From: Chiloscyllium plagiosum
Lineage: Eukaryota
Reading direction: 5' to 3'
Assembly (NCBI RefSeq): GCF_004010195.1
Contig: NC_057718.1
Span: forward strand, 65,680,919-65,744,918
Length of the DNA stretch: 64,000 nucleotides
Shown here: piece after piece, positions 1-64,000 of the stretch
How the letters are laid out: every line of letters starts with the position of its first letter
Position numbering within the stretch: the stretch's first letter is position 1
Made by a program: the position numbers and the translations under genes
Notes under the pieces: generated by a model
Database searches by the model: none
Seen by the model: only the letters and a program-made list of their open reading frames with translations
What the model was told of the DNA's origin: nothing

Positions 1-258
1 AACGGTGTACATTGTTTTGCAAATGCAATTACTTTGATATGTGGATATGTATATAAAAATCTTTGTAATACATGATTCCCCAAGCAACCCATTTGTTCTG
101 AATACCTTTAATGCCCCTCTTGTGATTAACTGATAGAGCAACCTTGTTATAATCCAAAGGAAGTGTGAATGATCTCATGAGTGAACTGATGTTTACATTT
201 ATCAGACCACTGACCTAAGTTGTATGTGCATTGTTAGTTAGCTAAATCTTTAATGCAG

Positions 259-304
259 TGCATTCCGAAGGGACAGAGAAACTCTTAAAGGACATATTCA
301 ACTG
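259..304 (+). CDS. Putative penultimate coding exon of an unidentified gene (AFRRDRETLKGHIQL)
   Basis: Acceptor gctaaatctttaatgcag ending at 258, donor CTG|gtatca at 304/305. The frame is open and joins in phase 0 to the exon at 1232. No homolog recognised. Confidence 0.35.
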
Positions 305-409
305 GTATCACGTACCAAGCTAGATTGAGTTTTCCGATTTCTGAAATTTTTAGTGCTACTTCATTTTTTAAAAATAAAATCATTGGTATCTATTATCACT
401 TGAGTGAAA

Positions 410-790
410 TCATAGAAAATTTCAGCTCTGCAGGAGACCATTCAACATTTTAAGGCTAGCTGCTGTGAAACCATCCAGCCTCATTTTGCTTTCCAGTGCC
501 ATTGCCTTATAGGTTGCAGCACTTCAAGTGAATATTCAAGTAATTTTTACATTTTGAGGATTTTTTGACCCTTGCAACTTCTCAGGCAGTGGAATGAAAT
601 CTTCTCTACTCTCTGCATGGAATACTTTCTCCTCAAATTGTTTGAAAGCTCCTACCTCTCGTGACAAATTTTTGCATGAAAATGCCTGAAACTGTTAAAC
701 TCCAAGTCATTGATATACACCCAAAAAGAAGGCAAAGGACCTAGCGCTGAACCCTGTACAACCCACTGGAAACAGCTTTGCACAGGACTT
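410..790 (-). mobile_element. Ancient CR1-type LINE 3' remnant
   Basis: catagaa…ggagaccattca start and ctctctgcatggaatactttctcctc resemble decayed versions of the CR1 3' ends elsewhere in the window. Confidence 0.45.
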
Positions 791-1231
791 GGTGACTGAG
801 CAAATTTCATTCTACCATCATGCAAGTTCTAAATTTTGATACGTTTTATACTTGTATGTTTCTCTTTAGATTGTTTTATTTAATCTTGCAACCTGTCGAT
901 ATTTAGTTTTTGATGCTAGATTTCTCTTTTTTTGATAGCTTTGGCACATTCTCATTGAGACTGTTCTGAAGATAGTGTTAGTTTTGCTTTCATTTTGGAA
1001 TGCTGCCAATTTAGAATTGGGATAAATTGCTTATTTTCCCTTTGTGTACTTGTGTCTATTTTGCATATATGGGCCATTATTGAACAGTTTTAATTGGTCT
1101 GTAGTTGGCTTTAAGTCCAAGTCAAATATCAGTCTCTTTTTTTATTGGTTTATTGAAGACAGATGCTTCTAGGCGTGTGAATCAGGGATGTGGAAGTTAT
1201 TTGATGGACAACTTGTTTTTGTTTTCTTTAG

Positions 1232-1255
1232 CCAAAGATACCTGAAGAACTGTGA
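1232..1255 (+). CDS. Putative terminal coding exon (PKIPEEL*)
   Basis: Strong polypyrimidine acceptor cttgtttttgttttctttag ending at 1231, then CCA AAG ATA CCT GAA GAA CTG TGA, followed by ~1.8 kb of repeat-free AU-rich sequence. Confidence 0.45.
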   Translation, partial: PKIPEEL

Positions 1256-3030
1256 TCAAGAAAATCCGATATTCAGATTTCAGTTCCTCAGAAGGTCATT
1301 GATTATCCTGAGTTGTGATCTATGTCTGCTCATTCCCAGCTCATAAGACCACAATCAAAATGTTGTTCTGGAGGAACTAGATGCAATGGATGATAGAACT
1401 GACTAAAATAAACTTTTCTTTAAAAAAAATTCTTATTCCCTTTCCACTGCTTAATGTGCAGCTACTTCAGCAGTGAGGTAATTGAACTGTACAAATACGT
1501 AAAGAAATTTTATAAAACAAAAATAATCTCAACCAAAGTTTGGAATGCACACTAAGTGTATGGAGTGTTTGTCTCATTCAGCCAATGAGCTCTAGTTCAG
1601 AGCATCTGGGCAATTTCCTGTGATATGAATGGAAATATACATCATGTAATGAAATGAGACATCTGTACAAATCTGGTCAAGAAAAATGGTGTGCATCTCT
1701 ATAGTGGTGACTTTAATGATCGGGAATTTCAAGGTTTAGCCTAGAAGTGCAGTTAAATGAGACACAAACCTGCATGTGCAGTTTACTTGCCAAATAGATA
1801 ATGATTCATCTGGATTACTGGATTGTGTAGATTTACAACTATTTGGATGTTAATAGAGTATTTAAATATATATAAAAATGCCTTACGGTTTTGTTTTTAA
1901 CTTGTATTAATGTACAATATTCAATGGTCTACCACGGCTATCAGTGTATAAACTAATTTGTAATACGTGTGTTGATAGAAAGAGTTCTGTGACATGCCCC
2001 TTTGCTTAAATTGGCAAAATTTGCACAAGAAAGGCATACAAATATTTATATGCAAAGTTTCTGGCTGCCTATAGTGTTTTTTTTAAAAAAACATCTCCCC
2101 AACAAATTTCATTTCTAGAACAAGGGGAGTGGAAATGTTTCAGGGAGCCAGTGTCTATACACATTTATTTTGGGCTGAAAGAAATGAGGCAGTTATGGAG
2201 TTAAAACATAGATTTGCATTTTAAATATCATTTGGAAAGATTAACACATTGCAGAGTGTAAATAACTGTGACATTACTTTGTCTTTGTTTAAAACATGGT
2301 GTTAATACTTGCAGGATTACTGATTAAAGGTGCAGTTTCTTTTCAAAAATTGTCACTTTTCATTTTGTGTTATTTTGGTGAAGATGCCCTAACATCTAAA
2401 GAATTGGTTCTCAAGATTCACTTACACTGGTTCAATTTCTGATGCAGAATAAATTGTATTTATTAAAAATCTGGGTGTTCCATTACATGACTAATAGTCT
2501 ACAAGTCATTGCCTGCATTTATCATTTCAATATATTGATGGAGGAAACTGGCCAAGGAGCCATTTTCTTAATGGGAACTGTTGGTGCAAATCTTCCTGTA
2601 CAGACAGTGAAAAAGATGTTAACTACCTTTAATGCTGCAGTCTGCATTACCAACAGTTGATGTTTCTTCTTGGCATGTACCTGGAAATTTAGTCTAATAT
2701 ATTTGAACAATAAAGATTTCAGAACTAAATGGTTTGTCATATTTACAAGATATGCAGCAGTTGAGATGAGGTTAATAAAGGGAGAAACTGCAAATGCTGA
2801 CTTTTTTCAAATATGGAGAAGTCAAAGTTTTTTTGAGAACAATGTTTACAGATCACAAGTTATGGGGTTCGTTTTTATAGGTAGGGGGTGAATTATATGT
2901 CTGATTTGGGTCCATGTGAAACCCAAATAAGACTAAAATCATGGTTAATAAACATGAACTATGATTATTTAATTTTTGATTTGTCCTTCATAATCTGGTC
3001 ATAATTTGAATAAATAAATTCAACATTTAT
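1256..3030 (+). other. Putative 3' UTR with polyadenylation signals
   Basis: Repeat-free and U-rich. AATAAA near 1407, 2448, 2946 and overlapping copies near 3009-3018; Pumilio-type TGTAAATA at 2257-2264. Confidence 0.4.
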
Positions 3031-3329
3031 AAATGCTGTTATTTTTGCATGTACAATGAAATGAAGTCATTAACATTTCCAGGATTATGCCTTGGTGAAA
3101 TTTTTAGACTTTGATCCTTATAAAACAATGGTGGACTTCTACACACAAAATGCACAAAAAGTTGTTTTTCCAGATCAAAAGTCATGGGGTTAACTTCTGC
3201 ACGCAGTTCACTTTTACAGGAGAGAGGAGGTGTACAGGGGATCACTTAGACTACTTCTACATTTTGGAGCTCTGGCTGAAATATTCCATTTGTCTTCCTG
3301 AATGCTGATGGACCTGCTGCATATTGCGG

Positions 3330-3545
3330 CAGGAAATGACATCACAACAGAAAATGACATCACCAACCCAAAGAAACCCAAATATATAAATAGAAAGCAA
3401 GAATTATCAGCAATGCTTTGCCCAGAGGCCCACTGAAGATGTTACCTAGTAGGGTGATGAAATGTCTGGAAATGAACCTTCCAGCTCAGTGAGCAAACCT
3501 ACATCCAGAACCTCAACCTGAGCTACAAATCTTCTCAAAAATTGC
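3330..3545 (+). mobile_element. Penelope-like element 3' terminal fragment (family C)
   Basis: Tandem aaatgacatcac repeats, a TATA-like stretch and a hammerhead-like motif at 3433-3466; layout typical of PLE terminal repeats. Confidence 0.65.
3421..3469 (+). ncRNA. Minimal type-I hammerhead ribozyme motif, CpG-decayed
   Basis: CTGAAGA (3433-3439), stem II GTTACC/GGTGAT, GAAA (3459-3462), TGTC. Confidence 0.55.
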
Positions 3546-4689
3546 AGTGTATTCAAAATTGAGAATGGTTTGTGTTAGTCAGTTGCAGAAAGAATGTTGA
3601 TTCAAAATTAGAATTGAGCATTTCTAATTATTAATTAAACTAAATGATGTGTTTGATCTTTTTATCATCTTACGCTTTATGCTAGATATCAATGGTTTGT
3701 AAGTTAGAGATCCATGCACCTGTGAAACTGAAATTAATGTTGAAGTGCGGCAGTTGTTCATATTTACTAATATCTTATTTCTCTGAAGCTTCTGACCTCC
3801 AAGTGTTTACGTCTGACCGTCATCCTATAATTTAATGGCTTGATTGCAAATTGTAAATGGTTAATCATGAAGGACTGCTCTGACTTTAAATAAGACTTAA
3901 ATAAAGTAAAATCATACTTTGACCATGCAATGATATTTATAAAAAGAACAAGAAGGCAGTCTTTGAGCCTGCAGTAAATAAAGTATAGTTTCCCAATCAT
4001 CAGTTAGGAGGGATTATAAATAATTTATCTGCAATAATCCCGCACCAAGAACACAGTTTATGATTTACTATGTTACTCAGGTACAGTTGCCATTTAAAGG
4101 AATTGGACCTGGAGACTATTGATATGTAGTTTTGGACATTACTAAAACATTGGAGGACCAATGTACAAAAATAACGTGGCCTTGTTAACATTTACTTTCA
4201 CTCTACCAAAAACAAACTCTTAAAAGCAATGACTTCGCAACATTTGTAATCAATATATTATCTAACTATTGAAATTGTTCTGCATTTGCCTCAACAGTTT
4301 CTAAACTGATGACTCATCAATCTTGTGCGAGATGGCAAACATTCATTATTGTTTAGGCTGAAAATTCATTTCGAATGTAATGGGTGCATAATTGGAATTA
4401 GTGTTTAATTCTACTCCTTCCATAAATCACTCAATGGCATTACGGTAACCTCCAACACTAATAATTCAGCAAAATCTTGCCAAAGTTTGGATAATTGACT
4501 TGAGGTCCCATTGGTTCTGTGTAGTGCATTTCTAATGTGATACCTTTCTCTCTTCCCTCTTGGCTGTTCATGCAAGTTTATTCATGGGGATTGAGTGTAG
4601 CTTCATAATGACAACTGATCCTGATCCTGGTTTCATTCAAGAACACTTTCCAAAGAGGAGAGGACTGACTTCACAAAGGAGGACGCCAG

Positions 4690-5352
4690 TAATATCCCAA
4701 AAATATTGGGGAACACCAGGTATGAGAGGATGGAAATCTATATTAGTAAGGAAATAGTTTTGGTAAAATTGGGATTAAAGGCCAACAAATCCCCAGGCAC
4801 CTAATAATTTACATCCAAGACTATTTAAGGAAGTGGCACTAGAAATAGTGGATGCATTAGTACTCATGTTTCAGATTTCTATGGACTCTAAAACAGTTTC
4901 TAAGGTTAAAGGGTAGCTACTGTAACCCTGTTATTTAAAAAGGGCGATGGAGAGAAATCAGGAACTGAGGGGCTCATGTAGTACAGTGGTACTGTCTCAA
5001 ATAATGAGACCGGTTAGCCTGACGACAATGGCAGGGAAAATGTTCATTGTCAAAACACTTAAAAACAGTGACAGGATAGGACAGAGTCTGACACTCCCTG
5101 TAATTTAGAAGAATAAGGGAGTATTGCTTAGAAACTTAAAATTACAAAAAAGAAATCATGCTTGACTGAAACGTTTTGTGGATGAAAACTAATAGAGCTA
5201 ATAAGGAAGAGTCAGTAAACATGGTTTACATGGACTATCAGGAGGCTTTCAGTAAGGTCATACAAGAATTAATGTGTAAAATGTAAAGCGGGATTGTGGG
5301 TAGAATACTGGTATAGACAGAGAACTGGTTGGCAGCCAAGAAACAGTAGGAG
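4690..5352 (+). mobile_element. Old CR1 LINE ORF2 fragment (5' part of host element)
   Basis: Decayed RT N-terminal motifs (KSPG, LFKKG, RPVSLT, KSCLT, VYMDYQEAFSKV) with stops and frameshifts. Confidence 0.8.
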
Positions 5353-5380
5353 TGGGGGGGGGGGGGGAAGGTGGGGGGGC

Positions 5381-7230
5381 ATGATGTTCGCAGGTAAGGG
5401 GATGGCTGGAAGATGGGAAGCCTTCAGAAATGAGTTAACGGGAGTCCAGAGACTCTATATTCCTGTTAGGGTGAAAGGAAAGGCTGGTAGGTATAGGAAG
5501 TGCTGGATGACTAAAGAAATTGAAGGTCTGGTTAAGAAAAAGAAGGCAGCATATATCAGGTGTAGACAATAGATCGAGTGAATCCTTAGAATATAAAGAC
5601 AGTAAGAGTATACTTAAGAGGGAAATCAGGAGGACAAAAAGGGGACATGAGATAGCTTTGGCAAATAGAGTTAAGGAAAATCCAAAGAATTTTTACAAAT
5701 ATGTTAAGGACAAAAGGGTAACTAGGGAGACAATAGGGCCCCTCAAAGATCAGCAAGGTGGCCTTTGTGTGGAGCCGCAGGAGATGGGGGAGATACTAAA
5801 TGAATATTTTGCATCAGTGTTTACTGTGGAAAAGGACATGGAAGATATAGAATGTAGGGAAATAGATGGTGACATCTTGAACAAAGTCCATATTACAGAG
5901 GAGAAGTTGCTGTAGGTCTTGAAATGCATAAAAGTGGATAAATCTCCAGGATCTGATCAGATGTACCCTAGAACCCTGTGGGAGTTAGGGAAGTGATTGC
6001 TGGGCCTCTTGCTGAGATATCTGTATCATTGATAGTCACAGGTGCTGGAAGACTGGAGGTTGGCAAACATGGTGCCACTGTTTAAGATGGGTGATAAGGA
6101 CAAGCTAACAAACTGTAGACATCCTGATGTCAATGATGGGCAAGTTGTTGGAGGGAATCCTGACTAGCAGGATGTACATGTATTTGGAAAAGCAAGGACT
6201 GATTAGGAATAGTCAACATGCCTTTGTGCATGGGAAATCGTGTCTCACAAACTTGAGTTTTTTGAAGAAGTAACAAAGAGGAGTGATGGGGCCAGAGCAG
6301 TGGAAATGATCTATATGGCCTTCAATAAGGCATTCAACAGGATCCCCCATGGAAGACTGGTTAGCAAGGTTAGATTTCAGAATACAGGGAGAACCAACCA
6401 TTTGGTTACAGAACTGGCTGAAAAGGTATTAGACAGAGGGTGGTGGTTGAGAGTTGTTTTTCACGCTGGAGGCCTGTGACCAGTGGAGTGCCACAAGGAT
6501 CAGTGCTGTGTCCACTACTTTTCATCATTTATACAAATGATTTTGGTGTGAACATAAGAGGTATAGTTAGTAAGTTTTCAGATGACACCAAAATTGGAGG
6601 TGTAGTGGACAGCGAAGAAAGTTACCTCTGATTATAACGCGATCTTGATCAGATGGGCCAATGGGTTGAGAAGTGGCAGATGGACGTTAATTCAAATAAA
6701 TGCAAGGTGCTGCATTTTGGGAAAGCAAATCTTAGCAGGACTTATACACTTAATGGTAAGGTCCTAGGCAGTGTTGCTGAACAAAGAGACCTTGGAATGC
6801 AGGTTCATAGCTCGTTGAAAGTGGAGTCGCAGGTAGATAGGATAGTGTCAGAGGCTGAGGGGTGACCTTATATAGGTTTATAAAATCATGAGGGGCATGG
6901 ATAGGGTAAATAGGCAAAATCTTTTCCCTGGGGTTGGGGAGTCCAGAACTAGAGGGCATAGGTTTAGGGTGAGAGGGGAAAGATATAAAAGGATCTAAGG
7001 GGCAAATGTTTCACGCAGAGGGGGTTATGTGTTTGGAGTGAGCTGCCAGAGAGTGGGAGAGGCTAGTACAATTGCAACATTTAAAAGGCATCTGGATGTG
7101 TATATAAATAGGAAGGTTTTGGAGGGATATGGGCTGGGTGCTGGAAGGTGGGACTAGATTAGGTTGGGATATCTAGTTGGCATGGAGAGGTTGGACCAAA
7201 GGGTGTGTTTCTGTGCTGTACATCTCTATA
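5381..7230 (+). mobile_element. HER1/CR1 LINE, 5'-truncated, with internal deletion near 6848
   Basis: ORF pieces KENPKNFYKYV, SGVPQGSVL, SKFSDDTKIGG, KCKVLHFG; HER1-type 3' end gggtgtgtttctgtgctgtacatctctata. Confidence 0.92.
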
Positions 7231-7232
7231 AG

Positions 7233-7985
7233 AGGACAAGTGCCTGGTAGATGAAGTATAACGTGGATAACTGTGAGGCTATCCACATTGGTGGGAAAAA
7301 AAACAGGAAGGCAAATCGTTATCTGAATGGCAGTAAATTGATAAATGGGGAAGTGCAATGAGTCCTGGATGGTGCTATACAGTCATTGAGAGTAAGCATG
7401 CAGGTGGTGAAGAAGGCAAATGATATGTCGGTTTTCATAGCAAGAGGATTACAGTACAGGAGCAGTGTTGACTGGCTGCAATTTTACAGGGCCTTGGTGA
7501 CACCCCAACTGGAGTAGTGTGTGCAGTTTTGGCCTCCTTATCTGAGAATTAGTGATGTGTTTATGGAGGGCGTGCAACGATTATTTATCAAATGGATTTG
7601 TGGGATGTTAGGTCTGACTAGAGATTGGACCGGTTCAGACTATATTCACTGGAATTGAGAAGAATAAGAGAGTATTTCATAGAAACTTAAAATTCCAACA
7701 GGACCAGACAAAGTAAGTGCAGAAAGGATGTTCCTGATGACTGGTCAGTCCAAAAGCAGAGGTCATAGTTTAAGAATACAGGTTAGTCCTTTTAAGACTG
7801 AGATGAAGAGGAATTTTGTCCTCCAGTGAAGAGTGAACCTGTGGAATTCTTTGCCAGCAAAAGCAGTTGAGGCTAAAATATTGAATGGTTTCAACAAGGA
7901 GTTAGATACAGTTCTAACTGAGTTGGATGATCAGCCATGAGTGTATAGAATATCAGAAGGGTTGAGTGGTCTACTCCTGTTTCTA
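7233..7985 (+). mobile_element. Old CR1 LINE 3' part (continuation of 4690-5352)
   Basis: [18 protein letters not shown] and RGHSLRI motifs; tail gggttgagtggtctactcctg. Confidence 0.8.
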
Positions 7986-9279
7986 AGTTAACTGAAACGT
8001 TCTCAGTCAGTTCATTTGTCTATGTGTGAGTGAAGTTGTTCCAGGGCTATGTGAAGTATTATTACCTCTGTATTGAATTGGAAATTTATCTTAAAACTTT
8101 TATTTTAAAAAAGCCGTTTTGTTTTTTAATTAATTGTATTTTCTTAGCTGTTTAAACTTCAAGAGCAAGAATCTTTTAAGTGAATTATCTCACTGTGATG
8201 GCAATGGAATGATTTTATTGGTCAAACCAGATCAGGATAACAGGTCTCTTCTCTGAGCATCAGTTACGCTATGTAAGTCCAGCAATGTTTGTGGTCAATT
8301 TTTGTTTTCAGGTGCCAGCCCACAAGTAAAAGGAATTGCTGGAATCATTTTCACAATTTGCTATGATAGAAGTCAAGCCTTCAGTTGCTAATGCAGGATC
8401 ATCAAAACATTTGGTTACCATCAAGAATTAGCCAGCAAATTGTGGGATTGATACCAGGGATGACCTCTGATTTAGGTGTCAGCATTACAGACTTAATATC
8501 TATATTTAAGCAGCATTTATATGAACAGTGATAGCTAACCTGCTGAAGTGTTGTTCTGATAATGACATAGAAATGATCTAAAGACTTCAAGTGATACGGT
8601 TTTGACTATTTCCATTTACTGTTCATTTCATTGTGGGCCTGGAATGAAGATGGAATACTTCAGAATTGTAGATTGTGATTTGTTTTGCAAATCATACGTA
8701 AAGCTTTTGAAGACTTCTATGCTTATGCTTTGATTAACTGGAGCATTGGTATAGATGAGATTTGAGTATCTTTGGTGTTCAGAGCATCAAGAATTCCAGC
8801 TGTATATCATAATACATATTGCTATAAGAAAAACAACCTCCAGCTTTCAAACTACTTCAGGTTCTTATTGCTCCATCTCAACGTTCCCTGCCCACAATAA
8901 TTGTGGTTCTGACAACCAGCCACCTTGCAGTGGATTCCAGTAAAATCCCAAGCCTGATTAGTTGAATTGACTTCAGATAGCGAGACAAAAACTGCTACAA
9001 TGCAGTAATTTGCCTCTGTCCCAGGTTATGGGAGTGAAAGTATTAGCCAAGCTGACTACTTCTGATCGCTATTGATGCTCTCACTCAACAGAGGACTGGA
9101 TCTAAGGAAGCTGTGATGACTCTTTTTTTTTGTTAAATGAAAGATTAAGGTTCACCTTCATTTGGGTCATTAATCTCCACAGATAAGTGCATTTTCCCTT
9201 TATATTAAAAAAAACTTAACTTTTTTTTGGTTCTCCTTAGTATTCACTGTTCATGAGATGACAGTAAACTGGAAAAACA

Positions 9280-10985
9280 GAAAAAGAGTTATGGTTGCTG
9301 GAAATCAGAAACACAAATAGAAATTACTCTGAAATCTCAGTAGGTCTGCCACATCTGTGGTGAGAAAGCAGAGTTAATATCTCAGGTCCAATGATCCTTC
9401 TCCTGAACTAGTTGTAGCTAGGAAAGGGTTGTTATATATACTGAAGGTGTGGTGGGAGAAGGTGAACATGGAGCCCAGAGAGAGACAACAATATTTGGAC
9501 AGACCAAGGAATGGGCAAAGGTCAGCCTGGGGGAATCAATAGCTACTAATGGTGACCATTGTGGCAGACAATGGATGGTTGTGGTAACAGCCCATGTGAT
9601 GACCAGGTCTGGTGTGTGGGTGTTGGGGTATGGATATGGGAGAAGATGTTCAGGCCCTAAAATTATTGAACTCTATATTGATTTCAGAAGGTTGTAGGGT
9701 TCACCAAGCAAAAAAATAAAGCGCTGTTCTTGTGCTGAGCTTCACTGGAGAAAAATGTTGGCCAGGGAACATATGTTGAAGTGGCATGCAACAGGAAGCT
9801 CAATTATTTTTATGGACAGAACTTCTGTTTCACAATGTGGTCACCCAGTCTGCGTTTCATCTTCCCAACATAGAACAGATCACATTGTAAGCAGTGAATA
9901 CAGTAGACTAGATTGAGTGAAGTGCAGGTAAATTGTTGTTTCACCTGGAAGGTGTGTCTGGGGCCTTGGATAGTGTGGGGGGGGGGGAGAGAGGAAGGTG
10001 AGTAAACAGGCAGGTGCTACACCTTCATGGGAAGATGCCATGGTGGTGTGGGAATATTGGGAGTGGAGGGGAATATGTGTCTAGTAGTGACAACCAACTG
10101 AAGATGGAGAAAATGCCTGTGGTTGTGAATGCTGATGGGGTGGTTAGTGGTGACCAGGAGGCCTCTCTCGCTGTTATGAATGTGGTCCCAGTAGGACTGA
10201 AACAAGGAATGTTCCATGTACTCCACAAAGATATAGGTTTAACTGGGACTTATTTGGGTACCCATAGCCACCCGTTTGACTTGAAGATAGTGAGAGGAGT
10301 TAAAGGAGAAGTTGTTTACAGTGAGGATGAGCTCAGCCAGGTGAAGGAAGGTTTTTAGTGGACGTGAACAGTTCAGGCCTTTTTTCTAGGAAGAAGCAGA
10401 GAGCCCTGAGACACTCCTGATGGGGAATGGAAATGTAAAAGGATTGCGTGTCTTTGGTGAAAAGGAGATTATGTGGTTGCTTCAAACTGGAATTTTTAAA
10501 ATTGATGTAAAGCATCAAAGAGTTGTGGATGCCATTGGGAAGGAATTGGACAAGGGGAGAAAAAAATTGAGTTGAGGTAGAAAGACAGGAGTTCTGTTGG
10601 GCAGGAGCAGGCAAAGGCAATAGGTCTACCTGGGCTGTCCTGTTCCTGGATTTTGGAAAAGGAGGTGGAAGCGAGCTGTGCAGGATTGGTGGTTTATGCA
10701 CTTGGAGGCAGTGATGAGGGGGGTGCAACGAAATATCACCAGATGAAATGAGATTAGTGACTGTTGTAGACTCAATACCTTGGTGTTCAATAGTGAAGTC
10801 ATGGTCCGAGGGACATAGGAGGAGTTGTCTGAGAGCTGGCACTCAACCTCTGTAATATAGAGGTCAGCCTACCAGTTAACAACAGCACCACCCTTGTCAG
10901 CAAGCTTAATTACAAAGTCAGGGTTGGAAGTGAGAGCATGGAATGCAGTCAATTCACAGGGAGCTAGGTTTGAATTGGTAAGGTG
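9280..10985 (-). mobile_element. Penelope-like retroelement (RT + GIY-YIG, decayed, internally deleted)
   Basis: RT motif LLFTKDTQSFYISIPHQECLRALCFFL (ORF 10333-10842); GIY-YIG-like NLVYCIHCLQCDLFYVGKMKRRL at ~9845-9915; degenerate hammerhead-like terminus at ~9370-9410. Confidence 0.85.
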
Positions 10986-11617
10986 GGGTGGGGAGGGGAA
11001 GTGTGCAGAGAAATTAAGGGAACAGTAAACTGTATTCCACAGGCATCAGTGATGCTTCAGTAACTTTTTCAGTGGCCCCATGTACATTTTTCTCTTGCTG
11101 AATGTAAATACTCTTCTGGTTTGTAGCTCCCAAGTAGCAATTATGGTAAACTTCCATTTTGACCTTGAAATAATTGATGTCTATCCCTCTTAAAATATTT
11201 TAACATGCCAAATTATTTAAGAACTTATTCAGCAACTACTTACGACATGTTATCTTTTGAAAGGAGTTCCTGAATGATCATCTTCTATTAAAGCAGGCTC
11301 AAGTCTGTGTACGGGAATGAATGGTAAGCCCGATGAGCTAAAATACAGGTAGACTAGCAAAATTTAGACAGTGTAAATCTCTAGGTAAATTTTGATTTTA
11401 TCCTTTGCTTTGAATGTTGACAATTTGATTCTTAAACTTAAAATGCTAGTTTGATTTCTGCTACTTTTAACCTGTGTTCATCACAGCTCATGCTGGAGAA
11501 CTGAACATTTTCCAATTGTTTTAGGACTCCCAATTTCATAATTTAACTCGTCAGCAATTTTGCTGTTAGTCCACTCTGTTCTGCCATAAAGCAGTCTAGC
11601 AGAACAGTAACCTCAGA

Positions 11618-11641
11618 GTGCCCTCTGCTGTTAGTTTGCAG
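11618..11641 (-). promoter_or_regulatory. Candidate CTCF site
   Basis: Minus strand CTGCAAACTAACAGCAGAGGGCAC: close to the CCASYAGRKGGCR core with an upstream TGCA-type motif, in unique sequence. Confidence 0.4.
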
Positions 11642-14600
11642 AATTTCTATCTTCTTAATGTGGGAGTTGTGGTGGTTATTCTTCTGCTATTTTATATCCT
11701 AAAAAATCTAAGAATTCATTACAGTTGGCACAATACAGTGATTTCATTAATCTGCACTACATTTGAGCTAAGGCCCTAGAAGTAAAAATAAATGGTTTTT
11801 CAATCCTTTTGCTACCAATGCCCAAATGATGTTCCTCGAGTGCTGTATGTAAATTTCAACCTGTTTCTCATTTGTACAGTATTTTAATTTGTAATAACAA
11901 GTCCAGGCATGTAGGAGCTGAGCTTAGTTTTAACTTGTTTTTGTCATCACAACACCCTAAAAAAGATGAGTACTTAAACTCCTGTAGAAATGTTTACGTG
12001 CAGAATTAACCTCCCTGTTGATCCCCAGTTCACACACCTTGCTGTTCGACCCATTCCCCTATCCCAGATATGCAAACAAGTCCATCTTCCCAAACCCCCT
12101 TCCACATATTCCCTCACTTTGGACCTATATCCTTCCTTTTTATTCTAGACAGAGCTAAGTGATCCTATAAACAACAGATCAGATCTAAGCTCTGCAATCC
12201 TACCACAACTGCCACCACCTTCTCAAGGGCAATAAATACTGGTCAACCAGTGATGCCCATGTTCCACAAAATCAATTCTAATAAAAATGGCTATTTTGGG
12301 GTAAGGAGTCTATGATGCAGTCAGGGAGATGACATAGTTGGAAACCATCAACTAGGTTCCTGGCTCAGCTCGATAACTTCCTAGTGTTTTACCCCCCTTC
12401 CATCAGTAATTGTGTGTGTGATATTTTTCACCCTCCCTGGATGTGGTGAGTGAAATATTTGAATGAATTTGCCCTGGAGTGAAACACACCCCTCTCTTGC
12501 AGCATTTACAATTAAGTGAGTATGAAGGTCCAAGGTGATCAGCAACTAAGGCCCATAACTGGACTGTTGCTGACCAGGTAAGGGCCTCCTGTCACCACCT
12601 TACTGATCTCCTGCCTCCAAGTGGTGAGAAATGGGTCTGCCATGGCTACCTGCCTATTGTGTTTAGGGATACCACCAATTGTCTCAATCAATCAGTCAAT
12701 ACTCCGGAGGACTAAACTTGGCCAGCAGGCTTTCACATCCAGGATACCAGTGAAGGGGGTGGTACTCACCTTTGTCTTTTTCTCAGTTCTTTATGAACCA
12801 ATGTCACATGTTAGTTACCAACTCATACTCATCTCCAACTAATACGGCAGGAAAAGGGATAATGTTCTGAGTTACGTTTGCCAGCCTCAGGATGCACCAA
12901 GTTGGCACACAATCATATCAGGCCTGCCTGGCATTCACTGATAAGTGAGTAAAGAATGCTTTGGCCTCATCATTTGTCATGTGTTACTTGACAAATTGTA
13001 GCATTGCAGCAGTGTGCCTAGGGCTATTCCACCAGAACATCCAGACTGTTTCATCTTCTCCACCATCATCTTCGCTGCTCAGCGGAAAGCATGCTTGTGA
13101 CCACAAACGTGACTTTTACCACTGAATGAGGGCTCATGAAAGTTTGAGAACCTCTTGTCTCAACTCTTCAGCCAGGGGCTCTCAGTATCTACCCAGCCTA
13201 GCCTCTCACACTTTTGATGTGTTTCAATAAGACCATTTCTTGGACTTCTAAACTTGAGTGAGCTTTCATTATAGTCCCTTGAAGGCAAAAATATGCTTCC
13301 CTGAGTAATAATGTCCATAATGTTAAGCAAACTGAAATAATTGCATTGATTTTGCTCTGGTAAGTTGAAGGGTAGAATTTCCCCTACTGGATGTGACATG
13401 GCATTGGCAGAAAGTTGGGGAAAATACAGAGAATGAGAAGTTCTGATACTCTCTTTGAAATTCTATCTTGATTTTTCCCTTGAGCTTTAAATAGTAAAGA
13501 CTTACTCTCATTATTGAGGGGTGACCACCTTATTTTCATGTATTTGCATTTCATTAATAACCCAACTCACCTAATTTATCCACCACTTCCAATTCTCCTC
13601 TACTTTGCCAAGAAACAAGATGGCACAAATTTCCAACAAGTCAGTCAGAATGGCGAATTGCTGGTTTTAATTCATTGAATGTTTGTCTCAACTATTGCTC
13701 AAAATATCTCCACCGTAATGTCCTGGTATGCTCCATGGCTACCATTTCCACAACTTGTTGTCCCCGCAAGTTGCATCAGCAAATCACAATATCACCATGC
13801 TGCCTTTTCGATGAGTTCAGACTCCACTGCAGTCTTTCAGCATTTTACTTTGGAAACAATATAACTTGAATGTTCTGCCGGATATCTTTGTGTAAAGAGA
13901 CAGATGCATATCTCATGTATCTACAAAGGATATATTGTGTGGTGTTTAGCTAACTTTATTCATGCTCACTTGATTTGGGCTTCACTAGGAAGCTGTCACC
14001 CCCTGTCTACACCTCATTGTGCACACTCACTGACTTCAGAATTGACCTACAGGCTGCCAGCCTTTGTGTCTTGAATTGCTTTTTAAAGGGAGAGAGGCTG
14101 GCAGCTTGTGAATTTTGGGAGAATTGAACAGTCTTGGGATTGGAGATATTACTGTATGACACTGGGCTGTGTCAGTGCCACACCAACAAATGTTAGCAGC
14201 TTACATGGCAAACACATGCATGTGCTTCAAACAAATGGTCATGTCTGAAAATCAAAGGGGAGCATTATTTAGTTGGATGAGAGGCACTATGGTTAGTCAG
14301 GGTATACTCAGTCACTCTCAGTCAAGGGGGTTAACCACAGTCAGACAGGGGCTCATCTGTCTAGAGTTCTGGGATCTGTGTCCTTCTAGTCTGAATTTTG
14401 GGCCCCAGTTAGTCCAGCAGGTCAAATGCAGCCAGTCTGGGGATCACAGGTAGTTTAGCTAGGGTATTGTGGAGATATCAGTCCAGAGAATGGGCATGCT
14501 CATTTGGTACTGTCCTGCCAAATCAGTTCAGCTATTTGGCCATAGTCAATCCTAGGGTTTTGGGCAATCATGGTCAAAGATCTTATCAGGGTCAGTCCAT

Positions 14601-14744
14601 GGAGTCTGGGGAAAGTGGACAAGTCGCATCTGGAAATGCAATTCATTGCGCTATATCACTGTGGGAATGATTGCAGTGAAAGGGGACAATTCCCAATTGA
14701 AAGATAGAGGTGTTGTAGAGACTGTTAGATAAGCACACAAATAA

Positions 14745-16105
14745 AGTCATAGAGATGTACAGCACAGAAACATACCCTTCGGTCCAACTCGTCCATGCTG
14801 ACCAAATATCCTAACCTAATCTAGTTCCATTTGCCAGCACTTGGCCCATATCCCTCTAAACCTTCCCTAGTCATATACCCATCCAGATGCCTTTTAAATG
14901 TTGCAATTGTACCAGCCTCCACCACTTCCTCTGGCAGCTCATTCCATACACGTACCACCCTCTGCATGTAAGTGTTGCCCCTTAGGTCCATTTTATACCT
15001 TTCCCCTAACACCCTGTACCTATGCCCTCTAGTTCTGGACTCCCCCACCCCAGGGAAAAGACTTTATCCGTTTATCCTATCCATGCCCTTCAAGATTTTA
15101 TATACCTCTATAAGGTCACTCCTCAGCCTCCGACGCTCCAGAGAAAACAGCTCCAACCTACTCAGCCTCTCCTTATAGCTCAAATCCTCCAACCCTGGCA
15201 ACATCCTTGTAAATCTTTTCTGAACCCATGCTAGTTTCACAACATCTTTTTGGTAGGAAGGAGACCAGAATTGCACACACTATTCCAAAAGTGGTCTAAC
15301 CAAAGTCATGTACAGCTGCAACATGACCTCTTTACTCAATACTCTGGCCAATAAAGGAAAGCATACCAAATGCCACCTTCACTACCCTATCTACATGCAA
15401 CTCTACTTTCAAAGGAGCTATGAACCTGCACTTCAAAGTCTCTTTGTTCAGCAACACTCCCCAGGACCTTGCCATTAAGTGTAAAAGTCCTGCTAAGATT
15501 TGCTTTTCCAAAATGCAGCACCTCACATTTATCCAAATTAAACGCCATCTGCCATTCCTCAGCCCATTGGCCCATCTGGTCCAGATCCCGTTGAAATCTG
15601 AGGTAACCTTCTTTGCTATCCACTACACCTCCAAATTTGGTGTCATCTGCAAACTTACTACTATACCTCCAATGTTCACATCCAAATCATTATATCAATG
15701 ATGAAAAACAGTGGACCCAGCACCGATCCTGGTGGCACACCACTGAGCACAGGCCTCCAGCCTGAAAAGCAACCCACCACCACTACCCTCCGTCTTCTAA
15801 ATTCAAGCCAGTTCTGAATCCGAATGACTAGTTCTCCCTGTATTCCATGAGATCTAACCGTGCTAACCAATCTCCCACGAGGAACCTTGTCAAATGCCTT
15901 ACTGAAGTCCATATAGATCATGTCCACCGCTCTGCCCTCATCAATCCTCTTTGTTACGTCTTTTAAAAACTAATCAAGTTGTGAGACATAATTTCTAATT
16001 AGTCCTTGCCTTTCCAAATACATGTAAATCCTGTCTGTCAGGATTCCCTCCAACAACTTGCCCACCACCGATGTCAAGCTCACCAGTCTATAGTTCCCTG
16101 GCTTC
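14745..16105 (-). mobile_element. HER1/CR1 LINE, 5'-truncated, inserted in an older CR1 3' end
   Basis: IYMDFSKAFDKVP, SGVPPGSVLGP, KCEVLHFG, QFWSP, RTRGHRY motifs. Tail at 14745. Host CR1 tail at ~14680-14744 and ~16106-16208. Confidence 0.92.
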
Positions 16106-16208
16106 TCTGGCATGGAGGGAGATGGATCAAGGGCAGGCAGAAGGGATTGGTTTAATGTGGTGTCATGTTCGGCACAACATTGTGTGCTGCAGGCCCCATA
16201 CCTGTGCT

Positions 16209-16483
16209 AAATTAAGTTAAAAATCACACACATGGGATTATAGTCCAACAGGTTTATTTGGAAGCTTGCTTTCAGAGCACTGCTCCTTTATTAGGTGGGT
16301 GTGAAGTATAAGATCATAAGACACAGATCCTATAAATTCTGTGAACTTATGAACTTATATTCCACAACCACCTGATGAAGGAGCAGCACTCCGAAAGCTA
16401 GTGCTTCCAAATAAACCTGTTGGACTATAATCTGGTGTTGTGTGATTGTTGCCCACCCCTGTCCAGCACCGACTCCTCCACAT
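16209..16483. mobile_element. Fold-back Penelope terminal element (family B), two inverted arms
   Basis: 16213-16330 is the reverse complement of 16335-16450; flanking ctgtgct at 16202-16208 and 16484-16490 is a candidate TSD. Confidence 0.8.
16369..16403 (+). ncRNA. Intact minimal type-I hammerhead ribozyme motif
   Basis: CAC-CTGATGA-A-GGAG(cagca)CTCC-GAAA-GC-TA-GTG: full core, 4-bp stem II, CAC/GTG stem I, palindromic AGCT helix III, NUH triplet CUA. Confidence 0.75.
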
Positions 16484-16665
16484 CTGTGCTGTATTGTTCT
16501 GTGTTCATAGATAATGGAAGGGAGCTTGGAGTTCGAGGAGACTGACATTCTAACAGGTGACAGTCACTCCAATTTTTTATATGGGGGGGGGGAAGAGGGT
16601 GTAGGGCTATCAAGGGCATGGAAATGTGCAAAGCCTTGGCCTCTGGGATTAAATAGTGATATTCT

Positions 16666-16775
16666 GGGGGTTCTTCTGGTGTAATAGTAGTATCCCTACC
16701 TCTGGACCAGCAGGCATTGGTTCCAGCCTCACCTGCTCTAGAACTGTGTAATAACATCTCTGAACACGTTGACTT
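16666..16775 (+). mobile_element. Short tRNA-derived SINE
   Basis: A-box-like tggtgtaatagta and B-box-like ggttccagcc. A similar head fragment lies at ~4968-5000. Confidence 0.5.
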
Positions 16776-18097
16776 GACTACATTTATAATGAGGATAGTA
16801 ATAGTTATGTAAAGGGATTCAATGGAAGCAAGGTTAGCAACACAAAATGAAACATGTTTTCAGGAAAAGTCTTGCATCTCAGACGGAGTATGCAACTCTT
16901 CCTCCAGAACACAAGGTTGGCACCTTGCCAGGATGGATTGAAAGTCAATTGCTTAAAATGGCTGACACCACTTGCAAAATGGGCAAAGCAAGTTACCTCA
17001 TTTCCTTTGGGTTGGTGTAAAACTGTTTGACTTGGAGGCCTTGTTTGGGAGAATTACAGTAATTGTGCCTCCAATAATACAGCAGCACCACCCATCTGGC
17101 TTCAATTTGAACTCATTGCCAACACATTCACTGTCCAGGAATGCACATTCCAAATCTTGGCCTCAGGCAATCAGGGGCATCATTCTCAAGATTAACGTCT
17201 TCCTTGTCATGTCAACAAAACAGCTGAAGTCAGGCAAAGGCAGTTCAAAGCAGAACCTGAAGTTCTCTTTTCCCAAACACATTCCTTAAAAAAGATGGCA
17301 CTCTGCAGATGTCACATCCTCACATTGAAATGTAAGCATGCAAGGACATAGTTTTACAATGTGGAATGGACATTTTCTTTTGGTGAAAGAAGTGACTGGT
17401 AGTAACAGTGGCATACTGGCACATTTCTACATTCAATTTAGCAAAAACTTTGCAAAATAGAAGTGAATAATGTCACATTCTTCAGGAGTTCTTCTGTAGA
17501 CATGACACAGGAAGCCTGTGTGCTACGCTGTGTGAGGGCATAACATGAGGCTTCATTTCAATGGCTGAGGAGTTTCTGCAGGAAAAGAAGTCTTTCCTCA
17601 TAGATTATCTGCTCACAGATCACATATGAAAATACCATGGCTGAACTTCCTGAACATCATGAACTTCATAGTTCAAAGATCACTGATGTCTGAGGCTTTT
17701 TGCAGTGAAGGAAGCAGTAGCTTGTCAGAGATGCGCAATTCTTGGAAATTGTAACTTCTTTCATCCTTGGGATGGCTGGAGAAGCTGCTCATCCTGCATA
17801 GATGTGATGTAACTAGGTATAACAGCAAAAAATGTGCTGTAACAGAAATGTTAAGAGTGCAAGCGAGATATATTTGTAAGATGCAAACTTATTTACAATG
17901 ATGGGTAACCTATGTTCCTTCAGTAGGTTCTCTTCTTCCCCTTACTCCTATTATGGCTAAGTGCAGCCCTGACTTTCACAGCCCACTGACTCCCTAACTT
18001 ACTTAAAGCACTGGTCTTGTAAATCACCAGGTATAAATTTGAATATTATTGTGGCCTTCAAGGCTTTTCATATGCCAGTCTCCTTCAACAACAGATG

Positions 18098-18410
18098 GGG
18101 TGGCATGGTGGCGCAGTGGTTAGCACTGCTGCCTCACAGTGCCTGGGACTCTGGTTCGATTCCAGAGTCGAATTGTGTGGATTTCCTCTGGGTACTCTGG
18201 TTTCCTCCTACAATCCAAAAATGTGCAGCTTAGGTGAATTGGCCGTGCTAAATTGTCCGTAGTGTTCAGGGATGTGTAGGTTAGGTGCATTAGTCAGGGG
18301 AAATGTAAAGTAATAGGGTAGGGCAATGGGTCTGGGTGGGATACTCTTCAGAGGGTCAGTGTGGGCTTGTTGGGCCAAATGGTCTGTCCTCACACTGTAG
18401 GAATTCTATG
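18098..18410 (+). mobile_element. HE1-type V-SINE (internal deletion)
   Basis: tRNA head ggtggcgcagtggttagcac…ggttcgattcc, partial V-domain, HER1-like tail. Confidence 0.85.
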
Positions 18411-18426
18411 GAGCAATTTATATTGA

Positions 18427-18660
18427 GTGGTTAGCACTGTTGCCTCACAGCACCAGGGACCCAGGTTTGATTCCCATCTCACATTCTCTCTGTATCTCAG
18501 GGGTTTTCTCCCACAGTCCAAAGATGTGCAGGTTAGGTGCATTGGCCATGAGAAATGTAGAGTTACAGGGATAGGGTACGGGGGTGGAATCTGGATGGGT
18601 CCTCCTTGGGAGGGTAGGTGTGGACTTAATGGGCCTGCTTCTGCATTGTATTGATTCTGA
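18427..18660 (+). mobile_element. HE1-type SINE, older and deleted copy
   Basis: gtggttagcactgttgcctcacag…ccacagtccaaagatgtgcagg…gggcctgcttc. Confidence 0.8.
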
Positions 18661-19269
18661 GGTAGATGGAGTCTGCTCTGAAAGACTTGGCTGGCTGCTT
18701 CTGGGGGTATTTAGGCTTAAAGGTCTAAGGTTTGCTGCGAGTGTCCTTGCCAAATGTAGGCTTACCCTTCTCAGCTTAAAATTCCAGCGGCTTTATGACC
18801 ACGGCCAATGGGCACCTAGAGGTGCACTCTGGAGTATTATGAGGAGAAAAGTATTAGTGTCCCGTGAGTGACTCTCTTCCTCCCTATGGGTGCCTAAAGG
18901 TCCCACCCTGACAGGATAGGGCACCTGGAGTAGATTGAGGCCTATGTCCTCCTCTTGCCTTGGTATTGATACTGTGACTACAGCACTGATGTGCAGGTCC
19001 CTGCATATATCTGGCAGACTTTTGCTGGACCTGAACTACATAGCAGTTGCAAACCTGTCTAAGGGGACAGGCAAATGCATTCAGGCTAGAGTAAGTACAG
19101 TGCTGATAATATTGATGGACCCCTCCCTCCTTCAATCCAGTTTACTGAAGGCCTCTGACAAACTTGCTAGATGTTCTATACTTTGCCCACACTGCTGGTG
19201 CTGTGTTTAATGCAAGGTCCTGGCAGTGGGAAGCAATTCTGGCCCTCTTGCTGCACAATTCCTTGAGAA

Positions 19270-19445
19270 AGGGCCTCTCAAATATTAATTCAGATCTCTC
19301 TTTTGCTCTCTGCACCTTCTCTGTGGCTGTAACACTGTATTCTGCACTCTGTTCTGCTACACTGATGCACATTGTATGGTATGATCTGCCTGTATAGCAT
19401 GCAGTACAACACTTTTCACTGTATCTCAATACATGTGACAATAGT
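19270..19445 (+). mobile_element. Rex1/Babar-like LINE 3' tail
   Basis: ttttcactgtatctcaatacatgtgacaata terminal motif, typical of Rex1/Babar ends (from recall). Confidence 0.55.
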
Positions 19446-19469
19446 AAATTGTCACATGTATTGAGATAC
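19421..19469. repeat. Perfect inverted repeat, 22-bp arms, 5-nt spacer
   Basis: gtatctcaatacatgtgacaat-agtaa-attgtcacatgtattgagatac. Confidence 0.95.
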
Positions 19470-19799
19470 TGGCATCATCAACAAAGTGAAGATTAGAAGA
19501 TTGAATCAGAAAAGTTATTCAGAGCCATGGTGAACTAGAAACTATGAATTTCACTCAACAAAACGTTTCAACTGAAAATAGTGAACCCCACCCAGGACTT
19601 TGTAACATCCTTTGGAACATAGTAGTTTGTAATATTGGGATTTTGATCTGTCCAAAATATTTAATTTGGAAGATGCCCACTTACGCAGAAGTTAGTTTTC
19701 TATATATTCTACTATGTGGAAATGCAAATAGAAAGTCTAGTTAAATTCAGAATGCATTTTTGGAGCTGCACCCATATTATTAACATATAATTTCATAAC

Positions 19800-20095
19800 C
19801 TTAGACAGCACCTTCCAAACTCACTACCAATTCTATCTAGAAGGACAAGGGCAGCAGATACTTGGAAATACCATTCCATTCCAAGCCAATAATCATCCTG
19901 ACTTGGAAACATATCACCTTTCCTTCACTGTTGCTGGGTCAATGACCTGAAACTCCCTCCCTAATAATATTGTGAGTTTACCTACAGCAAATGGACTGCA
20001 GCAGTTCAACATAGCAGCTCACCATTACCTTCTCAAGGACAACCTGGAGACAGGTAAAAATGCTAGATCAGTCAGCAATACCCACATTCCATATA
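19800..20095 (+). mobile_element. L2/CR1-group LINE 3' fragment
   Basis: cagcaccttccaaac…tggactgcagcagttcaa…ccttctcaagg tail. The same tail occurs at ~12210-12285, ~20225-20295 and ~37620-37690. Confidence 0.7.
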
Positions 20096-20800
20096 GCATA
20101 TTTTGAAGTATTAACCATAAATTCTATAAATGCCAACTCTAAATATAAATTTTTTATAGCTACATGCACAATCTTTGTGAGGAAATATATATTACACTTT
20201 GAAAGCAACCTTTACTGTTTAGTTCAGCTTACCACCATCTCTAGGGATGGGCAACATATGTTGGCCCAGTCCGTGACATCCCAAGAATGCATTTAAAAAA
20301 AATATAAAAGTACTTAAGTTTTGTTTGTCATGTGAAATTCTGACATTTTTGAGCTATTATGAAGTGGAATGTTAAAAGTTCACTTTTAAATATTGTGAAT
20401 TCTAAGCCTTAGCTGGGGGAAGTGGTCAGTGAACACAAGCCATTCCCCCTGAAAGATTACAAGAATGTATCACCCCATATTTGGCTTGGAATAACCTTGG
20501 GGATTGGGTACCTACTGTCTCTTCAATGGATCCAAAATGGGAGGAAGATTTTATCATCAAGAACACCCCCTCCAATAACACAGACTGGTGGATTTAGTGG
20601 AACTTCTTCCTCTTTCTCTAAGTTTATGACATGTCTAAATAGGACCTCTACTGAACTTCCACTGAAGTTCCAGTGATGGAAAGGAGTCCAAAGGAAATTC
20701 CTCACTTTAGCCAATGTTTGGCAATTTGTTTTTAGCTACTTCCCTATTTGATTTATTTAACCCCTTCTGATTTGCTATGTCTTGACACTTTTTGTTTTGT

Positions 20801-21123
20801 GATTAGATTACTTAGATTACTTACAGTGTGGAAACAGGCCCTTCGGCCCAACAAGTCCACACCGACCCACCGAAGCGCAACCCGCCCAGACCCATTCCCC
20901 TATATTTATCCCTGCACCTAACACTACAGGCAATTTAGCATGGCCAATTCACCTAACCTGCACATTTTTGGTCTGTGGGAGGAAACCGGAGCATCCGGAG
21001 GAAACCCACGCAAACACGGGGAGAATGTGCAAACTCCACACAGTCAGTCACCTGAGGCAGGAATTGAACCTGGGTCTCTGGTGCTGTGAGGCAGCAGTGC
21101 TAACCACTGTGCCACCGTGCCGC
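20801..21123 (-). mobile_element. HE1 V-SINE, full length
   Basis: Complete head, V-domain and (taatc)n-type tail on the minus strand. Confidence 0.93.
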
Positions 21124-22715
21124 TGATTATCCAGCAAAGGCTAGCAAAGTATTTCAGGGCTTGAAGATGATTATGTTAAGGTATCTCTTCAATATTGATT
21201 TACAACTGACAGAAAAGTTAAGATATAAATATTTTATTTAGGGTGACCTCACTAAAGAATCATAGGCAATCAATACTGCACATTTACAATATTGAACTCT
21301 CATTTGTTCAGTTTTTAACTGAACAAGTATTACAAAAGTTAGAATACTGATGACATACAGAATTATGAAGAACTGCTAAACACTGATCCACTTTTCTTTT
21401 TTAAAAAGAGAAGTTATGTGTAGCTTGAAGCAGATTTCAATCTGAAGCACTAATGCGCTGTGAAATCGAACTGTTTTAAGTTCAGCAGTAAAGTGCCCGA
21501 TGGGCAATTGAATATTATTGAAGTATTCTTTTTTCAGGCATTTGACCAAAACACCTGGCAGCTTTATCTCAGAGCTCAAATAGTTTCACCCTTTGTCCCA
21601 TTATTCTTATATTTTCAAAAAAGTGCTGCTTTAAACAGCAGTTAATATCTGCATGGATGTTGCAAATCATGAACTGAGCACACTGTCTTAATGTGACCTT
21701 CCACATGTAATGAAACTGACTTAGTTTAGATTAATATCTTTTAAGTATGGGACAGTTATTCTACTGAAGCTCCATCTTTGACTGTTACACAATTAAGGTC
21801 ATCTGTCATTTTGGATTTATTTGGTCTTCTACGACATCCATATTTCAATGTTTGAAATTGATGTCCTGCTCATTTAGTTTCTTCATTGTAATTTACATTG
21901 TACTGCAAACTATTTTCATGGATTGTGCCTTGTACCAGGAAATGGGTAAAAATTAGTACTATTTCCAGAATCTTGCCCAAGTATTTGATCTATTAGTTGA
22001 TAGTGACGCAATTTCTTGGAGCCTCAATGTGCTTTTGTGCAAGTGTGCCTCAGCAGAATTCATTCCAAAGCAAATGTTTTAAAGTAGCATAAGATGTACA
22101 TATTCACAGTATATAATTGAATTTCTTAATGGTTTAAATGCAAGAACAGCAATAGTTAAGTCAATATTGACTGTCTCTTAAATTAGGCACATTTACATGA
22201 TTGTAGGTTTTGTCTGTTTAATTAATTGTGTGTGTAGATGGAGGGTGGAAGAGACGTTATGCTGTCAATTTGCATTACCTGAGGTTACCTTCTGATTCAG
22301 AACCTTTGTATTAATTGTTATAAATTATTCCATTATTTTGCCGAATGAGACACATGCAAAATATCTGTATTTTTCAAAAATGCCCAGGGTTAGTTTCAGG
22401 TTTGAGGCACACACTAGTTGACTGATTTATTTGAGGTGTGCAGACAAAATTTATCTCAAACCGGTAGTGGTTGGAGAGGAGAGTGAAAAAGAAAAATCAG
22501 CCTATTTCTGATACTTATGACATCCACATAGGAATTAGTGGATTATGAAAATAAGAAATAGAGAGGCAGTAGGCACTCCAGCTCCTTAAACCTACTCCAG
22601 CATTCATTTTCACTTTGACACCTTATCCCTGTAATTTCCCCAGTGTCCACAAATTTAATGCTCTCAACTTTGAAGATGCTCAATGACTAAATATCAACAT
22701 TCACATCTGCATCCA

Positions 22716-23030
22716 GTGGCATGGTGGCTCAGTGGTTAGCACTACCACCTCACAGCACCAGGAATCTGAATTTAATTCTAGCCTTGGACAACTGTCTCTG
22801 TCGAGAGTGTGGTGCTCGAAAAGCACAGCAGGTGGAGCATCCGAGGAGCAGGAGAATCAACATTTCAGGCATAAACCCTTCATCCTGACTCACACTCTCC
22901 ACTCTGATCTCCAGCTCTTTGGGTGCTCCGGTTTCCTCCCACAGTCCAAAGATGTGCAGGTTAGGTGGATTGGCTATGCTAAATTGCCCTGTAGTACTGA
23001 TGGATGTGCAGGTTAGGTGGGTTAGCCTTG
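22716..23030 (+). mobile_element. HE1-type SINE with nested Penelope family A terminal piece (22801-22915)
   Basis: The SINE head and V-domain are split by gagagtgtggtgctcgaaaagcac…cttcatc plus a short inverted arm. Confidence 0.8.
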
Positions 23031-23469
23031 GGCAACCTGAGGGTGTTGTGTTGAAGCAGCTGGTCATTGTTGCTGTCCAGGTCTACACCTGAAACCTGTC
23101 AGACTGTACTCAGGACTAACTTCAAGGCAGGACAGCTGCTGGGACTACTCACTTGTACATAATCACATCCTCTCATGCTTATTTGGATATTGACATTTTC
23201 ATACCATTCTAGCTGTACATATTTTTATCACACATTTTAACATCAAAGAATATCTTGAGTTGATTCATGAAGACCTAATGAGGCAATGCATACCAATGAA
23301 CTGACTGGCCTTCCTAGAATTTCCATCACGTTTTGTTTTTAAAAAATCTTCAAAAAAATCCTACTTGACCCAAATTTAAGTGCATGGATAATTTACACCA
23401 CTTTTCTCTTGGTTTGACCAACAGAGTCTTATTGTGTTTTAGCCTCTTGTACATAATCTGCATTCATCT

Positions 23470-24135
23470 AGGGGAGGTGACAGCCTACTGGCATTGCTGC
23501 TAGACTAATAACCCAGAGACCTAGGTTATGTCCTGTGGGTTTGAACCTTGCTATGGCAGAGGGTGAAATTTGAATTCAATACAAATCTGGAATTAAGAGT
23601 TTAAAGATGACTATGAATCTATTGTTGGGGAATAACCGTGTGGGCAGCACGGTGGCACAGTGGTTAGCACTGCTGCCTCACAGCGCCAGAGACCTGGGTT
23701 CAATTCCCGCCTCAGGCGACTGACTCTGTGGAGTTTGCACGTTCTCCCTGTGTCTGTGTGGGTTTCCTCCGGGTGCTCCGGTTTCCTCCCACAGTCCAAA
23801 GATGTGCAGGTCAGGTGAATTGGCCATGCTAAATTGCCCGTAGTGTTAGGTAAGGGGTAAATGTAGGGATATGGGTGGGTTGCGCTTCGGCGGGGCGGTG
23901 TGGACTTGTTGGGCCGAAGGGCCTGTTTCCACACTGTAAGTAATCTAAAACCCATCTGGTTCACTAATGTCCCTTAGGGAAGGAAACTGCTATCCTTATC
24001 TGGTCTGGCTGACATGTGACTCCAGGCTCACAGCAATGTGATTGACTCTTAACCTGCCCTCTGGGCAATGAGGGATGGACAATAAATATTGGTCTAGCCA
24101 GCATTGCCCTCATCCTGTAATGAATTTAAAAAACT
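23470..24135 (+). mobile_element. SacSINE1-like SINE interrupted by HE1
   Basis: ggggaggtg head, catctggttcactaatgtcccttagggaagg core and gggatggacaataaat LINE-derived tail. Family name from recall. Confidence 0.7.
23641..23946 (+). mobile_element. HE1 V-SINE, full length, young
   Basis: Near-identical to copies at 29799, 57421 and 62950. Confidence 0.95.
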
Positions 24136-24702
24136 TGTTTATGGGGTATTCACTTGCATGTGTATACCAAACATGATTTAACCATCTTTTTCTTACAGAT
24201 GATATTTTATTCTAAGTCCAACCTGCAATTGCCACATTGGAATGGTAAAATGGAACAAATTTGCTATGACATCTCAGTAGTGTTAATTCCTGTTGAATTT
24301 CTTGACCTACTTTTAGTCCTGAGAGATTCAGAGTTTGGGAATTCAGCAGTTAATATATGTCCTTTGTGAGTCACATGGTGGAGGTTCATTGCTAGCAAGT
24401 GTGAAGTTATGCATTTTGGATTGAGATGAGTAAACCAGAATACTTTCTATATGGCATGAAGTTAAATATAGTGGATGTCCAAAGCAACCTGGGGGTTCAG
24501 ACAAATCGATCTTTAAAATGCTATAAACAGCAGCAGGAAATAATCAAGAAATGGAATGCTAGCTTTTATACCCAGTGCACTGGATGCAGAAATTATACTC
24601 CCTTGCAGTGTATTGAGCAGATTTTGGCATCACACCTTATAATAGTATATTATTGGTCTTGGAGGGAGTACAATGTAAGTTTACAAGAATGACACCTGGG
24701 CT

Positions 24703-25830
24703 TACATAAGAACCAGTAGCAGGACTAGGCCATAGCTAATCTTTTCATGGCCTCAGCTCCACTTACCCACCTCTCACCATAAGCCTTAATTCCTTTCTAT
24801 CTTACCTTTAAAAGCATTCAATGAGGAAGCCTCAACCAGGGAATTCCACAAATTCACAACCCTCTGGGTGATGAAGTTCCTCCTCCAATCTGTCCTAAGT
24901 CTGCTCCCTCTAATTTTGAAGCTATGCCCTCTAGTTTTATTTTCACCAGCCAGTAGAAACAAACTCCCTCTTTCTATTTTAACTATTCCCTTCATAATTT
25001 CATATGTTTCTATAAGATTCCTTGCTCATTCTTCTAAATTCCAATGAATATAATCCCAGCCTACTCAATCTCTCATAAGCCAACTCCTCAATTCCAGAAT
25101 CAACCTAGTGAACCTCCTCTGTACCCCCTCTAGTGCACTGCATCTTTTCTCAAATAAGGATTCCAAAACTGCACACAGTACTCTAGGTGTGGCCTCACCA
25201 GCACTCTGTACAGCTGCAACATAACCTCCCTACTTTTAAACTCAACCCCTTTAGCAAAATTCCATTTGCCTTCTTAATTACCTATTAGATCTGCAAACCA
25301 ACCTTCTGTGATTCATGCACAAGGATATCCTGGTGCCTTTGCACAGCAGCATGCTGCAATTTTTTAACGTTCAAAGAATAGTCTTTTTATCTGTTATTCC
25401 TAACAAAATGGATGACCTTACATTAATCAACATTGTCCTCCATCTGCAAGACCTTTGCCCACTTAAACTATCCATGTCCCTCTGCAAACTTTGATTACTC
25501 TGCACACTTTGCTTTACCACTCATCCTAACGTCATCCAAAAGGGGTCCGCAACTTCAAATCATCTATGTAGATTGTAAACAATTGCAGTCCCAACACTGA
25601 TCCCTGAGGCACGCCACTAGTCACTGATCACCAACCAGAAAAGCACTCACCTATCCCCACTCTTTACTTCCTGTTAGTTAACTAATTCACTATCCATGCC
25701 AATACATTGCTTGTAACACTGTGCACCTTTATCTTGTGTGGCCTTCTGGAAGTCCAGATACACCACATCCCCTAGGTCTCTGTTGTCCATCACGCTTGTA
25801 ATGTCATCATAGAATTCTAGCAAATGATCT
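24703..25830 (-). mobile_element. CR1 LINE, 5'-truncated
   Basis: [33 protein letters not shown] on the minus strand; tail at 24703. Confidence 0.88.
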
Positions 25831-26020
25831 GTTATGAGGAGAGATTATACAGATTAGGCATGTTTTCTATAAAATTTAGAAAGTTAAGGAGTGATCCGAT
25901 TGAAGACTTCAAGGTATTAACAGGAAAAGATGGGCTAGATAAATTATTTCCACTGGTTGACGATTCTAGAACCAGGAGATGTATCTGAGAATTATGGGCA
26001 AACTGTTCAAGAGTGACATT

Positions 26021-27105
26021 AGAGTCATAGAGATGTACAGCACAGAAACAGACTCTCCGGTCCAACTTGTCCATGCTGACCAGATATTCTGAACTGATCT
26101 AGACCCATTTGCCAGCACTTGGCCCATATCCTTAAATGTTGGTATTGTACCAGCCTCCACCACCTCTGCTGTCAGCTCATTTGCGCCAATCTCTGTGTGG
26201 AAAAAATTGCCCCTTAGGTCCCTTTCAAATCTTTCCCCTGTCATCACCTTAAACCTATGCCCACTAGTTTTGGACTTCCTATTCACCCTATCCATGTCTA
26301 TCATGATTTTGTAAACCTCTATAAGGTCATCCCTCAGCCTCCAATACTCCAGTGAAAACAGCCCCAGCCTATTCAGCCTCTCCATATAGCTCAAATCCTC
26401 CAACCCTGACAATACCCTTGTAAATCTTTGTTGAACCCTTTCAAGTTTCACAACATCCTTCCTGTAGCAGCGTGACCAGAATTGAATGCAATATTCCAAA
26501 AGTAACTTAACCAATGTCCTGTAGTCAACGCACTGACCGATAAAGCAAGTGTACCAAACACCTTCTTCATTATCCTGTCTAGCTGCAACTCCACTTCTAA
26601 GGAATTATAAACCTGCATCCTAAAGTCTCTTTACTCAGGAGCACTCCCCAGGACCTTACCATTATATGCACCAGTCCTGCCCTGATTTGCTTTATCAAAA
26701 TGCAGCACCTCGCATTTATCTAGATTAAATTCCATCTGCCACTCCTCGGCCCATTTGCTCATCTGATCAAGGTCCCGTTGTACTGAGGTAACCTTCTTCA
26801 TTGTCCACTACACCACCAATTGTGGCATTGTCTGCAAACTTACTAACCATCCTCCTACATTCACATCCAAATCATTTATATAAATGACAAAAAGCAGTGG
26901 ACCCAGCACAGATCCTTGCAGCACACCGCTGGTCACAGGCCTCCAGTCTGAAAAACAACTTCCACCACCACCCTCTGTCTCCTACTATCGAGCCAATTTA
27001 ATATCCAACTGAATCGCTGTCCCAATATTCCATGTGCTCTAACCTGGCTAACGAGTCTACCATGGAGAATCTTGACGAACACCTCGATGAAGTCCATATT
27101 GACAA
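26021..27105 (-). mobile_element. HER1/CR1 LINE, 5'-truncated
   Basis: ORF 25966-26514 LLEYCIQFWS…KLERVQQRFTR; HER1 tail agagtcatagagatgtacagcac. Confidence 0.9.
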
Positions 27106-28193
27106 CTTCTACAAAAAAAGGCTCATAGATGTTTGGAACTCTCTCCACAAACGGCAATGGATGCGGGATCAATTGTTATTTTTAAATCAGATAATAATGT
27201 TTTGGTAAACTAAAGGTACTAAAGGATATGGGCCAAAGGCAGGTGTATGGAGTTAGATCACAGATCAGTCATGATCTCATGGAGTGTCAGAACAGTCTCG
27301 AATGGCTGAATGACCTACTTCAGTTCCAATGTAAGTTTCATTGGACTGTAATGAACCATAGATGGTAAAAATCAGTTTGTAACCATATAAATAATGCTCA
27401 CCCTGATGGTACCATATTGATCAGGAGATCGTTTCAACTTCCTGCTCATTGCCGAAATAGCACACAAGTGCAGTAAGGAGCTTCTCAATAGGTCTCAATA
27501 GTTTTGTGGGGCAGTGGGGGGAGAGCAATTAGCTACTGGGTTTGCTGTGTACCAACTAATTCTGGAACCATTCAGAAGGGGTTAAAAAAGGTTGATGTGA
27601 GATGAAGATCAAATCCCTCCCGTGGTTTTATACTCTCCAGACACTCACTATATCCAAGTTATATCAGTGCAGAGTGACCTCTGTCTAAGATGCTGGGATC
27701 CAACTGTGACTATTCCATAAATAAAGTAAGCATCACTTTTAGGAGCGATAACAAAAATCTATTTCAAAAATGGTGGATTAAACTCAAGATTGTAAAAGGT
27801 TTCTCTCCATCCTGGTACCAAAGATCATTTGTCATGCAATACCTTCTTCAGGAAGTAACAATCCCCTCTTTTTCAAAAATGTATCTTTGGTTATTAAACT
27901 AATTTATGCTTCTGCCACAAATATTTTCACACTGGATAAATAAAAAAAAACTATGAAAATGCTGATCAAAATAATGACACATTTCCTCCCCACCCCATCT
28001 CAAATTAACAGACTTTCTCAGGATGATGTTTTGTCACTAATCAAATCTATGAAATGTCCCAAATACAAATGCAGTCCGAGATAAATACAAATGCTGTTCA
28101 AATCCAGGTTTCATTTCCAGGAGGTGGGAATTACTGAGATGGAGTCTGATTTTGCACTTCCATGTGTTGGGTTTAATTTCAGCTCAGAAATCT

Positions 28194-28455
28194 GGGGCGG
28201 AGGAGTGGCAGATGGAATTTAATCTCGGTAAATGCGATGTGCTGCTATTTGATAAAGCAAATCATGGCAGGACTGGTATAATTAATGGTAAGGTCCTAGG
28301 GAGTGTTACTGAGCAGAGAGACCTTAGGGTGCAGGTTTATAATTCCTTAAAAGTGGAGTTGCAACTGGACAGAATAGTGAAGATGGTATTTGGTACACTT
28401 ATTTTATTGGTCAGTGCGTTGACTACAGGAGTTGTGGTTGTACAGACATTCAGTG
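28194..28455 (+). mobile_element. HER1/CR1 internal fragment
   Basis: AEEWQMEFNLGKCDVLLF…EQRDLRVQV in ORF 28152-28466. Confidence 0.85.
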
Positions 28456-29357
28456 TGGGGAACTGAAAGATATTTCGAACCACACTACACCAATAAATTG
28501 CAGCAATGGTTCATGTTAGAAATTGGACAATTCACTCGATGCACCACTCTTCAGCTGTTCGCAAATAGTAGGGGATCATGACCAGACTTGTGCTTTTACT
28601 ATCCCTGATTTAGGAATGCTGTAGAGATAGCAAACCACTTTGTGTTTCCACTGTAAAGTAAAATGTAAAAGACTCACAGAGTTGCTTCTGTGTATCCAAC
28701 TGAGCCTTATTTCAGATTAACATTAAACAGTATTTTGGGACAAATTAACTTGTCAATCTGTTGGTTGACTTTTTTTTTGAAAGCAAAAATAATCCTGTTT
28801 ATAGATCCTACATCTTCAGGATCTGCTGGTGAGATGTACGATCCATCAAAGGCTTAGCAACAAGGAAATGGAGAGCCTTAACTACAATCCTGGGTGCCCC
28901 TTCCTCAAAAGGAGACAGGGTCATGCGAAGAGGCTGTGAATCCACATACAGGCTCTCTGGCCCTTTCACTTTCCCTTACCTGATCCTCTCTGATTCTTGG
29001 AAATGCAGACTGAGGAGGGTGGGGCCTGACAAGAGAAGTTCTTCCATGATCTCCAGTCCAAACCTTCAGGGCCAACGAAGTCCACTGCCGAGCAGCCACA
29101 CTCCACCCCAGCTGCAGAACCAGGGAGTACACAAAGATGTGTTGGGAAAGAGAGGAAGCAGAAAACATATTAAGAGAACCTTATTAAGATGACAGTAGGT
29201 CATATGTGACTGTCTGCTTATGTGTAAATGTTAGCGCCTCAAACATACAGTGTCTCTGAGTAGGTGCTAAATGCATTGTCACGCCATCCAGTATCACTTC
29301 ATTGGCCACAATTAATGGTCCATGGATGGAAGTCCATGTTGACAGCTTACTGCACCA

Positions 29358-29590
29358 CAGAACCATAGAAAATAGCTGGGGTAGGCCACTTGGCCCATTG
29401 AACCTGCTCTGCTATTCGATAGGACCATGACTAATTATTCTCTTCTATCTCTCTTTTCCTGCTTTCTTCCCATACTCTTTGATCCATTTAGTTCTAGGAA
29501 TTCCTTCTTGAAAACTTCAACATTTCAGCATCAATCACTTTCTGTGGCAGAGAATTCCACAGGAAGAAGGGGAACAACACTTAAATATGG
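29358..29590 (-). mobile_element. CR1 3' end fragment
   Basis: gtaggccacttggccc…agagaattccacag pattern matches other CR1 tails in the window. Confidence 0.7.
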
Positions 29591-29798
29591 CATTGGGTCA
29601 TAATGATACTTCTGATCCTCCTCATTAAACAGCCCTCATGTTTGGCCCCCTCTGTGCACAAAGACATTGCAGTATCCAGCAGTGGTTGTGCCAAGAAGGT
29701 GCAACACAAAGAGACAGTCAATGCTGCCAAATGGCCAGGAAATAAGCTGCCTATGTGCCCATGGGTCTGCGACCAACGTTCTTTTGCTTTCAAAAGCC

Positions 29799-30115
29799 GG
29801 GCAGCACGGTGGCACAGTGGTTAGCACGGCTGCCTCACAGCGCCAGAGACCTGGGTTCAATTCCCGCCTCGGGCGACTGACTGTGTGGAGTTTGCACGTT
29901 CTCCCCATGTCTGCGTGGGTTTCCTCCGGGTGCTCCGGTTTCCTCCCACAGTCCAAAGATGTGCAGGTCAGGTGAATTGGCCATGCTAAATTGCCCGTAG
30001 TGTTAGGTAAGGGGTAAATGTAGGGATATGGATGGGTTGCGCTTCGGCGGTGGCGGTGTGGACTTGTTGGGCCGAAGGGCCTGTTTCCACACTGTAAGTA
30101 ATCTAATCTAATCTT
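29799..30115 (+). mobile_element. HE1 V-SINE, full length, young
   Basis: Complete head, V-domain and (taatc)n tail. Confidence 0.95.
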
Positions 30116-32519
30116 ATACTTGTTGTTTGCTGCAGCCTCCTCTCTCATTGATTGAGTGACTTACCCCATCCACTCTGAGGGTGCCCAGAGCCATTTTTCT
30201 TCCTCATTGCACTTCCTTCTTTCTGCACGATGGAAGGTAGTGGTAAGTCCTCCTTTGCCAGTACACCTAAGCACCAATACCCTGACCAGATGCCTGATCA
30301 TGGCCAATCCTCTGAAGTGATATCAGAGGTTGCCCTTCACTTACTATGCCAAGACCCCTGGCTGACGGACGTCTCCATGGATTTTAGTGAGAATTTCTAT
30401 CCTCAGACTTAGAGACCTGGCTATCTGCTTTCTGCAAATGCAGCTTGTTTGCCATAATCTGCTGGTACATGGTGTGGGTGAGAGATGTTGCATGCTTCTG
30501 TAGAGCAAAATGTATATTCTCTTGCCTGAAGACTACTGACTCACAAAATAAGCTGCCTGGTTATGTGACTGCTCTAATTGGTAAGGCAAGGCAAAGCAAG
30601 GCATGAAAGCTACGAGCATAGGGAAGTGCTAAGTGAGTGAGCAAGCAAGCAGATCCAGATCCAGCCTAGCCCAACATGCAAGCTGGTTACGAGTTCCTTT
30701 GCACAAAGTGCCTGTGATACACCATTTCAATGGTAGTTGCCCGTGTGCCAGTGCTTTGGAGAGATGCCAGGATGGTCATGAGGGCTGTCAGTTGCCAGGT
30801 GTCAACATGTGTGGAGGAAGAGAGCATGCAGTTGATGCCTGTGCATAATGCCGGGCCTGTGGTTTGAATATTGGATTGTAGGAATTTGTCCAGAGCAACT
30901 GGTGAGCTGAATCCACTAGATACATGCGCTATTTTTCATGTCAAATTTCTCTAACGTCTAGCTTGCTTGGTAAAATAGGAGGCTGAATATTAATGTCACA
31001 TGCTGTGCTATGAACAAGGTGTATGTCAAGCAATAACCACGCAGTCACTTGGCAACACCCCATGCCGAGCACTTGTCAAAAGCGTAAAAGATGGAACAAG
31101 ATGCTCCCAAAGTTGAGATGGGTTTCACTGGCGTTTTCATTCGATTGTGCCACAAGTCTCACCACAGCCCACATTACGCAGACCCTGATCAGATTTCACT
31201 CTGAATCTCTGCCAGAAGTAAAATAACTGAGCAATTAGTTTTGCCATCAGTCTTCTAATCTTTGGTTGCTGATAGGTAATGTAAACATTTTGATGACAAT
31301 AAATTGTAGAGGTAGTCTGAAAACAGATAGAAAATAGATTTTACTGAAGATACGTCTGAACAGTAAACCACATTAAGCATACATATATTGCACTTCACTT
31401 AAGTGCATTTCTGAGTTCCCATAATTGTGTAATTGCATAGGGAATAATTGAAGTGCATTGCGTAACCCAATATTTATATCAAACAAACAGCAAAGAATAC
31501 AGACAGTGGAAATTTGAAGCAAAAGCAGAAACTACATGAAGGAGCTACAGCTTAAATGTTGCCTACCTTCTCCACATGTTTTTTTTCTGTTTTTGAGTCA
31601 TACTGGAGAGCAGGTGAAAAATTAAATTCTGAAATTTGAATTTCAAAAAAAAAATCAGAAATTAAATTTGCACTTGATAACTGTATAGAAATGAAAATTG
31701 CCATTTTTAGAAGTATAAAAAGCAGTTTTTAAAAATTCTGCATTACAGTGATTATGTAATAGTTGACTTCTGATAGCACATTTGTGATTGTTCAGGTAAG
31801 GCTGAACTTAAGCTATTTTGAAATTGTCTTCCGTGTGGATTAATGCTATTCCACCTTCATTGTTTACCTTGAGAGATTAATTAGGAAGGAATCAAATGTT
31901 AATAGCATTAGCTTCAGGATGGAGAAGCTTCTCAACCAGGCCAGGGATGAACATGTCTTAAATAGGGCTCTAGCTTTTTATATTTTTAAACTTGTTTTAC
32001 ACTTAGTATTACATTAGCAGTGACTCTAAGTATAATAAAATTTAGATATACTGACTAGATTTCCAGTTAATGATCCAAATTATCGAGAAAGGTTTGTATC
32101 AAGCTGGTGGAATTTCCAGATAGTTTTGATTTTATTATTCCTTAGCTCAAAACTTGTTCCAATCTTACAGGGCAGAAATAGTTGTTTAATCTTTTAGAAG
32201 GAAAATACTCAACTTTTTCCATTCCAAAACATACGTACGCCTCAATGTTATTGATTTGGAACCATACCTAAAAAACATATCCTTTAAAGTGTACAGGGTG
32301 GTTCAGTCTTCCTGTATGTATTGTACTTCTTTCACATTTTAGAACACCACCATTTGGTAATCCTTTCTCAAGTATGTCCCCCGTTGTTATTTCACTTGGT
32401 CCATTCTTAATTTCTTTCTAAACATATTGCAAGTGTATTTATATTTGCTGGTGTCCAAAAACCACAATTGAAGGCACCACAAAGTGTAGAAGGACACTCC
32501 ACTTATACCTATCATGATG

Positions 32520-32965
32520 GTCTCTCCCTGGAGCCTGAGAGCCCTGGAGCTGCGCATGGGGAAGTAGCCCTGGAGGAGTGAGTTCTGGAGCAGCATGAGG
32601 GGATCAAGTCCTGGAATGTACCTTGGAGCAGCTGAATGCCAGTACAGAACAGACTGGAGGCTTGGAGCAGAGCAGGAACAGCTGTTGAACTGGGACCTGG
32701 TGCAGGCGTTCACATCACACGCGAAGGACCTGCCCTGAATTGCTACATGTAATGTTTATTTGAAATTTTTTTACCTGACTGTAATGTTAATCCTTTAATG
32801 ATGTCTTATTTAAAACTTCTTTTTTAAACTCTATAAAGTAATGCAACTACTTTTTATTCTTCTTTTGTATCCAAGATGGTGCCATAAGAGGCAGATGTTG
32901 TAAAATCTTTTCACTGTACTTCTACAATGGAGCACATGTGACAATAAAGCATATTCTATTCTAAA
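32520..32965 (+). mobile_element. Non-coding element with Rex1/Babar-like tail
   Basis: GA-rich ctggag-repeat body, then ccaagatggtgcc, ttttcactgtact…cacatgtgacaataaa and (attct)n; tail similar to 19410-19445. Confidence 0.5.
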
Positions 32966-33009
32966 ATCTATTTTTTGCAATAAAATAGATACCAATTTGG
33001 AAACATTGA

Positions 33010-33125
33010 AATTACATAAATCAGACTAAATCTGTGAAAAGAAAAGGAAATATGTGCTTTCAGGTCAATTAAACTTTTATCAGAACTGGCAAAAGTGAAA
33101 TATGTAACAGGTTTTAAACAAGGAA
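33010..33125 (-). mobile_element. Ancient Penelope-terminus remnant
   Basis: Minus strand gttctgataaaagtttaattgacctgaaa, a decayed hammerhead-like core. A similar remnant lies at ~62020-62145. Confidence 0.4.
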
Positions 33126-33639
33126 GTAAAGTATCCACCGTCATTGTGGTATTTCCCTTCGAATTGGCTGCAGGGTTTTGACCTGAAATCCTTGTCCACA
33201 AACGGATTTCTCACATGATCAACCACATGGAGAAGAGCTTTCCAATGAAACCTAAACTGCTTTTTTTGCTAGCTTTATTCTTTGTGCCTTGTCTCGCTAG
33301 AGGTTTTGTTTTAAATGGTTTTCTGATTTCCGTTTCCTCCAATGACCTTGGCAATCATTATAATCTAAGAGTGGTTCTTTTCAAGGCTAAATACCTCAGA
33401 TTAAGCCAATAATGGAAAAGGAACTGTCAAAACCCTCATGCAAAGCTTCCTCCAGCTTGAAGATGGTGGGTCATTTTCCTCCTCTGGCAGTTCATGCTCA
33501 GGGACACTTTAATAGAAATAATAAGGTGAGGAGTTCCAATTATTGTATAGATCGTCATGTTTCAGTGCTGAAATCATATCAACATTCATGACTGTTGCAC
33601 TTAATGTGGCTGGGTCATATTTAGGGTCTAGCATCAGGT

Positions 33640-34805
33640 ACAATAGATAATAGGTGCAGGAGTAGGCCATTCTGCCCTTCAAGCCTGCACCACCATTCAA
33701 TATGATCATGGCTGATCATCCTTAATCAGTATCCTGGTTCCTACCTTATCTCCATAACCCTTGATTCCACTATCCTTGAGAGCTCTATCCAATTCTTTCT
33801 TAAATGAATCCAGAGACTGGGCCTCCACTGCCCTCTGGGGCAGAGCATTACACACAGCCACCACTCTCTGGGTGAAGAAGTTTCTCCTCATCTCTGTCCT
33901 AAATGGTCTACCCCGTATTTTTAAGCTGTGTCCTCTGGTTCGGCACTCACCCATCAGCGGAAACATGTTTCCTGCCTCCAGAGTGTCCAATCCTTTAATA
34001 ATCTTATATGTCTCAATCAGATCCCCTCTCAGTCTTCTAAAGTCAAGGGTATACAAGTCCAGTCGCTNNNNNNNNNNNNNNNNNNNNNNNNNNNNNNNNN
34101 NNNNNNNNNNNNNNNNNNNNNNNNNNNNNNNNNNNNNNNNNNNNNNNNNNNNNNNNNNNNNNNNNNNNNNNNNNNNNNNNNNNNNNNNNNNNNNNNNNNN
34201 NNNNNNNNNNNNNNNNNNNNNNNNNNNNNNNNNNNNNNNNNNNNNNNNNNNNNNNNNNNNNNNNAACATCCTCCTCACATTTCACCCTGCCACCCAGCTT
34301 TGTATCATCAGCAAATTTGCTAATGTTATTATTAATACCATCTTCTATATCATTAACATATATTGTAAAAAGCTGCGTAGTACTGATCCCTGCGGTACTC
34401 CACTGGTCACTGCCTGCCATTCCGAAATGGAGTCGTTTATCACTACTCTTTGTTTCCTATGAGCCAACCAACTTTCAATCCAAGTTAGTACTTTACCCCC
34501 AATACCCTGCGCCCTAATTTTGCTCACTAACCTCCTATGTGGGACTTTATCAAAAGCTTTCTGTGAAAGTCCAGGTACACTACATCTACTGGATCTCCCT
34601 CGTCCATCTTCAGAGTTATATCCTCAAAAAATTCCAGAAGATTAGTCAAGCATGATTTCCCCTTCATAAATCCATGCTGACTCTGACCTATCCTGTTACT
34701 ATTATCCAGATGTGTCGTAATTTCATCCTTTATAATAGACTCCAGCATCCTTCCCACCACTGGTCTATAATTTCCTGCTTTCCCTCGCCCATGTTTCTTA
34801 AAAAG
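33640..34805 (-). mobile_element. Young CR1 LINE, spanning an assembly gap
   Basis: SKFADDTKLGG, SGVPQGS, QHGFMKGKSCLTNLLEFF, RRLRGDLIETYK; (tctattg)-type tail. Confidence 0.93.
34068..34264. other. Assembly gap (N)
   Basis: Run of N. Confidence 1.
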
Positions 34806-35002
34806 TGGTATCTGGGGATGCACTGCTGCAGCTCTACTATTATTAGGTTGGCTATGTTTGGGGACCACCCTTCCCCCACACTCACAATCTCCCTGATGTT
34901 GCACACATGTTCTTCCTGAAAGAGGGAAAGAAGATTATTAATATCCAATATAGAATGTTTGGAATTGGAGGCAGAGATATGGTAGAACGATGAAGGTGAA
35001 TG

Positions 35003-35525
35003 TCATAAGACCATAAAGACTATAAAACCACAAGAAATGATAACAGAGTACACCATTTGACCTCTTGAGTCCACTCTGCCATTCAATGGAATTGTGGTTG
35101 TTCCTACATTTCTTTGTCTACATTCCCACCCTTTCTCCATAGATTCTTGATCAGTTGGGGAATCAAGGGCTATCTTGTCATTAAATATGTACAAGGACTG
35201 TACCTGCACAGCTCTCTGTGGCAAGGCATTCCAAAGGCACTCAACCCACACAGAGGAAATTGTTCTTATCTCAGTCATAAATTGGCACCCTTTCATTCTG
35301 AGACTATGTCCTCTACTCCTAGACTTTCCCTTGAGGGGGAAATATCCTCTCAGCATTTACCCTATCAAGCCCCTAAAGAATTCTATATTTCTCAATGAAA
35401 TCCTTTTATTCTTCTAACCTCCAATGGGCAGAGTCTCCACCTGTTTAACCTTTGCACATAAGACAATCACTCCATTCTCGGAATCATCCTGGTGAACCTT
35501 CTCTGAAATGCCTCCAATGAAATGC
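35003..35525 (-). mobile_element. Old CR1 3' region
   Basis: KSRSRGHSLR…LWNALPQ in ORF 35003-35356. Confidence 0.85.
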
Positions 35526-35532
35526 GGTAACT

Positions 35533-37475
35533 GAACATAGAACATAGAACAATACAGCACAGAACAGGCCCTTCAGCCCACGATGTTGTGCCGAACATTT
35601 GTCCTAGCTTAAGCATCTATCCATGTATCTATCGAATTGCCGCTTAAAGGCCACCAATGATTCTGACTCTGCCACTCCCACAGGCAGCGCATTCCATGCC
35701 CCCACCACTCTCTGGGTAAAGAACCTACCCCTGACATCCCCCCTATACCTTCCATCCTTCACCTTAAATTTATGTCTCTGACTGTCTACTGTATCTATTC
35801 CTCTGATCATCTTATAAACCTCCATCAAGTCACCCCTCATCCTTCGCCGTTCTAATGAGAAAAGGCCTAGAACTCTCAACCTATCCTCGTATGACCTATT
35901 CTCCATTCCAGGCAACATCCTGGTAAATCTTCTCTGCACCCTCTCCAAAGCTTCCACATCTTTCCTAAAGTGAAGCGACCAGAACTGCACACAGTACTCC
36001 AAATGTGACCTAACCAAAGTCCTGTACAGTTGCAACACCACTTCACGACTCTTGAATTCAATCCATCTGCTAATGAATGCTAATACACCACAGCCCTTCT
36101 TACAAGCTCTATCCATCTGAGTGGCAACTTTCAAAGATCTATGAACATAGACCCCAAGATCCCTCTGTTCCTCCACCTCACTAAGAACCCTACCGTTAAC
36201 CCTGTATTCCGCATTCTTATTTGTCTTTCCAAAATGGACAACCCCACACTNNNNNNNNNNNNNNNNNNNNNNNNNNNNNNNNNNNNNNNNNNNNNNNNNN
36301 NNNNNNNNNNNNNNNNNNNNNNNNNNNNNNNNNNNNNNNNNNNNNNNNNNNNNNNNNNNNNNNNNNNNNNNNNNNNNNNNNNNNNNNNNNNNNNNNNNNN
36401 NNNNNNNNNNNNNNNNNNNNNNNNNNNNNNNNNNNNNNNNNNNNNNNNNNNNNNNNNNNNNNNNNNNNNNNNNNNNNNNNNNNNNNNNNNNNNNNNNNNN
36501 NNNNNNNNNNNNNNNNNNNNNNNNNNNNNNNNNNNNNNNNNNNNNNNNNNNNNNNNNNNNNNNNNNNNNNNNNNNNNNNNNNNNNNNNNNNNNNNNNNNN
36601 NNNNNNNNNNNNNNNNNNNNNNNNNNNNNNNNNNNNNNNNNNNNNNNNNNNNNNNNNNNNNNNNNNNNNNNNNNNNNNNNNNNNNNNNNNNNNNNNNNNN
36701 NNNNNNNNNNNNNNNNNNNNNNNNNNNNNNNNNNNNNNNNNNNNNNNNNNNNNNNNNNNNNNNNNNNNNNNNNNNNNNNNNNNNNNNNNNNNNNNNNNNN
36801 NNNNNNNNNNNNNNNNNNNNNNNNNNNNNNNNNNNNNNNNNNNNNNNNNNNNNNNNNNNNNNNNNNNNNNNNNNNNNNNNNNNNNNNNNNNNNNNNNNNN
36901 NNNNNNNNNNNNNNNNNNNNNNNNNNNNNNNNNNNNNNNNNNNNNNNNNNNNNNNNNNNNNNNNNNNNNNNNNNNNNNNNNNNNNNNNNNNNNNNNNNNN
37001 NNNNNNNNNNNNNNNNNNNNNNNNNNNNNNNNNNNNNNNNNNNNNNNNNNNNNNNNNNNNNNNNNNNTTGTTTCCTCAACCTTATGTAAGCCTCCTTCTT
37101 CCTCTTTACTAGACATTCAACCTCCCTCGTTTTGTACCAAGGTTCCTTCACACGACCATCTCTTTCCTACCTGACAGGGACATACATATCAAGGACACGT
37201 CTTATCTGTTCCTTGAAAAAGTTCCACATTTCAACAACATCCTTCCCTGACAGCCTATGCTCGCAATGTATGCTCCTCAGATCCTGTCTTGCAGCATCGT
37301 ATTTACCCTTCCCCCAATTGTAAAACCCTGTTGCACGCACCTATCTCTCTCCATAACCAAGGTGAAAGTCCCAGAATTGTGGTCACCATCACCAAAATGC
37401 TCACCCACTAACAAGCCCATCACTTGTCCCGGTTCGTTACCAAAGCCCATCACTTGTCCCGGTTCATTACCAAAA
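35533..37475 (-). mobile_element. CR1/HER1-family LINE, spanning an assembly gap
   Basis: Long open RT C-terminal region (CGVVHFG…LEYCVQFWS…RMRGDL), (ctatgtt)n tail at 35533, EN/linker sequence at 37068-37475. Confidence 0.92.
36251..37067. other. Assembly gap (N)
   Basis: Run of N. Confidence 1.
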
Positions 37476-38149
37476 ACTGGTCACATTAAGATGTCCGATC
37501 TGCCTCAAGAGAGAGGAATAGATTCATATAAAAGATGTGCTGAAGAGTGATACATAGAAAAGACTGGGGTTTGCAATTTAGTGTGGAATGACACCCCCCC
37601 TTTCCTGCCCTGATCATTAACACCTTCTCAAGGGCAACTAGGGATGGCCAATAAATGCTGGCTAGTCAGCTATGCCCACATACCACAAGTAATTTTTTCT
37701 ATAAAAAAACCAAGTCTATCAATTTTTCAGGAGTGAGGTACCGCACTCCAGCTCACTTCCTCTGCTACTTCCAGCTGCATCTGTTTGCTTTCTGGTGCTC
37801 TTCTCTGCTTGTCTTCCAAAAAAAAGAGAAGGCTTCTGTGGGGCAGGAGGGGAACCTTGAGACTTGAGAACTGACCTCAAGTGGGATAATTATGCAAGCA
37901 GATAATTGTTGGCTTGTGAGTTTTAATGTTCCCTTCTATTCTAAATGCTCCAGTTTAAATATAGTACTAAGAATATTTTAGACCTTTATTAAATTTATGA
38001 TTTAATTAATTTACAGTTATATTAAGTAGCTTATCATTGAATGCATTTCAAAACTTGAAATGATAACAGTTTACTCAGAATATAATAAAGATGGGCATGA
38101 CAGTTAATATGACTTGCTTAGGCCAGATCTAAGATTTGAAGTTCTAATT

Positions 38150-40770
38150 GGAGAAAGGCTAATTTTGACAGTATTAGGCAAGAACTTTCTAAAGCTGATC
38201 GGGGGCAGATATTTGCAGGTAAAGGGACAGCTGAAAAACAGGCAGCCTTCAGAAATGAGATAACAAGAGTCCAGAGACAGTATATTCCTGTTAGGGTGAA
38301 AGGAAAGGCTGATAGGTGTAGGGAATGCTGGATGACGAGAGAAATTGAGGGTTTGGTTAAGAAAAAAAAGGAAGCTTATGCCAGGTATAGGCAGGATAGA
38401 TCGAGTGAATCCTTAGAAGAGTATAAGGCAGTAGGAGTATACTTAAGAGGGAAATTAGGAGGGCAAAAAGGAGACATGAGATAGCTTTGGCAAATATGGT
38501 GAAGGAGAATACAAGGAATTTTTACAAATACACTAAGGACATAACTAGAGAGAGAAAAGGCCCCTCAAAGATCAGCAAGGTGCCCTTTGTGTGGAGCCGC
38601 AGGAGATGGGGGAGATACTAAACAAGTATTTTGCAACAGTGTTTACTATGGAAAAGGACATAGAAGATATAAAATGTAGGGAAATAAATGGTGACATCTT
38701 GAAAAATGTCCATATTACAAAGGAGGAAGTGCTGGATGTCTTGAAACACATAAAAGTAGATAATTCCCCAGGACCTGATCAGGAGTCCCCAAGAACTCTG
38801 CGTGAAGCTAGGGAAGTGATTGCTGGGTTCCTTGCTGAGATATTTGTATCATCTATATTCACAGGGGCGGTGCCGGAAGACTGGAGGTTGGCTAACGTGG
38901 TACCACTATTTAAGAAAAGTGGTAAGGACAAGCCAAGGAACTGTAGGCTGGTGAGCCAGATGTCGGTGGTGGGCAGGTTGTTGGAGGGAATCTTGAGGGA
39001 CAGGATGTACATGTATTTGGAAAGGCAAGGACCGATTAGGGATAGTCAATATGGCTTTGTGCGTGGGAAATCATGTCTCACAAACTTGAATGAGGTTTTT
39101 GAAGAAGCAATAAAGAGGATTAATGAGGGTAGAGGGGTAGATGTGATCTACATGGACTTCAGTAAGGCGTTCGACAAGGTTCCCCATGGGAGGCTGGTTA
39201 GCAATGTTGGATCTCATGGAATGTGGGAAGAACTAGCCCAGGGGTGGGGAACCTGCGGCCTTAAGGCCTCATGTGGCCTTCTAGGCCATTGTGTGTGGCC
39301 TTTTGAATGAATCCAAATTTTGCAGAACAAATCTTTTATTTTTTATTAATATATTTTTTGTCCTTTATTATTTTTATTTTAATCTTAAAATGAATGTATT
39401 TAAAATACCAGAGAGTAAAACTGCAGACTTCCATGCTGCAACCAAATATTCAAATGCTTTCCTACAAAAAGCAGTCACAACAAAGTCATTAAAAGGTTAG
39501 TTAACTTTAGATTAACTTTTTTCCTTTTTTCCGTTAGTACATAGTAGTTAGATTTTTACAAAATAATGTGAATTTTGAAGAATATATAATTGAAGTTTCT
39601 TGGATGCGGCCTTATGCGATTACAACTAACGTAATGCGTCCTTCCAACATGAAAAGGTTCCCCACCTCTGAACTAGCCATTTGGATACAGAACTGGTTCA
39701 AAGGTAGAAGACAGAGGGTGGTGGTGGAGGGTTGCTTTTCAGACTGGAGGCCTGTAACGAGTGGAGTGCCTCAAGGATCTATGCTGCGTTCACTGCTTTT
39801 CGTCATCTATATCAATGATTTGGATGTGAGCATAAGAGGTGTAGTTAGTAAGTTCGCAGATGACACCAAAATTGGAGGTGTAGTGGACAGCAAAGAAGTT
39901 ACCTCAGATTACAACGGGATCTTGATCAGATGGGCTAATGGGATGAGGAGCGGCAGACAGAGTTTAATTCTGATAAAAGCAAGGTGCTGCATCTTGGGAC
40001 AGCAAATCTTAGCAGAACTTATACACTTAATGGTAAGGAGGTCAGGACTGTTGCTGAACAAAGAGACCTTGGAGTGCATGTTCATCGCTCCTTAAAAGTG
40101 GAGTCACAGGTAGATAGGATAGTGAAGAAGGCATTTGGTATACTTTCCTTTATTGGTCAGACTATTGAGTACAAGAGCTGGGAGATCATGTTGCAGCTGT
40201 ACAGGACGTTGGTTTGGCAACTTTTGGAATATTGCATGCAATTCTGGTCTTCTTCCTATCAGAAGGATGTTGTGAAACTTGAAAGGGTTCAGAAAAGATT
40301 TACAAGGATGTTGCCAGGGTTGGAGGATTTGAGCTATAGGGAGAGGTTGAATAGGCTGGGGCTGTTTTCTCCAGAGTGCCGGAGGCTGAAGGGTGAACTT
40401 ATAGAGGTTTATTAGCTCATGAGGGGCTTGGATAGTATATATAGACAAAGTGGTGGGGGAGTCCAGAACTAAAGGGCATAGTTTTAAGGTGAGAGGGGAA
40501 ATATATAAAAGAGACCTAAGGGGCAACGTTTTCACATAGAGGTAGTACGTGTATGGAATGAGCTGCCAGAGGATGTAGTGGAGGCTAGTACAATTGCAAC
40601 ATTAAAAGGCATCTGGATGGTTTTATGATTAGGAAGGAATTGGAGGGATATGGTTTGGGTGCTGGAAAATGGGATTAGATTAGGTTGGGATATTTGGTCG
40701 GCATGGACAAGTTGGATCGAAGGGTCTGTTTCCATGCTGTACATCACTATGATTCTATGACTCTATATGA
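38150..40770 (+). mobile_element. HER1/CR1 LINE, 5'-truncated, interrupted by a hAT MITE
   Basis: ORF 38591-39310 (PEDWRLANVVPLFKK, QYGFVRGKSCLTNL, YMDFSKAFDKVPH), then SKFADDTKIGG; tail (ctatga)n at ~40745-40770. Confidence 0.95.
39239..39670. mobile_element. Non-autonomous hAT (Charlie-type) DNA transposon, 432 bp
   Basis: TIRs CAGGGGTGGGGAACCT and AGGTTCCCCACCTCTG (15/16 match); perfect 8-bp TSD AACTAGCC at 39231-39238 and 39671-39678. Removing the element restores the LINE sequence. Confidence 0.93.
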
Positions 40771-41419
40771 CAATGTCGCCTTGATTTTAAATAAAGACAA
40801 AAACAGAAATATGAAGAAAGACTTGACTGTCATGAATTATGAAATTATGTTTAAAGAAAAAAAGATGGTAAGTAATTAGTGGCGGACTTCAAGGAGATAT
40901 TTTAAAGTTTTCTATTTAGAAAGACAGTCTCTCAGGAAGGATTCATAATTTATGGCTAACTGAGGAAGTTAAGAAAACTTTCAAATTGAATAAAATCTAG
41001 TCAGCCAGAAGATTAGAAAACATTTAGAAAAGCACACAGTATGGGTTTTTTTTAATAAGGGGAGAATTTGGAGATCAGTGAAATTAACAAAGATATAAAC
41101 AATTCGGTAGTAGTTTGACATACATACTTAAAAGGAAGAGAGTGCAAACAAAGTAAATTTTGTTCTCAGAGGATGAAATTAGGAATAAGAATATAGTCAT
41201 AAGTAATACTTCAGTTTGATAATAAAATCCACTTGGGGGTATGAGTTTTTACTGCAGATCTTCAGACTAATTCTCAATCCACAGATCTTTAAGCATGTTT
41301 GGCAAGATGCCATCCAAGATAGCAAGATTAGAGTGCTGGATTTACTTCCTTTTCTTCTCTGTAGTAACTCTGTGTTGTCATTAAGACATCATAAATTAAA
41401 GCATGATGTACTTTGATGG

Positions 41420-44400
41420 AGGTTGCTGCCATTTTGAGTGATTGCTCGCAAACTCCAACCAGTATTAGATCTCTATAATGTCAAAACATCTTGGAGAATT
41501 TCAAAGTGCTTTTGAGGACAAAGAAAACATTTCAAAGGACTCTTGGCTATTTGAGAGCTGAGAAAACAAGACTGGATAAGAGAGCTCCTTTTCATCCATC
41601 CAAGAAATGGGCTCAATCCATTGGAATAATTTTGTGAGGGGTTTTACCTAAATGTTTGTTGATCTGCTTTCAAGGAAGATCTTAGTGTTTCTGTGGTCCT
41701 CTGTTGAATCTGGAGGGTACAGTGGAGAGATTGCTCACTGAATTTTTCAATTGCTCTGTATGCCTCTGATACATAGTGCAGCTGTCTTTGCAGTGCAGCG
41801 GTGTAATGATGTCAATTGCTCTGTACACTAGCGGTTTTGTTGATTTTCTTTATTGTTGAAGGCTCCCCTGTCGTAGCTGTTAAGAAATCTAAGCTGCTCA
41901 GACATTGGATATCCTCATCTTTGGTGGCCTTTTCAGAGAGGAGACTGTCAAGGAATGGGAAAAATTCAACATATTCTAGAGTCTGTCCTTTAATATGTTT
42001 GGGATTGGGAATATTTGGCTGATTAAGCTGATGACAGTTTTGGTTTTGGCAATAATCAAAGAACAGGCCAAATATCATAAATCTGCAAATTGAAGAGTGG
42101 CACAACTGAACTGGGAAGAACTGTAATGTTTCACAAGCAATGTATAAATATATAAAATTCCACTGAGGCTGCCCAAATCACCAATTCACCTGACTGACTA
42201 CTACTTAGGACAAAGGTCATTCACACCTCATTTTATCAGTAACAGCGAAATTATACATTTACTTTTAGCAAAAAAAAGGATGGATTTCCAATCCACTACC
42301 TGAGCCTTCAAAACCTCAATTACACACTCAATTAGAGTTAAGGCAGGCAAAGTCAAATCATTTGACATAAACTATGGTTAGAAATTATTAGAGGGGATGT
42401 TTTTAGAAGACTTCCAAAAAGTCCCCACATCAGAGTTTAGCATGTGAAATTAAAGTGTATGGATTGGGGACAGTATACTGACATGGATAGAGAACTGTTT
42501 GGCAGACAGAAAACAATGAATAGGAATAAGTTGCAGCAAGTGACTAATGGGGAACTGCAGGAATCAGTGCTTGGACCTCAGATAGCCCCAATCAGAGGGA
42601 GTGGTGAAAAGGGTGCACAGATGTGTTGTATTCCAGCTGCAGACTTCCAAGATGGTGGGTTTTTTTTCACATCCACACTGTTCCTCTGGATTTGGGAGGA
42701 AAAATAAATCCCCCTCCAACTTGGGAATGCAACAATTGTAACTATCTTCAGCCAGGGAGATAAATCATGCTGTGGACAATTATGAAACATTAATATCTTG
42801 TCAATAGTATCAACTGTCTTTGTGGATTCACAATTGAGAAATTACTCGTTTCCAGTGTTGAAGGATGGAATTCTCAAACTTAGAAAGAGAAACACCACCC
42901 TGCAAGCCCTGATGGTTTCAAACATGCTTTGTGTGTCATCATAGTCAACATATATTTGGAAATCTTGGGCTTTCTCTTCCAAACACATATCATTTGTCTT
43001 CTGGATTTGACTTTGGGCATTTGCCTTGAGCAGTGGGGATGCTACAGCTTTGCAATGTTGGGTTGTTTTGCCAAGCAATATCAGCTGCTATTTTCTTCCT
43101 CTAAGATATCACATATTTGACATTGTTTTCATCAAACTAGTCCTGTTTACAGCAGTGATTCAACCCAAAGGTCTGGACAAATGAGTCTTGTACAGCTGAT
43201 TTTATTCAATCACACTGTTCTGGATTTAAAATTGTGTGTGCATAGATTTTCAAGTTTGCTCATGAGCTGCATTTGTTCAGGCTGCTTTACAACAGAATAT
43301 TAATTTTTAAATTTCCTTTTGAACCTTTGGATGTTGCAATGTCTTGGTGAAAGGCAGATCTCATTGCAGATTAACAAATCAAAGATCTATCGAGCAGGCA
43401 TCAGCCACTTGCGTGAACTTGGGATATAACCATCACATAGATCTTTGACTTGAATAATGACATTAGTCAGGATATGAAATTGTTTTGATGTCAGATACCT
43501 CCATGTGATTTTGTATTTGACCTTCCAGCAATAAAGTGTGTTTGAGATTTGAGGCCATGCTGAACACACTTCATCGTCGAAAAGTGTGGCACTGGAAAAG
43601 CAAAGCGGGTCAGGCAGCTTCTGAGGAGCAGGAAAGTCAACATTTCAGGCATAAGCTCTTCATCAGGAACATACTTCATCACCAAGAGAGCAATATTTGC
43701 ATTGTTCTGCGCCAGGCATCAGAGTGATAACCACCCAACCCTAGCATTAAAGTGTGTAGAAAGATTATCCTCTTTTGGAATGGCTCTGAGGATCCATCAA
43801 GGTCAGAATAGGACTTTTTGTTTGCATTTTCACCTGAGTCAATCCTTAATTGTTGATGACACTAGCATTTTAAAACGAAAAACCCTTCTCTTTCACTTGT
43901 ACAATTGGGGGGTTGTGACAGCGCATCCAAAATCCCATTCCAGTTGGCTGACAAATTGAACAAAGTTTGATGTCAACCTTTTTTTTTCCCGAGTCAAAGG
44001 TTTATCCTTCTGCTTGTTCTTTCAGCTTCCCCACCCGAGGAGGATGGTTCTCACTGATAATGCCAATGTCAATTCTGCAATATCTTGATGGCTAATATGA
44101 TACAAATTACAGTTTGTCTTTTTGGATAGTTAGTCTTGAAGATCATTCATGAATGTTTTCACATTACAAGTTGCAAAATTTAGAATTTCTTTCTTTGTGC
44201 ACAAAAGATAGTGATTCCTCAGCCAGTATTCCCCAACAAAGAGAAAATGTGACTGTCTGCTCTTCAGCCACCTTCTCTAGGCACTCCCCATTTGGGTTCA
44301 GTAACTACCAAAAGACACCTCTACCCAAACACGGGTGTCCAACAACTTCCATGTATTTGGTGTCCATAAGAAGGTTCTCGACTGGAAAATCCCACTTTCA

Positions 44401-44540
44401 CAGTCTTATTGCCAATGCCAATTCTCCATGGCCACAGGACTTGACAAATGGACCCCAGGAAAAGCTTCTGTGACTTTGGTTAATGTGGGGGAATCTTGGG
44501 ACACCATCTTTGTGCATCCAATCTTAACAGGTTGATGGTC
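41420..44540 (-). mobile_element. Ancient RTE-clade LINE fragments, with one inverted block and a CR1 piece at ~42380-42585
   Basis: LEYVEFFPFLDSLLSEKATKDEDIQ (41812-42105 -), EEKAQDFQIYVD (42842-43078 -), and WIWEE…NATIVTIFSQGDKSCCGQL on + at 42690-42800. Confidence 0.65.
43576..43666 (-). mobile_element. 91-bp Penelope family A mini-insertion
   Basis: Minus strand cctgatgaagagcttatgcctgaaatgttgac…cacacttttcgac; 14-bp TSD gaacacacttcatc/gaacatacttcatc (43562-43575, 43667-43680). Confidence 0.8.
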
Positions 44541-44988
44541 AGGTGTAATGCCAGAGTTCAAAAACACTGGGCAGAGAATGAATGGACCCCGTGTGAATGC
44601 TTGGTCTGTGCTCATCACTTTCTAAGAAAATTCAGAACGTGATATCACAGGGAAATAATGAGTATTGGGGTGGCTTAGTTTTTAAGGCTCCGGCTCTTCT
44701 ACCCCCTCAATCCCTGTACTTGCCTCATTCATAGTCGTACTTCTTATCACTGACCAGAGAACAAATTGGAAGATCCTATTTAAGGAGGTGACTACCTCTT
44801 GGAATGGTGTGTCCATGTACCATGCCTCTTCCCTGATACTTCGCAGAGTCTGTATTCACAAACCTATTGTTTCCCTATGATATCACATGTTAAATTTTCT
44901 CAGAACATGATGAGTCCACAGACCAAGCGGTTCCACATGGGGTCCACTCATTCTCTGACCACTGCTTTGGAACTCTGGCATGACACCT
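44541..44988. mobile_element. Unclassified MITE-like element with ~120-bp terminal inverted repeats
   Basis: 44541-44660 aligns to the reverse complement of ~44866-44988 at roughly 80% by eye. Confidence 0.65.
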
Positions 44989-45084
44989 TACTCAAATCTG
45001 ACCACCAATCTCTCAAGATTGTTCAAGAAATTCAAAATTCTTGCAGCTTCAGAATGGAGGAGCGAACTGAGGGTACAGGAAGCT

Positions 45085-46650
45085 ATCAACTTGGGAGCAG
45101 TAATAAAAATGCAGGTGGTGGGGTTAAGTATAGTCAGGGAGATAGACACGGATCTCTGCAACCAAGAGTGAGAGAGAATTCAGAAGGTTGTGTTGCTTAC
45201 CAATGCTAGAGTGCAGGGTATCTGCTCTGAGCAGGAGAATATCTTGCAGTAGGAGGGTGAGAATATCCAATTGTTGTGGTCCATGTAGGTGCCAATAATA
45301 TGGTTAAAACTAAAAAGAGGCTCTGCTGAGGAAGTATAAACACCTAGGGGATACATTTAAAAAGCAGATTCTCAAAAGGTAATACATTCTATATTAATTC
45401 CTGCCCAACATGCAAATTGCCATTGGGTAAACCAGAATAGGGAATTAAAAGATTGATACAATCAATAGCTTTCAATTCATGGGGAAAATGAGAGCAGAAC
45501 CGTTGACTCAGTCTTATCTTAAACCATGCTGGGAACTAGTGTTTTAGTGAATTGTATAAATAGGTTGGTGGAGAGAGCTTTGTACCAAATAATGAATGTA
45601 AAGAAGCAAATTGGAGAGAATGTGATAAAATAGGGGACAAGACAAGAGAGCATGGTATAAGTAAGGTAAATGATAATCAGAACTTAGCAGGTAGCAAGAG
45701 TATACAGTTTTATTGTGCCTGCAGATAAGGCTCTGGGAAAGGGAGGGAGAATTAAATTGATGGCTTTGTATCTGAATGCACTTACCATTCATTTAAAAAA
45801 GGATGAATTTATAGCTGAATTCAATAAAAATATGTCAGATCTCATTCACAAGAAGCATGGAGTAGGGAAGTCTTGCTGCAATTGAACGCCCCATTCGTGA
45901 GACCACATTTTAGAGTAGTGTGGATAGTTTTGGCCTCATTATTCAAGGAAGGATATGTTTTCATTGCGGATGCTTTAGAGAAGGCTCACCAATACTCATT
46001 CCTGGAATAAAGGGCTTTCTTAAAAGGAAAAATTGAGCAGATGGGTTTTATACTCATTGGAGTTTAAAATAATAAAGCGATGTTCTTATTGAAGCATAAG
46101 ATCTTAAAGGAGTTTGACAGGATAAATGTTGGGAGGATGTTTCCTATCTTAAGGGAATCTAGATCTAGGGACCATAGTTTCAAAATAAACAGTCTCCCAT
46201 TTAAGATGGAGATGAAATGAAACCTCTTCTCTTAAAGGGATGTTGGTGTTTGGAATCTTTTCTCCAGAGAGCAGTGAAGGTGAAATCATTGAATACATTC
46301 AAGACTACATTAGATTTTTGATCTTCAAGGGGAAAGTGAGGACTGCAGATGCTGGAGATCAGAGCTCAAAAATGTGTTGCTGGAAAAGCGCAGCAGGTCG
46401 GGCAGCATCCAAGGAGCAGGAGAATTGACGTTTCGGGCATAAACCATTCCTGAAGAAGGGTTTATGCCCGAAACATCGATTCTCCTGCTCCTTGGATGCT
46501 ACCTGACCTGCTGCGATCTTCAAGGGGAGTTAACAATTTCAGGGTAGACAGGAAAGTGGAGTTGAAGTCCCGGTCATATCAGCCATGATCTTATTGAATG
46601 ATGAAGCAAACATCAGGAGTTAACTGCCTAATCCTGCTCTTATTTCTCTT
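45085..46650 (+). mobile_element. Old CR1 with ORF1 esterase remnant, ORF2 start and 3' end; most of ORF2 missing
   Basis: VVGLSIVREID and PIVVVHVGANN (SGNH-like ORF1), LMALYLNA at ~45760, then directly VRPH…FWPHY and the tail. Confidence 0.65.
46334..46514. mobile_element. Fold-back Penelope family A mini-element with hammerhead motif (46450-46477 +)
   Basis: Inverted arms; CTGAAGA-A-GGGT(ttat)GCCC-GAAA-CATC; perfect 14-bp TSD gatcttcaagggga (46320-46333, 46515-46528). Confidence 0.88.
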
Positions 46651-47824
46651 GTTAACCTTTCTGTAATCCATTAAACCCAGCAGGATGATGTCAAGGAACA
46701 CTTGAAATCCAATATGCAGTCTTCAAAAACTGAGCCTGCATCTGTACCGATGTTCATTCAGTTTTGGCTTTTCAAGCTGGTCTTGGATTTGACCCGCACA
46801 GCATCGATTTGAATAATAGAACTAAAAGGACATGATCTACGCCATTCACAGACTCAGTTGTTCTCATTTCCACCAAACTAACTGTCAAATTAGTTCAAAA
46901 TCTGACATAATTAGCATAGCTGAGTAGATGATGCTGAAAACCACTTGCAGCCTCCACTGCTCCAAATTAGTTCAATATTTACATTAAGAATCAGTCTTAT
47001 GCACATCCCTCTGCCACTTCTAGGGTTTGTCTCCTCATTTCCTCAGTACCCAGAACAATAATCAATCAATCAGTTGTACAACTGGAGGGCCACAGTTGAT
47101 ATTTGATGCTCTGTTGCTCATATATGCTATTCCATTTTAGAATTCTACTTGCTTTGATAACAGCCACTGCACATTGGCAATTGTTGAATAGTATGCATTT
47201 GCTTCTGACTGTAACTATGTCAACAGTGCCGTGAGGTACACATACCACACTTTCTGGCACAATACATGTCTGCTACATCATTTCTATTACTGTTGGCCCT
47301 TTTATAAGAGTTATTTAATATATGTTACACATCACTGGTTGCTCATTCAGGTCAATGTCCTCTTCCCCTGTAACAGTATTTCTGAGTGTAAGCAAATTAC
47401 ACCGAGTTTCTGAATTTCTCATTTATGTAAGTTAGAAGCACTAGACCTCAAAACAGTTCCATTTAATTTCTTTCTGCTCTGTCTTGTGTACCAACACAAT
47501 TAGCACCCCATCCCACCCCCATAACATCAAATCACCAATACCTCCCAACAACTCTCAATGCTTAATGTCAACTAGGGTGTATGGATGTAATCTTGGAGAT
47601 TGCATCACATGGGATCCTCATGTCAGTTGTCTTGTTCCAGCATATTCTGTTCTCGCCTAATTATACCCATCCACTTTAAACCAATATAGACTTGATTTGT
47701 GCAAGACATGACCTGAAATTCTTCTTCTATATTAATTGCCAACTGAGTAAACTTTTCTGGTGAAAACAACACCTTGTGGAAACTCCACCCCGTATATTGC
47801 TCCCTTTTCCTTTTGTAAATGTTT

Positions 47825-48610
47825 TGCTTTATTGTTCACCAGCAGAGTTTTGGTGTCACTTACGAGGGTAGCATTAATTGCTCACTTCTAACTGCCATTT
47901 AGAAGGTATGGTTGATGAGCTGCCTTCTTGAACCACTGCAGTCCACTTGCTATAGATACATCCATGGTACTTTAAGGTGGGAGTTGCGGGAGTTTGGTCT
48001 AGTGACAGTGAAGGAACAGCAATATCATTTGCAGCTTGGATGGAAACTTGCAGATGGATGTGTTCCCATGTTCCAGCTGCCTTTGTTCTTCAAGGTGGTA
48101 GAGGTTGCAGAGTTTGCTGTTGGACAAACCTTGATGAGTTATTGGAGTATATCTTGTGATTGGTGCCAACTGCTGTTTATGTGCTGGTGATTCAGGCACG
48201 AAGCAAGCAGGCTGTATTGCCCTGAATGGTGTTGAGCTTCTTGAATATTGTTGGAGTTGCAGCTATCCATGTAAATTGAGAATATTCCATTACAGTCCTG
48301 ACTTGTGCCTTGTACCTAAAGGTTGAGGAACCAGGAGGTCAGTTAACTGCTGGAGAGTTTCCAACATTTTGACACGTCTTGTAACAAAGTTATTTTATGG
48401 TTGATCCAGTTAGTTTTTTGGCCAATAATGGTAAGCCCAAAATGCTGATGTTGGAGAATTCAGCAATTGTAATATTGTTGAAAATGAAGGGGAGGTGATT
48501 AAATACTCTCATTGGAGGTAGTAATTGCCTGACATTTGATATTATTTGCTATTTATCAACCCAAACAGAAATGTTACCCTGGTCTTGCAAATTACAAATA
48601 GGACTGAACA
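47825..48610 (-). mobile_element. Old L2/CR1-group LINE 3' fragment
   Basis: Reverse complement of the 19800-20095 type tail plus upstream YKAQVR-like ORF2 sequence. Confidence 0.7.
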
Positions 48611-51600
48611 CTAACCAACCATCAGCAGATTAAAATAAATGAATCAACATCTGCAATAGTGTTCATTGCAAATAGATATTTCTGACTGGGCCGAGTTATC
48701 AAAAGTAACAGGATATATGAGCATTAGCAAACCTACTATTTGAAAAGACACAGTAGAATTTGTCTATCTGTAAGAACAGAAAACATTTTTGAATGTCCAC
48801 TGGAGGCTGTGATGAGCATCCATCAAGCACAGTACAAGTCAACATACATCTCCCAAATCCCCTCAGCTTAATTTCCTATTGTGATAATGGTTTCAGTATT
48901 TTAGTGCACAGTACTGCATAAATATTAAAGAAACACATATTATTCAAGGCCACTGCAGCTTTTTAAAAAAATCTGCTCTGTCACTTCCTGTAGTGATTAC
49001 ATTAAGTTCTCCAATTCACATTATTTTACAAAGTGCAACATAGGTGCAGGAGAATCCAGTAACTACTGATACTGTGGGAAGTGGATACTTGAGGACATGT
49101 CAGTTCTTTTGCTACAAATTGCCTTGCTTCTCCATGGTCTTAATAGCTTTTTGTACTTCCTGATTTGCAACAACTCATCGAAGATAACCACTCAGATTGC
49201 CATTAGCCACATGGTACAATGCACTATTCCCCTAGCATTAGTAAAGAGAAGTGTTGTGGTGAATACTTCACTATGAAGTAACAGCTGTTAGAAATGCAAG
49301 CTGGAACTAAGCCGTTCAGTGTTTGTGGATCAGAGTTTGTACCCATTGCTGTGAGGGTCATGATGCGATTTTCCAGTACCCCATTTGGATTACTATGTTA
49401 AAAATGTTCAATTTTCAGCAGGAGCAACTATGGATCAAGCCTTGTAACTACATTTTCTAGTGAAAATATATCATGTGGAGCACCAAAAGCCTTCAGCAGA
49501 CTGGGGTAAGTGTCATATTTTATAACCAAGAATTTACTGCAAAGGTTGGCTTTGTGAAACACTCTGCTTCTACATTACATTAACAATCAAAGGGCCACTT
49601 TAATAGTTTGGTTTGCTTTGTGCTTTTAGTCGAACATGAAAAGGGTGTGTTCTCACTCAAGCTCAGAGAGAATGTTATGTGCACTTGTTAGGGAAGTCTA
49701 GGTAATGCTGTCATTCCATGTTGTATTAAAGCTGCTGGTTAGAGACGTGATCTGGTGAGACTTCATGTATGGAGTCACTCATTCCCTTCCATACAGAATC
49801 AAAAATATGATTCTCCAGTATCTTTTTTCCAGCAGCACAAACAATGGTGGGAGGGCTAGCATCAATACCTTCTTCAATTTCCAGTCATAATGGATATTAT
49901 TTCATCATAACAATATATTTGTTTTAAAATAATAATTAAATTTTCAAAGTGCAACTGAAGAGAATTACATAAATAGAGATTAAAATGTGACAATAAAAGT
50001 AAACTGAGCAAAACCAAAGCATATACAAAACTCACCTTTCTATTATCAGGCAGTTATACTAGATTCAGTTCCCTTTTAATTACAAGGAAGTGTTTAGTTC
50101 CTTTAAAAACATTTTTCATTCCTAATTATAATAAATTGTTCATAAAATATATATACTAAACATAAATATAACATATTTTCTAGTGCATGGCACTATGGTT
50201 GGCTCATATCTGGTGCATGGTTGTTTAACTCTTTTGTCCAGAAAGGCCAATGCTCAAAATAGACAACAACAACTAATGGATTACGAATTGTTATGTCCAA
50301 GCAAACGTAGATCTGAATACTTGTATGTTTTAGAGTCCATATTTAAAGACTGCTTTACATTGCTAACAAAATATTGATAGAGTGTGCTAAAGTTAACTGT
50401 TTAAATTTGTGTTGCCTGTGTCTCAGTCTGTCTTTGGTTCTCTCTCTCTGTCTAATACTAACCTATTGCTTCAAAGAACATAACTGTAACTTTAATATTG
50501 TCTCTTAAATCAACTAAAAACACAAACCAGGCTACACTAGTTTTTTTGAAGCTTTGAAGCACAATGTTTTGAGTTACAGATTATCTTCTATTTCCAGCAA
50601 TGTAACAGGCATAAAATGGACTATTTGAGTCAGAACAAATCAGAAACAAATGCTTAATAATCAATAGTCTACAATATCGAATACATTTTGCATTTTGAAA
50701 GTTCAGTTTTTATACTGAAAGCCAAACAACGTACTAAATAAAAATAAACACATTTTCTTTGTTTTGCTTCTGTATCAAACAGCAAATTATTTAGAATTGT
50801 TGAATAAAAAAATACTAATTACGATTATAAAAATGTAAGCACAGAAGGAGCCCAGTGTAACTATTCCACTGTTAATTCCATTCCAGACCTGTTCTACTTC
50901 ACTGCTCCTGCTTCACAATTACTATATGCTTCAAGATATCCAGGTTCCACTTCCATTGAACTAAATTACCTTAATTAACCATTTGCAATAACATTCTATT
51001 TTCCAATAATGTTTTGCATTAAAACTACTTTAAATTAATCTAGTTTGACGCTTCAGGCATATATCCTTCAATTGTTATTAAAATCACCAACCAACAGAAT
51101 TACTTTCTGCCCATGTACTTAGGTGACAAATGTCACCGTTTAGTATGAGTGTGGCTGATCATAACTGTCCGGAAAGTGCTTGCCAATGTCTGATTGAAAC
51201 TGAAAGCAGTTAGCATTGTTAAGGTTATTTTACATCTGTATCAAAATCAGTTTCTGGAATGTGACATCAGAGCACAGTGGCACATGGGTATTAATGGATC
51301 CTTTTGGAACTCCTAATGTATTGCCCATAGTAAGTTACATGAGACAAAGAGTGCAAAATGAAATTCATTATTCTGCTAAAGTGAATTCATGTCCCTAAAT
51401 AAATACAGGCTGAAATGGTCATTCAAATTTAAATTCAGTTAGGCTAAATTTTATTTGCAACACAATCTGGGATGAAACCTCAGTTTCTCTATACAGTACT
51501 GTATTCTTAATGATAAGGGAGGGCAAAAGATCATAAAAAAAAATTGTAGAGGAGCTTATATGAATTGGAAGCAATAAAAGTAATCACTGTGTTTGAAATA

Positions 51601-52399
51601 GATGGTACAGAACCGTGTACTAACTTCAACATGAGGAAAATTAATGGAATCAACATGAGACCGAAAACAGAAGAGGATGTTCATTAAATAAGTGACTAAC
51701 AAATGATGACCAACTTAAGAGATTTTATGAGCAAATAGCATCTTAGGGAAGCCATTAAATGCAGTGCAAATGTATGGTTAAACAGAAATAAAATTTTTTA
51801 GCAATACCATTGAACAATTTTCTTTGAATGATCCTCAAATACTTTCTTAACAGCCAAGTAATTGCAATAATTATACTCCTCAGAAATATGGATCATTGTT
51901 TTGAGTGATGCTTATTACATAGGCATGAAATAACTTTCTGGAATTCACACCTACGTGATTATTCTGTACTGATTATGGTAATTGATGAGCAATGAATTTT
52001 GTTTATCTGACAACTCATACATTTGACAGATTGAAACATCACAAGGAGCTCCACAGGTGTGTAATTAGGAAAAAATTGACTTAATCAAACAAGGCGACAT
52101 TAGGACAGATGTACAAATTCTTGGTCAAAGAGCTCAATTTTCAGTCATGTCTTAAAAAGACAGACAAATGGTAAAGCCAAGAGATTTGAGATGGGAATTT
52201 CAGGGCTTGAGCCTAGATAGTTGAGGTCATAGCCTTTTGTGGTGCAGGTAATGGGAGATGTTGGAGGAATGAAGAGTTTTTAAGAAAAATACATGTAGTT
52301 TGGGAGAAGTTTAAATACTAGGATGAGAATTTGGTTGACTGAAATTCAACGTAAACCAGCTAGTACTAAGTTGATTGGACTTCGTCCAATATAATGATA

Positions 52400-52745
52400 G
52401 CAAAGAGCTTTTACTAATGGAGCATCTTCCATGACCTCAGCATGCTCATAATGCTTAATTGAATGAAACACATTTGAAGTCACTGTGATATATCAACAGA
52501 CTGCAGCCAGCAGGTCCCACAGTAAGGGATATTATATATGACCAGGGGATCTGTTTGTCATGTTGGGCACTTCTCTGCTTTTCTAAAACTGTGTCATGGG
52601 ACTTTTCTATTAGCTAAAATGACAGAGAGTCAAAAATCTCAAACAAAAAAGGTGACAACTCAAACAGTTGCAGCCCTCCCCTCATCTGAAGTGTTAGTCT
52701 GGATTATGCACAAATCTCTGGATTATGGTTTGAACTCAGACAGAA
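52400..52745 (-). mobile_element. Ancient Deu-domain-like SINE
   Basis: Decayed cagccctccc…gtgttagtctggattatg…ggtttgaactc head and gtgtcatgggact core, resembling AmnSINE1/LmeSINE1-type elements (recall). Confidence 0.45.
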
Positions 52746-53484
52746 ATTGTTCATGTTGTTTTGGATATTGGATCCACGAACATGAGCTGCTTGTGTTTTG
52801 TTGGCAAGATTGAGTCATTTTCTCCCTTGCAATCTAAAATTGGCTCTTATTCTGTCCGCAGTGTTTGTATTGCTGTACGCTCAGCCGGAGACTTGACTGC
52901 TGTATTCTGATTTGCAGCAAGTTCTAATTGGCTTTTATCCCTATGTTTGTGAAGCCGCATTGGCTCCCAATCCATCTGTACAGAGACTGCATCTCAATTG
53001 TAAAGAACATGATGCTAATGAAATCCAATTTTATGAAAAGGAACAAAACTATTGCAAGATCTGACACAGGAGGAGGAACCCTCCAATATTCCTACATGCA
53101 ACAGTCTAGGTAGAAGATCTGGCCACAGACACAGATCTCAGTTTTACATGAAATAGTTGAGTCACATCTGTTGTACTATGTGCGCCATCATGAAGCAATG
53201 AAACCAAACACATTATTCAACTTTCCTGTTGTATTGTGAGATAAACACTTCTCTCTTTCTCTTCCTAGGACTCTCAGCCATCCGGATATATTGCTCAAGC
53301 ATTAGCTGCAATTTAACACCAGCTTTGACATGGTTTCATTGAGCAATTTTCTTTGTTCTTTACCCCATTGCCAATTTTCCCTCTCCAATTTGAAACATGA
53401 TTTTAATTTTGGTACAATACATTTCTACAATTACAACAGAATAATTTTTTCAGTACTAACAAGAGCCATTTTTGGTTTTTGTTT

Positions 53485-53832
53485 ATCCATTTATGGAATA
53501 AGGGCATCACTGTCTAGGCCAGCATTTATTGCCCATCCCTAACTGCCCAGATGGCAGTTAAATGTCAACCACATTGTTGTGGGTCTGGAGTCACATGTAA
53601 GCAAGACCAGTTAAGTATGGCAGTTTCCTTCCCTGAAGGATGTTAGTGAACCAGATGTTACTTTCTGACAGTTGACAATGGATTCATGGTCATCATTAGG
53701 CTAGTTAATTCCAGTTATTGAATTCAAATTACGCCATCTGCCATGGCAGGATTCAAGCCTGTGTCCAGTACATTACCTGAGTCTCTGGATTAACAGTCCA
53801 GCAATAATATCATTATGCCATTGCCTCCCCCT
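53485..53832 (-). mobile_element. SacSINE1-like SINE, full length
   Basis: Reverse complement of the 23470-24135 host element. Confidence 0.75.
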
Positions 53833-54000
53833 GAAAGTTGTTAATGAGTCCTGGAATCTTTTACCTTTAATATTATCATTGTTTCTTCCCTCATGTATAC
53901 ACAGAATGAAACCCATCATGAAAATCTAATTTTGCATTCCTTTCCCTTTATAATGGATCCATTCCTGCTGTGTGACTGTATTTAGCAGATTACATCTGAA

Positions 54001-54185
54001 TAAAAAAATGTGGCACTGGAAAAGCACAGCCAGTCAGGAGGTATCTGAGGAGCAGGAGCAGAAGACTATAAGCTCTTCATCAGGAATGTCCTCCTGCTCC
54101 TCGAATGCTGCCTGGCCAGCTGTGCTTTTCCAGCACCACACTTTATGGCTCTGATCTCCAGCATCTGCAATCCTCACCTTCTCCT
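54001..54185. mobile_element. Fold-back Penelope family A mini-element
   Basis: Inverted arms; perfect 14-bp TSD agattacatctgaa (53987-54000, 54186-54199). Confidence 0.88.
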
Positions 54186-55388
54186 AGATTACATCTGAAC
54201 CCCATTAGAGAAGATCAGATGTAGCTAAAACGAACTGTCCAAAAGAACAGAGGGATAGCTCCTGAATAGTACTTTTCTTTTGCAGCTGTCATTGATTTTA
54301 AATGCTCCTATTCTTGCTCCAGTGTCTGTTACTGTCAATGAGGCCCAGAGGAAAATTGGAAAGGTCGCAAGAGAAAAGCAGGATTTCAACAGTAATGAAC
54401 TCCAAATTAGTATTGAATTTGTACATTTGAGATGACTGCATAATTTGAGAGAACAGCGCAGTTAGGAAAGCTTTCCATTCATAGGTCTTTGGGACCAATT
54501 CTGTGTGACAGTGAGACCTGCTCAAAACAAATCACGTGCCATCTCACCAGAGTTGGGCCCAATGTCCTTATAGGGTGGTTTGCTCTTGCTGTTGGGGCAA
54601 TTTAAAAAGCTTAGTAGGGAATTGGGAGCCCTGGTGTAGTACAGGGTGACCCAAACTGAGTGGGCTTGTGGGACGGGTGGTGGGATCCCACACTCCCTCT
54701 CAAGTGTGGCAGTAAGGACAACTCTGTAGCACAGACTCAGATAGGGCAGTCTTGAGATCAACAACTAGACTTTTTGACATGCAAATACAAAATTATGCTT
54801 TCTTGACTTGGTCCAGTTGTTGAGGCATAATGGAATCACTTCATATCCTGATCACTTTCCAGAAAATAATATTGCTACCCATCCTCCAACTCCCCCTTAC
54901 AGACAAATAGCACTTTGGTAAGAAGTAATAATGTATTAAATAAGATCACACCAGGAGGAAATTAGAACTAATTCAGGTATCTACACTTGTATGTAAATAC
55001 CAAAATGTGGCTTTGGTGAGCTACAGATACAAATATGTAAGTTGTTCAGTAAAGGTATGGAAAGAATGCAAGGAGGTGTGGCAATAGAAAGGGGAATATT
55101 ACTTTTGGAAAGAGAATATCCTGCAGTTGTCAAGGTCAATAGCTCTTTGGTTGCATTTAAGACACAATAGAGGTGCCTTTACTCAGTGTATTCTCTAAGT
55201 TACTGGCTGATAAGATATAGAAGAACAAATTTGAACAGAATATAGAAAGTTGAAGGAATTATGGGATAACAATAATAATAAGGACAGTGGCAGTATGAAT
55301 GTGAAGCTTTTTCATCGGCATTTAGAAAAAGGCTGTAATAAGTTCAGTAGCTGGATGGCCTAGGCAGAACCCAAGTAGAGTTAATGAG

Positions 55389-56087
55389 CAATAGACAATA
55401 GACAATAGGTGCAGGAGTAGGCCATTCTGCCCTTCGAGCCTGCACCACCATTCAATATGATCATGGCCTGATCATCCTTAATCAGTATCCTGGTTCTGCC
55501 TTATCTCCATAACCCTTGATTCCACTATCCTTGAGAGCTCTATCCAATTCTTTCTTAAATGAATCCAGAGACTGGGCCTCCACTGCCCTCTGGGGCAGAG
55601 CATTCCACACAGCCACCACTCTCTGGGTGAAGAAGTTTCTCCTCATCTCTGTCCTAAATGGTCTACCCCGTATTTTTAAGCTGTGTCCTCAGGTTCGGTA
55701 CTCACCCATCAGCGGAAACATGTTTCCTGCCTCCAGAGTATCCAATCCTTTAATAATCTTATATGTCTCAATCAGATCCACTCTCAGTCTTCTAAACTCA
55801 AGGGTATACAAGCCAAGTTGTTCCAGTCTTTCAGCATAAGGTAGTCCCACCATTCCAGGAATTGACCTCGTGAACCTACGCTGCACTCCCTCAATAGCCA
55901 GAATGTCTTTCCTCAAATTTGGAGACCAGGACTGCACACAGTACTCCAGGTGTGGTCTCACCAAGGCCCTGTTCAGCTGCAGAAGAACCTCTTTGCTTCT
56001 ATACTCAATCCCTCTTGTTATGAAGGCCAGCATGCTATTAGCCTTCTTCACTACCTGCTGTACCTGCATGCTTACCTTCATTGACTG
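55389..56087 (-). mobile_element. Young CR1 LINE 3' part
   Basis: ORF 55689-56081 ([11 protein letters not shown]…RRLRVDLIETYK); (tctattg)n tail; near-identical to 33640-34067. Confidence 0.95.
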
Positions 56088-56290
56088 GTGAGCAGGTTGT
56101 TACTGAGTAAGTACTGCTTGATAGTACTGTCAACTACCCTTTCCACCACTTTGCTGATGATCACAAGTAGCCCGATAGGGAAGTCATTCTCTGTTTGGAT
56201 TTGTCCTGCTTTTTGTGCACAAGACATATCTGGACAATTATCCCCCTTGCTGAAGAAGATTTGCAATGATATTCCCCAGCAATTGGTACT
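56088..56290 (-). mobile_element. LINE RT fragment (L2/CR1 group)
   Basis: IISKVVERVVDSTIKQYLLSNNLL in ORF 56078-56332. Confidence 0.7.
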
Positions 56291-57049
56291 AGATGAATGA
56301 TATAGACTTGAATGTCCAGGGCATTGTGTCAAAATGTCAGGTGTCTCAAAGCTTGGCTATATTGTGGATTGTGGTAAATTTTAAGAGAACATAGGTTGGT
56401 TAAGATTAGTTCATGAGTGGGCACATAAAATTTAAATGCAAAGATTATAAGGTGATACATTTTGATCACAAAAAATGGGGAGAGACAATTGAAACTAAAG
56501 AACGAGTCCAATTGTCAGAGTCGTCGGAACAGAGAGGCGCAGAGGTATATCAGCATAAATCACTGAAGATATGAGAGCCAGTTGAGAAAACATTTAGAAG
56601 ACATTTGGTTTTCTGAGCAAAATAAATAGGGTAATTCAGTGTAGAAGCAAGCAAGTTAAGATGAAAATTATCAGAAAATAGTGTCTCAACTGGAGTCTTG
56701 TGTCATTTCCAGTCAATGCACTTCGAAGAAAGTGGAAAAAGGTTTGGAGAAGGTTAAAAAAATATTTACTAAAATGATTCCAGGGATGAGGGACCTCAAT
56801 CACAAGGGTACGTTGGAGAAGATCGCATTGTTCTCCTGAAAGACATGGTTGAGAGGACATTTGATAGAGATACTCAAAATCATGAGAAAATTAGAGAGAG
56901 GCAAGACAGAAACTATTTCCCTTCGCAGATGGGTTGAAAATCCAGAGTACACTGATTTAAAGTGATTAACAAAAGTTTCAAAGATGCCACAAAAGGAAAA
57001 TATTTTTATGCAGAGGATGATGAGAAATTGGAATGCGCTGCCTGAGGAT

Positions 57050-57172
57050 TTAGAGATGCCGGTGTTGGACTGGGGTGTACAAAGTTAAAAATCACACAAC
57101 ACCAGGTTATAGTCCAACAGGTTTAATTGGAAGCACACTAGCTTTCGGAGCGTTGCTCCTTCATCAGGTGGT
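57050..57172 (-). mobile_element. Penelope family B mini-insertion
   Basis: Same family as 16365-16483; flanked by tgcgctgcctgagga / tgtactgcctaagga (decayed ~15-bp TSD). Confidence 0.85.
57136..57170 (-). ncRNA. Intact minimal type-I hammerhead ribozyme motif
   Basis: Minus strand CAC-CTGATGA-A-GGAGC(aac)GCTCC-GAAA-GC-TA-GTG. Confidence 0.78.
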
Positions 57173-57420
57173 TTGTACTGCCTAAGGAGTTTGTGATTCA
57201 ATTGTGGCTTTCAAAAGGGAATTGGATAAGCAGCTGAAGATGAGAATTTGCAGAATGATGAGGAAAGTGGAGGAGAGTGGAATTATACTTGTAGAATTCT
57301 TCTGTTTTCCATAGAGCAGCAAAGGTTCAGAGAGGTTTCACAATGCGGAGGTTGTACAAGGCATTACATAAATTGAAGACTTTCAGTTCTTCCTCCTTCA
57401 TTCCATGTCCTCTCATTTGT

Positions 57421-57745
57421 GGGCGGCACGGTGGCACAGTGGTTAGCACTGCTGCCTCGCAGCGCCAGAGACCCGGGTTCAATTCCCGCCTCAGGCGACT
57501 GACTGTGTGGAGTTTGCACATTCTCCCCGTGTCTGCGTGGGTTTCCTCCGGGTGCTCCGGTTTCCTCCCACACTCCAAAGATGTGCAAGTCAGGTGAATT
57601 GGCCATGCTAAATTGCCCGTAGTGTTAGGTAAAAGGGGTAAATGTGGGGGTATGGGTGGGTTACGCTTCGGCGGGTCGGTGTGGACTTGTTGGGCCGAAG
57701 GGCCTGTTTCCACACTGTAAGTAATCTAATCTAATCTAATCTAAT
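57421..57745 (+). mobile_element. HE1 V-SINE, full length, young
   Basis: Complete head, V-domain and (taatc)5 tail. Confidence 0.95.
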
Positions 57746-58195
57746 ATCCAGAATCATAAATGACTTCGATAGTGTAAAACAAAAGTGGGAGAGTGCACTG
57801 TCACTCTGTAGTCCTAATATTATTCAGGTTATGACATAAATTTAAATGCGTAACTTATCATCAGTTATATAAATTTATCCAAATTAGGTTTAGACTTTTT
57901 AAAAAATCTACCTGATTTCTTTGATAAAGAACAAAATTATTGATTTATTGTGAAAACTGGACTTACATGGCAAAAATGTAAAGCTGATTAACGCAGTTTG
58001 AAATAGAAAAGTATGAACTTTTACTCTTTACTTTTACAAAATGAACACACATACCAATTAAATGAAAGAAAAACATTCACTGCAGAGATTAATTTGAAGA
58101 AACAACATTGGCCAATAATTGTTCATTCTTGAACAGAGAAAGGATAAGCTACAAAATGTTCAAAATGGCTTTCATTCTGCACCCTGGCACATTTT

Positions 58196-59254
58196 GGAGA
58201 AAGTGAGGACTGCAGATGCTGGAGATCAGAGTCAAAAAGTGTGGCGCTGAAAAAGCACAGCCGGTCAGGCAGCATCCAAGGAGCAGGAGAGTCAACATTT
58301 CGAGCATAAGCTCTTCATCAGGAATGTGAGGGGTATGAGTGCCCAAGGGGGCTGAGAGATAAATGGGAGGGGGTGCGGGGCAGGGAGATTGGTATCTAGG
58401 AATGTGATAGATAGGTGAAGGTGGGGGTGATGATGATAGTTAGGAAAGGAGGGTGGAGCAGATAGGTGGGAAGGAAGCTGGACAGGTAGGACAGTTCAAG
58501 AGGGCGGTGCCCAGTTGGAGGGTTGGATCTGGGATAATGTGGGGGTAGGGGAAATGAGGAAACTGGTAAAATCAACATTTATTCCATGTGATTGGAGGGT
58601 CACAAGGTGGAAAATGAGGTGTTCTTCCTCCATGCATTGGGTGGCTAGGATTTGTTGGTGGAGGAAGCCCAGGACTTGCTTGTCCTTGGCGGAGTGGGAG
58701 GGGGTGTTGAAGTGTTTGGCCACAGGGTGGTGGGGTTGTTTGCTGCGTGTGTCCCAGAGAGATGTTCTCTGAAACATTTCGCAACTTCTCCTCCCACTCT
58801 GCCAAGAACATGCAAGTCCTGGGCCGTCTCCACCACCAGATCCTAGCCACCCGATGACTGAAGGAAGAACATCTCATCTTCCACTTTGGGAGCCTCCAAC
58901 CTCACAAAATCAATGTCGATTTCACCAGTTTCCTCATCTCCCCTCACGTTATCCCAGATCCAACCCTCCAACTCGGCACCACCCTCTTGCACTGCCCTAC
59001 CTGTCCATCTTCCTTCCCACCTATTCCACTCTACCCTTCACTCCAACCTGTAATCATCACTCCCCCACCTTCATCTACCTATCGCATTCCCAGCTACCTT
59101 CCTCCCAGCCCCACCCTCTCCCATTTATCTGTCAACCCCCTTGGCCCCGCCCCTCCCATATTCCTGATGAAGAGCTCATGCTCAAAACGTCGATTCTCCT
59201 GCTCCTCGGATGCTGCCTGACCAATTGTGATTTTGCAGCATCACACTTTTTGAT
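58196..59254. mobile_element. Penelope family A element: two 3' portions joined head-to-head
   Basis: Both arms encode the GIY-YIG C-terminal region (PVAKHFNTPSHS…QVLG…LIFHL…HGINVDF); junction ~58781; hammerhead-like motifs at 58291-58321 (-) and 59164-59191 (+); flanking cctggcaca at 58183-58191 and 59255-59263. Confidence 0.9.
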
Positions 59255-61297
59255 CCTGGCACACATAGACAGGCTATCCCAACTGAACTCCAAATAATAT
59301 CCAAAACAAAGTCACTATCCCAATTGCGATTTCCAATAAATAAATTCAATCACTTAGCTTAAGCCATATGACTTCTAAGAAATGTCTTTAACAAAGTCAT
59401 AATGTCCTTTTATGATCCCCTTTAAACAAAGTATTCATGCATCTCTTTAGCCTTTTTAAATGAACACTGCCCACAATCCTTCAAACATGACTCGTCAAGA
59501 TATACTTAAGGAGGAAGTATCTTCCTAACAATAGATAAATGAGCTGTCAGAACTGGTGTTAAACAGAAGGGTCAGATTTAAAATAATTGCTCAAGCAAGT
59601 TGGATAAATACTTGAAGGGAAAAGTAATTGTTGGTCTACAAGGCAAGAGATGGAATGGGACTAACTGTACCACAGGCACAAAGGGTTACTGTACTACATT
59701 ATTCCAAAGAGTTAACTTCTCATGCTGCTCATTCTCTATAACAAATTCACGCGATCAAATGTCATGTAATTAGAACTGGTGGTGAAGTCAGCAGTGAATA
59801 GATCAGGGGTTGCACAGTCTCATCCTCCTAAACAATACTGACTCAGAATAGACAAACAAAGGTGAGAGAGAAGTATTACTGAGCTCCTCATTCAACATCC
59901 GGAATGTCACATGATTAAAAGTGCAGTCAAATATCACATGATCACTAGTGAATTGATCAGCAGCCACATGGACAACCCAATATAAATACATTTAACCATA
60001 AGCGACAATCTTTACTGGATGGGAAGTATCTTAGTTAAGCTTGATATCATCTTCCTTTCTTGCCAACTCAGCAACTTCCAGCAGAAGTCATCACATATTG
60101 GTTAGCATCAGGAATCCAAAACATTTTCTTTTCCCTATAATCCTAAGGAAATTAGGCCAATTTCAACTATTCAATTCAACCATTCTATTAGCAGAGCAAA
60201 TGAAAAACCAACATTAAGATTCTGTTGTCTATATGGCTATTCATTCACCTAATTAAGCTTCCTGAATTATAGTGCAGTTAGATAGCTGTAATTGTACACT
60301 ACTCCATGTGGATCCATGATGAACAGTTGGCTGGTTATTAATTAACTTGAACTGAAAGAATTGAATTGGAGTATATTGCTCCAGGGAAGTCAAAATGATT
60401 CATCTTTCCTCAGAACCATTCAATAAGATACTTATGTCTACCTGTTCTTTTAGTCTTGTCTCTTCCAGTGCATTCCTCTTGATTTCACCACATTACAACA
60501 CTGACTACACTTCAAAAGTACTAAGTGGTTAAAGACTTTTTAACCACTGGTGTAAAGACTTTTTGAATTGGCGATGTTTAATTTACTATTTTAAAATAAT
60601 ATGAAGTTATTCTAGGTAGTATGCTATGCTTTTAAAATTATTTAAAGTCAATTAGGCATCAATTTTGATGTCAGTTGATTATGATTATGTTAATTAACAT
60701 TAATGTTAGTGACAAAGAAATTTGAAAAAAGTTTGTTGATTCATGAATGCCAAACTTCTTGTACATCCAATACATCAACAATAAAAAGATATTATTCAAG
60801 TATTATCCTGTTAGGGACTCAACAGCTAGATAAGATATCTGAACAACCAGCAATTAACTGACAGAATTAGACCAAACCAAAGTTCCATGTTAAAAAAAAT
60901 TAAATAAGGCAACCTTAATTAACCATGGTTCATAAAGACTGCGAAAAACCCTGCTGTACTTTTTATTTCCCTCCCAACGATTTCCTCATCTTACAAAATC
61001 TTTACAGTTCATTCACTACTGATCAGCTCAAAAAGGTATTTTACTAACCTCATGAATTTCTTATTTCTCTTCATTGTTTCAACACTGGATCCTAAAATTT
61101 TAAAAAAATTCTAAAGCATATAAATTATGAACCAAATATTCAAAGTTGTGTTTTTGATATTCTGTTGCTGGTGATGCAATGTTGCAACATTTTCTGGTCG
61201 AGCACCAACTACAGTGTTTAAATGGAAGAAGCAACAATAGTTAATAGGAGAGATCCCAAGGTCTAAAAGGATTTACTTTCTTAATCATCAGTTATAA

Positions 61298-61629
61298 CAG
61301 GTACACAATCCTTTAATCAAAATCCTTGGGGCCAGTTGTTTTTCGGATTTTGGAACTTTTCAGATTTCAGAATAAATGACATTTTCACAGTAAAATAAGA
61401 AAAGTCTTACCGAAAGCAGACCCACGTGTGACTAGTGCAAGTGGTGAGACACAACTGACGCCTGCCAGTGCTGGGCCACGCCGCCACCTCACATCTGAGT
61501 GATGTGGGTCGAATGGGTGTGGAGTTGGATCACCTGTTCGCATGCCAAACAACCTTGTTATACAGAAAAAAAACTTTCCGAAAGAAACTTTGGAGCTTTC
61601 CAGATTTCAGATGAAGAATTGTGTACCTG
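61298..61629. mobile_element. Tc1/mariner (Tigger/pogo-like) MITE
   Basis: TIRs CAGGTACACAATCCTT and AAGAATTGTGTACCTG; TA on the right flank; internal ttcagattt repeats. Confidence 0.7.
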
Positions 61630-62701
61630 TAATAACATGCTGGAATCAATTTTTGTCAGTCTACATAAGCAATGGCCCAAGCCTGACACAATATTTGATA
61701 TAGCATCAGAAATAAAAAAGGTATAGTAAGATGAAGAGCTTAATGTGTGCAGCGTGTTAAACTCACAGTGAGGAGACTATAATCAACACTATCCATTGCA
61801 GGATAGTGCATACTCTTAAAGTGACCATTATCACCACTCTCAGTAGGTAGTGCACTTTTAAATTTAATAGCTTTTCTGTATGATGTACATGGTGATTTGA
61901 TGATGCATTTACCCAGTCCTCTGATGTGACATAAGATCTCGAACTAAACTAAAAGAATCTTCTGTTGCTTTTTGGAATTACGTGATAGTTTGTAAACTGA
62001 AATGTAGTAACTCTTTCACAAAGGCAAGATACAGCTGATATTGGAACTCTGAAGTAAAAGTGGAAAATGCTGGAACCTCTCTGGTCTAACAGTGTACATA
62101 TAAAGTGAAACAAGTTATTTTAGGCTGATGACCTTTCATTAGAACATTTGTTACTCTTTGAGATGGCTTCTACAGTACTGATATATGACAAAGTATCTTC
62201 CATCATGTCTTTTGAATATTTTGTTTTGTAACTGTGTCCAGAATGAGATCCCATTTGTGCATGCATCATCCTTTATTTTACATTGCAAAGATTTGCTGCA
62301 TTAAATACAAGGTTGTGAGGGATTTTATCAAAAAGTTGGAGAAAATGTTTCGATTTTGTATTTTTTTAAACGTTTTCTGGAAGAAAGATCACAAAAGAAA
62401 CATGAAAAGGAGTACCTATGGGTTTTAGCAATGCTTTTCCAATCAGAGGAAGGTAGGGTCAGGCAGTAGCTCAGCAGACAGAGGGAGGCTCAAGCCCCTG
62501 AAAGAATGAGAGAGAGCACAGCAGCTGTCTCTCCAGAGTTGGGTGGGAAAACTAAAGTTAAAGCTACAGTACCAAAGAAATCTGCAGATGAAAGGGACTA
62601 TAGACTCTCACATAAGACGTTTGGAAGCAATCGTCCTACACATCAAAAGGAAAAAGCAAGTAGCTGAAAGAAGTTCCATGTACTAAGAATGATGCCAGTA
62701 G

Positions 62702-62840
62702 ATTAGATTAGATTACTGACAGTGTGGAAACAGGCCCTTCGGCCCAACAAGTCCACACTGCCCCGCCGAAGCGCAACCCACCCATACCCCTACATCTACC
62801 CCTTACCTAACACTACGGGCAATTTAGCATGGCCAATTCA
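62702..62840 (-). mobile_element. 5'-truncated HE1 SINE
   Basis: Tail and 3' half only; TSD ccagtag at 62695-62701 and 62841-62847. Confidence 0.9.
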
Positions 62841-62949
62841 CCAGTAGTAGTAGTAATAGGGGCTGTAGCAGTCGGAGTGAGGGTGGTGTTGAATCAGTCA
62901 CCTAAAAAGTCCCTACATTACAGCAGACCTGCATGAAGACGGCACGGTG

Positions 62950-63240
62950 GACGGCACGGTGGCACAGTGGTTAGCACTGCTGCCTCACAGCACCAGAGAC
63001 CCGGGTTCAATTCCCACCTCAGGCAACTGACTGTGTGGAGTTTGCACGTTCTCCCCGTGTCTGCGTGGGTTTCCTCCGGGTGCTCCGGTTTCCTCCCACA
63101 GTCCAAAGATGTGCAGGTCAGGTGAATTGGCCATGCTAAATTGCCCGTAGTGTAAGGTAAGGGGTAAATGTAGGGGTATGGGTGAGTTGTGCTTCGGCGG
63201 GTCGGTGTGGACTTGTTGGGCCGAATCTGTAATCTGTAAA
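62950..63240 (+). mobile_element. HE1 V-SINE
   Basis: Full head and V-domain, shortened tail; gacggcacggtgg duplicated at the 5' junction. Confidence 0.93.
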
Positions 63241-63559
63241 AAGACATGATTGATTTTAAGCACTGAACATCATACCCACAAATGAAGCAGTCACTAGAGC
63301 ACTATATCTAGATTTGGATGCTGATCAGCCGCCCGATTTTGATAGGTCTGTATCCAAAAGTGTTTCTGGTCAAAGTAGACACCACAAACTAGGAGGGAAA
63401 CCAATTCACTTTTAGTGACAAAACCACCAAACACCAAAGAAAGCAACTAAATAGTGCATCCAGATTTGCTTTGAGGAGAGAGGCCTGCTAAGCAATGACC
63501 ATATGGAGAGTGTGAATTTTCTAACAAATTTATTTAAGGAGAAGTACATGTTACAAACA

Positions 63560-63890
63560 TAGAATCCCTATAGTGTGGAAACAGGTTATTTCACCCAACA
63601 AACTCACACTGACCCTCTGAAGAGTATCCCACCCAGACTCATTTTCCTACCCTATTACTCGACATTTATTCTCTATTAATGCACCTAACCTACATATCCC
63701 TGAACATTATGGGAAATTTAGCACAGCCAATTCACCTAATCTGCACATCTTTGGATTGTGGGAGGAAACCGTAACACCCAGAGGTAACCCAAGCAGACAC
63801 GAGGAGAATGTGCAAACTTCACACAGTCGTCTGAGACTGGAATTGAACCCAGGTCCCTGGCACAGTGTTAACTACAGAGCCACCATGCCA
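63560..63890 (-). mobile_element. HE1-type SINE, older subfamily
   Basis: Reverse complement resembles 18098-18410. Confidence 0.85.
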
Positions 63891-64000
63891 TCCCACCAAC
63901 TGAGTTACCATGCTGCCCCATATACCACAAGAAAAACTGCATGGTCCAATCAGATGATAAGGCTGCTCCCCCCATGAGGGGAGACGACTGGTAGTGATTT

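Follow-up and report, generated by a model that had tools for sequence, protein, structure and literature searches.

Four short insertions in a stretch of the Chiloscyllium plagiosum genome (the window: 64,000 nucleotides of NC_057718.1, positions 65,680,919 to 65,744,918) have breakpoints beside a hammerhead core, raising the question of whether such pieces are mobile units in their own right or parts of something larger. The initial annotation recognized them as Penelope termini, and both that identification and its coordinates were right (Table 1). It also took them to consist of nothing but the terminal segment of a Penelope-like element (PLE). This describes i1 and i4, which are solos, but i2 and i3 are head-to-head doublets of two arms, and i4 belongs to a family (B) unrelated to the family (A) of the other three. 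As for the TSDs of 14, 14, 14 and about 15 bp, the first three stand, i1 with one mismatch and i2 and i3 exactly, while the best TSD of i4 is 11 bp with one mismatch and scores 8, just below the calling threshold of 9. Positions within elements are counted from the C of CUGAUGA (0), minus being upstream and plus downstream.

Table 1. PLE-derived insertions in the window (window coordinates; element positions in parentheses)
Feature	Position	Strand	Remarks
i1, left TSD copy	43562..43575		14 bp, with 1 mismatch to the right copy (43667-43680)
i1, family A solo, untailed arm (+90 to 0/-3)	43576..43666	-	position 0 (C of CUGAUGA) at 43666; hammerhead predicted to cut between 43639/43638
i2, left TSD copy	46320..46333		14 bp, exact; right copy 46515-46528
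i2, family A doublet, tailed arm (about +119 to +9)	46334..46444	-	
i2, untailed arm (-5 to +64)	46445..46514	+	CUGA at 46450; predicted cut between 46477/46478
i3, left TSD copy	53987..54000		14 bp, exact; right copy 54186-54199
i3, untailed arm (+89 to -5)	54001..54088	-	small deletion damages hammerhead core
i3, tailed arm (+30/32 to +125)	54089..54185	+	without hammerhead core
i4, left TSD copy	57038..57048		11 bp, with 1 mismatch to the right copy (57178-57188)
i4, family B solo, tailed arm (+116 to -6)	57049..57177	-	4-nt filler 57174-57177; CUGA at 57167; ATTAAA poly(A) signal ~40 nt downstream of CUGA
Long family A doublet	58196..59254		tailed arm (-) to about -460, untailed arm (+) to about -380; TSD core 9 bp; predicted promoter kept in both arms, TTTAT 58359-58363 (-) and 59124-59128 (+); initiator A 58325 (-) and 59160 (+)
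Degraded family A copy within SINE	22800..22915		without TSD; untailed arm (-) ending at +2 (22884), then short sense piece of tail region
Family B doublet, longer arms	16214..16484		untailed arm -, tailed arm +; weak 13-bp TSD, 2 mismatches

Parent elements and their hammerhead

Judged by sequence, the minis are end-pieces of two autonomous Neptune-type PLEs, families A and B. Like EN+ PLEs, these have a single ORF with RT followed by a C-terminal GIY-YIG, as read from the translations and from Pfam matches that stay below the cut-offs: the 509-aa frame of locus L171 gave RVT_1 (E 1.3e-5) and GIY-YIG (E 4.6e-4), both sub-threshold, and a GIY-YIG with internal cysteines is visible in the translations of both families. 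The Pfam search of the L174 frame returned no domain match, and the Pfam GIY-YIG search of the genome one uninformative match. The partial tandem with pLTR, the inverted copy and the optional tail are present as well (the tandem master is of family A), and the hammerheads of L197 lie 2831 nt apart. A CX2-5CxxC linker precedes the endonuclease in the A and B frames, a Neptune feature that Nematis shares according to PMC8557442; among vertebrate PLEs, Li 2026 (bioRxiv 10.64898/2026.07.22.740005) found only Neptune and Poseidon.

The pLTR holds a predicted minimal type-I hammerhead, its core located by pattern and consensus and its stems by pairing, with the cut placed at +28 in A and +29 in B and with U6 joints at +28 as indirect evidence. 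It has the minimal type-I core, the extra base after A9 and the palindromic stem III described for metazoan PLE hammerheads (PMC4209133). An Rfam scan of the window matched no hammerhead family and gave weak hairpin matches only, and RNAalifold found no stable consensus in a search for tail-stem covariation.

Arm ends, doublets and jumps

Arm ends were counted in a genome sample of 1.26 Mb for 226 A and 72 B arms, after 13 arms of a third related family had been excluded and with 18 A arms that have N upstream handled as censored. Ends at 0 to -10 were found in 84 of the 226 A arms, against 2.8 expected from the upstream truncation rate (30x), and in 27 of the 72 B arms, against 2.1 (13x). The clustering of breakpoints beside the core that the initial annotation had noticed is thus far beyond chance in both families, and the histogram that it proposed as a check shows a pile-up rather than smooth truncation, with TSDs that fit a fixed stagger. 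The A ends have their mode at -4, and 9 of 17 young B minis end at -8/-9. Neither site coincides with the hammerhead cut; each follows a TATA-like motif by about 30 nt. In A this is TTAT(C/T/G) at -36..-34, which 73 of 93 long copies from divergent subfamilies carry, and in B a TATAAA-like motif at -40/-38, carried by 21 of 24 long arms. At its predicted start site family A reads TCATTCC, which matches an initiator, and the ORF-bearing tandems L197, L188 and L191 keep the TATA region before their 5' hammerhead. The B end site had been predicted at -8/-9 from TATAAA and BBCABW ahead of the count.

An artefact in which the ends mark where divergent subfamilies stop aligning (-5) was considered and rejected, since 56 of the 106 A arms checked have unique sequence or a short filler upstream, and the arm ends are set by the doublets that TSDs enclose. 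The minis stop at the predicted RNA start just ahead of the ribozyme, which makes them likely aborted first-step cDNAs, and the hammerhead would mark the breakpoint only because it sits directly behind the promoter. This layout is not universal, since the Penelope of D. virilis has a TATA-less promoter and an intron between start and hammerhead, as described in PMC2377424 and PMC4209133.

Every TSD-flanked doublet joins one tailed to one untailed arm (50/50 in A and 15/15 in B, 65 in total). Partner arms are 92.5% identical, compared with 85.2% between loci, and 45 of 49 junctions are distinct, that is, doublets are built anew at each locus. Among the A doublets with TSDs the longer arm is the untailed one in 24 and the tailed one in 10, with 16 equal. 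The arm ends put an inner RT start at +89 (A) or +80 (B) and an outer one (the "tail") at +125 or +118. TSDs flank 50 of 60 A doublets, against 8 of 298 swapped flanks, with 16 of 14 bp, 13 of 15 bp, 7 of 16 bp and 4 of 13 bp; a further 29 search loci yielded eight of 13-18 bp (mode 15). Solos have TSDs in 31 of 134 cases in A and 3 of 32 in B, rates that are underestimates because several long doublets went unrecognized in the pairing and were entered as solos. The constant nick stagger of the initial annotation holds within a family but not as one value: A lengths fit a simulated fixed stagger of 14 nt (chi-square p 0.85), with 13 and 15 rejected, and B lengths one of about 12 nt.

Template jumps leave a further record. 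Forty jump loci, chosen by likeness to two junctions, have A-4 as acceptor in 36, and 12 of these 36 joints carry an untemplated G before A-4, with no untemplated A or T; to go by the letters at these joints, the G is a cap signature. It is not enriched at plain solo and doublet ends (24/86 against 19/82 in controls) and stands at -5 in none of the 93 long A copies, in which no haplotype switching at -4 was evident, upstream and downstream haplotypes staying linked. Donors are confined to +195..203 and +245..261 (4/4 unbiased cases; the 40 selected loci), and genome-wide the jumps build retrozyme-like hammerhead tandems of 203 and ~260 nt. Where an upstream unit exists it starts at -5..-1 in 19 of 35 loci, the post-jump copy having stopped there again.

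In a public RNA run, X20, whose organism is perhaps another species and whose B poly(A) reads may stem from few host genes, sense B reads are polyadenylated at +57/+60 (350 and 428 reads), sites that follow an ATTAAA by 12-15 nt and precede both RT starts. AATAAA or ATTAAA is kept in 54 of 66 B arms; a poly(A) signal is found in only 11 of 190 A arms. Two sets of aligned RNA reads, mostly read-through of genomic copies, gave no RNA-start pile-up.

Which template, and which end?

The initial annotation had also offered a ribozyme-headed mobile RNA, and of this the jump tandems survive, built by jumps from the same 5' end, and a short transcript may still have served as template, while the self-propagating mini family does not survive: doublet junctions differ, minis and long copies are mixed in every subfamily, and the mini does not include the predicted promoter. 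Head-to-tail hammerhead repeats of 150-450 bp, as in non-LTR retrozymes, are not what the four window copies show, though jump tandems elsewhere do (L277, L238-L276). Nor do the window copies correspond to a unit between self-cleavage sites, ending at -4 and not +28, and no master is copied, since the joints vary between loci (31 distinct strings in 40). With the TATA-like motif outside the mini, distinct doublet junctions and weak tree clustering, they also differ from a SINE-like family with an internal promoter and its own master lineage. A dedicated short non-autonomous retrozyme-like RNA (-4 to about +200/+260), mobilised in trans as the main template, is accordingly unlikely, even though donors at just two places are what RNA 3' ends would give, a four-unit 203-nt array with a 15-bp TSD exists (L277), one young haplotype is richer in minis (32/39 vs 26/47), mini and long labels are slightly clustered on the tree (35 changes vs 41 shuffled, P 0.018), and i4 plus flank was copied once. 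Minis and long copies share haplotypes, the TATA region is absent from minis, junctions are locus-specific, and a circular template would not stop at -4, where the post-jump copy does.

That RT stalls or switches template at the folded hammerhead, as first proposed, would suit ends within 10 nt of the core in both families, but RT approaches the fold from the 3' direction (+31 to +16), where the hazard is 0.003-0.008 per nt against 0.085 at 0..-10; the ends lie on the 5' side of the fold, which RT had by then passed. A and B ends differ in distance from the core and agree in distance from the TATA-like motif, the segment folds with no unusual stability (tailed arms, z -0.4 to -1.4; i1, +1.0), and the untemplated G requires a cap, all of which leaves stalling scarcely tenable. 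Equally improbable is a template whose main 5' end is the hammerhead cut. The U6 3' end is joined to G+28 of family A in 2 of the best 30 U6 loci (L285, L302), so cut RNA exists and is sometimes copied, and the TSD-bounded A arms, 130 in number, include 14 with an end at +27..37 but 1 with an end at +21..26; about 12 of the 14 remain once internal deletions are removed by eye. However, CpG decay at +24..+28 can move alignment ends to +30, and most arms retain the whole core and end 30 nt further upstream; the cut-end route is at most minor, about 5-10% of arms, and as main route is refuted by the -4 mode. Fold-back, with the first cDNA or an antisense RNA priming itself (Arkhipova 2013), might instead produce the doublets, given that partner arms have private variants in common and that some junctions overlap by 1-3 nt or sit in stem II. 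This is very doubtful: cDNA fold-back requires a longer tailed arm, whereas the untailed one reaches further in 24 of 50 (up to -525), and the antisense version leaves the cap G and the arm ends at two sense RT starts unexplained.

A probable run-off scheme and its relatives

The minis are probably run-off (strong-stop) cDNAs from the capped leader of an autonomous element, primed from both cut DNA ends. The tandem master would be transcribed from its TATA/initiator promoter, whose start precedes the core by 4 nt in A and by 8-9 nt in B. As the TSDs suggest, the GIY-YIG nuclease would cut the two strands with an offset of 14 nt in A and of about 12 nt in B and leave two 3'-OH overhangs, of which one would prime at the inner and the other at the outer RT start; here the pattern in the DNA is observed, and the mechanism we infer with the aid of the results of Frangieh 2024. 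Each RT would cover just 90-130 nt up to the capped 5' end. Usually the cDNAs would then be joined, to each other or singly to the opposite target end, through microhomology or filler, which gives doublets and solos; more rarely RT would jump from the cap to either donor region and yield short hammerhead tandems. The least certain step is a jump to the 3' terminal repeat, which may give long, ORF-containing copies and for which the 93 long A copies gave no support (G at -5, haplotype linkage).

Retroviral minus-strand strong-stop DNA is likewise primed ~100 nt from the cap and runs off before the first strand transfer, and the retroviral terminal repeat is bounded by transcription start and poly(A) site. 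The proposed scheme shares the internal priming, the run-off and the start/poly(A)-bounded repeat, but its primer is chromosomal DNA, both ends prime, the run-off products are themselves inserted, and the transfer step is putative.

Known EN+ PLEs, as described in PMC3846280 and PMC8557442, share the RT and GIY-YIG ORF, partial tandems, head-to-head inverted pLTR copy, one-end tail of 30-40 bp, TSDs, and TATA and initiator-like motifs in the pLTR. Those accounts ascribe palindromes to antisense self-priming and the tail to endonuclease resolution, and report variable TSDs; here, in contrast, there are a strict tailed/untailed rule, ends at the predicted cap and a fixed, family-specific stagger. 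PAc, a Poseidon of Anolis, cuts and extends both strands in vitro, with RT starts at two tail borders (PMC11167929), and thus resembles these families in its two internal starts about 90-125 nt behind the hammerhead, in the use of both DNA strands and in not needing hammerhead cleavage; it differs in clade, and the ORF here starts at about +165, not in stem II. The main text on PAc does not link double extension to genomic doublets or mention run-off copies, and in the literature searched, double priming, run-off copies and cap signatures in PLEs are unstated, although Fig. S2 of that paper's supplement may bear on them. In PMC4209133, single motifs and pairs on opposite strands (100-700 bp apart), numbering in the thousands, are read as truncated PLEs and a circular cut RNA is proposed as template, whereas most copies here would come from uncut RNA. 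The 203- and ~260-nt tandems match animal non-LTR retrozymes in size and layout (PMC7229834), which the four non-tandem window copies do not, and their locus-specific joints at the cap point to RT jumps rather than rolling-circle copying; Li 2026 derives retrozymes from pLTRs.

As repeats, these elements belong to an ordinary class. How PLEs replicate and how pLTR tandems and head-to-head inversions come about are, though, stated as open questions in PMC2377424 and PMC3846280, and the minis of family A, of which 1.22 Mb contains 126 (72 of them TSD-bounded) and the genome an estimated 2-4 x 10^5, preserve to the base how far apart the strands were cut, where RT started at either site, where the RNA cap lay and where RT jumped between templates. 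A broader and more tentative idea, which we hold slightly less probable than its negation, is that PLEs replicate like a retrovirus on chromosomal DNA, with mis-aimed jumps as the birth of animal non-LTR retrozymes. If so, the pLTR would be a U3-R-U5 analogue, with a TATA motif, a repeat from cap to poly(A)/hammerhead cut and internal RT starts; a dimer would prime both ends of a fixed-stagger cut on one RNA and make strong-stop cDNA; and ORF copying would require a jump to the RNA's 3' repeat, failed jumps leaving hundreds of thousands of minis. From the minis follow exact predictions for the in vitro system already available; they also outline a concrete route by which PLEs could give rise to non-LTR retrozymes and, if they are indeed aborted first-step cDNAs, likely show how this poorly understood class copies itself.

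The insertions and their parent elements

Two Penelope-like element (PLE) families, called A and B, have left short insertions in the window, either as solos of one terminal arm or as doublets of two arms head-to-head. The initial annotation had placed four of them (i1 to i4), and all four places were confirmed. Its target-site duplication (TSD) of 14 bp is right for i1, i2 and i3, but that of i4 is 11 bp with one mismatch, not the roughly 15 bp it had given. Judging by its SINE and CR1 repeats, the host resembles a shark.

Repeats in the window (the names CR1 and tRNA-like SINE are those we presume to apply)
Position	Feature
16214-16484	Family B
22884	Family A copy
43576-43666	Family A (i1)
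46334-46514	Family A, doublet (i2)
54001-54185	Family A, doublet (i3)
57049-57177	Family B (i4)
58196-59254	Family A
5376-7229	CR1-type LINE fragment
14741-15974	CR1-type LINE fragment
25143-26959	CR1-type LINE fragment
38201-40758	CR1-type LINE fragment
23640	tRNA-like SINE
29797	tRNA-like SINE
57419	tRNA-like SINE
62947	tRNA-like SINE

Positions within arms are numbered on the element sense strand from 0, the C of CUGAUGA. The hammerhead is of the minimal type-I form, is predicted to cleave after position +27 in A and +28 in B, and is invisible to an Rfam scan of the window. Upstream, long copies of both families run into an ORF with reverse transcriptase (RT), CX4CxxC linker and GIY-YIG domains, and the short insertions are therefore pieces of the terminal repeats (pLTRs) of autonomous elements. 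That ORF fits Neptune/Nematis by the linker criterion (PMC8557442). One family A locus (L197) is a partial tandem, 2831 nt from hammerhead to hammerhead, and its ORF starts at about +165. The left ends of two long A copies coincide with this start codon, at +165 (L178:455) and +164 (L179:396; both oriented), possibly a second RNA 5' end, a splice site or a pause.

A complex family B insertion 54 kb off contains, at L035:7337-7504, a copy of i4 together with 46 nt of host DNA on its 3' side, TSD included (57001-57173; 96% over 168 nt), the switch point being an A-run; other matches to this flank in the tiled regions are 75-86% or short. Here a short insertion, flank included, was used as a template at least once.

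5' ends and template jumps

Six tiled regions, picked by position rather than content (1.264 Mb in total, window included, of a 3.56 Gb genome), yielded 254 A-like arms, with 13 third-family arms removed, and 78 B arms. That third related terminal family (e.g. L059 and L093, with matches to +45..+76) has only the middle of the core in common with A. Units without sequence upstream of -11 numbered 126 in A and 30 in B, with a TSD present in 72 and 9.

The clustering of breakpoints by the hammerhead described initially holds in this genome-wide sample. Among A arms whose 3' part is intact, 84/226 end at 0 to -10, with a mode at -4 (21 arms), against 2.8 expected from the end rate at -31 to -400; for B arms the figures are 27/72 and 2.1. 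Within a young B subfamily, whose loci were selected for reaching -5, 9 of 17 short insertions end at -8/-9. The ribozyme explanation once attached to this pattern was not upheld, since the cluster lies neither at the cut site nor at the fold's 3' foot, the expected halting point of a stalled RT. The ends fall about 30 nt behind a motif, at constant distance, while the intervening sequence diverges. This motif is part of a predicted promoter. Among the 93 long copies of A, 73 have it as TTAT(C/T/G) at -36 to -34; among the 24 long arms of B, 21 have a TATAAA-like form at -40/-38. A-4 of family A lies within TCATTCC, which we take to be an initiator consensus. We propose that the short insertions are probably run-off cDNAs of capped element RNA.

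Fusions of U6 to family A at G+28, exactly at the predicted cut (L285 and L302, 2 of the best 30 U6 loci), indicate that the family A hammerhead cuts. Many other U6 copies (L288-L308) pass straight into a tRNA-like SINE head or CR1-like sequence. Copying from the cut end is a minor route: among the 130 A arms bounded by TSDs, 14 stop at +27 to +37, versus one at +21 to +26.

Four loci in the tiles join +197..203 or ~+255 directly to -4. From two genome searches for such joints, taking the best 40 candidates from each, 40 loci were fetched. In 36 of them A-4 is the acceptor, and the donor shifts base by base (31 distinct joint strings among the 40). An extra G supplied by neither donor nor genome precedes A-4 at 12 jump loci, an untemplated A or T at none; the remaining 24 carry C in 22 cases (C-5 or donor possible) and otherwise a donor T or G. 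For LINEs, such a G is interpreted as copied from the cap (PMC3510499). Ordinary ends, where trimming and filler are common, show no excess of G (24/86 versus 19/82 in the control). Hammerhead tandems of 203 and ~260 nt arise from these jumps, and match non-LTR retrozymes as described in PMC7229834 and Li 2026. At L277:5982-6814, a four-unit 203-nt array and an inverted arm without the 3' tail segment share a 15 bp TSD; two unit variants alternate, and DNA-level duplication afterwards is likely.

3' ends, doublets and cut stagger

The 3' ends are bimodal, at +89/+125 (A) and +80/+118 (B). These are the two tail borders, at both of which RT starts in vitro in the target-primed system of PAc, a Poseidon element from Anolis (PMC11167929). 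Every TSD-bearing doublet (50/50 in A, 15/15 in B) pairs one tailed with one untailed arm. Partner arms are 92.5% identical, versus 85.2% across loci, and have private variants in common; 45 of 49 junctions are distinct. Fold-back on the first cDNA is excluded as the origin of doublets because the untailed arm is often the longer (in 24, against 10 for the tailed). Instead, each of two 3' overhangs would prime its own cDNA, giving the observed geometry. TSD lengths of A doublets fit a simulated fixed 14 (p 0.85), with 13 and 15 rejected. The median TSD is 14 in A and 12 in B (p 0.04), and among young B loci with a plausible exact repeat, seven gave a length of 12 and two gave 13.

Proposed run-off and its alternatives

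Over the A leader, reads occur on both strands, stem from read-through of genomic copies and show no pile-up of starts. No cap scar occurs among the long copies (0/93) and no haplotype exchange is evident at -4, so the transfer that would produce long copies is the least certain step of this reading; an alternative is that long copies are primed in a 3' pLTR with the RT starts retained. A dedicated short transcript is a less likely template. On a young B copy, the reads of public RNA run X20 (from organism C) are strongly sense-biased, and their poly(A) lies at +57 and at +60, 12-15 nt past ATTAAA; AATAAA or ATTAAA is kept at that site in 54 of 66 B arms. This signal may derive from a small number of host transcripts and from a different species.

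The element class and insertion shape are of a known kind (PMC3846280, PMC4209133 and PMC8557442). Our literature searches turned up no statement of the mechanism suggested by the ends, which would combine capped run-off, double priming, a fixed stagger, jumps yielding retrozyme-like tandems, and poly(A) addition before the RT starts. In a B mRNA polyadenylated at +57/+60, the 5' leader is the sole place with RT start sites, so that running off at the cap would be an unavoidable first step for RT.
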